A stretch of 64,000 nt of DNA from Daphnia carinata (Eukaryota), in NCBI RefSeq assembly GCF_022539665.2, contig NC_081331.1, positions 12,276,001 through 12,340,000 of the forward strand. The letters are read 5' to 3'. The translations under genes were made by a program, and so were the position numbers. Of this stretch, positions 1 to 64,000 are shown in pieces (position 1 is the stretch's first letter; the number at the start of each line of letters is the position of its first letter). The notes under the pieces are model-generated. The model did no database searches, was not told the origin of the DNA, and was given only the letters and a program-made list of their open reading frames with translations.

Positions 1-1821
1 AATAAAATCATTGTGTAAAAAAAAAGGCTGTACGGACTGTCAATCTTGAACAAATCCCGACAAGTTGAATAAGGAATAAAATTAAAAAAAATTGGTGACC
101 CAGTTACAAAATGAGAATCCATGGGAAATAAACACGCGTAAATAGTAAAATACTTTGTCATCGTAGAAGTCCACTAGAAAAAAAAGGAAACTAAAGAATA
201 AAAGAGGGGAATTTTGGTTTGCCAATGTCGCAATGGATAGGATATTATCTCCCTCTTGATCATTCTTATTACTTTCACCTGGATGCTCTTTGATTAGAAA
301 AAAAGAATTCATTACGTATCAGCAACACATGATCGGGCGTTCTACTGAGTTTTCTTCAGAATGAAAAACAACAGAAATCGCGCGACTAGAGCGCATGAAT
401 CACAGAGATGCTAGAGAACCTTATGCGGCACATGGACACAGACAAAGCGCATTGAATACGACATGACACATGTTACATATAGTTACGAGACCACAAGTAA
501 TGTACGGAAGAAAGACAAAAGTGAGTTTTTTGTTAATAAAAATTGAATCCAACCCGAATCTCAAGGCATTTTTAATCAACTATTTTCTTTTCTTATTTCC
601 CAAAAAATGTAAAATAAAACCAAAGACCGAACAAGATTGTGTGACGTCCATCTACCGACAAAATCGACGGACGATTAATAACGGAGGAAATGAGGATTTC
701 GTTGAGAGAAAGGATAAATTCCTTCATGCGGACTTGCCATTTTTATCCACCTGGAAATAATAAAAATAAATATTAAAGAAACCTGACAGATTCTACTAAG
801 TGATAACAAGTCAAAACAGATGATCGTCAACGTTGCTAGTTCAGCTGTCCCACGGAGGCCTTAGACGCTTTTGCCTTTAGTTCATACAAAAACTTAAATT
901 TAAAGACAATAAAAAATATGCTTTAAGTTACTCGATTTGTGATCGGTAGGTCATGTCTTTCATGAACTTTTAAGCCGAAACAGATTCTGCTGATAAAACA
1001 AGACCCTCTTGGGTACTGCGAAGTCAAAGCTTTTTTTTTTTAAAGGCTAGGTCCTCCATCGCCCCTCTTCCAAGTAGGTTACTGATGGTATCAGACCTTA
1101 AAGTCAACATTCCCTAGGCCAAATCTTTACGAAGAGTTATTTACTATTAACTTAAATGCAAATCGATTAAAAAGAGATTTTACAGCTATCTACTTTTCAG
1201 AAGTTGCGCTTGGGAAGTACAAAATCTAAACGATTGTCTATGAAGAACTGTAGCAAAAAAAAAAAAAAGGTTTGCACGTGCGTGTTTGCACTGCAAAGAT
1301 ATATCGCAGTTCTGTTCGCCATGGGTCACGTAGTGAGCAAACAACACCGGCCGTTTGTTGCTTGGTTGATGGGGTTTCTCTTGTCCATGTTTACACACAC
1401 ATAGACGTGGTCCACAGTCATATAAGTACACACACTGTCGATGACCTTTCAACAGTTTTTGAAGCCATCGAGAGACAATTCTGGAAAAAGGCGAAGAAAG
1501 ATAAGGTTTCCCCCAACTACCAAATCCCGCCCTTCTAACAGCCACTTTCTTTTACCAGCAGCTTGGCAGACCAAAATTGAAGTCGATTGCTGTCTAAAGA
1601 CGAATGATAACCATAGATATTGAGTCCCTAATCGACCTTGTCCTACGTACAGGACCAAACAGTAATAATAGCTAATCGTTTCCTTAAGAATGGCCAAAAC
1701 GAATCTACGGCTCGTGGGGCAGCTCAGGTTTTCTTCAGAAGGCTAAAAGCATTTTTGTCACAAGAGCATTGAATTTGTCGTTAACGTCCAAGTATGATGA
1801 GTCACCTGAGTATGGTTGATA

Positions 1822-3297
1822 TCACGTAACCTGATCGGAGCCAAAAGCCTCTTGTGACGCATACGATAGGTACAGAAATCCATCCGGATCGTGGTATTCT
1901 CTGTAGACCTCCAGGACAGTCTTGGACAGCGACGCCATACTCCGGTTGTTGACTATCAAAAAGATGGCCTGCGTCGAAGACAGTCTCAGTCGGTTGCTAA
2001 GCGGATAACAAACAAATAATCAGTTAACTCGCAAACGCAACAAAGGGGCAAAATGAATAACAAATTACCGAACAACAGTAATCAGCTGAGACATGCTCAA
2101 CTCTTGTGGAACCAGAAATTTGCTCTTTTGAAGGTGAGGCAATGATAACTCCTGGTCAAATCGTTCCACAATGACCTGCGAAATTGGAAAAAGGAAAAAA
2201 AATTAAGTTGGTTTTTATTCTACTATTATTCAAGTCTGTTTTCGCTGGCCATCAACTAAAGTTGAAGGTCGATGATACGAAAGCCTCTGGACAAGGGTCA
2301 CAGCTGGGTCTTAGGTGACAAAACCAACGGAAACTAAAAATAAGCCCAAGATCAACAACAGATGACATCCATTTCTTTATTTCTTGAATGGATCCATTTC
2401 TGGAAAAAGAAAACCCGACCAAGTTGCACCCTCTTCCGTAGAACACATGAGGCATACATAATCCCTCCTCTCATTCGAAAAGCCATTCGAATAGAAAACA
2501 AAACAGAATACGAAATTAGGTCAGCAGAAGTCGGGAAACGGCCCAGACGTACGATCATTCGATTTTCGAAAGTCGCAGTATTATCGACCATTTCCCGGAA
2601 ACTTTTTTTTCCATTTTCGTTTAAACCATCAAACGAAGAAAAAGAAGTTATCACTTACTGGAATCTTAGATGGATATTTGGTTCGAATGGCTTGCACTTC
2701 CCCTTGTCGCGTCCCTGAAGGAAACAAAAGAAAGAAAATGAAACTTTCATTTACAGATGACACTGATTACCAATCACAAAGTCTAGACCAGGTAAAATAG
2801 AGGGAACCCATCAGGGAAAGGTGAGGAAAACTCAGGTAGCAAAATGGAATGAAACGTTGAAAGAACAAAAATAGAATGTCGTGTTCTAACGTAATGACTT
2901 CACAGAAAGCAAAACATTTACCTAATGCTTTGCGACATTTGAAGTGAGCGCCACCGCTATTTGTCGAACGGCTACTGTTGTGGCGAGGACTGCTGTTGTT
3001 CGACACGACATTGTCATTGTCATCGCATTGTTGAAGCGATTCGAGACTTAAAACAGGCGAATGATTAGCAGCAACACGACGCCCGGCGCTCTCGAACGAA
3101 CTTTTGTTGGATGAACCCAACGAGATTTTGTCGAGTCCGACAGACTTGTGACTGTTGCTGGGTGACGTGACAGTCAATAAACTGCCATGGCTACTCCTGC
3201 CACAATTGCTGCTACTCTCTGACGTCGTTGGGCTACTACTTCTTTTATTGTTGAGGCGTTTGTTTGGTGCCGGAACAACGTCAGATGATGAACACAT
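1822..3297 (-). CDS. MAP1LC3C: Atg8/LC3-family protein, LC3C-like, with long Ser-rich N-terminal extension; 4 exons (3297-2922, 2714-2659, 2175-2069, 1996-1822)
   Basis: Spliced translation: ...HFKCRKALGTRQGEVQAIRTKYPSKIPVIVERFDQELSLPHLQKSKFLVPQELSMSQLITVVRNRLRLSSTQAIFLIVNNRSMASLSKTVLEVYREYHDPDGFLYLSYASQEAFG-SDQVT*. GT-AG junctions are in frame, and the conserved C-terminal Gly for lipidation is present. Confidence 0.9.
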
Positions 3298-4735
3298 ATT
3301 ACGATAGTTCAACGAAAGGATGCACCAGTCCTTGGATCCTGGTGTTTGATTGCAGCCAGTCGTAGCAGCCGCTGCTGCAATCGAGGTAGCAACAGCAGTT
3401 GCTGAAGCCCGGCGCCGGTGTAGAGCAGCCCGGTAGCACACCACGGAACTCGTGATTACGGAGGCCGCCAGATTTCAAACGGGGATAATCAGGGTTCTCC
3501 TGGTTTGAATTGGATTTCTATTTGACTATTTTGATTACGTCAGTTCGCAATAAACGGTAATCGTTTTTTTTTGGGCTTTAAAAACAAACTTTCTTGTTCA
3601 GTCCGTATTATGTATAAATTCAGGACTGTTGGAGGTAGAGGTTGTCAAGATGAATGCTACGTGAAAATGCGTTTTGCTACTCGATTTTGTCGTGTCTTTC
3701 TCAGACGTCTTTCGGTCAGAGACTGTCTCTCCTCGTGGCAGTGCCACTTGACTTGTCAAAAGCGAGCTCCTCGAGGCGATTGTAAGATAGAGCCGGAGAG
3801 GGGGGAGAGCAAAGGCGTGGTGTCATTTCAATCAATCCTATTGGCCAAAAATCAAGAGAGCTTTTCTCAGTTTCTCTGTTCTCTCTCCGGATCGCGCGCA
3901 CGCGCTCTCCCATCTGCCAGATTTTCATGAATTTCAATATCGCTTTTCTTTAATTTATATTATTATCTCGCCTCCTATAGCTCGCTTAATTATAACTGAA
4001 AACACAGCCTATTTATTTGTTTGAAAAAGATGAAATGCGTTTGAATTCGACACGCACCCATCACTTGCCGGCTCGTAAAAGTCCGGGAGCGCGGACTCGA
4101 CATCACGTCGTGACCGCGTGAATAAAAAAAAGCCCGCCGTTTACGTCCTACCCATTACATGATTCATTCTATTGTGTAAAAGTATAATCGCCCTTGATCT
4201 CTCTCTCCATTTCGGCAGAAGCACCTTGCCCAACGGCAGTTAAGAAGAACCCACCAAATGATTTAATAGGACAGGGGTTTGTTCGTATCTGTAAAAAAAA
4301 AGGGCGAGGGTCCCACAAGGGCCAACTGGAAAAATTCCGGTGGATTTTATATGGCTGGACCAAAGTCTTTGCACGTGTTGACCCACATTCCGGAATGAAC
4401 AGCCCCCGTTAATGGTCATCCAAAAGAAAGGGCGAGTACATCCAATAAAAACAGGGTAATATAGATAAAACAAAAAACGATTAACTAAAAGGCGATTAAA
4501 GTCGATAAAAGAACAAGTCAAATGAGTGTGCGTATTGAGATCATCACAATTTGATGTACTCTTCCCACCGTTTGACAGAAGCCAGTAGCACCCATCGCTA
4601 TACAAATCAACAGTTTAATTAACAATAATATCAAATACTGGTTTAAATAAAAAGAAAAACATACGTACACAGAATAAAATCGTTCGTGATTTCGAAATAA
4701 AATGAATATCAGGAGCAGACAGGAAAATGATTTTT

Positions 4736-7700
4736 TCACGCTGCCCACATGTCCGAATTTTGAGTTTCTATGCAGACAACTTCAGGCTCACGATTGGCCT
4801 CTGCCACGAGCAGGGCCGTACTGGGCAGACTGATCTTCCTCATTTTACGTCCATTTTTAGCCAACATGATTGATGAAGGGACAGACATAGAGGACAGATT
4901 GTCATTTGTGGCCACCAAACTGCCCGACCGTGGTCTTCCACGAACGGCTTTGACTCGATGGCTTGATGTTAGAGGTTCCAGTTCGTGAGTCTCGCAATGG
5001 ACAGTGGCAATGTTGGGATTAGGATTAGGACAGGAGGTACTGGAAGTTGACAGAGTCGATTCTGACAGTCCGTAACTGTAGACGGTCTTATCGACGTGCG
5101 TCGGACTGTTGGGACAACAACAACGAAAACAATGCGTACAATTGGGGCAGCGGATTTGGGCGCATCCGTTCTGCGGCCCGCAGACTCGCAACATCGACGG
5201 GAGCAAAAGCGTCGAGTAGATCCACGACGTCGCCATGACGACGACGACAAAAGTGCCAATTTGCTGGTAGGCAACGACGCTGGATGGCAGCACGGCCGCT
5301 CCGGCTGAGAGTGTTGTGACGGCCGCCATGGCGATGGGGCTGCTCATCCGCGAAAGGGAAAAGACAACGGCGGATTCACGGTCCGTCTCCTGGGCGCTGA
5401 GCCGGTAGCCGACGGCGTAGTGCAGCGTGAAATCCACCGACAAGCCGACGGCGATGGTGACGGAGACGGATTCGAGGATGTTGAGCTTCCAGCCGAGGAG
5501 GACGAGGACGGCGACCGAGACGAGGACGACGCTGCTGAGGCAGACGACGGAAATGAAGCTGAGCCACAGGTTGCCCGTCGCGCAAATCAAGACTAGCAGA
5601 GCAATAGCCATGGCGAGAGCTATGGCACTGACGGTGCCTTCCGATAAACTGCGTTGAACATCGTAAAAAGCCAAATCGCTCGTGAACCATCCGCCTTTCA
5701 TTCCCAATGGAGCCTTGGCCAACTGCTCGTCCATCCATTGCTCCACTTGGCGATAGAAGTCGTTCATCTCCGTGTACGAAAGAGAGTAGCTGATGTTGCT
5801 GTCGTATTCGATAACGACGGCATCGACCCGCTGAGTCGACTTGGAAAAACGGGGACCTGCTACGCCCGGCAAGAAAAACTGGGCAGGCGTTTCATAAAGA
5901 TCTTTGACGGCCAACACGATACACTCGTTGAATACATCTTCTGCGTAAGGGAACGTCGACGTCTCGCAGCAGGGAGTCCGGTTTCTCCGGTCGAATGAAT
6001 CCTGTTGAATAAAAAGAAAAGTTGAAGATGGATGCAATAAAAGAAACATGTTTACGAGGTTGAATCATGTTTTATACAATAACGGCCTTTCCCCGGTTTT
6101 GCTGGAAAGCGAAGAAAGCCAAACAAAAATTGTTGTTTCTTGAGCCGATCGTGTTACGAAGAACGGACCCTCCTATTTCCATGGCAACACGATCGAGAGA
6201 AAAACCCTACTTTTGCCGATGACGGAAATTAGGGTTCAGACATGTCCCTCGTGGACTTTGCAACTTTACTTGGCCTACGTTGTTCAAAGTTGACGGGTCC
6301 AAAGTACTCCTCCCCGCCTATTTCCAGCAAGAAAGTGAGTAGAGGCGCAATGATTATCGATTCTTCTCAGCTTCCTCTAGAAAATCCTAACAGCTCTGTG
6401 TACGGCATCCCTTTGTAAGGGGCTTGTTCTTCCATCGCAAACAAACGGGAAATTTAGGTTCTCACTTTCTTTTCTCAATTTTTTTTCCCTTTTTTTTATC
6501 TTGCTGTCAAGGGCTAAGGGGTGGGGCGTATCCAAGTCCATTTCTATTTTAAATTACGGAAACAATAGAAATGAAGTATAGGCCGTGAATGGCAAATCAC
6601 CTCACAACGCCTGTCCATCCAAGATTGGAACGTCTCAATGAAACAATTTGGAAGTAACGGGCCGATCATTGGCTGGAAAAATGGTTGATCTCTGATCTCC
6701 TTGCAGAATCGCGAAAGCCATTCTTGAGATTCAGGAGCAGCCATATTGAAAGTAGGATCCAGAACCAATGAGCCTTTGGAAGACGGATCCAAATAGTTGC
6801 CATTATCTTCCGCTGCTACTCCCCACACAAATCGTAACGGCAGTTTGGCCAGCAATTCTGCACGCTGAGACCTTTCAAACCAGAATTCGTGCTTGAATTC
6901 CATATCATATCTGTAATTGAAAAAATTTTTTAATTATTAAAATATTTTTGAATGTTTGGTTTTAACTGTTACCGTTCGAACGGATGGCTGGATGAAAACA
7001 ATTGAAATTCTTTCGTGTCGGGTAATTCCAATTTCGGGTAATGGAATACAATAACTCCAGCAGCGATGGCCAACCCTCCCAAAAGAACAATCCAAAAATC
7101 TAGAATGAAAAATGAATAGTTTGTTAATACGAAAGCGTAATACATTTAAGCATATGAAAACGGACAGCGAAACTTGACCACGATGCAGGGCAATATTTTG
7201 TCGAATGTAATCCGTCCCAGGTCGGAAATGGTACGCCAGCAGCTGCGAAATGAGTTGACAAAAACTGGAGCTGATCGGCCAGTATTTTGACGACAGACGG
7301 GCGAAAAATATTTCTCCGCCAAGAGGACTGAAGCTGGCAGCCAGGATAACATAAAAAGAAAATGGATGGTGACTGTGAGGCCAGCAAAAAGGCTGAAACA
7401 CCGGATGGCTGTCACTGGACAGATGAAGGAAGAGAAAAAAGCCGCTGCTGTTGTCAGCGATGTCACCAACATAGATAGGCCTGCGTGACCTAACGTATCC
7501 ATCACCAATTTAGGAAGTGTTGTTCCATCTTTGTCCAGCTTCGCGCAGCGCCAGACCTTTCAGAACATTGAACAGCAATTTTTTTTTCGTGTAATGAAGG
7601 CGAAAATAATTCATGCGAAAGGAATAGAAATTAAGATTACTCTGACTTAATACCTGGACGTAAACAAAGACGTCGTCGGCTCCTATTCCCACGACGATTA

Positions 7701-10700
7701 CGGCGGCCAGCAGATTCATAAACGGGAAGAAATCCAGTTCAAAGACGAACGTGTAGACGAAATAAGCGACGGCCAGCGACAGGACGACCGAGACGATGGC
7801 CATGAAGGTGAGAAAGAGCGATGCCGTGTACCACCACATCAGAGTGCAGACGAGGAAAGCCCCGACGCTGAGGAAGAGGACGTCGCGGATCATGTACTCG
7901 TTGAAAAGGGCCTCTTTCAGTCCCAGGTCCATCGCCACGGCTACTGTGTAATTATCAGCAAGAGGCCAAAACTCTTTGTGACTGTCCAGCCAGTCAAAAT
8001 AAGGTAGGAGAGCCGTACTCCGAGCTGCTGGAAGGAAGATTGCAGCGTAGCGCAAATGTTGATTGCCTCCAACTAAAAACTCAGCGTCCGTCAAATAATG
8101 CAAAATATGATAAACGGCATTGTGGCGTGTGCAAATTTCCGGCACGTCGTCCCCGCAATCGCCATTATTTGGCCCGCTGGAACCTTAAAGAATTCATCTG
8201 AATTTAAAAACAAAAATGTGCTTACTACGATCGAATTTCTAACGTACCCTCTTGAACGATGCTATCGCAGTTTGGTGACAATTGAAGCCCGTGGTAATGC
8301 CTGGAGCACGCTTCGAGAATGTTGAAAACTACGGTCACGTCGGCCGCGTCGATATCCGAACAGGAGGACCGATTTCTCATTAAAGCCACGTAGTGGCCCA
8401 AAGTCCAAGATTGGCAACATTGACGATGAGCGGATTGCTGGTGAGCCGGTTGTTGACACACGGTAGGGAAAAGTGGGCTAGATCTCATGATCTCATCGAG
8501 TCGACACATGGATTGAATGGATTCTACATTCCACAGGGATCGATTCTGTTCACCAGCCGAAGCGAAAACGACGTGCGCGTATTCACCGTGCGGCTGGTCG
8601 CAGAAATAGAACGAATTCTGCGGTTTTTTAGTCTCCTCTTCTTCGCCTTCTTCTCGATCATCCTCGTCGGATCGCAACAATCCGGCAGTGCCCAGCTGTT
8701 GTAACTGACTCCACATTGGCCTGAAATAATTTTTTTCTTTTTAAATTCAAATCTTTTTTTGCCCAAATAAAATAGGTGAAACTGCTGTTTGTTTTTACTT
8801 ATGTCGCACAGGATGAGCTGGTGAGCGAGTGACGGTTTCGCCCCATTGAAAATGGCTGTGATTGGCTGTTGCATCTTTAGAAGTTCCGTGGCCGCGCAGC
8901 ACTTCAAACGAGTGGACTTGACTAGTTTTTTGTTGTTGTCGTTTCGTCTCCCAGACTTTATTGGTTTTGGCTTTGTTGGTTTCTCGGTGATCATCGTCCA
9001 GACTGTTGCTGCGCGTACGGACAGCTCCCCACGACGAAGTTGCCTCTATGGAGCCAATAGATTCACCGCGGCTGCTATTTGTCCGCTGATGTGCTTTCAT
9101 CTTACTGCGACGGGTTGAACATCAGGCATGAATAATTGATTGTAAAAGGCATTTCATGTCGTAAAACAAGAGGCAACTGTTCGTGCTATGTGATTACTTA
9201 CTTCTTTTTTCGGGGAGCCTCGTTGCTTTTAAGCGAAGATGCGGAAGTTCCAGTTGATTCCAACGGATTGATACTGAGTGGTCCGGCTCTCTGGCTCGCT
9301 CGCAAAAGATTTTCCCATGCGACAGCTCGACGTGACAACACTGTCCCTCGGCACTCGAAACCCTTTTTTTTTTTTGTCATATTGGCCAAAAAAGCAGGAA
9401 GAAGAAAGACGAGGTCATTTAAAAGAAAAAAGACAAAAAAAAAAGAATTCAAATAAAGTTCGTACACGATTTGCATGTTAGAAAAAGAAAAGCTCAAAGA
9501 ACGATTTTAAAATTTTTCTACATGGAAGAACCCAGCTGACACGGAGTTTTGTATCTTAATAAAACAAAGAAAAGAAACGTTGAGCACGGGACATTGAGCA
9601 AAGGCGTTTGCGACGAAATGGGTCTATAAATTTGAATCTGGCGCCTCGACGGTGAAATGGGTGTCGTCGAGAATACATTACGCGAAAAAGGGGAAAAAAA
9701 AGAAGAAAACTAGATGTGAAAAGGTCTGTAGCCGGAATTCCGGAAAGATAATTTCTATCTGTAGTTGTACGAACGGGTAAAGAAAAAGTTTTTAATCAAG
9801 AGCCGCTATGTTGTGCGCGAACAAGGAAGAGCCATAATCCAAAGAAGGAAAAAATAATATAAGAAGATATGGAATAGACACCCATCATTTGGCTGGAACG
9901 AAAGAAAAAAAAAATTTTGCAAGGAAGTTTAACTGCTGGAGGGCGGGCATATCGCGTACGTTTTAGAAACGAGCCATCGTTTTCAGCCGGATTGAAAGGC
10001 AGCCCACATTACGCTAGAGTAATAGCTCTGTAACCCAAGGCCATTTTCAGCTACTTTGCAGAAACGAACGCATCTACTAGAACGGCCAAAAAAAGTGTGC
10101 AGGTCGTTTAGAGCAAAGAGCTCTAAAATGGGATTGCTGGCCAAGCGTAGAAGCAACATGCAGGAGGATTGTGATTGGCTTTATTATTATACGATTACAC
10201 GAGTGGTTTATCGCAATCATGGGATCGAAGAAGGAGCAATCATAGCATCCTCATTTGTTTCATTAGTTTGTAAATACCTAGAAGAAAACCGACGTCAGCC
10301 TGGGGTCCGTACAATTCGCCCTTGAGCTCGCGCATGTGCCATTACTAAGCTATTTTTATTGCATTTCGAAAGCAATTGCAAATGTAAATCCGCCTTCGAC
10401 AAAGTGCCTGACATTCCAACACGATCGAAGACGGCCAAGAAAAATTCGTTTTTTTTAGCAAACCAATCAGAGACGTTATTACAATGATTGTCATCACTCA
10501 CCAATTGAGGATCGGAGAAATCTGGAACGGAATGTAGGGTGAATACGACGATGAGGCAAGCAATGGAAAACGTAGCCACGGCTGCGACTACCCCAGCTGG
10601 ATAGGACGACAGGATCCGGCCGTAACTGACAGTCAAAACATGGTGGGACAAGATAATTAGATTTTCGCTGTAGACCGAAGTTGAGTGGGCCCGTGAACAC

Positions 10701-10995
10701 ACAAACACGAAGAGGATAGACTGATTGCGTTTTTCACTGGCGTCTTCTTGTAAACTAATCAGAGACAAGTCCCCGTGACAGGCAAATCTCATTCGACAAT
10801 CTTTCACGTCTTCCAACTATACACTACAAGACATCAACAATGGAGGGTACATGTTTCCTGGGTGTAAGCTCTATATTACGTCACGCTCCAGTTCTTGCGA
10901 AATGTGGAGCTCTCGGTTGAGGCACAGAATCCAAATAAGAAAAAAGAAAAAGGGAATAAATTTGGAAAAATTTCACTGTTGACTTACCAGTTCAT
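4736..10995 (-). CDS. disp: Protein dispatched (RND / sterol-sensing domain Hedgehog exporter), multi-exon
   Basis: N-terminus MNCYGRILSSYP...PDFSDPQL/GFECRGT (8-nt first coding exon 10995-10988). SSD motif FFPFMNLLAAVIVVGIGADDVFVY, second-repeat motif AVGLSVDFTLHY, and LPLRFVWGVAAEDNGNYLDP. Stop at 4736. Confidence 0.93.
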
Positions 10996-13299
10996 GATGT
11001 TGTGTTCTTCAAATTTCTTTCAAACTCTTGGCAACACACCCATGTCCACGACTGTGACAAAAATATAAACAAAAAAAAAACACAGCCATCAGTCAAGGTA
11101 ATAAACAAAGAAAAGATGGAGGGGAGAGAAGGAATGTCTCCTTTTCCATCCATCGGTCAGGGTATCAAAACGGATTCTTCCGCCATGTCAAGTTCATCCG
11201 AGCGAATATTGCGATTCACCAGCATAACTGCCATTCGAGCAGCGGAAAACTGTCCTCTACCCAACGTTCTATTATAGTTTTCCGCAAATCCCTCACGACG
11301 GGAATTGGCTTTGCTGGCCGGATGTACTTGAGACTGACCCGTGATTATGAGCGAGAACGTAAGCGTACTTATACAAAGTGTGGTGTGGCACATATACATA
11401 TATATGTAACTACATATATAAATACCAAAACACCGCATCGCTTCTATTGGCCTTAGGAGATGATTCCGTCGCTTCCCGCAACTTTATTAGAGGCCGGATC
11501 GATGGGCAAAAAGTTTTTTTCGGTCGTCAATACAGCTTATTCCGTGTGAAGCCAAAACGACAAGTAGACGAGAAAGAAAAAGAACTTTTTTTTCTCTCTT
11601 TCTTTTCAAAGACGGCACATGATGAAACGAGCCGAGCAATGACGACGCGTATATCCGCGTTGATCGCCTAGAAAAGAAAAATAGTGTTCCATAAAACGGA
11701 TCAACCCAACCTTTCCAAGAAAACATCAAATCACCCAAGCTCGAAAGGAAACCACTATATATCTATTTCTCTCTCTGATTCGCTATAGCTGTCTCAACCG
11801 ATTTACAACAAAGAAAAGTGAGGATCCATTTCATTAGACTGCCTCAAGGTCAGAACAGAATTTGCTTTTTAGCCTCGAGTTTCTAGCTTCAGGTAATAAC
11901 GCCACGAGACCCCTCATATCCAGAAAGTATGAGTGGCAAATGAACCGTTTCCATTGAACGTTGTCAGGGAAAAAAATGGCAACGAACTTCTCAGCCAAAA
12001 GAATGTCGCATCAGTTTAACCGAATTTCACATAGCCCATGTGTTTTAAGCAGTCTTGGTGAAACCGACGCAAGCGGTAACGAAGACTCGTGTTGACTTCA
12101 ACAATTCGATAGGAAAAGCAAATAGCTTGCCAACAAGTTGATGTAGAAACATGTATAATGTCTATTGATTTGGGACATCAAAGCTGCCTTTGATCAATAC
12201 AATATTCAAATAGAACTTACGTTTGTGTTATGTGGATTCACTTAGTTGGTGGGGAAAAAAAACACAGCCGAGAGTTGACTGCAACACCGACCGAGCAGAG
12301 CGAAAGGAATTTGTCGACTGCTTTCATTCCAGCTTCTGCCAACGATGGATGAGGGGGGATGTAGTTTTCCGAGATGTTTTCCCATCCCCCGCCAGTGCTC
12401 TCGAAAGGCTTGAAAAAAAAACTTTATTTTGACGATTAACGCCATCTATGAGATTAATATTTCAACGGTTACCGAACGAATCGATTGAGCAAGTCACGCG
12501 CACATCAATCAGGTGAACGCGCAGTCCCATTTGCAGAGATCAAGTTCATAAATCCAAATACACAAATGCGATGGTGACGGGTTAGCCGATGCACAGCCAT
12601 AATCGATACAATACATTTAATAGGATTTAAAACATTATTCGTAGCTTTACAGTTCACGAGCGGCTCGGGGTGAATCATTCATGAGAACTAGCACTTAGTA
12701 AAAAGAGGAAGAAAATATACGTTGTGCATCGGCAATTTCCAGATTAAAATGCTAGAAATTCCTTATTGTAACTCTACATCATATGGCAATTGACGTAAAT
12801 ACATTCACAGAATTATTTTTTCTTAACTTTTAACAATTTTCACGCAATTACAAGTACACTGACAAAGACACTAACCAATTGCCGTTGTTTACGGGAGACA
12901 TAGTCAAACAATTGTTATCGATCAAAGCAGCCTGCACAAACTTCAGAAAAAAATCGAACTATTCACTTGAATTTTTCACACAGCGACAACTTTTAGTACG
13001 GTGATATAATACTTGGAGGCTCAACTTCTTTATTAACCTGGATTGCAACAGGCATCCAGAACGAACTCAAGCCGAAAGCTTTAAATGTTTTATAACCGAC
13101 GCCGTTGTCCAGAACTTCAAACTATAACCTCTATATCTTTCAAATCGACTTAGAATTGCTCAGCAACTCTAAAAGCGTCCACGGAAATTTAAAGGGAACA
13201 AAATCCTTTGAATTTCCATACATGACATTCAAACAACAGCAATATTCACAACTTCAACAGAGCAGAATGAAAACGCACTCTTTTCGATTACGCCGGTAA

Positions 13300-14827
13300 T
13301 TAATCAGTATGAAATTTCCCAGGATCGGTGAAACGGGAGAGTACAATGTAAAGGAAAGTTGGTAATGGGACAAGTGTTAAAATGGCTGCCAATAATTCGG
13401 GTTGTAGCCACAAAGTTAGGGCAACCAAGCCAAAACCATGTAATACCCAATGTCCAATTACGACGACCAAATTGTGGATGCAAGATACTGTTTCGTAAAG
13501 CAGCGCTCTCCACGACTGAGACATTAAAAAGAAACGTTACCAAAAAAACTTGAAAAACATGGAAACCTAACAAAATGCCGGTACCTGATCACTCCTTGAT
13601 GCAAAATGAAATGCATGGCTCATGAGTGACAGCAGAATTATGATGGACGGGAAGGCATAATCTAAATAAACGATGAATACAATCAAGATAAATTGCCACC
13701 AGTGCGAACAGAACAGCAATTAGATAAACAGAAAGCTTAAACACAGTGGTAAAATATAAACACCATGTTTAGAACTTACAGATTAAACCTGCCATAATGC
13801 CGTGGATCAAGGCCAAGATAGGGTACAAATAGAGAGCGGCATAAATTGGTCGAGATGCCACATGACCTCTATTTTGCAATGCTTTATTTGCCCAAGGTCT
13901 TACAAAAAATAGCATAAAGACTGATAATCCATAATGGACGAAAACTATGCTGTACCTGTAAACGAAAATAAATTTATTTTATTGCTTAAATTTGTGGATG
14001 CTATTTAAATGAAATTATACAAGGGATATACTGCTTCTTGGGCGCAATGAAGCACCTCTTCGTAGTTGGGATTTGGATTATGCAAAATTGTATACCTATC
14101 CGTGAAAATTCAATTTGTTAATCGTAAATACTTAAAAAATTAAACATAGGTTTTACCAATCTGATAAATGCTTAACAGTACAGGATTTTAGCTGAAGGGA
14201 ACCTAATGGTTCATGCACAAGTAATGTAATGCAAGCTGAAAGGCAAGTTTCAACCAATGCGGAAAAATGTGTTCCAAAAGTTTTCCAGGAGAACTGAGAG
14301 TGTGGTAACATTGTATCAATACTATACCACTGAGCCAACAAACCTACATGTTTGAGACAAAAATATAATAGAAAAGTTGTTATGCCGCAATTGGAATTTA
14401 GCCATTTCTTTACCTATAACAACCATAAAGCAAAGATACATCCAATCATAAGCAGTTGGAGAACTAGTGCATTCTGAGCAAGCCCATGTACTGTTGACTC
14501 TTGAACCTCTTGGGCAGGGCCCGCATGAGCTCCATCTGCTTGTTTCATTATCACCTGATTTAAAATGATTTAGTTATGTTGTAACACATGAAGAAACATA
14601 ATGAAATCTTTACCTGGGATCTGATACCTTCCACAATAGTATCCAGGACATTTCGTTACGGTGTCCACTGGACCTTGTTTTCAAATATTTGTACCAAATA
14701 AATATGACACATATATATTTCTACCTAAAACTGATATTTTTTTATTACCTTTGTCATAATAATATCCTTTGGTAACATGAATGTTAAAGAAGAAAAGCAA
14801 AACAATGCTAGTTGACAAGCTTGCCAT
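13300..14827 (-). CDS. JKAMP: JNK1/MAPK8-associated membrane protein, multi-exon
   Basis: Exons encode KCPGYYCGRY, LKSCTVKHLSDW and the C-terminal IGHWVLHGFGLVALT...LVPLPTFLYIVLSRFTDPGKFHTD*. The N-terminus is signal-peptide-like (MASLSTSIVLLFFF). Confidence 0.9.
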
Positions 14828-16552
14828 TTCTTTCACTATCCATGAAAAGTGAAATTCATTAGGCCCTTTCAGAGTATTCTTTTATTCGTAGACGTTATAC
14901 TGTGGATTTATAACTATCTTTCAGGTGGGCAGCGAAAGACGTTGTTCATCATTATTGTTTTGCTTTTTTATGCTGTCAAATTTCAAGTTATGACCGTCTG
15001 CTTGTACTTGTAAGGCGCTTTACTAGAACCTTGCTAGATGACTCTTAAGCATGGCACCCCGAGAAAATGCGCGCGTATTTTTAGCATTTTAACTTAAATG
15101 TGTAGGGAGTTTGTGTTGTATTAAAACCCAAGATTTCAGGAGATCAACAACGATATTTAAGTGCTTGAGTAAAGCAAGGTTTGAGCAACATGCGAGTGTT
15201 CGTGACTGTATATAGTTAGAATTTGGTCACACTGATCACGTAAACAACAGAAATAGTAATAAGACGTTTAAAGTAGGCTACATACTATAAATATGGAAAG
15301 TTCTGTGTTAGTTGTTCACGAATGCTGGTAGTGGACGCTTCAAATCTAGGATTAGTTTGCTTTAATGAATCTAGTATATCTCAAATATTCATAAGCTGCA
15401 ACGTCAATCAACCTCGTCCGGATCTCGTAATTGTACACTGGGCGGAATGTAGTTGCAAACTAAGCTTTTTCTTGCTAGTTATTACTCTTTCGGTTGCTTC
15501 TCTGGCACCATTGCGCGTACTATGTGTACCTTATGCAATCGATGCTTTAGGCACATCGATTTGTACCGTAAACAAAATTTCTAAGCAACAAATAATAGTG
15601 GTTTCCGCCTAGCTATTGCTTTCTCATTTTTCTTTAGTTGTGTAAACGCACTTGGTAACTTAACATACTAGTTTCAAGGAAACCATATGTCAGAATGTTA
15701 CATATACTTCCGTGTCACTGTTTGGCAATCAATCAGGCTCTTGTTGCAATCCTACATCATCGCAAAGCCATTAGGAAAAGGACTGTTTAGTGTTATTTTT
15801 GAATGGTTAAATGTCTGTCTCGTTCGTGCATATGAAAAATGGGAAACGACCTGTAGCATATGCATTTTCCTCTTCCCTATTTTCTTCCTCCTTAGCCGCA
15901 TATTGGCTGCTCATATCAATACCCATATTGCAAAAACTCTATTAAATCTGTTTGATTCTTTTTTGTTATGTGCCCTCCTACGCAGCGTTGAACTCAATAA
16001 CCTTGCGTTCAACGTACAGATCAATAACCCTTTAACTCCCCCCCCCTCTTATTTTCTAAACATGTACCTTAAAACTTTTTCTAACTTAATGTTTACATAG
16101 CTAATTTTCAATGAGGGATTTTTGGCACTGTATGTCAACTTCTTGGAGTTTCTGGCTTGAAAGTACTATTGACCGCATGTTCTATTTATTTTTCCGACCG
16201 AGACGATAATTTGTGGGAAGTGGGGCAGCTGTACTTGCAACAATAGACTATTTATTACGAACTGAGTACAGTCTACTATTCGTTTTCTAGTTGTAATGTA
16301 CGATTTTCTCCTCGCATCCAATTCGCTACTTCAACTTTCTTATTCTTTTTCATTGTTCCGCAATTGCCGAATCAAGTGCGCTCCGCATTGCGGAGAAAGA
16401 GATTGCCGATATCGGAGTGCTTGTCTTATAATCGAACCGTCCAGTCATAGAACCACGTCAGTCCGCTTCTCTTCCGCAAGTTGGTTTGATAGATAGTCAC
16501 CGAATTTACGTTCGTAGTTTGAACGATCCCGCATAACCTCACATCTGACGAC

Positions 16553-18351
16553 ATGAGAAATAGTTCTAACAAGTCGGTGTTTTTCAAAATGTCTCCGATG
16601 TCTAACACGGAACATCAAAAGACAGAAATTAGTGACAGCCCCGTAGGAGGCAGCTTTAAATCGGTTCTGCTCAGGTAAGCGTTTTGTGCCTGGACAAGTG
16701 AAAGACATTTTAAATACTAATCAACTGCACAGATGGAGAAGAAGCGTTTATCAGCTAATTTGGAAGCATCTTTTCATATACGCATTAACTTACATATTGC
16801 TGAGCATTTTGTATCAATTCATCCTTAATGAAGATGGGAAAAAGTATGATCTTACGCATGTTTAATATCCGATGTTTTCACTGCTCACCACGAAATCTAT
16901 TCGTCCTTTTACTAATAGAAATTTTAGGGTATTAGCTGAACATTGCTCCGGCTACTCCCGTAGCATCAATTTGATGATCATGTTAGGTTTTTTCACATCG
17001 ACTACTATGCAACGTCTCTTCAATATGCAAATAACGATACCTGGAACAGCCAAGTCCATCACAATGTTTATCTTATCTTTGAAACCAGGATTACCTGAAG
17101 TAAAGAAGCCAATAACTGTTACCGTAATAATTGTTACATAAGATGTTATTTGCATTTGTTTTCGCCAATGCCAAAGGGACCTATCATCATCGAGAAATAT
17201 GCCAGATGGCAAGTCCTGACTTGGGTTTTAACTTTTCGTCTCGTTTGTAAACCCCTGCGGGCAATTTATCCAGATCTTATGTCTCTACAAAATGCAGGTA
17301 ACATGAAAACTTCAATTCTTGTTTTCTTTTACAGCCGCGAAATCGTGAAAATTTTCAACCTATATTTTTATTTCAATGTACGAGGATTACTAACACATGA
17401 AGAGAGGAAAGTCATGGAAAACCCAGAACTTACCAGCAATACCACACCGCATCCTCTCATTGTTGTGGATTGTAAGAAATCGTCTATCTAGTTTCTTCAA
17501 TACTAAGTATTAAATCATATTCTAATGAGCCTGTGTACTGTCAAGGGATGCTGTTATTGCTGAAAGAAACTTTCTTAAAAAGTAGATACTTTTCTGAAAT
17601 CAATCACCTTAAGAACGTAGAGATAATCATGGCATTTAAGAAGAGCTGTGGCAATACCATCAAATTTGCAACCCAGAACATTTCACCCGCTCTCATTCAG
17701 GTACAAGCATGAATGAACCTATCTTCTTGTGTGCATGCGTGCATTTCTAACATCGTATGGGAATCGTAATTTTCTTATTCAGGCTGTCATCCTAGCAGTT
17801 TACGGCTTCGGTTGCATTACTTTAATGGCTCGAAATTTCAGCAAAGAAGATGCACCGATTTCTGACGCTGTAGTTGCCTACATCCCTCTCATGCCCGGAC
17901 TACAGGTAATAGCGGGAAAAAAATTAATTGGTTTGTGACAATCGTTGAAAAACCATACGTTCATGCGTGCTACTTCCCTTCGACGAACCACAGTTCTTTG
18001 TTTACTTTGCTTGGCTTTGTTTCGGGAGAGCTGCGGTTGATCCCTTCGGGGATGACGAGGATGACATCAACGTCAAACAGCTCGTGCAGTCACACATCGA
18101 GGTACTGTTTTTTTTTCTATTGGTGCCCGATAAAGCTGAAAAAAACCTGAGAAAGAGACAACAATTTGTTCGGACACATAATAACCGAATCTTTTTACGA
18201 ACTAGGATTCAATGCGGTTAAGGGATCTCTACAGTCGACAATTGACGGACGTTTTCCCAAAATTGGTAAACCAATCCTTTTCAGTTGTTCTTTACTGTTT
18301 CCGATTAAAAATCACTATCCCGGAAAACAGGAAGCTCCAATCGAACTGTGA
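16553..18351 (+). CDS. Divergent bestrophin-family anion channel, about 10 exons
   Basis: SFKSVLLRWRRSVYQLIW, LGFF transmembrane segment, AGLLTHEE, FFVYFAWL...DPFGDDEDDIN acidic Ca2+-clasp-like loop. Ends EAPIEL*. Start codon uncertain (16553, 16589 or 16598). Confidence 0.85.
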
Positions 18352-18891
18352 CATCGATCGGATTAACTTCCCATGAATAAACACGAATTTCGTGAGGTCA
18401 GTGCTACATGATACACTGCCTTAATGAGACATCAACTAGGGTTCCAGAACAGTGCCTTTCCACAGCACATTGTTTTCGTTTCCTTCGCTGCAATGTAGAG
18501 TACCAGGAACGACAAAGCACTTTCCAACTTGCCAAAAGGATTTCCTTGTGTGCCAGTTGTCTGGTGATTTATTTCTCGTTTGTCTTTTTAATCCATACGT
18601 GATACTTTTTCCTTCACATATTGTATATAAGCATATAATGCCATTCCTAACTAGTTTATCTACTACCCCAAAGTTTCACGCTACTTTATGGTTTTCCGAT
18701 GTAAAATTGGTGCATTAAGCAAGTGTAACAACAAAGGTGAATGAATAAGTATTACATCTTCATACCTCTGTTAATGGTACAATGCCATTCTGAATCACGG
18801 TTTTAATTTCATTATCCATTCGATCAATCAATTCATTATCCGGAAATTTACAGTGAGAAGGCAGAAAAAAGGAATCCTTCAATGTTGTAAT

Positions 18892-20393
18892 TTAACGTTT
18901 CCTGTTGCCTCCAGCCAAAATGCTGGCAATCCTGACGAAAATGTTGATAGTGTCCATATAAATTGAAATGGATCTAAAAACAATTCCGTTGAATAAGTCA
19001 CTATTACGAATAACATCACCTAAAGACAAAATTCTTACGCATTAACGGGATCGAATGGTCGAGCAGAATAAGGAGAGTGAACTTCGGCAGCGTGTACAAT
19101 TTTTTGGGTATCGTAAAGCAAGAACGCGGAAAAGAGAACCTTAACAGATAATTTCGATTAAGAATAAAACTAAAATATGTGTCGGTATTTTTCTTATAAA
19201 TTACCAGGCCACCGTAAAGAGCGACGGAATAGAGGCCAGCGCCAAGTGCCGTAGTAGGTGGTAAAAACATGCCTTCGAAAAATCGAAAAAAAATGATGCA
19301 TAAAATGCTTAGATAAAACTTGAAAAGAAGTGACTCACTTCCAAGCGATGCGGCAAAGACGGCGCCAAAACCAATGGCCAAGGGTCCTCCCATGTTCAAA
19401 AATTTCTCACTCGGGGCACAAACAGCTACGGTGGATAAGCCACCAACAATTCCTGCCGTGTACCTAATACCGAAAACAGATTGATTGTACGATAATGATG
19501 CTGAATGTTTTAGGCAATATTTTTTTTTACACTGCAGCACGAAGAAGCAATGGGCCACCTAGAAAACATAACGGGGCAACAACGGCACCTATGACAGCCG
19601 AATGAAGGGCCCAGGCAGCTTGCTTCGACCCGACCCCTGGTTGATAAGGTATACTGCGAACTATCATTCCTGTACCAATCATTGCAGCAATGCTGCCTAA
19701 AATGACCTACATGAATAAACAAGTTACTAATGCTATTTTATTGTTTGGCGCCCCTATATTTGAGACTCTTACCACCCAAGAATTTCCCATTACTGCCTTC
19801 ATAATTACAGGACTGCGAAAGCAGGCCATAGCTGAGGCAGCTGTCAACATTATGGAACCTCCGAAGTACATGTATGTTGTCCTTATCCTATCTTTAACAT
19901 ACTCAGGCCACATCCTGGAAGAGGATCATACAAGAAACAAAAGATATTTTGCATAAACTAAAAAAAAACAAAGGTGACAAAAACCTGGACACACTAACTT
20001 ACACAGATCTATCAATTGCCCCAGGTTCAGAGGCAAATCCTAGTCCATAAAAGCAAAGGGCACCAAGGCCAAGCCCTGATGCACCCAACACTAATCCTTT
20101 GCCAAGACTAAATGCTGCAATGTTGTTGAAAATTTGTTTCAGTTGGTGACAAAGACTAAAAAGGAATGAAATAACAAACACTTACCTCCTTCCCCAGCTG
20201 GAGCCATAGCAATTTCTTTCAGGGAACGGGATCTAGTAGCTCTGCGTGTTAAACTACCACGAGTCTGATTAGTCAATTGCCTTGACGTCAAGCTGTAGAT
20301 ATTTGGCTTTGAGAAAAGCACAGTTGCTTGTTTGAGGGAAGTTTTCCCAACAAAGTTCGTCAAACCACTACGGAGAACGTAGGCCGAAAACAT
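18892..20393 (-). CDS. GHITM: Growth hormone-inducible transmembrane protein (TMBIM5, Bax inhibitor-1 family), mitochondrial
   Basis: Basic presequence, GLGALCFYGLG, WPEYVKDRIRTTYMYFG, YTAGIVGGLSTVAVCAPSEKFLNMGGPL; C-terminus ...LAGGNRKR*. Confidence 0.95.
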
Positions 20394-21041
20394 TTTCAGG
20401 ACTTTGTGAACTTGTCAACAAGCAAGTTTTCGTACACCAAATTCCTACAATGGAGAAAAAATAGATGTAATTTAACGTGTAACGTTCTTGGATAACAATT
20501 CTTATCAATTTACCAGTCTGAGAAATTTATAACAGTATAGGGAATATGATGCCGCTGACCGAACAGTGGTAACAACACAAATGAAAATGATGTAACAGTC
20601 AAAACGCAATTCAACGTATTTAATTTTTGCAGACGATTCGTGGTACTAGAAAGTTCGACGTATGTTTTGTTTGGAAATGCGCCGTCTTGCGTCACAAACT
20701 CATGAGACCATGATGACGGTGTTGGATGTATGCTGAATCTGTATGCTAGATGAAATATTATACCTAATTTATATAACATAGTCAGTAAGGGAATTCTCAT
20801 CTCAGCTTAAGTTGTAATACAATGACTTGTTATAAAATTTGAAAACCCTGGAAAGTCTTATGATAACGTTTCAGCTTTTGTTATTCTTTCGCGGGAGTTG
20901 TGCGGAATAACGGCAATAGATAAAGGGTAAAGCGGCGAACAGCCTAAAACAAACTTAGCGTTCATGTTATGCCTATAGTATTTTTAAAGCTGGAGCAAAT
21001 CTAAACGCAATTTTTTCTAAAAACTAAATTAAATTAAAAAT

Positions 21042-21113
21042 TTCCCATACCGGGAATCGAACCCGAGCCTCCTGGGTGAAAGCCAGGTATCCTAGCCACT
21101 AGACCATATGGGA
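21042..21113 (-). tRNA. tRNA-Glu (anticodon TTC)
   Basis: Reverse complement TCCCATATGGTCTAGTGGCTAGGATACCTGGCTTTCACCCAGGAGGCTCGGGTTCGATTCCCGGTATGGGAA: 72-nt cloverleaf with A/B boxes, followed by a T5 Pol III terminator (21036-21040). Confidence 0.97.
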
Positions 21114-21649
21114 TATTACAATGATTTATATTTTTGTAAGCATTGTAAGTATATATTTGCAAACCATAGAAGAATTTTACAAAATGAAATTGTTAATACG
21201 AAAAGACGTGTACAATTTAACTAAAGAAATGCAAATACTATAATACAATAATACTGCAATATTAATCCCAATAACGCATAGCGCTAGATCGTCGTCCGCT
21301 TCCATAACCTTGAGAACGCCTTTGTTTTCAAGGTAAATAGTTTACTATAAAGTTTTTTATATCAATTTTAACGATTGAACAATGTTTTTTCAAATACATT
21401 AATTTGAAAAATAACCCAAACGAGCCATTTAAAAAAAAATTTCCCCATCAGAAACACAGAAAAAGCGAAATCAGAAGCTTTGGTCCCCCCGGTCATTTGG
21501 CCCTACCATACATAAGAAAGCTTGTTATTTGAATTAAATTCAATTTCCAGCTTTCCAAGTATTAGTGCTCAGTACTAGTATCAAGGTTTAGTTATCAGTG
21601 CTCATTCCAGGCTTTAGTGATCCATCCCAAGTGATTCTTCAAAGCAAAA

Positions 21650-23257
21650 ATGAATCGAGTAATCTTCGGAATTGCTGCGGGAGTGTCTGCCTTAACGGTT
21701 TTCCATTGGTATACGGCCCGAAAGCGCGAAGTTATTTCTTCTGCTGAAGTTGACAGTTTGAACGGGAGAAGTTCTGTCAATCCCCATGTCTTGTCCGTCG
21801 ACATCGGTGAAGAATCTTCGACTTCGGGAAACGTTCCAACTGGAGACCGTGAAAATGAGGTTGCCCTGCTCAAGAAGGAAATGTTGAGACTGGAAAAGGA
21901 AAGAGACGAATTCGCTTTGCAAACGCAAAAATTATCCGAACAACTTTTGGAAGAGACATCCCAACGCGAGTATCTGGAAGCGAAGAGCTCGTACCTTCAG
22001 GTGGAAATCGATATTAAAGCACGACTTTTCGAAAATGATCTTGATGATCTTCGAGCCGCCAATCGTGAAGCGATGATTGCAATGCATGATGATTTCTCCA
22101 AACAAAATGTGGCATTGCAGTTGGATAATGCTCGTCTCCGTTGCCAAAACGATTCGGTTTCGAACGATCTGATCAACGTTAGAGCTGAACGAGCCCAAGC
22201 TCTTTTGGAGAATGCCACTCTTGCCGAAGAAGTCGGCGATGTACAATCCAAGTTGCAAGCAGCACTGATCAACGTGCAAGACCTGAAAAAGGCAGCTGAT
22301 TCCAGCGAGAAGGAGCTATTGCAAATCCGTGCTGAACTGGTTACCAGCGCAGCAAGAATTGCGGAACTAGAATCAGTGAACCTTTGCCAGAGCAACAAGC
22401 TTGCGCAATTGGAAATGATCGTCCAAGAACAGAGCAGATCGACTCTCGTGACTTCGGAATCGGAGGAACCTGATGCTGCTCTCGAGAATGAAACGTTGCC
22501 CGTATTGCACGCTCGTGATGAACAGACTGAGGTTGTTGACGAATCTGCAAAGCCATCTTCCCAAGATGACGCGCAGGACGTCGCTACTCCTCCACTCGTG
22601 CAAGAGGCTGCTCCACGCCGTGAAAAGGTTGCTCGTGAACCACAAGTTCCCGTGTTTCCATGTATGGATATCCGCTTTAGGAATCAAGATATTCAAGGAT
22701 ATACGATCGTCATGGATTCGTCAGGTGAACTTCAGGATACCATCAGCCCAAATCAACAACTCGCTGAGGAGTTGAAACCTGTGGCATCACCACCAGCCAA
22801 ACAGGAGGCACCATCTAACGTGACGTCTTGTGCCTTTAAGGTCATCAACGCAGTCGTTGAGCACGAACTATCTGGAAGCTATCAGCTGCTGAACATTGCT
22901 TCGCAATACTACGGCCAGATTATCGGCAAGGAAGGAAAACACGTCAAGGCATTCCAGAAGTCGCATGGCGTAAAGATCATGGTTACGCCTCCAAGAGGGC
23001 CTCACGGTCAAATCCGAGTTACGATTACACAAGGAAACAACGAAGGGCGCCGCACCGTGGCCAAGCAAATTGTCGAATCTCTACCCTCCCTCGTCGAGAT
23101 TCCTTTTGCGTCCTTAGGACGGCTTACACCCCAGCGAAAGAAGCAATTGTGGACCCGCTACTTTGTGGATATCGTTGAAGACGAATCGAGCAAGAAGTGC
23201 GTGTTGCGCGGAAATTTAGGCAACTGTCTGCGCCTTTTCAAGGAGCAGAAAGTCTGA
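21650..23257 (+). CDS. Intronless 535-aa protein: N-terminal membrane anchor, long coiled coil, acidic/Pro linker, KH domain plus a degenerate second KH-like module
   Basis: Single uninterrupted ORF. Anchor VIFGIAAGVSALTVFHWY is followed by ARKR; heptad-rich region about aa 65-260; KH GxxG loop YYGQIIGKEGKHVKAFQKSHGVKIMV. Confidence 0.85.
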   Translation: MNRVIFGIAAGVSALTVFHWYTARKREVISSAEVDSLNGRSSVNPHVLSVDIGEESSTSGNVPTGDRENEVALLKKEMLRLEKERDEFALQTQKLSEQLLEETSQREYLEAKSSYLQVEIDIKARLFENDLDDLRAANREAMIAMHDDFSKQNVALQLDNARLRCQNDSVSNDLINVRAERAQALLENATLAEEVGDVQSKLQAALINVQDLKKAADSSEKELLQIRAELVTSAARIAELESVNLCQSNKLAQLEMIVQEQSRSTLVTSESEEPDAALENETLPVLHARDEQTEVVDESAKPSSQDDAQDVATPPLVQEAAPRREKVAREPQVPVFPCMDIRFRNQDIQGYTIVMDSSGELQDTISPNQQLAEELKPVASPPAKQEAPSNVTSCAFKVINAVVEHELSGSYQLLNIASQYYGQIIGKEGKHVKAFQKSHGVKIMVTPPRGPHGQIRVTITQGNNEGRRTVAKQIVESLPSLVEIPFASLGRLTPQRKKQLWTRYFVDIVEDESSKKCVLRGNLGNCLRLFKEQKV

Positions 23258-23644
23258 AAAGCCTATCCTTCATCTTGATGCTGACTCCTAGCAACAAACC
23301 AAAGAGATTGATAGACGAACCCGTAAATGGAATTGTCCGCTGTCGTGTGTTGGGACTTTTCTCGGTTTTGTTTCCATCGTCTTCTTCATGGCACAAGTTT
23401 GCATTCGTGTGATGAGATGTCGATACTGCACTTATACTCGTTAAAAGTGCATGTCGCGTCTGACGCATGTTTGCAGCCGTCAGAAGAAGAACCCCACTTG
23501 ATTTTTCTGTGGGGATGGCAGAGTACGCAGAACGTCCACCACGCCAGTTGTTCGGCTACCTTTACGGGGGTTTCCTCCTTAAATGAGTCAATCAATCCTG
23601 AAAGTGCGTTACTATAGAGGAAGGCAAACAAATATGGTCTCATT

Positions 23645-23975
23645 TTGTACATAACGTAAATATTTTTCCTTACCTATGTATATCCGCAAAATTATTGTTT
23701 TCGACGCAACACAGTTCAAAATTCACAGGACGATATTATCAGTCATGTTGGGTTCTTACCTTGTAACGTGTTGTAAATATCTTTCTGTACTTATAAGTTT
23801 CTCTCCACAAAATTGTTCTTTTCGCATCTAAAGTTCAAAATTCTGTTTCATATTTTCAATAATGTTTGATTTTACCGTGTACATATTGTAAAATATCTCT
23901 AAGCATTTGGCTCGCCCCGAAATTGTTCTTTTCGGCACCACTTTTCCCAAAATTCTCTGTTTCGTGTTCAATAAA
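23645..23975 (+). repeat. Three degenerate tandem copies of a ~116-bp unit in the presumed 3' UTR of the KH gene
   Basis: Units start near 23645, 23761 and 23877 and share tgta..gtaaata..aaatt(g/a)tt..ttttcg..caaaattc; the array ends at an AATAAA near 23970. Confidence 0.7.
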
Positions 23976-24397
23976 ATTATAAAAATTATTACGACGTTCA
24001 GTGTTTCTCAATTATTACCGCACCAAGAACAAGAACGAAAGGTAACGTCAACTTTAATTAAAACATAGAGAATTGTATCAAACAAAACAATTAGTATAGA
24101 AGAAATTTGTTTAAGCTGGTCAGAGTAATCTAAAATGAACCATCATATAATTATACGTACGCAACCTTCAATACTAACCAGACAGCTGAAAAATTATTTG
24201 CATTTTACTGATAATTCACGGCATGATACGATTAAGGAATAGAGACGAGGAATGACTTACATTGAAGACTATGGTTGACTAAGTTAAGAACAGGTGTTGA
24301 AGATAACTTTATCCGTTTACTACACGCTCATATTGCCCGCTGGTATTTCTAGGATTGCCGTTCGTGCCGCTGTGAGACGTGTGCGAAATTGAATACT

Positions 24398-25826
24398 TCA
24401 TTCCACCTGCAGATAGGGAAATAACGATTGTAAATTATTCTTCTATGGTAACCCAATTGGAAATGGGAACTAGAAGCTTCAATACCTGAAAGAAAACGTA
24501 GGGATGATCGGACAGGGAATCTTCCCAGAATTTCCAATCGTGAAATTGAATATTTTCACCACCCAATGTAACGTCGATGAATGTATAATTTTCCGGGATG
24601 TACTTCAACTTGTACAGTGGTGGACTAGCCAGATGCATGTCGTATTGATCCAACAGTCGCTCCAGCTCCCGTCCGCGCTGATCAATCTTCCGATAGACCT
24701 GTAATGTTTGTTTCATTTGCATACAATAAAGCAACTTGTTTTGTGTTTCCTTTGCTAAATTATGCAGCACAATATTTATTAGCACTATGACAAACCATGC
24801 CGTTATTCCATTTTGGATGTTTGGCGCTGGCATCCATCCCAATCACCAAAGTGGGTGGCGCTTGTTCCAGCAATGGCAGCAAAGTGGAACTCAGATTTAA
24901 CGAACTTGGTCGGCAGAATACGGAATAAAAGTGATATGTTTTGTTGCCCGACCTCAGTTGAATCTGTCGAAATTATAATGGTTATAACTTATCGTGCAGC
25001 CATCATTCTATTCGCTCTAAGCGATTTATTAGCTTTTATAACTCTTACCCCGGCAATATCATTACGACTGTACGTGCACATTTTGGCTCGTAGCGTGTTC
25101 TTGGCTATTACTGCCGCTCCTGATGTGTGGTGCTCTGTTAAATTGTGAAAAGCAGTATAGCCAGCCGGTACTCCATACAACTCGGGCGCGCCTGTTCCGA
25201 GAGCATATGGTTCCTGTATTAAAGCAATATCGATATTGCGGTCAACCAACAAACGTTTGGTCCTCTCCATGGCCTTTTTCTTGTGCTGTAAGTTGATCTA
25301 GCCGTGAAATAGGGCATAAAAATTGGTTAAATTCGTAATTGAAAAGTGCTGCTGGTTTTTGAATTACTTGTAAACACCGAAGAAGAATTTCAGGATGTGG
25401 TTGTTGGAAAGCGTTCGTCTCGATGCTATTAGGTCCACCAACATGCGGCAAAACGTTCCATAAGGACATCCAGGCAGCGTCGTTTCGTTTAACGGTTGGA
25501 TCGGCCAATACAACCGAAGGGCGTCCTTTAATGTCCGTCATGAGAACAGATGAGCGAGATTTCAGCTCGTCTGCTGGATATTTGACTAACTGCAAATGTC
25601 GGTTTTCCGCCACCAAATCTTCAAGGCGAGTTTTCCATTGCCGATTTTCATGTGTTAACCTTTCGACTATCTTCTCTAGCTCTTCAATTCGCTTTGTCAT
25701 TCGTTCTTTTTCTTTATTATGCTGAAGTCGTTCGCTAGTCATATCACGGTGTTGATTGATTTGGCCGGCTCTTATTTGGGGTGCAACCAGTGCATTCTTC
25801 TTACCAGCATCTATTAGAAGAGACAT
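24398..25826 (-). CDS. Intron-containing gene: leucine-zipper-like coiled coil fused to a non-LTR-retrotransposon-type AP endonuclease (EEP) domain, no RT; exons 25826(or 25810)-25368, 25297-25049, 24963-24796, 24698-24486, 24406-24398
   Basis: Removing four GT-AG introns gives LRCLQ|INLQHKKKAMERTKRLLVDRNIDIALIQEPY...DIAG|IQLRSGNKTYHFYSVFCRPS...LVIGMDASAKHPKWNNGM|VYRKIDQRGRELERLL...FIDVTL...SLSDHPYVFFQ|VE*, with all LINE APE motifs in order. The 5' end is uncertain. Confidence 0.82.
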
Positions 25827-26756
25827 TGAAAGTAGAATGTTTAAATGAATTTTGTGTTAGGAACTGCAACAAGATCAATGCGTCTTTACTCTTTCATTAT
25901 GTTTTGAGTGTAATACCATTGTAAATGGTTACACAAACGACTAGAATTCACGAACTCTAAACATAAAAAATCTGGCACGACATGTCAAAATACACGAAGA
26001 ACGGTGTATCACAAGCAAGTACTGTTTTAGGATAAAAAGCACCATGTAAAATCAATTTAAATAAGCTACAGTCTAGGCTTTTTTGGTTATAAAAGTTCTC
26101 GGTATCAGTTGGTTCTATCCATGTCCCTATTCTCCACTGTTCTCATTCTATTGATTATTCGTTAAGCGAGGCGACTTATAAGAATGCTAGATACGTTACG
26201 AGTCTTTGTTTCGTTGCACCAAATGGCTAATATAATTTAGCAGGAAAGACCAAACTTCCCCCTGAAAAGAGGCAGTTTGTTCTCTTTTGGGAATCACGCG
26301 TTTTTACTGGGTACCGGTCTTTTGTTTGTTTTTGTGGAAGCACATACGCTACTGCAATAAAAAAAAGGAGAAGCTTCAAGAGGACTGATAAATGGCTATT
26401 GTAAAGGATACACGTGTTATGTTCCCAGGTCATTGTAACGCAGCGAGGAAATCCTATATAATTTACCGAAAGGTTTCAGACCAATCCCATCAAATAACTC
26501 ACGCAAAGGTATCAAATGATGATTGCCAGGCCATTGAATACGGTTTATGACTGTGACTTACTCGTTTCAGACCACGGCTTATTCTATGGGAATGTTTTTA
26601 ATTGTAAGAGAGTATGTTTTCGGACAATAAATAAAGCATTCCAAGTTAAATAAACGTGGAATACTTTAGCATTCTTTACTGCCTTAGGCGATTAAAGTTG
26701 GCAAAGTGCTGCTACGTTACTTACAACAATTCATTATAAAAAAATTTTAAACAAAA

Positions 26757-27272
26757 TTACATACCATTCGTTTCATGGTCGCCGGTCAGTTGATCCAACC
26801 TTTTGAGAATCCCGTTAATACTTTCTTCGATGTTTTTCCCCCACTGCTTCGGTGTTTCTTTACTCTGTTCGAGCTTTTTATGTAGGGCAATTGGTACCAC
26901 ATGATGAGGAGGCTTTGGATGTAACTGATGCTGACGCGGAGTACGATGCTGTACGGGCTGATGATGGATCGTCATCTCGTAAAGATCGGTGGGATTGCTA
27001 TGCGTACTGCTGTTGTCTTCCAACATTAGTCGTTCAAGATGACACGTTTGATTATCTTGATTCAACGACTCTTCCACAGGCTGCTGGTGGTCTTCCAATT
27101 CGTGTAACGTAGCACCGCCCTTTTTTATATGTGCAGGACCACCTCCACTTGAATCGTAGCCATTCTCTTTCATGGATTTCATAGCTTCCGATGACCGGTT
27201 GAGTTTGCTTGTCCGATTGCGGATATTTGTGCTGCTGACTTCCTCCGCTTTGATATCACTTATTCCCACCAT
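26757..27272 (-). CDS. Low-complexity hydrophilic ORF/exon of unknown function, possibly the upstream coding exon of the endonuclease gene
   Basis: 171-codon ORF begins exactly after a CAG acceptor (candidate 78-nt intron 27350-27273) and has a phase-1 GTATGT donor at 26764 just before its stop. Confidence 0.5.
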   Translation of the reverse strand: MVGISDIKAEEVSSTNIRNRTSKLNRSSEAMKSMKENGYDSSGGGPAHIKKGGATLHELEDHQQPVEESLNQDNQTCHLERLMLEDNSSTHSNPTDLYEMTIHHQPVQHRTPRQHQLHPKPPHHVVPIALHKKLEQSKETPKQWGKNIEESINGILKRLDQLTGDHETNGM

Positions 27273-29057
27273 CTGTAGTACTTACACTTAGATAAACAAA
27301 AATATGTGTTATGATAGAAAGCCTTTATGCGAACGAAAATTCAAACTTACCTACCATATGGTAGTCCGCAGGGAAGAACAAAGAGCAACGCACATGCACA
27401 ACACTTTGTGTTTGTTGGTAAGCAAACTACTGACTGTGGTTCGGAAAGTTATGGAACTGCACTTATATATCCACATTTCACGATGATGGCACGAGCATGG
27501 CACGAGCTGAAAGAGTTGAATGATGACGTAACCGGGATAGCCTATTCCGGGGAGGGCTGGACGAACGGGCGGACTGCACCGCCCTTTATGCTTTGCTTAT
27601 TCTTGACATAGGGGCATCACTTTCTTATTTTTGTTGTTGTTACATCTTTAATCGTGACGGGATCACGAACAAAGACCGATACACGCATCCATTTCAAACT
27701 TTCAGGACAGTAAGTCTTTCGCCTCTTGAAACCGTTCGCTTGTGCGTCGTAAAATTTTTTTCTTTTCGTTCCAGACGACCAAGTTGAAGACCGCAAGTCG
27801 ACGTAACGTGAAATAGGAGGAAAATCAATTGTCATATATGACGGAGTAATTATCGTACCTAAAGGAAAACAAGTTCGAAAAGTGATCGTGCCTTCATACT
27901 TAAATTGCAATGGGATGACTTATTACCATTTTTCTTTGCTCTATTCGCCTCATCCATTGCTCAATCTAAATTGCTTTTGTTCGTCATTCCGTTTGTTCAT
28001 AAAGTACAACTAGAGGAAGCAACGCAACGATTCCATAAGCTATACACTTTTCCGTCTGGGTCGTGTATCCAATCCCGCGTGACTCGTTGTGGCTCTTAGC
28101 ATGTGAAACTTTTGTAGGTGATCGAGCACTACCATTCCCCAGAAGAAAAAAGGGAGAAATTGGTCAAACAAAAGGAAACGAGGGCGAATGGCGTTCCTTT
28201 CTCGTAATCTATATTTCAAAGGAAAAAAAAAGTATAAGAAAACGCAAAGTATAAAAGACAATAAAGAATTGCAGCCATTGGCGTTAACCCATAAATTTAC
28301 CTGCCCAAGTCGGCGAATAGAAGAAAGTGTTGCACGATATATCATCCACTTCCTAGGCCAATCGTTTTTCTCCACAAACCTAAGAAAAAAAAGGGGGAAT
28401 CTAAGCCTACGGGAAATTTTCAAAAGAAAGGCATGAATCAATCAAAAGTTAACCCAAAAGAAAAGTAGAGGCAGCCCCGAAAACCCTCATTTGCCTTATG
28501 GTATTTGTTAGATGGCGAGAACTGCGCTAAGTGTATTTACAAAACATCTAAGATGATTTTCTTCTGTCAGCAGTTTTCGAATAAAGCAGTCAAATTTTCA
28601 ATGTAAATACTGCATGGTTAGGTGAAAAGAAAATTTGATTTTTCCTACAGTTAGATTGTGCAAGCGGGCATAGATTTCACAACACACTGCCATCGTTATC
28701 TTTTGAATTGTCTTTTAACGGCTACGCCGTCGACTAAATTTTAAAAAAAGAAACAGAACTTGGACGACAAAGGATATAGTGAGGGAATTTTCCCTATGTG
28801 ATTCACCGAAGGAAGTCACGACAGGACATGGACGTTGAAGAATGATACATCGAGGATAGAAAACTTATTTTTTAAAAAGAATACTATTGTGTCTTGTAGG
28901 AAACTGGTAAAAAAATATGGTCAAAAGAATTGGTAAGATAAATTAGTACGTAACCGGGAATTGGGCGGCAAGGGTCCGTTACATGGCGTGTCACGCAGTC
29001 ACTTTGGGTTCCAAATTTTCTTTCTACTGAGCCCGAAGGAGGAAATGGCGTTTTCCC

Positions 29058-32000
29058 CTAAATGGACGATTCCCGGAAGGGATAACTGGCTACCATTTCT
29101 CGGGTCAAGGCTTCCGACCCTGCAACATTAACAGGATTGGGTGGTTGTATCCTGGCCTCGTACGCAACACAGGTGGCGTGATCGAGTTTGCCCGGGATCA
29201 AGGCAAGGCGTTCGCAGATTTTACGTCGTCGTATTTTTTGCTCCTCTGCATCCAGCGGTTGTCCATCTTGATCAACGTAGAGTTCGAGATCCTCCAACAG
29301 CCGTCTCTTGGCTGTTGTTAGGCGAGTGGCGAAATCGACTAGATCTTCACATAGTGATTGTGCTTTCATATGGTTTCCGTTGTCGTTCGTCGGCATCATA
29401 CCGTTACGCAGTATGTCCTCCATACGCAGCAATGTGAGTTCATGTCTTTGGAATGCTTCAACCGTCGGTAAATCTGTTTACAGGAAATCAACTGGTTTAT
29501 TAAGAAAACCAAAGAGGAAAAAGCAGTAATACTTCTGTTAGGCGGTTTGGTGGTTTGCTTGGCACCATTGGGTAACGGAACAATCTTATCCGGCTTCCTG
29601 GCCACAACAAATTTGCCTACAACAGGATCAAAATTGTCCGAGACACCGTCAGATGTCAGGAAAACGATGTCTCCTTCTTCGATCACCGTCATCGAACACG
29701 TCAAATTATTCAGCTCCGGATTTTGTCCATCTACTGGTCCCAATGCACCCAAAGCATCCCTCATGTCTCGCATCGATTGAATATCATGAGATCCTTCAAA
29801 AATAAATAAAATGTGTAGTAACATGTAAATGGAATTATGGGCATTTAATTACCATGCGTTATTTCTCTGACACCATGTTTCGGACTGTAAACGTAGGCCA
29901 GCGAATCGCCGACGTTACAGACGCAGACGACGAATTTCGCACTGTTGCTGTTATCCGAGCCTGTGTATAGAGCATTCTGCAAACTCGATTGGTCCAGTTG
30001 AGCTACTACGGCTGCTGTCAGCGTTGTTAATAGTCCACCTTCCTGCAAGATCATACTGTGTGCTGCGTGAAAGGAGCGCAGCAATGATAGGAAGACATCC
30101 TGCAGCAAAATCGGTGGGCTTTAAAGCATGAGTATAATTATAAAAACATCGTTTGAATTTCTAGACTCACGTTGGTAGTTAACTGACGGCCATTGGTAGT
30201 GGAAGGAAAAAGGGCTCGATTCAGATAATCCATAGCACCGTGGATGGCACTGCGAGCTGCCAACGCAGCTCTTTCCCCCCAATTGACTCCATCAGCCAGA
30301 CATAGTAGGGCGTTGTTGGAGCGTGTCACGATGGCAAATGCCTAGAAAAGAAAAAGTATATGAAGTGTAGGCGAAAGGTAATTTAGAAAAGTGATCTGGC
30401 TTACATCAGCCAAAGGATTGCCGGCTGTCTCTCCCGAGACGGGATGCCGTTCGTAGAGCGACGTGGCAGCTCCAAATGCTATACCACTTGGTCTATTCCA
30501 ATTAACAACGCCTGCAATCTCGATTTCAGGCTCTGGCGGTTCCGCGGCTGGTGCAGGTTCCTTAGTCGGTAATTCTTTATGGTCGGCAAGATGTTCATCA
30601 CACACTTCTGGCTGGATAGAAGCGTCCACTGGATTACAAATAACAAATTATTGATTGAATAGTTCCATTTGATTATTGTCTTTTATAAGAAATGAAGACA
30701 ACCATTAAGCCAACTATGAGTTTTTTTTTGTCATAAATAATCGAATGTCCGTTACAGTCACCAGTTGAGCGCCGACGCCCCAAATGGTATGTTGTCCTTT
30801 TATCCTTCCGGTTATTTTACCCTCAGTTCCCCGATACAGTACCATGCAAGTGGTTGCATTCATTGCATGTCCCATCGTCACACGAACGGCGGGACAGTGA
30901 ACGGAAATCAGAGACAGATCGATCAGGAAAGAAAAGAAAATACAGGAAGGAAAGCAGCCGTTAGCAAAACGGACACCGTTAGGAAGCCATGCAAGCCATG
31001 TGGCGTTTAAAACTACGCAACAATTGCGAGTCGTGCAACGCGTATCACACTAACATGATTTCAAACTGGGAAGCGACGTCGCAGGATTGAATTGCATTCG
31101 GGTAAATGTGTCAAAACCATGAAAAGCGGCCCATAAAACCGCATCTTATACGGCGAACCGTCGTTATCTTTTTAAGCACCTGTACTTTGCATTGTGTTCA
31201 GTCAGTTTTGCTTCTACTGCGCATATGTCGTACGCAAAGAAAAATACAACGAAAACCATAAAATATCATGTCGGTAGTAAAAAAAAAAAAACAAAAAAAA
31301 ATATAATAACGGTGCGTCGTTCAGTCGCGATATATCACAATCTTTAATGGGTGGGTAAAAGAGGTCGGGTCGTGGGTGGTGTGATAAGGAACGAGGTTGG
31401 AACACTTACCACCGATGGACGGCGGCACATCCGGCGTAAGAAGGGGATCAAGTTGATCGAGAAGGGGACTCAAAGAGCCAGAGACGAGTGTGTCGTCTGG
31501 TGAATCGATCTGAACCACCGACTGACGATCAAGCGATGGATGAAGCGGAAGGCTCAATATGCCAAATTTAGACAGGAAGTCTTGATAATCATCCGAATGG
31601 TCGGCGCAGGTGGATGTGCTGGTGATTATGGGGGGCGAGGTAGAAGAAGAGGTAGGAGTGGATACTGGTGGGGAGGGATCTTCACAAACGGTAGATAATT
31701 CATCATCGTCGTCATCTGATAACCGACAATGGTCGGTGTTGTGCCAGTCACTAGACGTTGCCATCGCAACGTTAGCTGATGACGTGGAAAGTGGAAGAGG
31801 GGGAATAGGTTGTCTCGGTGGTTGGGGTGGTGTTGGTGGCAGGTGATTCCTCACCACGAAGGTCTGACCCATGGCACGAATAGTCACCAATTCACCACTT
31901 CGGGCTCGCCCAGCTAACAACACAATGCGGCACAATTTCGATTTTCGAACAAAACTCCCATTATAATGCTATTTAACTTACCATTGTTTGAGGTAGATTC

Positions 32001-32565
32001 AGAACTAATTGTCGTGGGAGGTGGTGCTGCATCCTCTTCGCTGTCTATATATGAAACGTCAGGATCTTGACTCGTAACATGACCTCGTCGTCCTCGATTG
32101 ACGGTTGTGAGTCCTCCATCTGGACCAGTGTGTGTTGCTATTATCTCACTTTGGAGTGAACACAAGCGTAAACAAGGAAGTTCTTGACCTGTACGTCCAA
32201 ACAAGATGTCAGGTTGCTTCAAACGGCTTTCTCTGCAATAAGAAATACAAGGTTAAAATTGCTGTTACAAACTTAAGCACTATTCACTGTCACAAAATAC
32301 AAAAATATAATTGTATCTTAATTATTCAGATGTGTTTTTTAAAATAAACTACTAATGAGCATTCACAGAGTAAAGGAGAAGAAATAAACACTAAAATCTT
32401 CTTTAAAAAGCCATACCCATTGAGGTAGCGCTGTATAAAGCAGCCAGAATTGCTGTCAGAAGTATGAAGAGGTTTCATTTGATTGGCATTTTCCAAGCAT
32501 TCTCCACCTCCAGGATTGGAGATTTGACGAAAAAATCCAGCAAATTTTTGTTTAATGGACGGCAT
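29058..32565 (-). CDS. PP2C-like domain-containing protein (Drosophila CG9801 type), multi-exon
   Basis: [16 protein letters not shown] start; [74 protein letters not shown]. Confidence 0.9.
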
Positions 32566-33310
32566 CTTTTATGTTCTTTTGTTGATTTTAGTGTCAGGAT
32601 GAATGAAAGCAATCATCGATTCGATTCCAGCCAGCCGTGAAAACTTTAGACGAACGTTGAAAACTACCACTTTCATTTGAATTCTACGATATAAAGAGAA
32701 ACTTATCGGTCAAGTAAAGGAGTGGCCCAAAACCATTCCACTTTAAGGCAAAAAAGGAGCACAGTCAATATCATGATATCTGAAATAAACAACCCAATAC
32801 TGTTTACAATAAAGCACTGTTCTTTTTCACATGCACCTCCAGCAGCTACAGCTGGTTTGTTTGCCACCAAGAATACCGATGAATTGCACCGAAGTTGTGA
32901 CTGTTTCGTCCGTTTTCTAGCTTATGGGTTGGTTGCTGCGGTTACGTTGTATTTTCACGAGCTTTCTTTTTTTAATTTTCTCCCGTTCAAGTTCTCTTGG
33001 AATTTGTTTTTGGGACTTTCACGTTCAAGCTGCCATCTCTAAATTAAGAACTGAAACTTACTGTACAACACTGTTGCTGGTCTGCTAGATGGCGAGATGA
33101 AAACGGCAGGATAGGGATAGGGAACAAACCAGTTTGGACTTGTCAACCTGCCAATGGTGAACGTATGTAATATCATATGATCAACACAATTTGTACTAGA
33201 TCAGATCTACAACATTGTAGTACAAATCAACACCCATTCTGTTCCCGCACGGTTGATCAGCGTCATTTGCTTTATTGGGTGCAAACCAAGAAAAAATAAA
33301 ACCAAACAGC

Positions 33311-35212
33311 ATGTCGACTTCAGAAGATTTTGACGAAATTCCCGCAGAACGCCCTGATAAAATAGTAAGATTTGTACTTGTTAACCAAAAGCCAATTAAT
33401 TAATTGCCCAATATTGTAACTATAGAAAAATTCTAATACAATTGAAGCATTGACAGAGATTGAGAACACAACTGGAGATTCAATGAAAGGCTCCTTTAAT
33501 GAAAATGATCTTCGAGATTTACAGGTTTTGTTAGACCAGCCACAAAAGCACGTTACTCCTTTTGAAACATACATTAGGTAAGTGAAAATCAATACAAAGC
33601 TGTATCAAGAAATGGACAAATAATGTATAAAACAATTATATTTTTATTTAGTTACCAAGTCTCCACAAAAGTAAGCATTAGAAGTAAAGCAATTTTGGCC
33701 TATATTGTATTAATTGTCTGTTTGTGTATCAGACCCGGCGAATTGAATTTGAAAAGCAAAACTATGTAGTTCGTCGTCGTTATTCAGACTTTGAATGGCT
33801 GAAGAACCAGCTTTCAGTGTGTTACCCAACACTTATAATTCCTCCACTTCCAGAAAAACATTCGTTGTTTGAGCAAATCGACAGATACGATCGCGATTTC
33901 ATTACCTCAAGAATGCAGCTGCTTCACAGATTCCTAAATCGTCTTGCTGATCATCCCGTTTTGAGCTGTGATAAAAAGTACCAAGCATTTCTAATTGATA
34001 CTCCGGCGGTAATTCTGTTTAAAATAGAATTGAAAACCAATAATTAATATGCTCATATGTTACAGGAGTTTTCTACATTCAAGAAGTCATTTACTGGCTT
34101 TGGGATTTTTGGTAAAGTGAGTGAATCCCTGCAAAATATGGCATCATCTTACATTTCGAAGAGTAGAACCGTCGAATTTGAAAAGATGAGTGAATATGTT
34201 GACAAATTGTCAGAGAAGATGCACACTATGGAGAAAATCGGCCAGAGAATCCAAAAAGAACGTATAGGTATTATAGCGTTTAATTTACTTCTCGACCAGA
34301 ATTCACCGTGTATATATTTTGCCAATTTGAAAAGCCTATTTGCAGGATTTACAAATGATGCAACCTATTCTTAACCACTGGCGAGCTTATGAACCTAATT
34401 TGTCCGAAGGATTGCAGGCTATTGGGGAAGCTGCCAACACCTGTGCTGAATCACAGCGCAAATTAATTGACAGTCAGAAGCCAAAGCTCTCCGTGGTAAA
34501 CGGGATTTTTCATATTTTTCGGCATTCAAATTCATTTTCATTATGCTTAAGCCGTTGCACGAGTATGGACTGTACATTGAATCCGCCAAGGATGCTCTAC
34601 GAAATCGAGATAACGCCCAAATGGATTATGAAGTTCACATGGAACAACTTTGTCGCGTGAAAGCAGAGCAAACTCAAGTAAGCCAAGCGTCTATCAAAAG
34701 AGTACTGGGAATTTTGCGGACGTACTTCAATTGCTAAATATTTTAAGCTTGAAACAGCACCGCTCAGCGACCACCCGGTTATGTTTGGTATGAATATGTG
34801 GAAAAGTCCGGAGCAAGTTCAGCAGCAGCGAATGCAGCAACTTGAGGCCGGGGCAAGTACCCTAGCTCAGCAAGTAGAGGTAGCTAAATTTTGGTATCGG
34901 CTTAATTGTTACTACATATTTATGTGGACTATTCATTTTGTAATCTAGGTTAGTCGCGATAAGATGGAATGTGCCAACGAAAACTTGCGTGCAGATTTCG
35001 ATCGATGGAATCAAATTAAATCGCGTGACCTGAAAAATATCTTGCAGGAAATGGCCGATTTGCACATCAGGATGTATGAGCAGGTTTGTTTTGACTAATG
35101 AAACTGTTGACTTGTAAATTTATAGGATTCGTTTTCTTTTCCTTTTTAGTCACTAACAGCTTGGTCCGCTGCTTTGCCTAAAGTAAAGAACGAATCTCAA
35201 CCCCAGGTATAA
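33311..35212 (+). CDS. PX-BAR sorting nexin, SNX7/SNX30 group, multi-exon, including a 19-nt micro-exon (33652-33670)
   Basis: PQKHVTPFETYISYQVSTK, VRRRYSDFEWL...PTLIIPPLPEKH (PX domain); BAR helices ending ECANENLRADFDRW. Confidence 0.9.
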
Positions 35213-35309
35213 TTGTCTGCCTTAATCGTTTGTTTTCTTTCTGTCGTGTCCTATCACAAGTTTTTTGTAATGAGAAATATTATATAGAGTCGAATATTAT
35301 AACAATTGT

Positions 35310-38136
35310 TTAATATTTCTTGTCGTACAACACAATGGCGAATGTCCGAGATGGGTCATAGATTACATTAAATGATCGCCCTAAGATAAGGGGATAAAAA
35401 TTTTAATTTCGGTAAAAAGTACATTTTAAAAATGTAATAAAAATCCCACCTGTGAGTTCGGGGATGTTTGTTAGGGTGTAAACTGGTTTTGCTGGGGTCA
35501 TCAATTCTTTGCGTAAGCGTCGGCCAATATCTTTTGCTGGATGCCAACCGGATCGACTAACAAAATACAGCTACATTATTTTTATTTATCAACGTCAAGT
35601 TTAGCTATGGATAACCTGGTAGAAACTGCTTGATTTTGGGAAGTAATGGTTGCTATCTCTACAGGTAAATCGTAATCGATGATTCGGTGTTGTCCGGTTT
35701 CTGTATTCCAGGCGAAGAAAACGCTGGCTTGACACAGACTTCGTTGCATTTTCCTGTACAAACCAGCAGGTTTACTGTAACTAGCTTTCGCTTTGGAAAA
35801 CGAAAACAAAACGTAGGCAACTAACTGATTGGTCTGAGGTACATCGGCTTCAACGAGCATGTAAGCTGCTGCAACAACGTCATTTGTTTCCAGACACAGA
35901 TCAATAATCTCAACGTTGAAATCGCTGCAAAACCAGTATTTTTTTTGGGCTTGAGTACATAATCGCTGGGCCATTTCATGACAAAACTGTTCCGTGTCAA
36001 TGCTCATCTGCTTAACACAAACGTGCGGAAGCTTCTGTTCTCAGAATTCCAAATCAACCAATAGTTCATTTTAAAAAATTAATTTATAAAATGTAGCATA
36101 CCAGTCGAAAGGCTTTGGCGTTCGAAACCATGGCCATCTGATTGTAGCCAGCTCCATGAACTTCCAACGGTAGTGCGTTATGATAACCTGTGCTGCTACT
36201 CAGGTCATCATCTAAAGTGTGGCAAACATAATTGAGTAGATGGAAATATTAATTGACAAAGTAATTAAACTAACCTTCAATGTCCGTAATAACACTGACT
36301 AGCTCATCATCTACTTCAAAGTACCTTCGCTGAAATTGAGCGACGCAAGTTGGTGGCTCTGCCAGCTTTGAAGGTTCTCTTTGGAGTTCTATTGGAGGTC
36401 GGGTATCCTCAACTAGTTCTCCTAGTCGGTCCCAATCGGGGGACCGGATAGGGGTGGGGATGTTGGAATTGAACGGTCGCAATACATCATTCGTACCGAC
36501 GGTACAGCTAAAATTCCATTCCCAATCATCATTGACATCTTTGGAACCCGAAACAACTACAAAGGATTGATGCTGCTGCAGCTGTTGCTGTAACTGGTGT
36601 TCGAGATCACGTCTTTTCCGCATTACTTTCAGGGGGATGTTCTCCGTATTTTCATCCGTAAATTCGTACTTTTTGTCGGCCAAACGACGTTTTCGAAACG
36701 CGGAGATCGTTTCACGTGGGAGTTCCGAAGTATCTTCCATGAAATCATACTCTGATTCTTGGTTGGTGCTGTTTGCATGAGGAATAGGGCTTCCGATAGA
36801 TTTTCGTTGACTGCTTGATGAGGTAAAATTCGGCGACATGTTTGGAGTATTGGAAGTCACAGAGGAAGTAGACCGAACGTTGGAAAAAGAGTATGAGCGC
36901 TCGGAGTCCTCTTCCCATTCACGCTGAACAGCTGGTAGTTGCTGTTGATGTCCATCGTCCAGCGAAGCAGGCTGAGACAAGAGAAAATCTTGATCACCGC
37001 TAGACCCATTCGGTGGAAATTCCACTTGAAAAGACAGGACATGTAAGAAGTTGGCGGTGTTGATCACGATCGTGCCGTCGCAGCGTAAAGAAACAGAGGC
37101 GATAAAGGATGGGTAAGGCGGTACGGTTGAATAATTGCTATGGATGGTGTAGCCATGTCTGAGGCAACTAAAGCGAACGCAACTATCCCAGCTTGCAGCC
37201 AAATCTTCGTCTCCAAATGACTGAGCTATCCGGTGGCAATCAGGACAATTCACAGATGGCACTGACGTGACGGTTAAATAACACTCTCTACTTTCACCCT
37301 CGGATTGGATGCTAATGAATAAGGAGAATAAGCCATCCCATTAAAACAGTGAAATTGCAGAAGAATATCACCTGCTTCCATGGACTAGTATACGTGTAGA
37401 GTCACCTGGCCAATAGCACAACACAATTTGCAAAGCCAGATTAACTCCTTGGTCACTAAATAAAGTGACTTCTGCCACCTTGTTGGCTTGCTTGTAAGGC
37501 ACAAAACTCCACCAATGCAGCTTATATCTGTTTTTGAAAATAAACATTATGATGAAACCAGAAGCATTACAGAGTTTTCTAGAAGATGCACACTTACTTG
37601 TGGACCATAGTCAGCAAATTTACTTCCAGCTCAACTGAATGGGTATATGTCAATAAGAATTGGGCACATTTTGAAAATCCAAGAAGAATATGTCTACAAT
37701 CAGAAAATGGCCTGAAATAGTCACTGTCATTTTACAAATTTGGACAAGTTGTCAAAAGCTTACCCTGCTTCCAAGGCTGACAATGGAATTACTTTGTCTA
37801 GTTGAAATATTAGCCGTTCATTCAATCGCCCAAACAATGGAGCTTTGCCTTGTCTATGGCTGTAATTTTCCCACTTCCCCGTTAACTACAAAAAAAAAAA
37901 GAAAGTAAAAATTAGCACTTTATTGCAACATTATACAAAACAAAAATTGGAAACAAACAAAGAAACATTTGTTGGTTAAACATATTATAAAAGTAAAGCT
38001 GTAAAGAAAAATATCTTTATCAGGCTTGTGAGTACAGACTGCATAGAAAAAAATTGTTATGACAAATAAATACTTGTTTTTGGTGAAGTTTATTCAGCAG
38101 GTTCTCAGTAGCTGTTCTCCTTGGCAAATTTGACAT
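35310..38136 (-). CDS. DCAF15: DDB1- and CUL4-associated factor 15, multi-exon
   Basis: FLGFSKCAQFLLTY, YKLHWWSF, CPDC...CLRHGYTIH zinc site, Ser/acidic disordered insert, and a C-terminal DFNVEII...FAWNTETG region. Confidence 0.85.
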
Positions 38137-38810
38137 TGTTTATTGGAAAATTTTGTGACTTTGGACAACCACACCACAGGTCAAAGGCCACTATAGAATT
38201 TACGTTAATTTGGCTTTTATGGAAAACCGTTGCAAAGTGGGCAGTAAAAAATCACCGACATTTTAATAATCAAAAATAGCCGACGTGGTAATAATCCAGT
38301 TTTTTGCTTGGACATACACAAGATATGACAGTTGGGAGAACGAAAACTTATAAAACCCTTTTCCGACACTAGCGCTTTAGCAGCTACAGTAGAGAACTAA
38401 CTATCCTTTACCATCGAATTTTCAATGTTCCCATCCCCATTTAGCATTTATGATGGTTTAATAAAACTACTGGGGCCAACTACTAGGGTGCGCATGTTGC
38501 AGCGACAAAGAGGCTAACCTACCTGCCATTATACTATATTTCTTTAATCTCGCACCAAAAAGAGCGAGGAACAAAATCAGCAACCTTTGTTTATGTTCAG
38601 ACCTTGGGAAATTGAAGGCCACGTTAGCTTTCGGTTTCACTGGTTGCCGAAACCGATTGGAGATTTGCTTGATGAGCTTCATAGCTTTCTCGCTAGAGCG
38701 ATTCGTAAAAACACGTGTTTACTGAAAAGCTTCTGCTTCTCAATTGCCGTCAACTCGTGGTCTTCTGTGCAAGAGACAAGAAAAGCAATCTTCCAGAATA
38801 GTATCTCAAA

Positions 38811-40048
38811 ATGAAGAAAAAACTCCCCGTGAAAACGTTTGAATCAGAGAGTGAAGAAACTGACATTGATTCGGATGAAGAGGTATTCAACAATAACTTT
38901 TATTCCGTTACATTTTAGTAAACATTTTTGTGTTACGCTCAGCTTCTTGAAGCCTTTGAAAGTGGCGAAGTGAAACCTGGATTGAACCAAAAAGCGCCGG
39001 CTCCAAGACAATACACCAACAATTCTGTAAATTCATAGTGCATTGGCATTAAATATTTGTTGGTGAATTAATCAGCTTTCTGCTTTTTTCAGAAATTGCT
39101 GAATGCAAAACTCAATGATATGGTTCTGAAGCTTGACTGGATAGAACGTCTTGATTTAACAACTAAGTTGGACCCCATTGTTGATGGTATTCTTAACAGC
39201 AAGGAGGAAACACAACCAACATACAAGATTGAAACTCCTGGAGATCGCATTGTAGATGATCTTCAAAGAGAAACATTGTTCTACCGTCAAGCACAGAGTG
39301 CTATTATAGAAGGGCTTGCAAGGCTGAAAACACTAGGCATCCCCACCAGAAGACCAGAAGACTACTTTGCTCAAATGGCAAAGTCAGATGATCACATGTT
39401 GAAGGTTCTTTGCTTACAACCTTTCTTCTGTGTAGTGTAAACTAATGTAAAATGTTTATCAGGTCAAAAGACGAATCCTTACTCAGCAAGTGGCTCAAGA
39501 AAAATGCCAGAAAGTTAAAAAACTCAGAGAACTTAAGAAATATGGTAAAAAGGTCCAAGTTGAAGTTGGTCTGCAGCGCGCCAAGGAGAAGAGAGAGTTG
39601 CTTTCTAAAGTCAAGCAGTACCGTGAAGGCAAGTTGGCGTCGCTTGACTTTCTTGATGATGACGGTGGCAAAAAGAAAAATATGGTTGAAATCACCAAAC
39701 AGAAGACAAAAGAAAAGAATGAATTCAAACAAGTCTTGTAATGCAAATCTGTATTCCATCAATTTCCATTGAACCTTTTTTACCTATGTTTTATTTGTAC
39801 CTAGTCAACCAATGAGCAAAGGCCTAACCAAGGGAAAAGGCAAAGGAAAGAGCCCAGGCAAAGGTAAAAGCCAAGATAAGCGCAAATCAAAAGAAAACAA
39901 ATTTGGTTTTGGAGGAAAAAAGAGTGGTACTAAGAAGAACAACATGAAAAAGGACTCCGGCAATGACAGGAACAGCAAAGGTGGACAAAGAGGTCCCAAG
40001 AACCGACAGGGAGGCAAGAAAATGAAAGGCGGTGGACGAAAACGTTAA
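38811..40048 (+). CDS. EBNA1BP2: rRNA-processing protein EBP2
   Basis: LDWIERLD, DDLQRETLFYRQAQ, LGIPTRRPEDYFAQMAKSDDHM, LRELKKYGKKVQ, KFGFGGKK. Confidence 0.95.
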
Positions 40049-40377
40049 AATGGTTTGAATAATTGAATTAAACGATGTGACAATAACGTTTTACCGCGTG
40101 TATTTGATTCGTATTTACACATATATGGCCAATTTCGTTCAATGTACAGGTATACTCTTTCAAAGATAAAACGGATCAACTTAAGGGGGTAACAGTTTGC
40201 CCGTTGCGTACTACCCTTACCCTAATGGGAACGATTCCTTTTAAACCATTAGAAACAAAATATGACGCAATATCTAAAGAACTCAATAAAGATAGATGGG
40301 AAATGTGTGGCGCAATAAGTGCTGCGAAGTAGCACATTCCCCACCATAATTGTATGCGTGGCAGCATATGGGCTTCT

Positions 40378-41312
40378 TTAATGTTTGACTCCCTCATATG
40401 CATGGTGAGTCTGATGAGCTGTAAATATTGTTAAAATTAAAATAGAAAAAAGCTTTAAGAATTACTGGTTGTCCTTACGCTTGTAAAAGACTGCCTGAAA
40501 CTCAATATTGGGGCATAGCTCTTGAATCTTCTGAACAATTTTGGCTTTGTCTGCTTTTGTGCTGTCCACATTCCAGACCTAATAAAATGCTAAGGATCAT
40601 CTAGACTGGAATTATTATTTTTTAATATACAAACCTGGACAATGTCATCCCTTTCTCTGACAGATACAGACACTCCACAGATGTCATCTTCAGGATCCAC
40701 AAAATTTGTGAACTGTTCTCCAATAGCTGCAAGTAGCAATTCTCTCCAGATAGTCACCTATTAACATAAAAAAATGAGGTGTGGTTAGGTTTTGTTTGGC
40801 TACGAGTAACAGTTACGGTGATTACTGTGTCTGGTTTGAAGCATTTTATCTTCCAAGTGCCACCATTACGGTTATAAGGCTCCTCCCACAGTGGACGTCT
40901 TTCCTCTCTCATCAGATGATAACTGTACCTCATCTGAATTTCTGCAACTGAAGGGATATTATGGTAAACAGACCAGAAGGTCTCTGCTTTAGAGAAAGTG
41001 TAAATTTTTTTCAAATTTGCTTCGTATTCTGCGGCAGAAACTCCGCGAACAGTTCTTTTCAGAAAAACAAAAGGGAAAATAACATTTAATAAACAAGAGA
41101 CATCAATTGCAGATGCTGCATGTGGGAAGGAGATTTCAATTTTACACATACTTATCTAGAAACCAACTCCATGGTGTATTAAGCGGTGTTCCACTACATT
41201 CCTGGTCATGGATAGTATTAATGGCTTGAGCTGACAGTGCAGGAGATTGAGACAAACCATCAGAATTATTTGCGGCATGTAGCAAATGAACATTAACTGG
41301 ATTCGATGCCAT
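40378..41312 (-). CDS. EIF4E3: Eukaryotic translation initiation factor 4E, class III
   Basis: [26 protein letters not shown]...[23 protein letters not shown]...NGGTWK; ends [12 protein letters not shown]. Confidence 0.93.
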
Positions 41313-41871
41313 TGTGGAATACGAATCAGCACAGCTGTCGTCTGCTGTTCTTAGATCTTGGCCTAGCAACGAAAAATCGTGAATACGTCCTGTTGATTCT
41401 AACGTTAGCCTTGCGTAAAAATTACGCTTGCTTATTCAAGGCGACCTAAATCCGCGGTCCTTGAACACAATTGGTTCTAAATTAGACGTTCTTTGTTTTT
41501 ACCCGCCACTGTTTTCCATGCGGGTGTAGATCAACACTTGGGCTTCCTCTCGTCGAGTTCAGTTCTGAAACAGCTTGTCAATTGCAGTTTACGCACCAAG
41601 AAGATAAACCGTGCCTGTTATGTCGACCTCAGAAAAATTATGGATTGAACTACGAAACGAGTCCCCATTAGAATTCGAATCAGCAGACCTCGTGTTATCG
41701 TGAGCCACTGTCGTGGTAACCTTATCGTACCATTTACGATAGTAATTCCCCAAGCTTAGTAATGCCATGTCTGTCTTTTCTTCAACCAATAAACTGGTAT
41801 GATATCCCGACATATCACCTGCTACAATTCTCACAGTTTTTCTTTGAAGTGGCTGAAAATAGTGGCAAAAA

Positions 41872-44800
41872 ATGGCAAAATGGAGTGATCCTACACGTTA
41901 CGCCTACGCTTCTTTGTTTGCATTGAGTTTAAACGAACGTTACAGCGAATCGTGTGATCTAGAATTTCGGCAACAATCCTTGCATCGTTTGCTCCAGCAT
42001 CTCAATCTTATGCGGGTAATATAAATATTCTCGTCTTCATTTTGTTTAGATATCATTTTTAAAACCTCCCATCTGGCGGCCAATAATAATAACTCTCGAT
42101 TCATAATTCGGAAAAAAAGTGCGAATCTATGATGCAATTGCTGATGGAAAATGAGACGGGCCACACGAAGGATCCTTACGTGGAAATGTTGCTGGACGAA
42201 CCCGATTTCCATCGCGATGGAACTCGCGTGGTTTACGACGCTTTACAGTGGACTTTAATGAGAGGTATAGAATAATACGAGCTCATTCGTTTATCTTTAC
42301 ACGTATTTTAAAGGGTTTTTAAAATTAAACAATTTTATGACATGCACACATAGGGAAGTATGACGCCCGTATCAGAGTGATCCTTCACGATTGGGCGACT
42401 GAGCTGTTTGGATTAAGCGTCGAGCACTTTGAAATGTTGGAAGACGCCATCGTTCAGAGAGTTAGTAACTTCTCTCCCGGCTCTAAATCTCCGCAGTAAG
42501 TTAAGTGCCTCCTATAAAAAACAAAAAACATAACTTTACATTATGCTCATTACGGCTGTTTCTTTAAATTTTAAACAAAACAAAAACAGGGAGGAAAATG
42601 AGCAAAAAAAGCAAGCGAAAATGAAACAAGCCAAAAAGTACGCTCTCATTGGCGCAGCTTCCGTTGGCGGAGGCGTCCTGCTCGGTCTGACGGGCGGCTT
42701 AGTAGCCCCACTTCTTGGCGCAAGTTTGGCAACTCTCTTTGGTATTGGCTGAAAACGTTTTTGTTTAACTTTAATTTGGTAAAAGACGCGCAGAGAAGCA
42801 ACCAAGTGACGCTCTAAACACGATGAATCGACTAACCAACTTTGCTTCTTTTATGTTTTTAAAATTGGCTCTGGAAGAAGTTCTATCATTTAATTAATGA
42901 ACTTATTAGGTGTGGGTAGTGCAGCAACGGCTGGCAGCGTTGCCGGAGCAGCCGTCGTCGGCTCACTTTTCGGCGCCGCCGGAGCTGGCGTCTCGGGCTA
43001 CAAGATGAACAAGCGAGTGGGTGACGTTGAAGAGTTTTTTTTCGCTCCTCTTTCACCTGGAGAAGGCTCCCGATTGAATGTTACAATCGCCGTTCCTGGT
43101 TGGCTTCCACCAATCACTAGTCGAGGAAGTAACGACGAAGACGGCGAAAAGGGCGACGTCACTGACGACGAAAATAGCGACACGGATGAAGACGAAGCCA
43201 TTCAGCGACAGCGTCTGATGCAACCCTTTGATGGCTTGATTCATTCCAGGGAGCAGTACGGACTGCAGTACGAAACCAAGTATCTGGCAGAAATGGGCCA
43301 AGCAATCGATACCATCTGTAGTATGGCCATTTCGATGGCAGCAACTGAAGTATTAAAAATGACCATCTTTCACGGTATACCATTTCACTTCATTTCTTTT
43401 TAAAGTTTAATTTTGACTTTCTTTTTTGTCCAGGTTTGATCTCGGCAGTGGCTCTTCCCCGCACAGTAAGTTTACTATAATATGTAAAAAAAGAAATATA
43501 TATTTTATCTTTAGGTCATTCCATCTTTTTTATGGATTTGCTTTGGAAACAATAAAAGATCCTTAGTCTGACGTCCATCATCGACAACCCGTGGAACGTT
43601 TGCTGTAACCGGAGCGCTCAGGTTTTTTCCTTTTGTTTATTACGAAACAAGTCTCTCGTTGCCCATCTTTTTTTCTTTCTGCGTTTCGAATTCCCGACTG
43701 CTGCTACCAATGTTTTCTAGGTAAGACGAGCCTTTCATTGCGCACTGGAGTCCGCAACTCTCGATCGATCCCCTTTTTCTTTCACACGCGTGTTGTATAT
43801 ATAAGCTCACGCTCTAAACTTTCCCATTCTTTTATTTCTTTAAAGAGAGAAAAAACAAAAAAGATCTTGATAGTCTATCCGCTTTAATTTTGAAGATCGT
43901 GACTGGTTGTTAGTCGTATTTTCGGAAGGATCGTAGAAAAAAAACAGGAGTGATAACAAAAAAATTCTAAAAATCGCACCCGTTCGTTCCGTTTTCACGT
44001 AAAACTTAATGAGGAAACGCAAGAAGAGAGTGGTTTTGTTATCCGGTTGTATATCTACGGCACGATTCGCTGGGATCTGTTCCAAACTTTTTTTTTTCTG
44101 TCTCTTTCTGTTTTTTTTTATAGTTGGTGACACATTGCGCAAAAATGGAACTTGACGCGTGCCATGATGCCATGCATTCGGAAGTAAAAGAGAGAAAGAA
44201 AAATAGAAACCTTGGAAACAAGGAGAGGAAGGCGGCAACTGTTTTTTGTGCGTCTTCGTTCAGAAATGTATCGGAAATGTCATTTGTTTTTTGTGGTGTC
44301 TAAGAAGAGACGCAGGAACTTGATTGAAATTCGGCAGACTACTAATTATTTTATGTTTATGCGCCTCATTTACTGCATACTTCTAAAACAGTGCTTGTCT
44401 AATTACATAGCGAAGAGTTAAACAAATTTTGATTTTCACAAACTTTAATGAGTATAAAAATATATAGTTTTTTTTCATTTGTTTCAGGTAGGAGAAATGT
44501 TAGCGGAGTCGCTGATGGATGGCAATTTCGGACGTCGACCCGTCACTCTTTGCGGATTCAGCCTTGGTGCTCGTGTAATTTATTTCTGCCTCAAAGTAAT
44601 GAGAATTTATTTTTTTCCCTTCGCCCAAACGCTATTTTATCTCTCTTGTCTGTTTCATTGTCCTTTTTTGTTGTTGTTTCACATCGATCCGACGTGAGTT
44701 TGCCGCCCTTGTCATTCAATTGCCGCACAACCGTACCCTTTCCCGCTTCCTTACACCCGTTTTTAGCCCTTACCTGCCATTTATCTTTTCATTTTTTATT

Positions 44801-45747
44801 TGAAGCGAGTTTTCTTAACAATTATCAAAATATTTCCTGTTTAGGAATTGCAACGAAAAGGTGAGAAAGGTCGAGGGATCGTCCAGGACGCCGTTCTTAT
44901 AGGTAAACCAGCTGACTAAATTTCATTGCCTAAGTTACACGTTTAATGAGCTTACGATCGTCAATTTTAGGGACCCCTGTCACGGGAAGCCCAGTTGAAT
45001 GGCGCCCTTTATTAGAGGTCGTCGCAGGCCATCTAGTCAACGCTTATTCTGAGTAAAATAATAACAATGTTATCAAATGCATACTAATTTTTAAAACATC
45101 AATCTCTATCACGTTTCAGAAATGATTGGGTGTTGAAAATTATTTACCGAACGGCATCGGCGGCTTACGATGTGGCAGGACTCCAGGCCATTGATATTGA
45201 ACATAAAAAACTCGTCAATGTCGACCTTTCTCAACTGATAAGTGGTAGGTGTATTACGTTTACTACTATTTGTACGGGATTATATACGACCGTTCAACAT
45301 GTCGTGATTCTTGTGTAAACAGGTCACGGTGACTATAGGACCAAAGCTACCGAATGCCTTAAAGCTACGCGATTGTTACGTGTTGTTGCAATAACACCGG
45401 AAACCGTCCAGGTAATTGTTTTTCAGCCCATACTGTTTGTGTATCCTTTGCTTTGTTATTGGAAGAAAGGCTTTGGCAAATGCCAGGGGTTTGTTAAATT
45501 GGGCCAGTAGCAAAAATCTGCTCAAATGCATTAAGGTTGAACATATTTCATTGTTGCGTACGACGTGCAGTAGAGAATGAGAATATCGATCTGATGCGCA
45601 TTTTTTTTTTCTTGACGGAATCGATAGGATCCAGCGGAAATGTCGGACAGCAGCGAAGATGACGAAAAAGATCGACTCATTCCGGGGTCATCGTCAGCAG
45701 TTGATCATCCAATGCGATCGAGTTTGAAAGAATCGAAAAAAATATGA
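41872..45747 (+). CDS. TMCO4: Transmembrane and coiled-coil domain protein 4 (DUF726, alpha/beta-hydrolase-like), many exons
   Basis: IGAASVGGGVLLGLTGGLVAPL, SLFGAAGAGVSGYKMNKRVGDVEEFFF, IDNPW, RPVTLCGFSLGARVI, VVAGHLVNAYS.NDWVL. Confidence 0.9.
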
Positions 45748-48700
45748 GCGTTATATTTTATTTTTTTTCCCTCGCTCGTGTAGATGATGTGATTCAGTAT
45801 GACATGCAGCATATCATTTCGACCTTTGTATACGTAAATAATTGAAACATGTCGATATGCCATGGCATACGTCCATACAATATTGCCAGTCACATGTACA
45901 ACCGCGATATTCGTGGACCATACGATGTGTGTGTAGACCAAGGATCGATAAGTCAATAAAAAGGCGATATTAAAAAAAAAAGAAAAACATTTGAAAAATA
46001 TTTGCGCATGTTTGAAACGCTGTTTTGAATTCAACTGTTGTTCATACATACGCGTTGTCTATCCGATATAACCTGCTGGCTTTTTTGAGGGGGAGGGCTT
46101 GGGATTTACATATAATTTCTATGCACTGTTTGCTTAGAAAAAGGAAACAAGTCACATATTTAAATAGATCGGCCGCATACAAAAAGGGAAGTTTACGTTG
46201 TATAATATTGTGACAGTCATATGGTGCTTCACGAATTTAATGAAAAAAAAGATCCGTTTGATTTGCTGGTAATAGTTAAGCATTCCTATGAGGCATCTGC
46301 TTTAGCCTACAGCAATATCTCCTCGGTCGGGGACGCTATAATAGTCTATGGTGAAACGTGATAGACTGTGTGGTTCAATCAATCAATAATCTTGTGCAAT
46401 AAGAAGGGGGAACTGTGCTGAGGCATCTTCTTCATATGCATAACAGCGTGGAATGCCAATATATGGATGCTGATCGGGCCGAAAAAGGGGTCGTGCACGG
46501 CAATGAAGAGGAAAAAGAGAGTCTTTTAATTCGTCCTCTTTTTATTGCTGCGCATTCTTTTGCGTTTGTGTTGTCTCTCTGGCAAGATAGAAGATTATGT
46601 GTAAGTATAAACAAGTTATGTGTTCTGTGGTAGATAAATGGATTGATCGATGGGCAACCTTGATGATTACATACGCAGCAGCATTCGCCCGTAGTTTTTG
46701 CCTCTCTAACCGCAATCGCACACGTAAATCGAATTTCCCCCCTTTTTTTTTAAATAATGCACAAGCCTGTCTAACATCTTCGTTTCGATTAGAGAAGAAA
46801 AGAACCGGCCACGCCTTTTTTTTTTTATTCTTTTGGACTCTAGATTGCGCCCTCTTTATTTGATCGATTTATACACACACACGCACGCACACGCAGCACC
46901 TAGCAACGAACAGACGGAAGGAGGAGGGCGTAACGGATAGAACTAAACCGGGGAGAAAAGTCAGCTGATTTGTCTAGAAAGAAAAAACTGCGCACTAGAA
47001 AAATGAAACGAGAACGGGTTGCTCTTTAAGTTCCAAATTTAATTTCTAAAGTAGATGACACAAAATAAGAAAAACAATGGCGGATTATAACGTATTAGAA
47101 ATAATACGTCATTAAGCGACAAGATGTCAGGCTGGATGAATATGATGACGTAAGCCAATCTTAAATTTGTTTGACTCCACCCTCCTAATTTTGGAATGAA
47201 TCCTCATTCCATAATTCTACACCCATATAAGAAACGCTACTAAACAATTGACAAAAGAATCCATCCGAAATGTTCCAATGCGCTTAACTTCTTCATTCTT
47301 AATGACATCAATCAAATAACGTATTCAACAAAGACTTGATACAGCAATTGAATGATGCGCAGCACGCAAGAGTCAATTGATTGATGCAATTCTTTTTTTT
47401 TTTCGCCTGTGTGTACGTGTGTCAAGAGCCAGAAATCCAAACTGATCGAGGATGTCTACCACTAAAGACTAAATAGAGAGACGCACAAACCGTCAGTACG
47501 TACACCAAACATCAGAATAATAATTTTGCACAGTGTACAGTTTTATACAGAGGAAAAAGAAACGGGACGTGGCGCCAGGAACACGAGAGCAGCATTAAAT
47601 TAAATGAGATTGAAAAGGAAAGTATATATAAAAGCCAATTTTTGAAATTCAATGCTTAAAAGGAGAGAGGAAAAAAAAAAGTATTGTTTTAAAAAGCTTT
47701 CCTCCACCATCTGTATAGACATAGTGGTGTATTGCAGCACTTTACTGGCATCCAATATATTTTAGCCTTCTCAGCTGATGTCTGTATATAATTGGATTGG
47801 ACCTGTCTTTCCAACGGAAGACCCTTTTCCAACGAACAGAGTTCCCTCCGGTATAATATATGGCCGATGCACACAAAAATTAATGAAACGAAATGAGAGT
47901 GCATCTTACATACGGTCAATATTGTGAAGAAAGAAAATAAGCATCATTAACCTAGAAAAAAACTACATTATTGGTTAAAGAACGTCAAACGCTGATCATT
48001 CAAAATAGATATTGGTAGTCGGGGCTAGTTCTTTGGCAGGTCAGATTTTCGATAGAATGAAGACGAAATCTCTTCCGTGTGTTCCATCTGAAAGCTACTC
48101 AAATTGTCAACGATGACTCTAGTATCATGCTCGGCATTGACGGGAACCTATCCAAGATGATGGAAATGTTGAGCCTCTCCTAGAAATAAAAAGCCTTCCC
48201 CTTCTAAAAAAAAAAAGAGGTAGGCTACTTGCCTAATGCAGTAGGCTACATCGTACAATTTGTCGTTGTTGAGATCCTTTTTATGCAGCACAAGCATTTG
48301 GCACTTGATTGCTAAATATTCTCATTTGAATAGAATGCTATCAATATTGCAAAGAGAATAATCGGAACCAAGTTTGTTTAATATTTATAGAGTGGTATAT
48401 ATAAAACAGGAAAGCTTAACTTTGTAAATTTTGTGTCTATGTTCTATGTTTAGTTTCTGTGCTTCCTGTAGTACTTTGCGCATACATTTATTTTACATTT
48501 GATGGTGGGGGTTTTCCGGAAGGAGGAGATGTCACAGTAGAATGAAAGACGTGGTATATATATCTAACAGGGCAGCGGTTGCCCCAAATGGATCGATACG
48601 CCCAGGCATCCGCAGGCCAACTGAATGGACAGAGTGGCAATCATTTTGTTTTTATTTGCAGCACATACTCAGTTTTTCCAGGAAACGTCAAAGAGTTTTG

Positions 48701-50384
48701 TAGACATAGAAAAAAACCAGTACCCCATTAAAAGAACAGCAAACAAGGCACTTACGAACGCATATCAATGATTACAAAGGGGGCGTTGATAAAAAAAGGA
48801 CAATATAAATCATGAAAACAATTGAAAATGACCCGTTAATCGGGATGTCTCTAGCCTGTACGCTGCAATGATAATTTTAATGCTACACAGCTGCAAGGAT
48901 TATTTAATTTAATTACTTACGTCAAACGATCAACTAATGGGGCGAAGTACCTAGTGAAAAAAAAATCTGTAAAATAGACTTTGATAATGAGGTGGTAAAC
49001 TAATTTTTTGACCGTGCACATTACCGTTTGTCTTCAGTTAGTTTCTCTGTTCATTACGCATCGTGTAATTAAAAGTACAAACAAAGAGTTTTAGAGCTGT
49101 TGGCATCGTAACGAGATACCCTGGCAGTCATTTTCATTGATCGAATCATTCAACGGAAAACGGTGCTTTCCGTCAAATGCTGCTTTCTTGTCCTGAAGCT
49201 CAAAGCAGTTAAATAACGCAGCTACACATAACGTCAGCTTAGACACAACAGAACGAGTAGTGCGTAATGATCTGCTGGAGGTCTACGGGATGACATCGAT
49301 TGGACATATTATACCAAAGCTTCCCTGCAGGAAATAACGAACGAAAGTTCAATTTGCACAAATAGATTCCGTCCTTGTTTTGTATGTAGTCTCTGATCAA
49401 TCAATCAAAAACGAACAGAAGGAAGTGCGTTAAGTCACAAGTTGATAAAGTTAATTACTAATATATTAGAAAGCTTATACAAATGGTACATGTGTATGTG
49501 ATTTTGCGTTAGTGATATAAGGATGAAAAGGAAATCGGATATTCGTTTTGAATCCGTATTTGATATATTTAGAGTTGATCATAAAACTTGAGGAGAGGAA
49601 GATTAGACGGGAATGAAAGAATTCAATGAAAATGAATAAAAAAATGAAAACGGTGAATAATAATTGGTGACGCGTAAATACGTATTCATGCACAGATGTT
49701 AAGGAAAGAAAAACGAATATATTTAATGAAAAGAGTGAGAATTAAAAATGGATGTACAATTATATGAAGAGACACACACCTGACCAGGTATATATAATCG
49801 TCATTTTTGTTTGCCTGCACCTCTCTGTGAATTACTTAGGGGAGTATTTTTTCTTATTTTTTAAAATAAGGAAGTGGAAGTAAACAAATAATTTAACAAT
49901 TTAAATGATACATAACCGCACAGCAGCATTGATTATAATAAGTGTGTTGGAATCGTTTCATCGAGCCCCGACATCGATTACATTATACATATCCGTTTCG
50001 AGTGTGTTTCACATCACAATACAAACGCTTCGAATTTCGAATCCTATACATTTACACGACGAATGCAAAGTGGAAAAGCTAATGAACTTGTACAGTATTT
50101 GAACAATGAAGGAAACACTGAGCCTCTTGTTTTTGTTTTGTTTTAACCATCCTACTATAGCAGTCTCTATACATGTGTCCCAAATGCTGATATATCTCCT
50201 GTGATTCATATGGCTTATATTAGTATTCCCTATTCAAATGTAAATAGAAATGAACTAATATTCGAAAATCAAGCCGATTACATTAGCGCAATTCGAACGA
50301 CGGTTGGCAAAGTCCGTTAAAAAGGAAACATTTTGTTGTTTTTTTTTGAAAAATTCTATGTACAATTAGACATTTATTATAGCC

Positions 50385-50403
50385 TATATATATATATATA
50401 TAT
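50385..50403. repeat. (TA)n microsatellite
   Basis: About nine perfect TA units; a shorter run lies near 50739-50752. Confidence 0.8.
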
Positions 50404-50778
50404 CAATAAAATAATAATTGTCTATTGAGATATCTTTATATAAAATCAGCCGAGTAAAACAAAAATATATGGTATAATATGTTTTAACTACGTTGCTGAC
50501 GCGCCCAGAGTGTTACATAAAGTATCTACAGAAATTTGTAGTTTTTTTGTTTGAAAAAAATTAAATGTTAAACAAAAATTTAGTGTCGATGATGACATGA
50601 AACACTTAAAATGGCTTCGTCAGTGTACATAAAGATAAATAGCTTTTGAAGCGGTGCATGTACATTTTCCTTTAGTATATATAGAGCTATAGATGCTGGG
50701 GTTAACTATCCAAACTACTTCGATGTACATAGCCAGCTTATATATATATATATCTATATTTATTTAATTAAAAATAAT

Positions 50779-53700
50779 TCACATTAGACGACATTTGTCC
50801 TTGAGTTTCTCCGACGACGGTCCTGCGCCAGATGTTCCCGGAGGAGCTGATGCGGAACGACTGGCCTTGTTCTTAGAATCCGGCTGAAGTGACATGGCTC
50901 TATTCTTATCCAGACTCAACAGCTCCTTTTGGAGGGGAAAAAATAATAAAAAGTCGTACAAGGTTAAAAGCAACAACATTCATTGTATCGACTTCGCAAG
51001 GGCGGATATCAAGGCAAGAGGAAAACAAAACACATTAGACGAGAATTGTCTTTTTGATCTCGTGTAACTGGAAGTATAACATGCATAGACAGATCTATAA
51101 CCCACAAAGAGCTTTCGAACATACCTGGAAGAGTTCCTTCACATTGTAATTGGTCTTGGCCGAAGTTTCCATAAAGTGGGATGACCACCGGCGTGCCTGC
51201 TCTTCGCCTTCCTTTGCCGTCAGTTCACGCGCCTCCGTTTCGTCGCATTTGTTGCCAACGAGCATCAGAGGCACGTTCTCTAATGAGCCCTTAACAATTG
51301 ACAGGACAGCCAAAAATGTTATAGTTATTTTCTAAAAACTTCTCCATTTCAAGAACTTAAAGATGATTAAAGCAAAATAGTAGGGAATCGCTTTAACGAT
51401 AGCGGAACAAGAAAAAAGTTAAAGGCAATTGTTGCCAAGGCCTACGTTTTATTTCACCTAAAACAAATGCAGAAAAAATAAAAATAATACTTTGATTTCG
51501 CGGATGATTTCCCACGTGGGCTTGAGCTCCTCCAGAGACTGCCTCGACGTGATCGAGTAGACCATGATGAAGGCGTGACCTTTGGAGATGTTCAACCGCT
51601 GCATGGCCGGAAACTGGTGAGAGCCCGTCGTGTCGGTGATCTGAAGCGTGCAGATAGAGTTCTTGTTGCACGTTATCACCTGGACGCCGACGTGATATTT
51701 ACGAGATAAAAAAAAGAAAGAAAGAAATGAATGAGACACATCATTCGTATATGAAAAGAACCTCAGATTAAATGAGGAGTAGCAACGCAGAATAATAAGT
51801 AGATACCCATCAAAATGTGTGTCGCGTCGAGTACGCGAAGAGAAAATACCATTAGTTTAAGGTACAGAGTTTAAGCTTTGTATTTAAAAGATAGGGCAGC
51901 ACTCTATGTAGTCTTTCATCTATGTAATAACAGGTATTTAAACTGGAGTAGTTTTAGTATGCACACGCTCACTGCATCGTGTTTGGCGTGCAAAAAGTGC
52001 TGCCGTGATCGTTTCACCGTGATTAAACGCAGTCGGACGATCACATTTTGAAAAACATTAAGTCATAAATTGAGTCTAACGTTTGAGTGCTGGACTAGAG
52101 CGGCGTAAATCTGTAGAGCACATGCAAGTTAGGTTAAATCATAATTAATACCACCGGATCTTTAGATTCCTTTTTTATGATATCCGCTGTATGCCCTTAC
52201 GCTGAACTATAGCGTATATAATTAAACGCCTAATCATCTCGTCTTATTAATCGGCCTATGATGTACAGTCAACTGCCGTTCATTTATTCTGGACCTACAA
52301 CGTTTAATAATTTCTTTTCGTCGGTCTGATGCGTTCTAGACGTACAAAAGGAAGGAAATCATTTAGCGCTGCTGCCTTTCAAATAATTGATCTCTTGGAA
52401 AAGACGCTTCACAACGCCCACGCAACGAAATGTTGTCTGCCTTGATTGCTGCAAACTAATTCATTCGCCATGTTTATGAATAATATAGGTTTGATACCCA
52501 AATAAGAAATGCTTGGTCAAAGTTGTGTATATTGCATATAGAAATGTCTGGCTCATCTGAACTGGTGCACACAAACGACAGACGAGTAGGAGTAATGCGG
52601 ATGAAACCAATATTCGAATCGTCCGCCTATAGCTACGTATCCATAAGGCATACAAATCAATGATTTGTATTACATTTTTCTTTAAATCTATTTAACATAG
52701 TGCTATAGGTTACGTTCAAACATATCACATCCCTAAACCTATGCATGCACGAAGTTTTATTTTTTCCACCTCTCTCTGAAAAACGGGGAAACAATAAAGC
52801 TATAACTTATATTAATAGTCATCTAAAACAGCTCATTTATGAAATAAAATAAAAATAACGCCAACAGGAAATATCTACATTAAAAGAAGCCGCTCTTCCT
52901 ATATAGGCAGCAGCCTCCAATAGAAATGAAACCTTTTCAAAGCCTAACTATCAACGTTTAAAAAGAACGTATGTGTGAATAGAATCTTTTGTTGGCCTTT
53001 CCAACAAGGCAGAAATTCAATACATAAAAGAATGAAAATTAAGGGGAAAAAAAGGGCTTGATTTCTTTCAATCAATTAGCAGCAAACGTGTGACGTCAGT
53101 TGTTTGGCCCATTTCTCTACATCCAAAATTAAGAAGATTTCAAACATGTTACAAAGCTGCGTCAAGTTTGCAATCCAAAGTTATACAGACACGCTCTGGT
53201 CGATATACGTAGGGGTCTCCATATGTTATTAATTGACAAGTATACGCGTTCGCATGTCTGTACATCGTGAATGAACAAAAGGGTAAGAGAAACTAGGCGC
53301 TCGATCGATTTCCTAAAAAACGGAAGCAGTACATGTACAAAGCATTCAGACGCAATGCATATGACTTACGTATGTAATCAATTGGACGCTATTGGGGATG
53401 ACATCCAGTGGCCCTTATCTTTTTTCATTGAAATACACTTGCAGATGAAGAGGTTATTTAACAAAAAAACATTGAGATAGGGTTTTTAAGTTGGCCGTTG
53501 GCGCATCAGTAAAAAAAAAAATGGCATCATTTTTGCAATTTTATAGCTAAACGAAGGAAACCTATCAATAGAATATATATTTATTTTAAAGTTCAGACGT
53601 GATTGTCCGCGTATTTACGTACAACAAACGTACCATTGCGTTTATAAAGTTTGTTATACATTACACGAATTGCACTAATTGCTGTTCTCCTACATCCGTG

Positions 53701-54751
53701 GCGTAGGCTGACACGCCTTAAAAGGAAATCCGAATTTAAATTGCCATGGCAACCATTCATGACGTAGCAAAAGAAATGTCATATACTATTACGCACACAG
53801 AATCCGTATGTTTCAGGATTAGGTATACTTTCTAAGCCGAGGAAAAAAAATGTATGGAACAAAAAAAAAGAAGCTCAGAATAACGCGTCGGCGCAAAGTG
53901 TTTTCTGGTGTAAGGACCCAATCTCGTTTTGCACACAGCTCGCGTATAGGCACATAAAAAAGAAAATTCAGCTCTCTTATTAAACATGGCGAATATTCCC
54001 ATTTTTCGGGGGGATCGAATATTTACTTCACGTCTGCGTTTATACCATTGGAAGCTATATCAAACATTAGATGACGTCATTGCCAACGAGCAGGATTCAA
54101 ACATACGGACACATCACCACACACAGACACATATACGTTTAAGACTCTTTGTCTTATACTCTTGTTCTCATGAGGATCGTCCTCAACGTTCGATTTTTCC
54201 TTGTGCTCTTTGGTCTCATCAGCACATAGCCCTTGTAGAAAGCTTCGTTCAAAATATTTAAAAAAAGAGCGAAGGCAAGTGGTGCTGCGTAGACGCCCTC
54301 TGGGGTGTGTATCCAGCGGATCAATACCATCCGCAAAGCGTGCGTACACATAGTGAGAGATCAGCCACGCTCTCTACGTGCTGGGCGTGTTGCCTTTCCA
54401 TTCATTTCCAGCAAAAGCCCTCCCTTCCTTTTTCTTGTTAATTCTCTTGTTCGTCTGTTATATAAACTGTTCTAGTTTATTTCTATTCTTAAAAATAAGA
54501 CTCCTCGTCTCCTTGCCGCGAATGAATTAAAATTGTGTTTTGATAAACTAAGAGGATTTACGTGTCATGCGAGACTTGTTATGGATATTTGAATAATAAT
54601 TTTTTCTTTTTACTTGACGGTATGTGTCTTCTACGGTAGGGATATAAGATTCGCGGAAGGTGCCCTTAACGAAGCGGAGTACAAGCGATGATTTGCCAAC
54701 TCCGCCGGCACCGAAGACCACCACCCGATAATCGTTGCTCTGTTCCGGCAT
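50779..54751 (-). CDS. DIRAS2: GTP-binding protein Di-Ras (Ras family), 4 coding exons
   Basis: [74 protein letters not shown] box CRLM*. Vertebrate DIRAS1 and DIRAS2 cannot be distinguished here. Confidence 0.95.
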
Positions 54752-57700
54752 GTCTCTGGCGGATGATTGCTGGGCGAGATAGCGGTTTTTTTTATTTTTC
54801 ACTCCTTTCTTTTTTTATTTCAAATTGGTGAAAAGAATAATGGCAAACGATCAATCTTCACCGCGTTCAGTAGAGAAGGTCCAACCTGACAGCTGGTCGT
54901 CACAGCTAGTTCTATGGGATCAAAGAAAATTGTTGTATAAATTTCCATATTTTTTTATTCTCATAAAGAAGGAAACTGACTGATATTGAATACATGTAGA
55001 TAACAAGTAGATGGGGGAACACTTGACTCTTGAGTTTTATAAGAAAGGAACTACTTGAAATTGCTGGCAAGTGGATCTAGTGTCAACTGCTAACAAGGTG
55101 TACCAATACCGATATGCTGAAAACTATTGTGCTTGCCTTTGTTGTGTGGGTGTGAACAATGTTCGATGGCTCTATATCAATCCATGGGGTTCTTCTTTCG
55201 TGGAAATGTATTTTTTTTCCTCCCTTTTTATTTATCTCTCACTTACAAAATAACATCACAACACGAACACTTGATTCGCCACTTGTTCAATTTTTTTGGC
55301 CGTAAAACAATTGATGACAAGTTGAAAACTGGAAAATCTATTAGTGGGTGCACAAACACTTAAGCGAACAATGAATTTCAATGATCTAATTGAATGAGCT
55401 CCCTCTTTCGTGCGCGTGCGATAGACTTGACGTCTGGTGAACAACTGACAAGCGAAGCAGCCGACTGCGCGAATAAGTTCTGATGCACTATCGTTTCAAA
55501 CTCCCGCTGGGTGGCCCTCCCTCTTTTTGCTGCTGTCACCCTCCCAAGAAGGAATACTCAGAGAACGTATATGTAGGATATTCTTGTTTTATTCCAGCCC
55601 CTCTCCACCCACATCTCTTCCCAAAGCGCGTCCTATAGACTGTACATAGCAGCGGGAGAAGGTGGAGCCGCGGCGACTCCCGGCGGTCGCAGTGACGACT
55701 ACCGACGCGGCAGCCGATCGATTTTCGTTATTTGTTTTGGTTCTTTTTTTTTTATTTTCGTTCTCACATATTTTTTGTTTTTCAAGCGATAGAGATTTCC
55801 ATATAAAATGGGTGTTTCCTCGTGAAAAATGATTTCTAATTAAAGGTCTACCTAGGGCTAAGTTTAATGGGATTAGAATAGATTTTTTTTTTTTTTCGAA
55901 ATGATGAAATTCATCAATTGTAGTGGACGTTTCTTCACGGGGAGGAAAAATGAAAAAAAAAAAAAAAAAAAAAAAAAAACCATCAAAGTCGGGGGGACCT
56001 ACTGGGGAGGGACATTTTTTTTTCAAGTATTGATCAGTGAATCATTTGTTAAATGCAAAAAGGACATTCAAGGGCAACGATTTCATCAAAATAGATGTAC
56101 TGCAACAAGGCGTTTCCTTTTGCAATTCAGGTCTTCTTGGTCGTCGAACGGGGATGACAATCATAAAAGGTCAAGGGAAATTGGAACTGATTCAGCGAGG
56201 AAAATCAAATTTCAATTTTCCGTTAGACCATTATCTAATTATTACTTGCACATTGGCAAGAAATTGAAAGCTCCTACAACTTCGAAACACTAAGTCAATA
56301 CATGAGCCGTGTATCGATTAATCGCTTCCGGTTGGCTCCGACATTTGGAAGTTGGATGAGCATCAAGGACGCATAGAACGCAATGAGGGAATTGAAACAA
56401 ACAAAAAAAACGAGATTTATGCCGGCTTCCTTGTGAATTTTATATCATTATACGCATGTAGAGATTCAAAGAATCAAAAGCCATTACAACATCGATTCAC
56501 AGCGCAGGAGTAGTAAAAAATAACGAAGATGCTCCCATGAAATCATGTGTTAACGATCCATTAATTACAATGACACAAGTGGGGAAAGTTCTTGATAATA
56601 TATTGCGTCTACATATATAAGCAACAGTGTAAACGTAACACGTAAACGAACGTGGGGGAAAAAAGAATTGACCTTTTCACAAGTTGATATTAAAACTATA
56701 AAGCCAACGTAAAAAGATTGCGTTCCTGTGCGCCCCATAAAACTGCGCACATTGACTGTGAATTATTCGCTGAAAAAAAAGGAAAAACAAAAGGGGAAAC
56801 GATTCGCCAAAGATCCTTATATCTTTATGTTAACACAAAGAAATAGGAGGGCTTTCTGTATTGTTTAATTACCTCCCGGTATAGTCCCGACTGCCATTTA
56901 TCTTGCATAGCTACTGCAATACGGAATAGAACGCGGCTAGTCGCTATTTGCCAATTGATTTATAGCCCTCCGGGCCTTTCAGTTTGTTGCTGCTTTTGTA
57001 CCCTTCAATTAACTTTTAATACGAACAGATATGTGTAGCTGTTGGCACGTAGGATAACGCTGTATACAGATATCCAATGCATATCCAGGACACTGTTAGC
57101 GATTCATTAAGCATCCTTTTATAAATGGGCAAACTATTTTTACGTCCTTCTTTTACGTCATGCCAACTACTTATCTATTCACCTGCGATACATGAATAAG
57201 GGTGGGAATGAATGTCTATGCAACAATATTATTAGAGCCCTATTTTCGCCTTGTGCGCACACGCGGTGTGTAAGATCTATAGATGGATCACTTACCAATG
57301 GATAGACATCGAGAGTTCGTGTTTCCTTGTTCTATTAATACGAACCTATAAATTTCTACCGACATCAATGTTGAGACGCCGTATCGAATTCCGATTTCGT
57401 ACGTGCATCCCGTAGACACTTGGTGATCAGTGTAAAATGAACTTACGAAATGTAATCCAACCAAAGTCACGTCTTTCATTTTTAACGCTTTGTTACTTTT
57501 CATTACTCTTCATTACTTATCATTTCACATTAGTGGGAAAGCCAAACAGTAGATGGCATCATCAACTGGTTGCTGTTTTTTTTTAACGAAAGAGAAATGT
57601 TGAATCATTTTCATTATTTGAGCTATCAAGTATAACCTAAACCAGTCTGAAGTAAAAACTAAGCCCATCCCAGCTGTTGCCAGACAAAGAGTTCCTTTTA

Positions 57701-57838
57701 TGAGAAACTGTTCCGTATCATTCAGTAGCAGAAAAATTGGCAAATTTTTATTGGCAACAAAAGCGTGCAGATGTCCAAAGTATTTGCTGAAATCGAAAGT
57801 AACAAAAGCGGTAGCAGACGTGTTCACTACAGGAACAT

Positions 57839-58276
57839 TCAATGATAGTATCGATACGAATAGGAAACCAATGGCCGGCTGTAATAAGAATAAGGCCGGT
57901 AATAAGCATAACCACCGTGACCGTAATATCCGCGGTGGTATCCCCAACCGGAGTGGTGAGTTTCTTGTGTTTTCTGATCTACAACGTCAGTTTCCGCCGA
58001 TCTACGGCCGCGCCAGTGTCCGTAAGGAACGCGATAGTAGTCGTAAACGTTGTAACCGTAAGGGTAATAGTAATGATGGCCGTAATAGCGCCGTCCGTGC
58101 CACTCTTGGGCGTCCTGGTCGGAAACAGCTTCCGCCCGTTTCAATTCCACAACAGGAACTGCCAGAGCCAAAAGGAGAAGAACAAAAGAAACCTGGAAGA
58201 TCAAAGCACATTTAATTAGTATAATGATGAAGAAAGAACAAAAAACGCGAAAATTTTAACTCGCCGCGAATTTCAT
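57839..58276 (-). CDS. Secreted Tyr/Gly/His-rich peptide precursor, paralogue A (2 units); exons 58276-58265 and 58192-57839, GC-AG intron
   Basis: MKFA|VSFVLLLLALAVP signal peptide; DQDAQE-WHGRRYYGHH...GHWRGRR-SAETDVVDQKTQE-THHSGWGY...; TATA and Inr upstream. Confidence 0.85.
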
Positions 58277-58313
58277 CTTTTTTTCTGTTGAGCGAACAGT
58301 GGCAATCAACGAG

Positions 58314-58364
58314 TCAGCTGAGGAACTGATGAGAGTCGAGCCTTTTTCTTGAGCAATTTATACT
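58314..58364 (-). promoter_or_regulatory. TATA box + arthropod initiator of paralogue A
   Basis: Minus strand GTATAAATTGC...AAAAGGCTCGA...CATCAGTTCCTCAGCTGA. Confidence 0.75.
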
Positions 58365-59133
58365 CGATCGCTCAATGTCAAGTCGTCCTAAAGCAATACG
58401 AAACCAATACCGGTGATTTTCACACGATCGTCCTTGTAATTAAGTTTTATTGCTTCTTCGCGACACACGGTTATTGCTTCCTCTCGTGAACGGAATCGTG
58501 CAAAACAATTGAATAAGGTGGGGAAAAGCAGATTGCTCTGTTGGATACACGGCACGTACATCGAGACTTTCAATATCTAAATCTTAACAATCGCACTTGT
58601 CTGCATACTTTGCTTCACTGTAATGAAGTACTTTCATATTAGAGAAGTGTTGAAATTACGTAATCACGAAGCAGCAACATATTAAAGGTGAGGAAGATGA
58701 TGTGCTCTTTCAGCATTTTTCAAAAGGAGTGACTACAATCCCATAATATTTGTCCAAGGTTACAGGCAATTTAGCCTTTTGGAATATTTACAATGAATTT
58801 CTGTGTAAATTTAATATTAAAACATTCGACTATAAGGCAACACATTTTTTTGTGGGAGTCAAATATGTACTGAAGATCTTCAAGTAAATGGGTCACAGAT
58901 ACAATGAAAAGGTACATGCCAATAAACAATACGAAAAGAGAAGCAATGGCTCCGAGATAGAGGGTCGAAAAAAAAGTCCTGAGTCACGTGAAAAGTAGAT
59001 AAAAACACAAAGAAACGAAGGAAAAATATGCATTCTGAGTTAAAATAGTAATAATTAAAAAATCCCGCCACGTTCAAACGTCGAATGTCAGTTAACTTTC
59101 GAAACGAGTTCCATCACATCTACCCGAAAGCAC

Positions 59134-61091
59134 TCACGATCGTAACTCTAGAATGTCCAAACTTCCAAGTTGAAATACTTACGTTTTAAAATCAACATTT
59201 ATCCCACATACCTTGAATAGCATTCCTCATAATTTTGCGGGCTCCAAACGAAGTGATTCCCAGACTGATCAAATCTTCGTCGTTCATAGTAGTAAACATC
59301 GCCATGTCGATTTCGTTTTGAAAAAACAGATCTAAATTACATAGCAACAGGCAATATATTAAAGATACACCTCGAAACTTCTAATAATAATTCATACCCG
59401 AATAATGAGCCAAACCGACGGTCTCCAACAGATCAGACAGTCGACGAAATGAGTTCTGATCGAACCGTGAAGCTGTCAGAGAAGCTGGAACGCATGACTC
59501 TATCCATGCAACTACATGAAGGGATGCCAATTAATGTTACTTACTCTAAAAATGCAGATGACAATAAGCATTTGTTCACTTACGTGGTGACGATAACGAT
59601 GCAGAACCAACGCTTTCATCCGCGCTGGACAATGACGGTATTTCAACTACAATTCCACCGAACTGTTGGGACAAAGTATTTTGATGCGATGATGACAATT
59701 CCTTTAGCAACTTCTTCGAGGTTGGTACTATTAAACGAATAAATGACAAGATGAAGTAGAATTTCAATAAAGAAGGCAAACGAAATTTACGGAAATTTTT
59801 GCGGGTAAAATCAAGCGTTTTCCAGGTCTGTGGCAAACTCGGCACGACGGCCTGATTGGTCGGTAGGCCAAAACAGCGTCTTAAAATCTCAAATAAGTTA
59901 CCTAGAGAAAAGAATAGAAAATTAACTTATCGACTGAGGAAATTAAGAAAGACGTACGTGCATTCCATTCGTACGAAGTCAGTCGGATCGTCAAAATATC
60001 CATAACGGAAGGTTCTGCATGGAACAAAACATCGGCTTCTTCAGCTTCGGCCAGAAAGCAACGATTCATACGTTCGGAAGGAATTTGGACCATCAACTGC
60101 ATCGGCAAAAGTCCCTGCCCAATCGTTTGCAAAACGATACAATTCATTCTGTTTTTTAAAAATAGATTTTTCGTAAAATAACTTACGTTCAACATTGTAT
60201 TTGCAATGTAAACGGCATCCAACGAAGAACCCTTTATCCAGATGCAATATTTTTTGGGTAGCTCTTTCAAATGTGATACATCGGGACAACGTATCCCCGC
60301 ACCTGTTACATGTGCGATTTTGTCCACGTGATCACGAACAAGCCACACGTGATCAAACGATGTTTCAATCTTCATCATCATCGAGTCCTTATAAATGTAA
60401 ATTTGGATAAAACATTGCGATTGATCAGATTTTTCACTTCGTTCTTACCAAAGATGTTTGTGTTAAACAGCCGAACGACGTGACGGCTTCCTTAAGATGA
60501 TGGATGCGATACTGTTGACCACGGATGTTCACTTGACAATTGAGGCCATCAATCTTCGGATAAAAACGTAACAGGACTCCGTAGTTTTTGGAGAAATAAT
60601 CGATTAATTGGCCTTGACCTAACGATGAAATCTTTTCTGAGCTGCAATCGACAATGATCTCGACCGGAATATCCATCTGCATTTCAAACGAAAGGAAAAC
60701 GTTTAAGTAAAAAACCAAGGGCAGAATGAATGTGCGAATTTTTATACTCGAATACGTTGACGAGCTTTTTCAAGATTAGGTAATTGTCCCCGAATGACGA
60801 CGTTATTACATTTGGGTTCACCCGTTATGCGATTGCGATCCGGGAAATGAATTCGTGTTCCAGTTTCTTCCATCAAACGATTGATATTCTGTCCCGATCT
60901 GCCAATCAGATGCGAATGGAACGTGTAGCTCACCTCCATGGATAAAGTGGCCGAAAGAGTCTGAAAACATGCAAATGAAATTAAATATAAAATCAGATAA
61001 AGTTAAAATGGAATGAATTTTTCATTATTAATCGGGAAATGAGTACCAATGTGGCTGACGCAGTTCCTTGTTTGAGCGGCTGCTTCGCCAT
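59134..61091 (-). CDS. Shortened, divergent Bicaudal-C-like RNA-binding protein (KH / KH-like domains + C-terminal SAM)
   Basis: MEVSYTFHSHLIGRSGQNINRLMEETGTRIHFPDRNR (BicC KH2-like), GLLPMQL, SYEWNARNLFE, SAM domain LSDLLETVGLAHYSDLFFQNEIDMAMFTTMNDEDLISLGITSFGARKIM; ends ELRS*. In-frame ATG at 61091 in CAACATGG context. Confidence 0.85.
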
Positions 61092-62251
61092 GTTGCGTCC
61101 AGGCAAGAATTGGAGTGAATGAGGTCTGGTGAGGGAAGGTCAAGCCTGAAGAAAGGGGTCGGATTTCTAACCGACGTCCTCAAGGTCAAACGGGGTGAGT
61201 TTGATGGTCGCTGAACTTCGTTTATAACAACACCCCTCTTTCACAGGAGCTTCCCAGTTCCGTTGCCCACGGCTTTGGCTGTGACCTAACAAATCCCCGA
61301 AGACGTGCAAGAGTTAGCAGCTGGCGCACCCTTTCGGCCATCTCTGTCCAGAATCTTTAAGACAGCCGAGTTTCTATTTTAAACCCTCTTTTTCTTTCAC
61401 TTTAACCATTCTTGTTATAGGGAAGAGGACAAACCGACAGCGCTAAGGACATTACTGTCTATTTAACTCTTTGATCTTATTTATTTCTCGGCGTTTTGGT
61501 AATGTCATTACGCAGCTAAATGATCAACGGCTTCTGGTTTCGCGCAGACAGGTGACAGCCAAAGCCAACACGCAAATCAACACGATCGGTGTATGCCCAA
61601 ATGAAATGGACAGTCAATTATGTCGCACGCTATTCGACTAGAAATGGGCAGTGCGTCATGTATCGGGAAAATTGAATAAATATCGTGAAGCTTATAGTGG
61701 TGGTCAGCGGAGTGTGTCACTTCCAGGAACAGAACTTCTTCAACAGCTAAGAGTTGTCCTTCACGGACTATAGCTCGCCACCGCAACTTCATTAGCTCGC
61801 CAATTTGGCATAACACGCTTGGTGGTGCCTAAATGGCAATTTTTACGAGTTATTTTTGTGGCTGGATTGTGTTTGCATCTGTTGACAACGTACACTGTGT
61901 TCGAGGTGCGGTCAAAACAAATGGCTCAACAAATGACTGAGAAAATACAACTGACGCGGAAAAATAAGACAAGATTAGTGGGAAAATGCATACTATTTTT
62001 TTTGCTTTAATCATTTTGTTGATTTTCTGTTTAGTTTTTCCCAACAGTTTTCGAGTACTTTGCAGTAGCGGCTCGTACGATGTCATTTGATGGGAGTAGT
62101 ATACATCTTGTTTGGAGCACACTCTTTCAGGCGTGTGAAAATTTAATATTTTCTCATTTACGCAATTTGGAAACAAATAAAAATCCAAGACCTTTTATTA
62201 GCTATTTTACTGTTTTCTATCCAATTGCCCAGGATCGGCATTGAACGTTCA

Positions 62252-62302
62252 AGTATAAATAGCCGGATAAAAGGCGTCGATTAGCATCAGTTCCTCAACT
62301 GA
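62252..62302 (+). promoter_or_regulatory. TATA box + initiator of paralogue B
   Basis: GTATAAATAGC...AAAAGGCGTCGA...CATCAGTTCCTCAACTGA, aligning with the paralogue A promoter. Confidence 0.75.
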
Positions 62303-62336
62303 GTACCTCCTGCTAATATCTTTTACCCACTCGAAA

Positions 62337-62978
62337 ATGAATTTGATGGTAAGTTGACTCGCATTTGAGTTTTCACCACAACCCAAATTATCTTTGGTGA
62401 TTATGTCTTGCATTACTTTGTACGGATTGCAGATTTTCCTGGCATCTATCTTGGCCGTTGCCGTCGCCAACGGAGCAAATTCGATAAAGGACACCAACAT
62501 TCAAGTTTCACCTGATCAAGACGTCGCTGAATTCTACCGCCGAGGATTTTATGGCGGATATGGGGGCCACTGGCGCGGACGTCGATCAGCAGAGGAAGCG
62601 AAATCGGAATTAGAGGCTAGCGTTGAAAGTGGCAATGATCAAGAAGCCAGCGAATATTATGCCAATCGTTTTTATGGTAATTATGGCCACCCTTCATATT
62701 ACAGTCGATATGGAAGTTGGCGTGGTCGTCGTTCAACCGGAGAGGTAAAACCGGAAATAGAGCCCAACTTTGAAGTAGTTGCTGATCAGGAAGCCAATGA
62801 ATTTCGCCGTGGCTATTACGGAGGACACCACGGATATTGGCGTGGACGTAGGTCGGCTGATGAAAACGCTAATACCCTTCAAATCGAACCGGATCAAGAC
62901 ATGAACGAGAATGTCAGACGTGGCTATTACGGTCATTCTTACGGTAGATACGGATCCTGGTACGGTAGACATTGGTAG
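62337..62978 (+). CDS. Secreted Tyr/Gly/His/Arg-rich multi-peptide precursor, paralogue B (4 units); exons 62337-62348 and 62433-62978
   Basis: MNLM|IFLASILAVAVANGA signal peptide; four DQxxxE-peptide units, three ending in WRGRR-S. Confidence 0.9.
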
Positions 62979-64000
62979 ACTGTGTCGTTTTAAATAACTC
63001 CTTTCCATTACTATGTTTAAGCAAACATGTATTAGCAAGGTTCGCTCCTAATGTACGTCCCCGATAAACGATACCTGATTCACAACTGCATTTATGCCCC
63101 TTCTTTTGGTCTTAACTTCCCAATAAACAATGTTTTTTTCTCACTTGAATGTGCGTTACTCACTTGGAGAGGATAATAGAGATTTAAGGTCCAATACACA
63201 GAAAAGTTATCATGGAATACGATGTTTTGTGTTTTAGTCTTAAGTTCCTAACACCAACTTTGTAATAAGCCTGTCAAAGCCATGTGAGCCAGTTTCCCCA
63301 TAGCTCGTGATTGGCTTTTTATGTTCTGCAAATAGACCACTTCCTTACTAAGAACATATCCATTGGCCTGGTGGAAGTGTTCTGGTTTTGAATGGTATCA
63401 ATGAAGTACGCGGATATTGTCGTGGAGATTGGCGGACACCGGCATATGGCTATACGGTGTGTGATATAAACGTTTAAAAAGGCGATTGGCTTACTTATGA
63501 ATTTGTAAAAATATTTGAAGAAAAGCATACGCCAGGAAGCCGCAACTGATGAACGTAACTGACTCACCAAAGTTTTGTCGTTTCTTGGTGTTGGATCACT
63601 TCTGCGAGGCGTTGTCTGCGTTAAAATAATAATAATAATAATACAATAAATAAAGGGGCTCTCAATAATAAAATGATCTAATAATGGAATGGGTAATAAT
63701 AAAAATTCAACATAGAGTCAAATTGTATAGTATCACTCATAAATTAAACGTCATTTATAGATACAGCACATTGAAATCGGAATTGCGCTTCATAGCAGCC
63801 AATTAATTGGCTGCCCGCAACCCTGAAATTCATGTAATTAAAGCCAAGTAACATCACTATTTGCTTCTTATGTTTCACTAAACACTACAAAGAATAAACA
63901 TTTATAGTTGACCGCAAAAACCATTAAGCGAAACTCAGGGTCGAGCATTTTGAGATTACGATCTGCAATGGATTCGTTTTGAAACTAAACCTCTTTATAG

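What the first reader, a model, noticed from the sequence alone, without database searches (positions are those of the whole stretch)
24398..25826. Cryptic domesticated LINE endonuclease gene with four spliceosomal introns
Seen in sequence: the ORF track shows only fragments, but removing introns 25367-25298 (70 nt), 25048-24964 (85), 24795-24699 (97) and 24485-24407 (79), all GT-AG and phase 0, restores one stop-free frame. It carries every AP-endonuclease motif in order (LQINLQH, IALIQEPY, SVFCRP, IGMDASAKHPKW, RGRELERLL, IDVTL, SDH) and stops right after SDH, with no RT downstream. Established: these are the motifs of the EEP-fold endonuclease at the start of non-LTR (R1/LOA/Jockey-type) ORF2, and retrotransposition removes introns. 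Inference: this is a host gene exapted from a retrotransposon that later gained introns and has stayed intact.
Basis: partly seen in the sequence, partly recalled or inferred. Interest (0 to 1): 0.88.

Follow-up and report, generated by a model that had tools for sequence, protein, structure and literature searches.

The report
Retrotransposon endonuclease turned into host gene
A spliced, strongly conserved gene, likely of a water flea, joins an unstructured-looking region and a predicted coiled coil to a DNA-cutting domain of LINE-retrotransposon type that has two key catalytic residues replaced, so the host likely tamed a jumping gene's nuclease into a nucleic-acid-binding protein, a kind of adoption with one published precedent that I found.

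Summary
Confirmed and extended. All four introns are GT-AG, phase 0, and skipped in sequencing-run contigs of a close relative (each in 2-4 of 4 runs). The gene is larger than reported: a 954-nt intron and an upstream coding exon give a 529-aa protein (low-complexity N-terminus, coiled coil, C-terminal endonuclease domain, no RT). Orthologues share intron positions, the terminal VE-stop and, in one contig, the downstream tRNA-Glu/GHITM neighbours; dN/dS over the endonuclease exons is 0.005-0.023. The domain is 40% identical to an EN-RT LINE protein, and an orthologue's model folds closest to R1/TRAS1 endonucleases (Z 25 against at most 19.7 for cellular EEP enzymes). Correction: the active site is not intact. 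Tyr416Phe and Asn446Ser are in 5 of 5 host rows, against Tyr and Asn in 14 of 14 LINE rows, and helix 1 turned basic; likely a nuclease-dead binder (untested). A distant orthologue clade appears to lack three of the four introns, suggesting stepwise gain. Precedent: ruminant BCNTP97 (intact RTE-1 endonuclease). This scan noted a different RT-less APE gene in another genome (e1-7393852). Verdict: new variant of a rare known kind.

The parts
27355..27560 (-). 5' untranslated exon (at least this far; start of transcription not fixed)
   Evidence: X2 record 21; contigs of X15 and X19 run past 27600, the end of the stretch laid
27287..27354 (-). 68-nt GT-AG intron in the 5' UTR (alternative donor at 27350, 64 nt)
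   Evidence: joints 27286/27355 in X1 and X2, 27287/27352 in X19
26765..27286 (-). first coding exon, ATG at 27272; 169 aa low-complexity Ser/His/Gln/Pro-rich region
   Evidence: 56% identical to L002, which has its ATG at the same place; dN/dS 0.16
25811..26764 (-).
   Evidence: X1, X2 joints; X15, X19 loose ends; same position in L002
25368..25810 (-). second coding exon: predicted coiled coil (aa about 198-244, 25727-25587), conserved W-x-S-x-W-N-V-L-P-H motif, start of the endonuclease domain (LRCLQ)
   Evidence: dN/dS 0.04-0.10
25298..25367 (-). 70-nt GT-AG intron after codon 317, inside strand 1 of the endonuclease domain
25049..25297 (-). endonuclease exon (INLQH, basic helix 1, IQEPY; N319, E346)
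24964..25048 (-). 85-nt GT-AG intron after codon 400 (also seen retained in contigs of all 4 runs)
24796..24963 (-). endonuclease exon with the two changed catalytic sites: F416 (24918-24916, Tyr in LINEs) and S446 (24828-24826, Asn in LINEs); D444 kept
24699..24795 (-). 97-nt GT-AG intron after codon 456, inside a 4-residue insertion found in all host rows and no LINE row
24486..24698 (-). endonuclease exon (D498, D520, H521)
24407..24485 (-). 79-nt GT-AG intron after codon 527; the one endonuclease intron that seems shared with the distant orthologues
24066..24406 (-). last exon: Val-Glu-stop (stop 24400-24398), then 3' UTR to about 24066
   Evidence: VE-stop also in L001, L002, L004; ATTAAA at 24058
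21042..21113 (-). tRNA-Glu(TTC), syntenic marker downstream; GHITM/Bax1-I gene follows (about 20400-19016)
   Evidence: same order in L004

Best explanation
This is a spliced, conserved 529-aa gene whose C-terminal domain likely came from the endonuclease of an R1/LOA-like LINE retrotransposon and is predicted to have lost most of its DNA-cutting power, so that it would work as a nucleic-acid-binding module held in pairs by its predicted coiled coil. Shown: exon structure, purifying selection, synteny in one contig, LINE-type sequence and fold, no RT, Tyr-to-Phe and Asn-to-Ser at two catalytic columns, a basic helix 1 and a 4-residue insertion. Inferred history: a LINE inserted in or behind a host exon, was cut at the end of its endonuclease domain, was fused in frame, was disarmed before the two orthologue clades split, and then gained introns in steps (last intron early, three more in the window's lineage). 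Inferred mechanism: the kept metal and backbone contacts (N319, E346, D444, D498, D520, H521) and the added positive charge let it grip a DNA or RNA backbone or nick without hydrolysing it efficiently. The domestication part alone I put at about 0.95; the score given is for the whole, including the nuclease-dead binder.
For: Splicing. Selection: 25 of 25 exonic differences among the 40 rows shown (of 299) are synonymous; dN/dS on endonuclease exons 0.021 against L002 (bootstrap 0.008-0.039), 0.023 against L003 and 0.005 against L004, at dS about 1-1.35 (L003 and L004 are 99% alike and count as one lineage). Synteny: L004 runs endonuclease exons, tRNA-Glu, GHITM as the window does. Origin: 39.6% identity over 225 aa to the EN-RT protein P0004 (E 1e-42); best PDB sequence hits TRAS1 and R1Bm endonucleases; model of orthologue P0003 (pLDDT 83.6) matches R1Bm and TRAS1 at Z 25.1-25.3 (rmsd 2.2-2.6 A, 202-207 aligned), human L1 at 20.9, best cellular EEP 19.7. 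No RT match to P0004 in the 64-kb window. Disarming: F and S in 5 of 5 host rows, Y and N in 14 of 14 LINE rows; D520 is E in 3 of 5 host rows. In APE1, mutating Asn212 lowers activity 7000-fold and Y171F about 1200-fold (passages of bioRxiv 10.64898/2026.05.11.724140); L1 EN Y115 and N147 are listed as catalytic (passage of PMC3670995). Binding: net charge of the 18 residues after QxNL is +4 to +5 in 5 of 5 host rows and -2 to +2 in 14 of 14 LINE rows; whole-domain charge +3 to +8 against -2 to -10.
Against: No activity, binding or oligomer was measured or predicted. Six of eight catalytic positions, including the general base D444 and H521, are kept in the window protein, which also fits an enzyme with a new substrate. 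The match of F416 and S446 to APE1 Y171 and N212 rests on motif position and the TRAS1 alignment plus recalled family alignments; the APE1 numbers are for other substitutions in another enzyme. The good model was built with LINE rows in its alignment, which may pull it toward LINE structures; without them the model failed (pLDDT 36.7). The tree holds no cellular EEP row, and nesting inside the 12 closest LINEs is not forced (AU p 0.109). The origin of the N-terminal half is unknown. Two of the four runs (X1, X2), which carry the only direct joints for the 70- and 954-nt introns, are only guessed to be RNA.
Confidence: 0.58

Rival explanations
1. The gene is a domesticated LINE endonuclease that is still an enzyme, with a changed substrate (RNA, DNA ends, or a small phosphoester), the Phe and Ser reshaping the pocket instead of killing it.
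For: N319, E346, D444, D498 and H521 are unchanged in 5 of 5 host rows; the same two substitutions are fixed in both clades, 65-69% identical; the EEP fold carries many activities (hit list).
Against: With about 67% overall identity, keeping five of six sites is not more than background. D520 drifted to Glu in the distant clade. The Asn orients the attacking water in APE1 (passages of PMC12557600) and is present in 14 of 14 LINE rows.
Confidence: 0.3
2. The endonuclease reached the host through a Helentron or another DNA element that had captured a LINE endonuclease and may have carried introns already.
For: Helentrons carry an AP endonuclease at the very C-terminus of their protein (passages of PMC4067079), the same position as here.
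Against: No Rep or helicase domain in the N-terminal exons and none recognised among the window's 23 ORFs of 150 aa or more (read by eye). Helentron endonucleases are described as closest to CR1, while the nearest relatives here are EN-RT proteins, three of them with an RNase H domain on record, and R1/TRAS1 structures. Distant orthologues seem to lack three of the four introns.
Confidence: 0.05
3. It is an old cellular EEP gene (APE1, TDP2, nocturnin or sphingomyelinase type) that only resembles LINE endonucleases.
For: Introns, purifying selection and synteny are those of an ordinary gene; cellular EEP folds match at Z 12-19.7.
Against: 40% identity to a LINE ORF2 protein against 8-17% to cellular EEP structures; Pfam Exo_endo_phos_2 above cut-off, Exo_endo_phos below; no cellular EEP among PDB sequence hits at E up to 10.
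Confidence: 0.03
4. It is a non-autonomous mobile element or a decaying insertion, and the splicing is incidental.
For: Genome-wide copy number was not testable.
Against: Fixed position next to tRNA-Glu and GHITM in L004 despite dS above 1, shared introns, dN/dS about 0.02, one copy in the window.
Confidence: 0.02

Closest known systems
BCNTP97 / p97Bcnt of ruminants (passages of PMC12129022; reference titles in PMC4613681; the original paper PMID 16384818 was not held)
   Same: Host protein-coding gene that took up only the APE endonuclease domain of a LINE ORF2, without RT; function unknown.
   Different: BCNTP97 is a duplicate of BCNT with an RTE-1 domain described as intact, in mammals. 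Here the donor is R1/LOA-like, the host is an invertebrate, no BCNT domain was found, the domain is C-terminal, is split by four introns and has two catalytic residues replaced.
Endonuclease domains of TRAS1 (1wdu) and R1Bm (2ei9), and EN-RT ORF2 proteins P0004, P0016-P0026
   Same: Fold (Z about 25), motif order, 40% identity to P0004.
   Different: No RT, RNase H or zinc knuckle; introns; Tyr-to-Phe, Asn-to-Ser; basic helix 1; 4-residue insertion; long N-terminal extension.
L1TD1 and Lyosin (passages of PMC12129022)
   Same: LINE coding sequence turned into host protein; a role against LINEs has been proposed for them.
   Different: They derive from ORF1 (RNA-binding), not from the ORF2 endonuclease, and are vertebrate.
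Pseudomonas Crc (passages of PMC3662782)
   Same: EEP fold kept with changed catalytic residues (the Asp210 and Asn212 equivalents) and no nuclease activity: a model for a pseudo-nuclease.
   Different: Bacterial, of cellular AP-endonuclease descent, and it lost positive surface charge, whereas this domain gained it.
Helentron Rep-helicase-endonuclease (passages of PMC4067079)
   Same: LINE-derived AP endonuclease at the C-terminus of a larger protein.
   Different: No Rep or helicase found here; fixed locus under purifying selection.

Membership tests
APE-type non-LTR retrotransposon ORF2 (R1/LOA-like) | N-terminal EEP endonuclease of LINE type | tested here: met
   (domain type met; here it is C-terminal)
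APE-type non-LTR retrotransposon ORF2 (R1/LOA-like) | RT in the same frame downstream | tested here: not met
   stop 8 residues after SDH; tblastn of P0004 finds only the endonuclease exons in the window
APE-type non-LTR retrotransposon ORF2 (R1/LOA-like) | Full catalytic set N-E-Y-D-N-D-D-H | tested here: not met
   F416 and S446; 14 of 14 LINE rows keep all eight
APE-type non-LTR retrotransposon ORF2 (R1/LOA-like) | No spliceosomal introns | tested here: not met
APE-type non-LTR retrotransposon ORF2 (R1/LOA-like) | Dispersed copies with target-site duplications and 3' tails | not testable with these tools
   no genome held; one copy in the 64-kb window
Domesticated transposon gene | Fixed at an orthologous locus across species | tested here: met
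   L004 shares tRNA-Glu and GHITM; the other three loci are too short to show neighbours
Domesticated transposon gene | Purifying selection on the transposon-derived part | tested here: met
   dN/dS 0.005-0.023; 25 of 25 listed exonic differences synonymous
Domesticated transposon gene | Transcribed and spliced | tested here: met
   in a close relative; two of four runs on record as RNA
Domesticated transposon gene | Single copy in the genome and a shown host function | not testable with these tools
   no genome; needs experiment
BCNTP97 (BCNT family) | BCNT-derived host part with an RTE-1 endonuclease | tested here: not met
   no BCNT family hit on the N-terminal exons; nearest endonucleases are R1/TRAS1-like
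Helentron | Rep and Pif1 helicase fused ahead of the endonuclease | tested here: not met
   only weak coiled-coil hits below cut-off on the N-terminal exons
Helentron | Endonuclease closest to CR1 | not tested
   no CR1 or Helentron row in the tree
Cellular EEP enzymes (APE1/ExoIII, TDP2, nocturnin, EEPD1) | Closer to cellular members than to LINE endonucleases | tested here: not met
   Z at most 19.7 and 8-17% identity against Z 25 and 21-23% for R1/TRAS1; model built with LINE rows, so the fold margin may be inflated; sequence evidence is independent of the model

The most novel reading that the evidence does not exclude
An ancient, deliberately disarmed LINE endonuclease serves as a host defence factor: dimerised by its coiled coil, it occupies the target sites or nicks used by its still-intact parent family of R1/LOA-like retrotransposons, or poisons their ORF2 particles, as a dominant-negative decoy. 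It would be the first nuclease-dead LINE endonuclease restriction factor, and its four introns would record a stepwise colonisation of a once intronless retro-domain.
Probability: 0.15. Interest if true: 0.9.

Novelty: new variant of a known kind. Interest (0 to 1): 0.72.

Why it matters
Co-option of LINE proteins is described as rare and poorly understood, and the one endonuclease case named in a 2025 paper is ruminant BCNTP97, of unknown function (passages of PMC12129022). This is an independent, old, invertebrate case under very strong constraint (dN/dS about 0.02), with a clear molecular signature of what changed on adoption (two catalytic residues replaced, a basic helix added). If the host is Daphnia, as inferred, knock-down and biochemistry are feasible, which makes the question of what a host does with a LINE endonuclease directly testable. 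Because the ancestor was intronless, the gene is also a natural marker for intron gain. It may be a gene that annotation overlooks: the neighbouring KH-domain protein is in NCBI/UniRef while no spliced full-length product surfaced among 177 candidates (weak evidence).

Tried and rejected
Whole-genome copy count: no genome held; loci not searchable by handle. The deep HMMER search of protein representatives never ran (queue full at all 10 tries), so the range of the family outside the lineages seen here is open. A second read-laying over 20900-33000 did not complete, so the transcript start and any link to the upstream PP2C-like gene stay open. A coiled-coil dimer prediction did not run: no verdict. 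First structure model from six orthologues failed (pLDDT 36.7). No relatives in prokaryote genomes or viral contigs. The Atlas gave only leads: Exo_endo_phos clusters at 0.82-0.83 for P0011 and unnamed proteins under 0.9 with low recognition for the coiled-coil exon. The runs hold only 0.11-0.13 of the words, i.e. a relative, and say nothing on habitat. Alternative last exons after donor 24485 were listed and rejected because the 79-nt joint and the VE-stop are seen in runs and orthologues. The ATG at 25826 was rejected as start. A LINE ORF1 origin of the N-terminal half: no zinc knuckle or ORF1 family hit, untested otherwise. Nesting within the 12 closest LINEs: not forced (AU p 0.109). Paper searches found no description of this gene; the library lacks most subscription journals and repeat databases, and I read no supplements, where a listing could hide. 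Earlier scan notes had no look-alike by sequence or place. My recollection that Crc has the same Asn-to-Ser change was wrong (Asp-to-Ser and Asn-to-Tyr).

Full report
Observation. Two exons pass the Pfam Exo_endo_phos_2 cut-off on their own. Of 24 runs listed (shares 0.11-0.13, so a relative), four were laid. Joints skip the 70-nt intron in 2 of 4 runs, the 85-nt in 3 of 4, the 97-nt in 4 of 4 and the 79-nt in 2 of 4. The 85- and 97-nt joints have under 30 letters on the short side; X1 and X2 are only guessed to be RNA, X15 and X19 are on record as RNA. The 85-nt intron is also present unspliced in contigs of all four runs.

The gene is longer than reported. One search shows a 954-nt GT-AG intron (26764-25811) in X1 and X2, and loose ends in X15 and X19 match the upstream exon at 27 of 29 letters. 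A 68-nt intron lies in the 5' UTR. The frame starts at 27272 and encodes 529 aa: about 190 low-complexity residues, a heptad-like stretch at about 198-244 with weak coiled-coil Pfam hits below cut-off, a linker with a conserved W-x-S-x-W-N-V-L-P-H motif, and the endonuclease domain at about 311-529.

Orthologues and selection. A metagenome scan gave 4 loci among 179 candidate stretches. L002 holds the whole gene with the same five coding introns and a 536-aa product ending VE-stop; L003 and L004 hold parts with introns at the same positions. L004 continues with tRNA-Glu and a GHITM/Bax1-I gene in the order seen in the window. By my own Nei-Gojobori script, dN/dS on the endonuclease exons is 0.021 (bootstrap 0.008-0.039) against L002, 0.023 (0.007-0.049) against L003 and 0.005 (0-0.015) against L004, at dS about 1-1.35; L003 and L004 are 99% alike where they overlap and count once. 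The coiled-coil exon gives 0.04-0.10 and the first exon 0.16. Of the 40 difference rows shown (259 more not shown), 25 fall in coding exons and all 25 are synonymous; for one exon the nine listed are the full set in run X1.

A distant clade and the intron history. Protein searches found P0001 (90% on one exon) and a clade at 65-69% identity (P0002, P0003, P0006-P0011). P0011 on L001 is contiguous and ends FFQVE-stop; P0003, identical to it over 234 residues, instead runs FFQ then an unrelated tail, and so do P0002 and P0006-P0010. These proteins cross the positions of the first three endonuclease introns without a break, on contigs up to 110 kb, and P0001 reads into its introns, which shows the collection holds unspliced ORF calls. 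I infer that the distant clade has the last intron but lacks the other three; I did not see that DNA. Since LINEs are intronless (established), stepwise gain is the simpler reading, but loss of three neighbouring introns is not excluded without an outgroup. Frequent intron gain is reported for Daphnia pulex (abstract of PMC4202315).

Origin. The domain is 39.6% identical over 225 aa to P0004, an EN-RT protein. A search with P0004's endonuclease gave 13 long proteins, all 13 with RT and 3 with RNase H on record. The best PDB sequence hits of P0003 are TRAS1 and R1Bm endonucleases. A model of P0003 built with LINE rows (pLDDT 83.6) matches R1Bm and TRAS1 at Z 25.1-25.3, human L1 at 20.9 and cellular EEP enzymes at 19.7 or less; a model without LINE rows failed, so the fold margin may lean toward LINEs. 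In a tree of 19 rows the five host rows form one group (100/100) on a long stem among LINE rows; nesting inside the 12 closest is not forced (AU p 0.109) and no cellular EEP row was included. No RT match lies in the window. R1/LOA-like is a label from these hits and from recall, not from a repeat database.

What changed on adoption. At the eight catalytic columns, 14 of 14 LINE rows have N-E-Y-D-N-D-D-H; 5 of 5 host rows have Phe for Tyr (F416) and Ser for Asn (S446), and the three distant rows also have Glu for the last Asp. TRAS1 has Tyr and Asn at these columns. L1 EN Y115 and N147 are listed among catalytic residues (passage of PMC3670995); in APE1, Asn212 orients the attacking water (passages of PMC12557600), its mutation costs 7000-fold and Y171F about 1200-fold (passages of bioRxiv 10.64898/2026.05.11.724140). 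The residue equivalence to APE1 is recalled. Helix 1 became basic (+4 to +5 against -2 to +2) and four residues were inserted before the conserved D-x-R-G.

Mechanism. Most likely the domain binds a nucleic-acid backbone or nick without cutting well, and the coiled coil pairs two such domains; this is inferred, not shown (0.58 overall; domestication itself about 0.95). Slow release of L1 EN from a nicked site has been proposed (passage of PMC12809410), and Crc shows that an EEP fold can persist without nuclease activity (passages of PMC3662782). The main rival is an enzyme with a new substrate (0.3), since six of eight sites are kept in the window protein. Passage through a Helentron (passages of PMC4067079), a cellular EEP origin, or a live element are each unlikely for the reasons listed.

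Known and new. Ruminant BCNTP97 is a published host gene with an RTE-1 endonuclease, described as intact and of unknown function, and LINE co-option is called poorly understood (passages of PMC12129022; reference titles in PMC4613681; the original paper was not held). Passages of two reviews (PMC6719617; PMC3424704) add no such case. Searches found no description of this gene; coverage is incomplete and no supplements were read. An earlier unchecked note of this scan describes a different RT-less PHD-plus-APE gene in another genome (e1-7393852). I file this as a new variant of a rare known kind: independent, invertebrate, R1/LOA-like donor, intron-split and apparently disarmed. Interest 0.72. 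Open points: taxonomic range, copy number, transcript start, origin of the N-terminal half, and function.

Noticed in passing
window 21650-23257 (+): Intronless 535-aa coiled-coil plus KH-domain ORF (KH_1 E 8.7e-7) between the endonuclease gene and tRNA-Glu; L004 has no match to it at that place, so it is probably a lineage-specific insertion such as a retrocopy. It is in NCBI/UniRef.
   Followed up: partly
window 26765 to beyond 27600: In run X15 a 3602-nt contig at depth 49.5 starts at the splice donor 26765 and runs past the end of the laid stretch; it may be a long 3' UTR or read-through from the upstream PP2C-like gene overlapping the first exons of this gene.
   Followed up: no
window 25048-24964 (-): The 85-nt intron is present unspliced in contigs of all four runs beside the spliced form in three; possible regulated retention, which would truncate the endonuclease domain. 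Contig depth cannot quantify it.
   Followed up: no
window about 29058-32560 (-): Multi-exon PP2C-like gene upstream (weak PP2C_2 hit, E 0.0066); resembles Drosophila CG9801 by recall.
   Followed up: partly
window 23656-23934: Two copies of a unit of about 117 nt, 69% alike, between the KH gene and the 3' UTR.
   Followed up: no
window about 4736-10816 (-): Multi-exon membrane protein gene that looks like Dispatched (Patched/sterol-sensing family) by recall (ORFs); not scanned.
   Followed up: no
window 62358-62978 (+): ORF with a signal-peptide-like start and repeated Gly/Tyr-rich units ending W-R-G-R-R-S, like a peptide precursor with dibasic cleavage sites; exact sequence not in the collection.
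   Followed up: no
proteins P0004, P0016-P0026: A family of intact EN-RT(-RNase H) LINE ORF2 proteins of 700-1235 aa without names in metagenome assemblies; the closest relatives found of the domesticated domain.
   Followed up: partly

Follow-up and report, generated by a model that had tools for sequence, protein, structure and literature searches.

Armadillidins (H, CE, and PP) are linear, Cys-free, cationic peptides of terrestrial isopod crustaceans that are rich in Gly, Arg, Tyr, and His, and many of them end in YR-G or YR-amide. Each armadillidin gene encodes one peptide of 46–59 aa, with three to seven GGGX repeats and approximately 50% Gly, behind a conserved 19-aa signal rich in Ala and Phe. 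In the available part of the source these peptides are reported only in Oniscidea and are defined also by antibacterial activity and storage in haemocytes; CE and PP, which are Gly/Tyr/Arg-rich and end in YR-G, inhibit Micrococcus at 4.75 µM, and 8 of 10 strains were unaffected by CE at the maximum dose (PMC7017220). Armadillidin H is described as membranolytic and permeabilises membranes (PMC5031766). The Gly-rich arthropod antimicrobials serrulin, acanthoscurrins, and ctenidins are amidated (PMC6784228), and furin-cut immune precursors that carry several peptides are known from Baramicin and apidaecin (PMC8423362). Daphnia, a main model of host-parasite coevolution, possesses Toll and Imd genes, yet no antimicrobial peptides are reported as recovered in the available part of PMC2685406, and this gap was stated again in 2025 (bioRxiv 2025.03.28.645445).

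The window analysed here, to which all positions refer unless a locus is named, is a stretch of 64,000 nt from Daphnia carinata (GCF_022539665.2, contig NC_081331.1, positions 12,276,001–12,340,000, forward strand). It contains a real, spliced gene of an uncharacterised multi-gene family of Daphnia, here called gene A (62337–62978, + strand), which encodes 185 aa. There is no straight-through translation of 62337–62978. A TATA box (62254–62259, +) and an initiator-like TCAGT (62287–62291, +) precede the coding part of exon 1, which consists of four codons from the ATG (62337–62348, +). An 84-nt GT-AG intron of phase 0 (62349–62432, +), whose AG acceptor ending at 62432 restores the frame and which is also apparent from contigs of relatives, leads to exon 2 (62433–62978, +), which holds the remaining hydrophobic leader and four spacer/peptide units and is 86% identical to D. 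sinensis GHT06_009187. An AATAAA polyadenylation signal lies at 63122–63127 (+), and contigs of relatives reach approximately 63094 and further. The start at 62337 proposed in the initial annotation is correct, although only through the intron and not by a continuous frame. In seven of eight related-species runs, each from a different study, 62348 is joined to the start of exon 2, and the eighth has exon 2 only. These contigs also skip the introns of the neighbouring gene, so the runs behave as cDNA. Transcripts of gene A thus appear in related-species assemblies from all 8 studies, the runs having been picked because the gene is present in them; the contigs are mostly less than 90% alike, the label "RNA" is a guess, and contig depths are unsuited to ranking expression. 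Among the runs listed in a run search for gene A, no RNA run carried the gene, with shares of only 0.06–0.08.

The gene A protein is predicted to start with a hydrophobic leader, recognised by hydropathy only, which is the part of the proposed signal peptide that stands. It is followed by four units, each composed of a spacer ending in DQ[DE]xxE and a peptide of 14–23 aa. The four DQxxxE motifs lie at 62514–62531, 62637–62654, 62784–62801, and 62892–62909 (all +); the first also agrees with the family profile, and an N-terminal cut would follow its Glu. Peptides 1–3 end in WR-G-RR-S, and the corresponding RGRR furin-type sites occupy 62574–62585 (including the amidation Gly, in line with the family pattern), 62721–62732, and 62841–62852 (all +). 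The predicted products are three putative WR-amides of charge +3, with lengths of 15 aa (62532–62576), 23 aa (62655–62723), and 14 aa (62802–62843), and a fourth peptide of 22 aa and charge +4 (62910–62975; all +), which would have a free C-terminal Trp. All four are Cys-free and rich in Gly, Tyr, Arg, His, and Trp, with a pI of 9.6–10.3 and 20–30% Tyr. In unmodified form, peptides 1–4 would have average masses of 1879, 2928, 1812, and 2778 Da, which amidation would lower by about 1 Da. Their Gly content ranges from 13 to 33%, exceeding 17% in three of the four, without any GGG, and amounts to 13% in the whole mature precursor. The spacers have net charges of −6 to −7, except for the first one (−3 counting the leader), and the predicted mature precursor has a net charge of −3. 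When the exon-2 protein was shuffled 100,000 times, at least three RX[KR]R sites arose in 30 shuffles and at least two DQ[DE]xxE motifs in 1, compared with three sites and four motifs in gene A. Since shuffled proteins almost never match these counts, the pattern of gene A is not due to chance. The four-unit anatomy, the DQ[D/E]xxE spacer ends, and the three WR-G-RR-S sites are exactly as initially annotated, but the acidity of the first spacer is slight and the putatively amidated set comprises three peptides, the fourth ending at the stop codon without an amidation signal.

In composition, the predicted peptides share the armadillidin traits listed above: they stem from a crustacean, are cationic with more than 10% Arg, and have a C-terminal amidation Gly, present as a signal. 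By eye, a YRRGG..FYGG stretch of armadillidin CE resembles gene A peptide 1. However, gene A encodes four short peptides separated by acidic spacers instead of one long peptide, and its products lack GGG and contain far less Gly. Membership of gene A in the armadillidins was rejected for the lack of GGGX repeats and for its polyprotein nature, although they are, as judged by this comparison, the closest tested analogue. They are nearer than the nematode NLP-29 group, which had been suggested previously. The nematode NLP-29/31 group likewise comprises secreted, Gly/Tyr-rich peptides, which are antimicrobial, and some relatives of gene A would yield peptides beginning with Gln; but these nematode peptides belong to another phylum, acidic spacers and D[QL]xxxE are peculiar to the Daphnia family, and no nematode-named match appeared in the family searches or in 30 cluster look-ups. 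Nematode GRSPs are defined by a length of at most 200 aa, a signal peptide, and more than 17% Gly in the mature protein (PMC10506718). With its leader, gene A fits in length at 185 aa, but assignment to this class was rejected because of the Gly content of its mature precursor.

In precursor design, gene A is closer to apidaecin and Baramicin A, where tandem peptides also lie between RXRR furin sites behind a leader, and Baramicin IM22, like the gene A peptides, needs a further N-terminal cut by an unknown protease (PMC8423362). No sequence similarity to either was found, and the gene A peptides are Gly/Tyr-rich, not Pro-rich. Moreover, Baramicin is Toll-induced, whereas a κB-like site within 200 bp was found in none of six family promoters. 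As far as anatomy shows, gene A would resemble a Baramicin-type multi-peptide precursor with armadillidin-like cargo.

A single-sequence search identified 14 family proteins among 223 candidates. Profile searches gave 33 matches at E-values up to 0.001 among 1.84 billion representatives and, with a wider profile, 22 matches among 7990 scored candidates. When 30 clusters were looked up, 11 carried an organism name, always Daphnia (D. sinensis, D. magna, D. carinata, D. pulex, D. pulicaria, and D. galeata are represented in the family), and 19 were unnamed; low-complexity peptides defeat profile searches, and a range restricted to Daphnia is therefore unproven although all named relatives belong to this genus. 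Family genes contain 2–5 units. Their locus tags lie next to one another in D. sinensis (009183, 009186, and 009187) and D. magna (000824 and 000828), which shows that they are clustered. The D. magna genes span OUZ56_000824–000828, and those of D. pulex include DAPPUDRAFT_330143, 301031, 301465, 244523, and 229768. A pattern scan of DNA returned 14 metagenome loci, of which six are family genes and eight were rejected as non-members. Nothing scored above the Pfam cut-off, either in gene A itself or in 18 members of the family, and this includes R&R and peritrophin-A chitin-binding domains. PDB sequences gave no match, the best ESM Atlas scores (0.77) were at chance level, and none of 65 candidates matched in a search of short proteins (30–53 aa). 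In databases, members are named "hypothetical" or "uncharacterized" or bear unrelated guesses; misleading names in the clusters of P0005, P0067, and P0107 include dynein heavy chain, DEAD-box helicase 9-like, cabeza-like, hornerin-like, and carbonyl reductase 1.

No description of the family was found in the openly readable literature by accessions, motifs, or topic terms; among the matches listed for the motifs, only "dlevae" was hit, in unrelated titles. The available parts of the supplements of PMC6668405, PMC5174735, and PMC4514973 contain no family match, and the available main text of a Daphnia single-cell preprint has no passage on it. A table in PMC4991082 contains five of six D. pulex family identifiers without an assigned network function, with values of 0.07–1 in a column that we read as a rhythm p-value (the head row is incomplete). 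The earlier view of an uncharacterised family was thus borne out, as neither Pfam, PDB, nor the literature provided a match and all named relatives are Daphnia. Several members deviate from the common layout. P0004, P0005, and P0006 represent one paralogue with an 82-aa spacer that contains repeated degenerate DQ/DR..E motifs and no peptide between them. A Gly/His/Ser-rich branch (P0067, P0072, and P0098–P0108) combines DLxxAE with sites like RY-G-R and RF-G-R and would yield RY- or RF-amide ends that resemble neuropeptides. The protein P0076 has similar Gly/Tyr-rich W-amide peptides but uses KR sites and separates the peptides by Ala-Asp/Glu-Pro dipeptides, so that its design may be convergent. 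The family member of locus L006 is accompanied (2266–2538 and 3656–4369, −) by a degenerate-looking unit with DMxxDE and by a secreted Gly/Asn/Pro-rich protein that contains an RTKR site; an arylsulfatase-like gene lies upstream.

Across 56 family sequences, trimming of the basic residues would expose a Gly at 98 of 103 furin-type sites, in five spellings (G-RR, G-R, G-KR, G-RKRR, and G-RRRR); these sequences are kin, so the sites are not independent. P0076 was excluded from this count for its dipeptide-type spacers, and the terminal YWR-G-stop of locus L007 was excluded from the amidation evidence, as it may be an early stop inside a longer peptide. The Gly tracks the trimmed end and has no fixed position in RXRR, as an amidation signal predicts. 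At the other end of the peptides, a pattern requiring D and E found 135 instances of D[QL]xxxE (94 with Q, 41 with L), where the next residue is W, N, Q, H, F, S, or Y, with Arg/Tyr/Gly after it, and a looser pattern placed a boundary of this type in 58 of 65 family units. The spacers of apidaecin are X-Pro/X-Ala dipeptides. In gene A, such trimming would stop at the first or second dipeptide of the spacers (23, 23, and 19 aa), and this mode of spacer removal was rejected. As X-Pro/X-Ala repeats do not make up the spacers, their removal would require an endoprotease that cleaves after Glu. Compared with its D. sinensis orthologue, gene A differs at 5 of 83 peptide positions and at 15 of 60 spacer positions (Fisher p = 0.0026); the lower rate of change in the peptides indicates that selection acts on them. 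Taken from these sequence patterns, processing of the precursor into amidated peptides is predicted and highly probable. The family-wide sites strengthen the initial annotation with regard to furin-type cleavage and the amidation Gly, and its call for an additional protease at DQxxxE agrees with the failure of dipeptide trimming; of the likeness to apidaecin, the tandem peptides between RXRR sites stand but the dipeptide trimming does not fit.

We propose, with a probability of roughly 45%, that gene A is a multi-peptide host-defence precursor whose cationic peptides are most likely antimicrobial. The hydrophobic leader would be removed, a furin-type convertase would cut after RGRR, a carboxypeptidase would trim the Arg residues, and PAM would convert the exposed Gly to an amide, while a Glu-directed endoprotease would cut after D[QL]xxxE. 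Before cleavage, the acidic spacers would neutralise the peptides within the net negative mature precursor. Once freed, the aromatic peptides of charge +3 to +4 might bind and damage microbial surfaces, like armadillidin H. An antimicrobial role is suggested by the conserved amidation Gly, the conservation of the peptides, the split of charges between spacers and peptides, the absence of Cys from the peptides, and the clustered, apparently lineage-restricted family. On the other hand, the gene A peptides are conserved, not hypervariable, the long Gly/Ser/His units of distant members look structural, and the promoters lack κB-like sites. Tentatively, the peptides would be constitutive or moult-timed antimicrobial barrier peptides. 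Fungal exposure raises the expression of cuticle genes and many unannotated genes in Daphnia (PMC13587834, PMC10375369), and defence and cuticle roles may therefore overlap. It is also plausible, though somewhat less likely, that the family as a whole represents the missing antimicrobial arsenal of Daphnia, made up of clustered "protein operons" with amidated Gly/Tyr/Arg peptides that are silenced by acidic spacers and freed by an undescribed Glu-directed convertase reading D[QL]xxxE. The candidate peptides address the reported lack of antimicrobial peptides in this genus, and with lengths of 14–23 aa they are short and cheap to make, so that the question is directly testable.

A structural role is the main rival and nearly as likely. 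Here, the Tyr/His/Gly-rich peptides or the whole acidic-cationic units would be built into cuticle, ephippium, or an adhesive at moult, through cross-linking via Tyr/DOPA and His or through condensation by charge pairing. The high Tyr content together with His and the terminal Trp fits this role, and the composition of the family seems reminiscent of mussel foot protein 3 (Mfp-3). Like Gly/Tyr-rich cuticle, chorion, and adhesive proteins, gene A encodes a putatively secreted, low-complexity product rich in Gly, Tyr, His, and Arg and has a TATA box, an initiator, and a short first exon. A first exon of four codons is typical of cuticle-protein genes. Unlike such proteins, gene A combines acidic spacers in repeated units with an amidation signal that is conserved, and it has no match to Pfam GRP (PF07172), although weak matches to GRP below the cut-off occur in 5 of 18 family members. 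Conservation of the amidation Gly in five spellings would instead point to soluble bioactive peptides, and gene A was rejected as a chitin-binding cuticle protein (CPR or CPAP) because it lacks such a domain. If the role is structural, amidated and protease-released cuticle or adhesive peptides would be unusual as well. Under either role, D[QL]xxxE points to a processing protease.

Promoters bear on both readings. A common TATA-initiator layout was found in six family genes, namely gene A, its paralogue B in the window, and four metagenome loci. TTCAAGGY occurs in four of these six promoters, against 5.4% of the background, in one orientation throughout (and by eye also in L010), a post hoc observation on related promoters. 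It is absent from genes A and B, where the exact TCAAGGY is also missing. The motif presumably corresponds to an FTZ-F1 half-site, but the full FTZ-F1 consensus was found in none of the six promoters. Control of the FTZ-F1 type would be in line with a structural role at moult and is compatible with defence too; in nematodes, the FTZ-F1 orthologue NHR-25 regulates nlp-29. The Grainyhead-type consensus, also absent from all six promoters, speaks against the structural role. In D. magna, ftz-f1 is part of a moulting and cuticle network (PMC5569996). Shared 7-mers were as numerous as in the family promoters in just 4 of 1000 random sets, the test being post hoc and the promoters homologous. A CATTGARCG block closely precedes the TATA box of genes A (62237–62250, +) and B (58366–58376, −) and of L010 and L011, and CGTGTGA occurs in four of six family promoters compared to 2.5% of the background.

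A role in the gut, in labral-gland mucus, or in the brood pouch, where the peptides would bind metals, entangle food, or shape the microbiota without killing, is improbable. It would agree with the His/Tyr content, the cationic charge, and the presence of transcripts in assemblies of related species in each of the 8 studies (runs selected for the gene), but GATA sites, present in two of six promoters against 33% of the background, are not enriched. Arthropod neuropeptide genes are typically single-copy. Least likely are neuropeptides or hormones, that is, WR-amides acting on GPCRs, which would match the dibasic cleavage, the amidation, the better conservation of peptides than spacers, and the 19 of 135 motifs that would give an N-terminal Gln permitting pyroglutamate, but not the expanded family named only in Daphnia, the peptides of 13–40 aa without a common core except WR, the usually unamidated last unit, the N-terminal cuts away from basic residues, and the lack of any match to a known arthropod family (Pfam, named hits; only WR is shared) or of any paper on such a peptide among the neuropeptide studies listed.

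The initial annotation overlooked the wider D[QL]xxxE family and paralogue B (57839–58276, −), which a window scan located approximately 4 kb from gene A. Paralogue B encodes 121 aa with two units. Its TATA box (58357–58362, −) and the initiator TCAGT (58325–58329) form a block nearly identical to that of gene A, and exon 1 likewise consists of four codons (58265–58276, −; runs X1 and X10 have a loose end at 58191 that corresponds to exon 1). The 72-nt intron (58193–58264, −) is of the GC-AG type, its donor in the window being GC, not GT, and exon 2 (57839–58192, −) encodes the leader and two units with peptides of 32 and 40 aa and one WR-G-RR site and is 88% identical to D. magna OUZ56_000824. 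No third family copy was found in the 64-kb window. Between genes A and B lies a Bicaudal-C-like KH gene (58850–61200, −), the introns of which are spliced in relatives. In locus L007, a family gene adjoins a similar KH gene (2089–3732, +), and the presence of this neighbour in both places indicates conserved linkage. In the D. sinensis model GHT06_009183, a Ras-like protein is joined to a family member, probably as an artefact of gene modelling; the window has a Ras-family gene at 51089–54751 (−), and no family member was found beside it. Other genes in the window encode MMPL/Patched-like (4739–6064), Bax1-I (19019–19558), KH (21635–23254), DCAF15 (36273–37340), and DUF726 (42894–43400) proteins.
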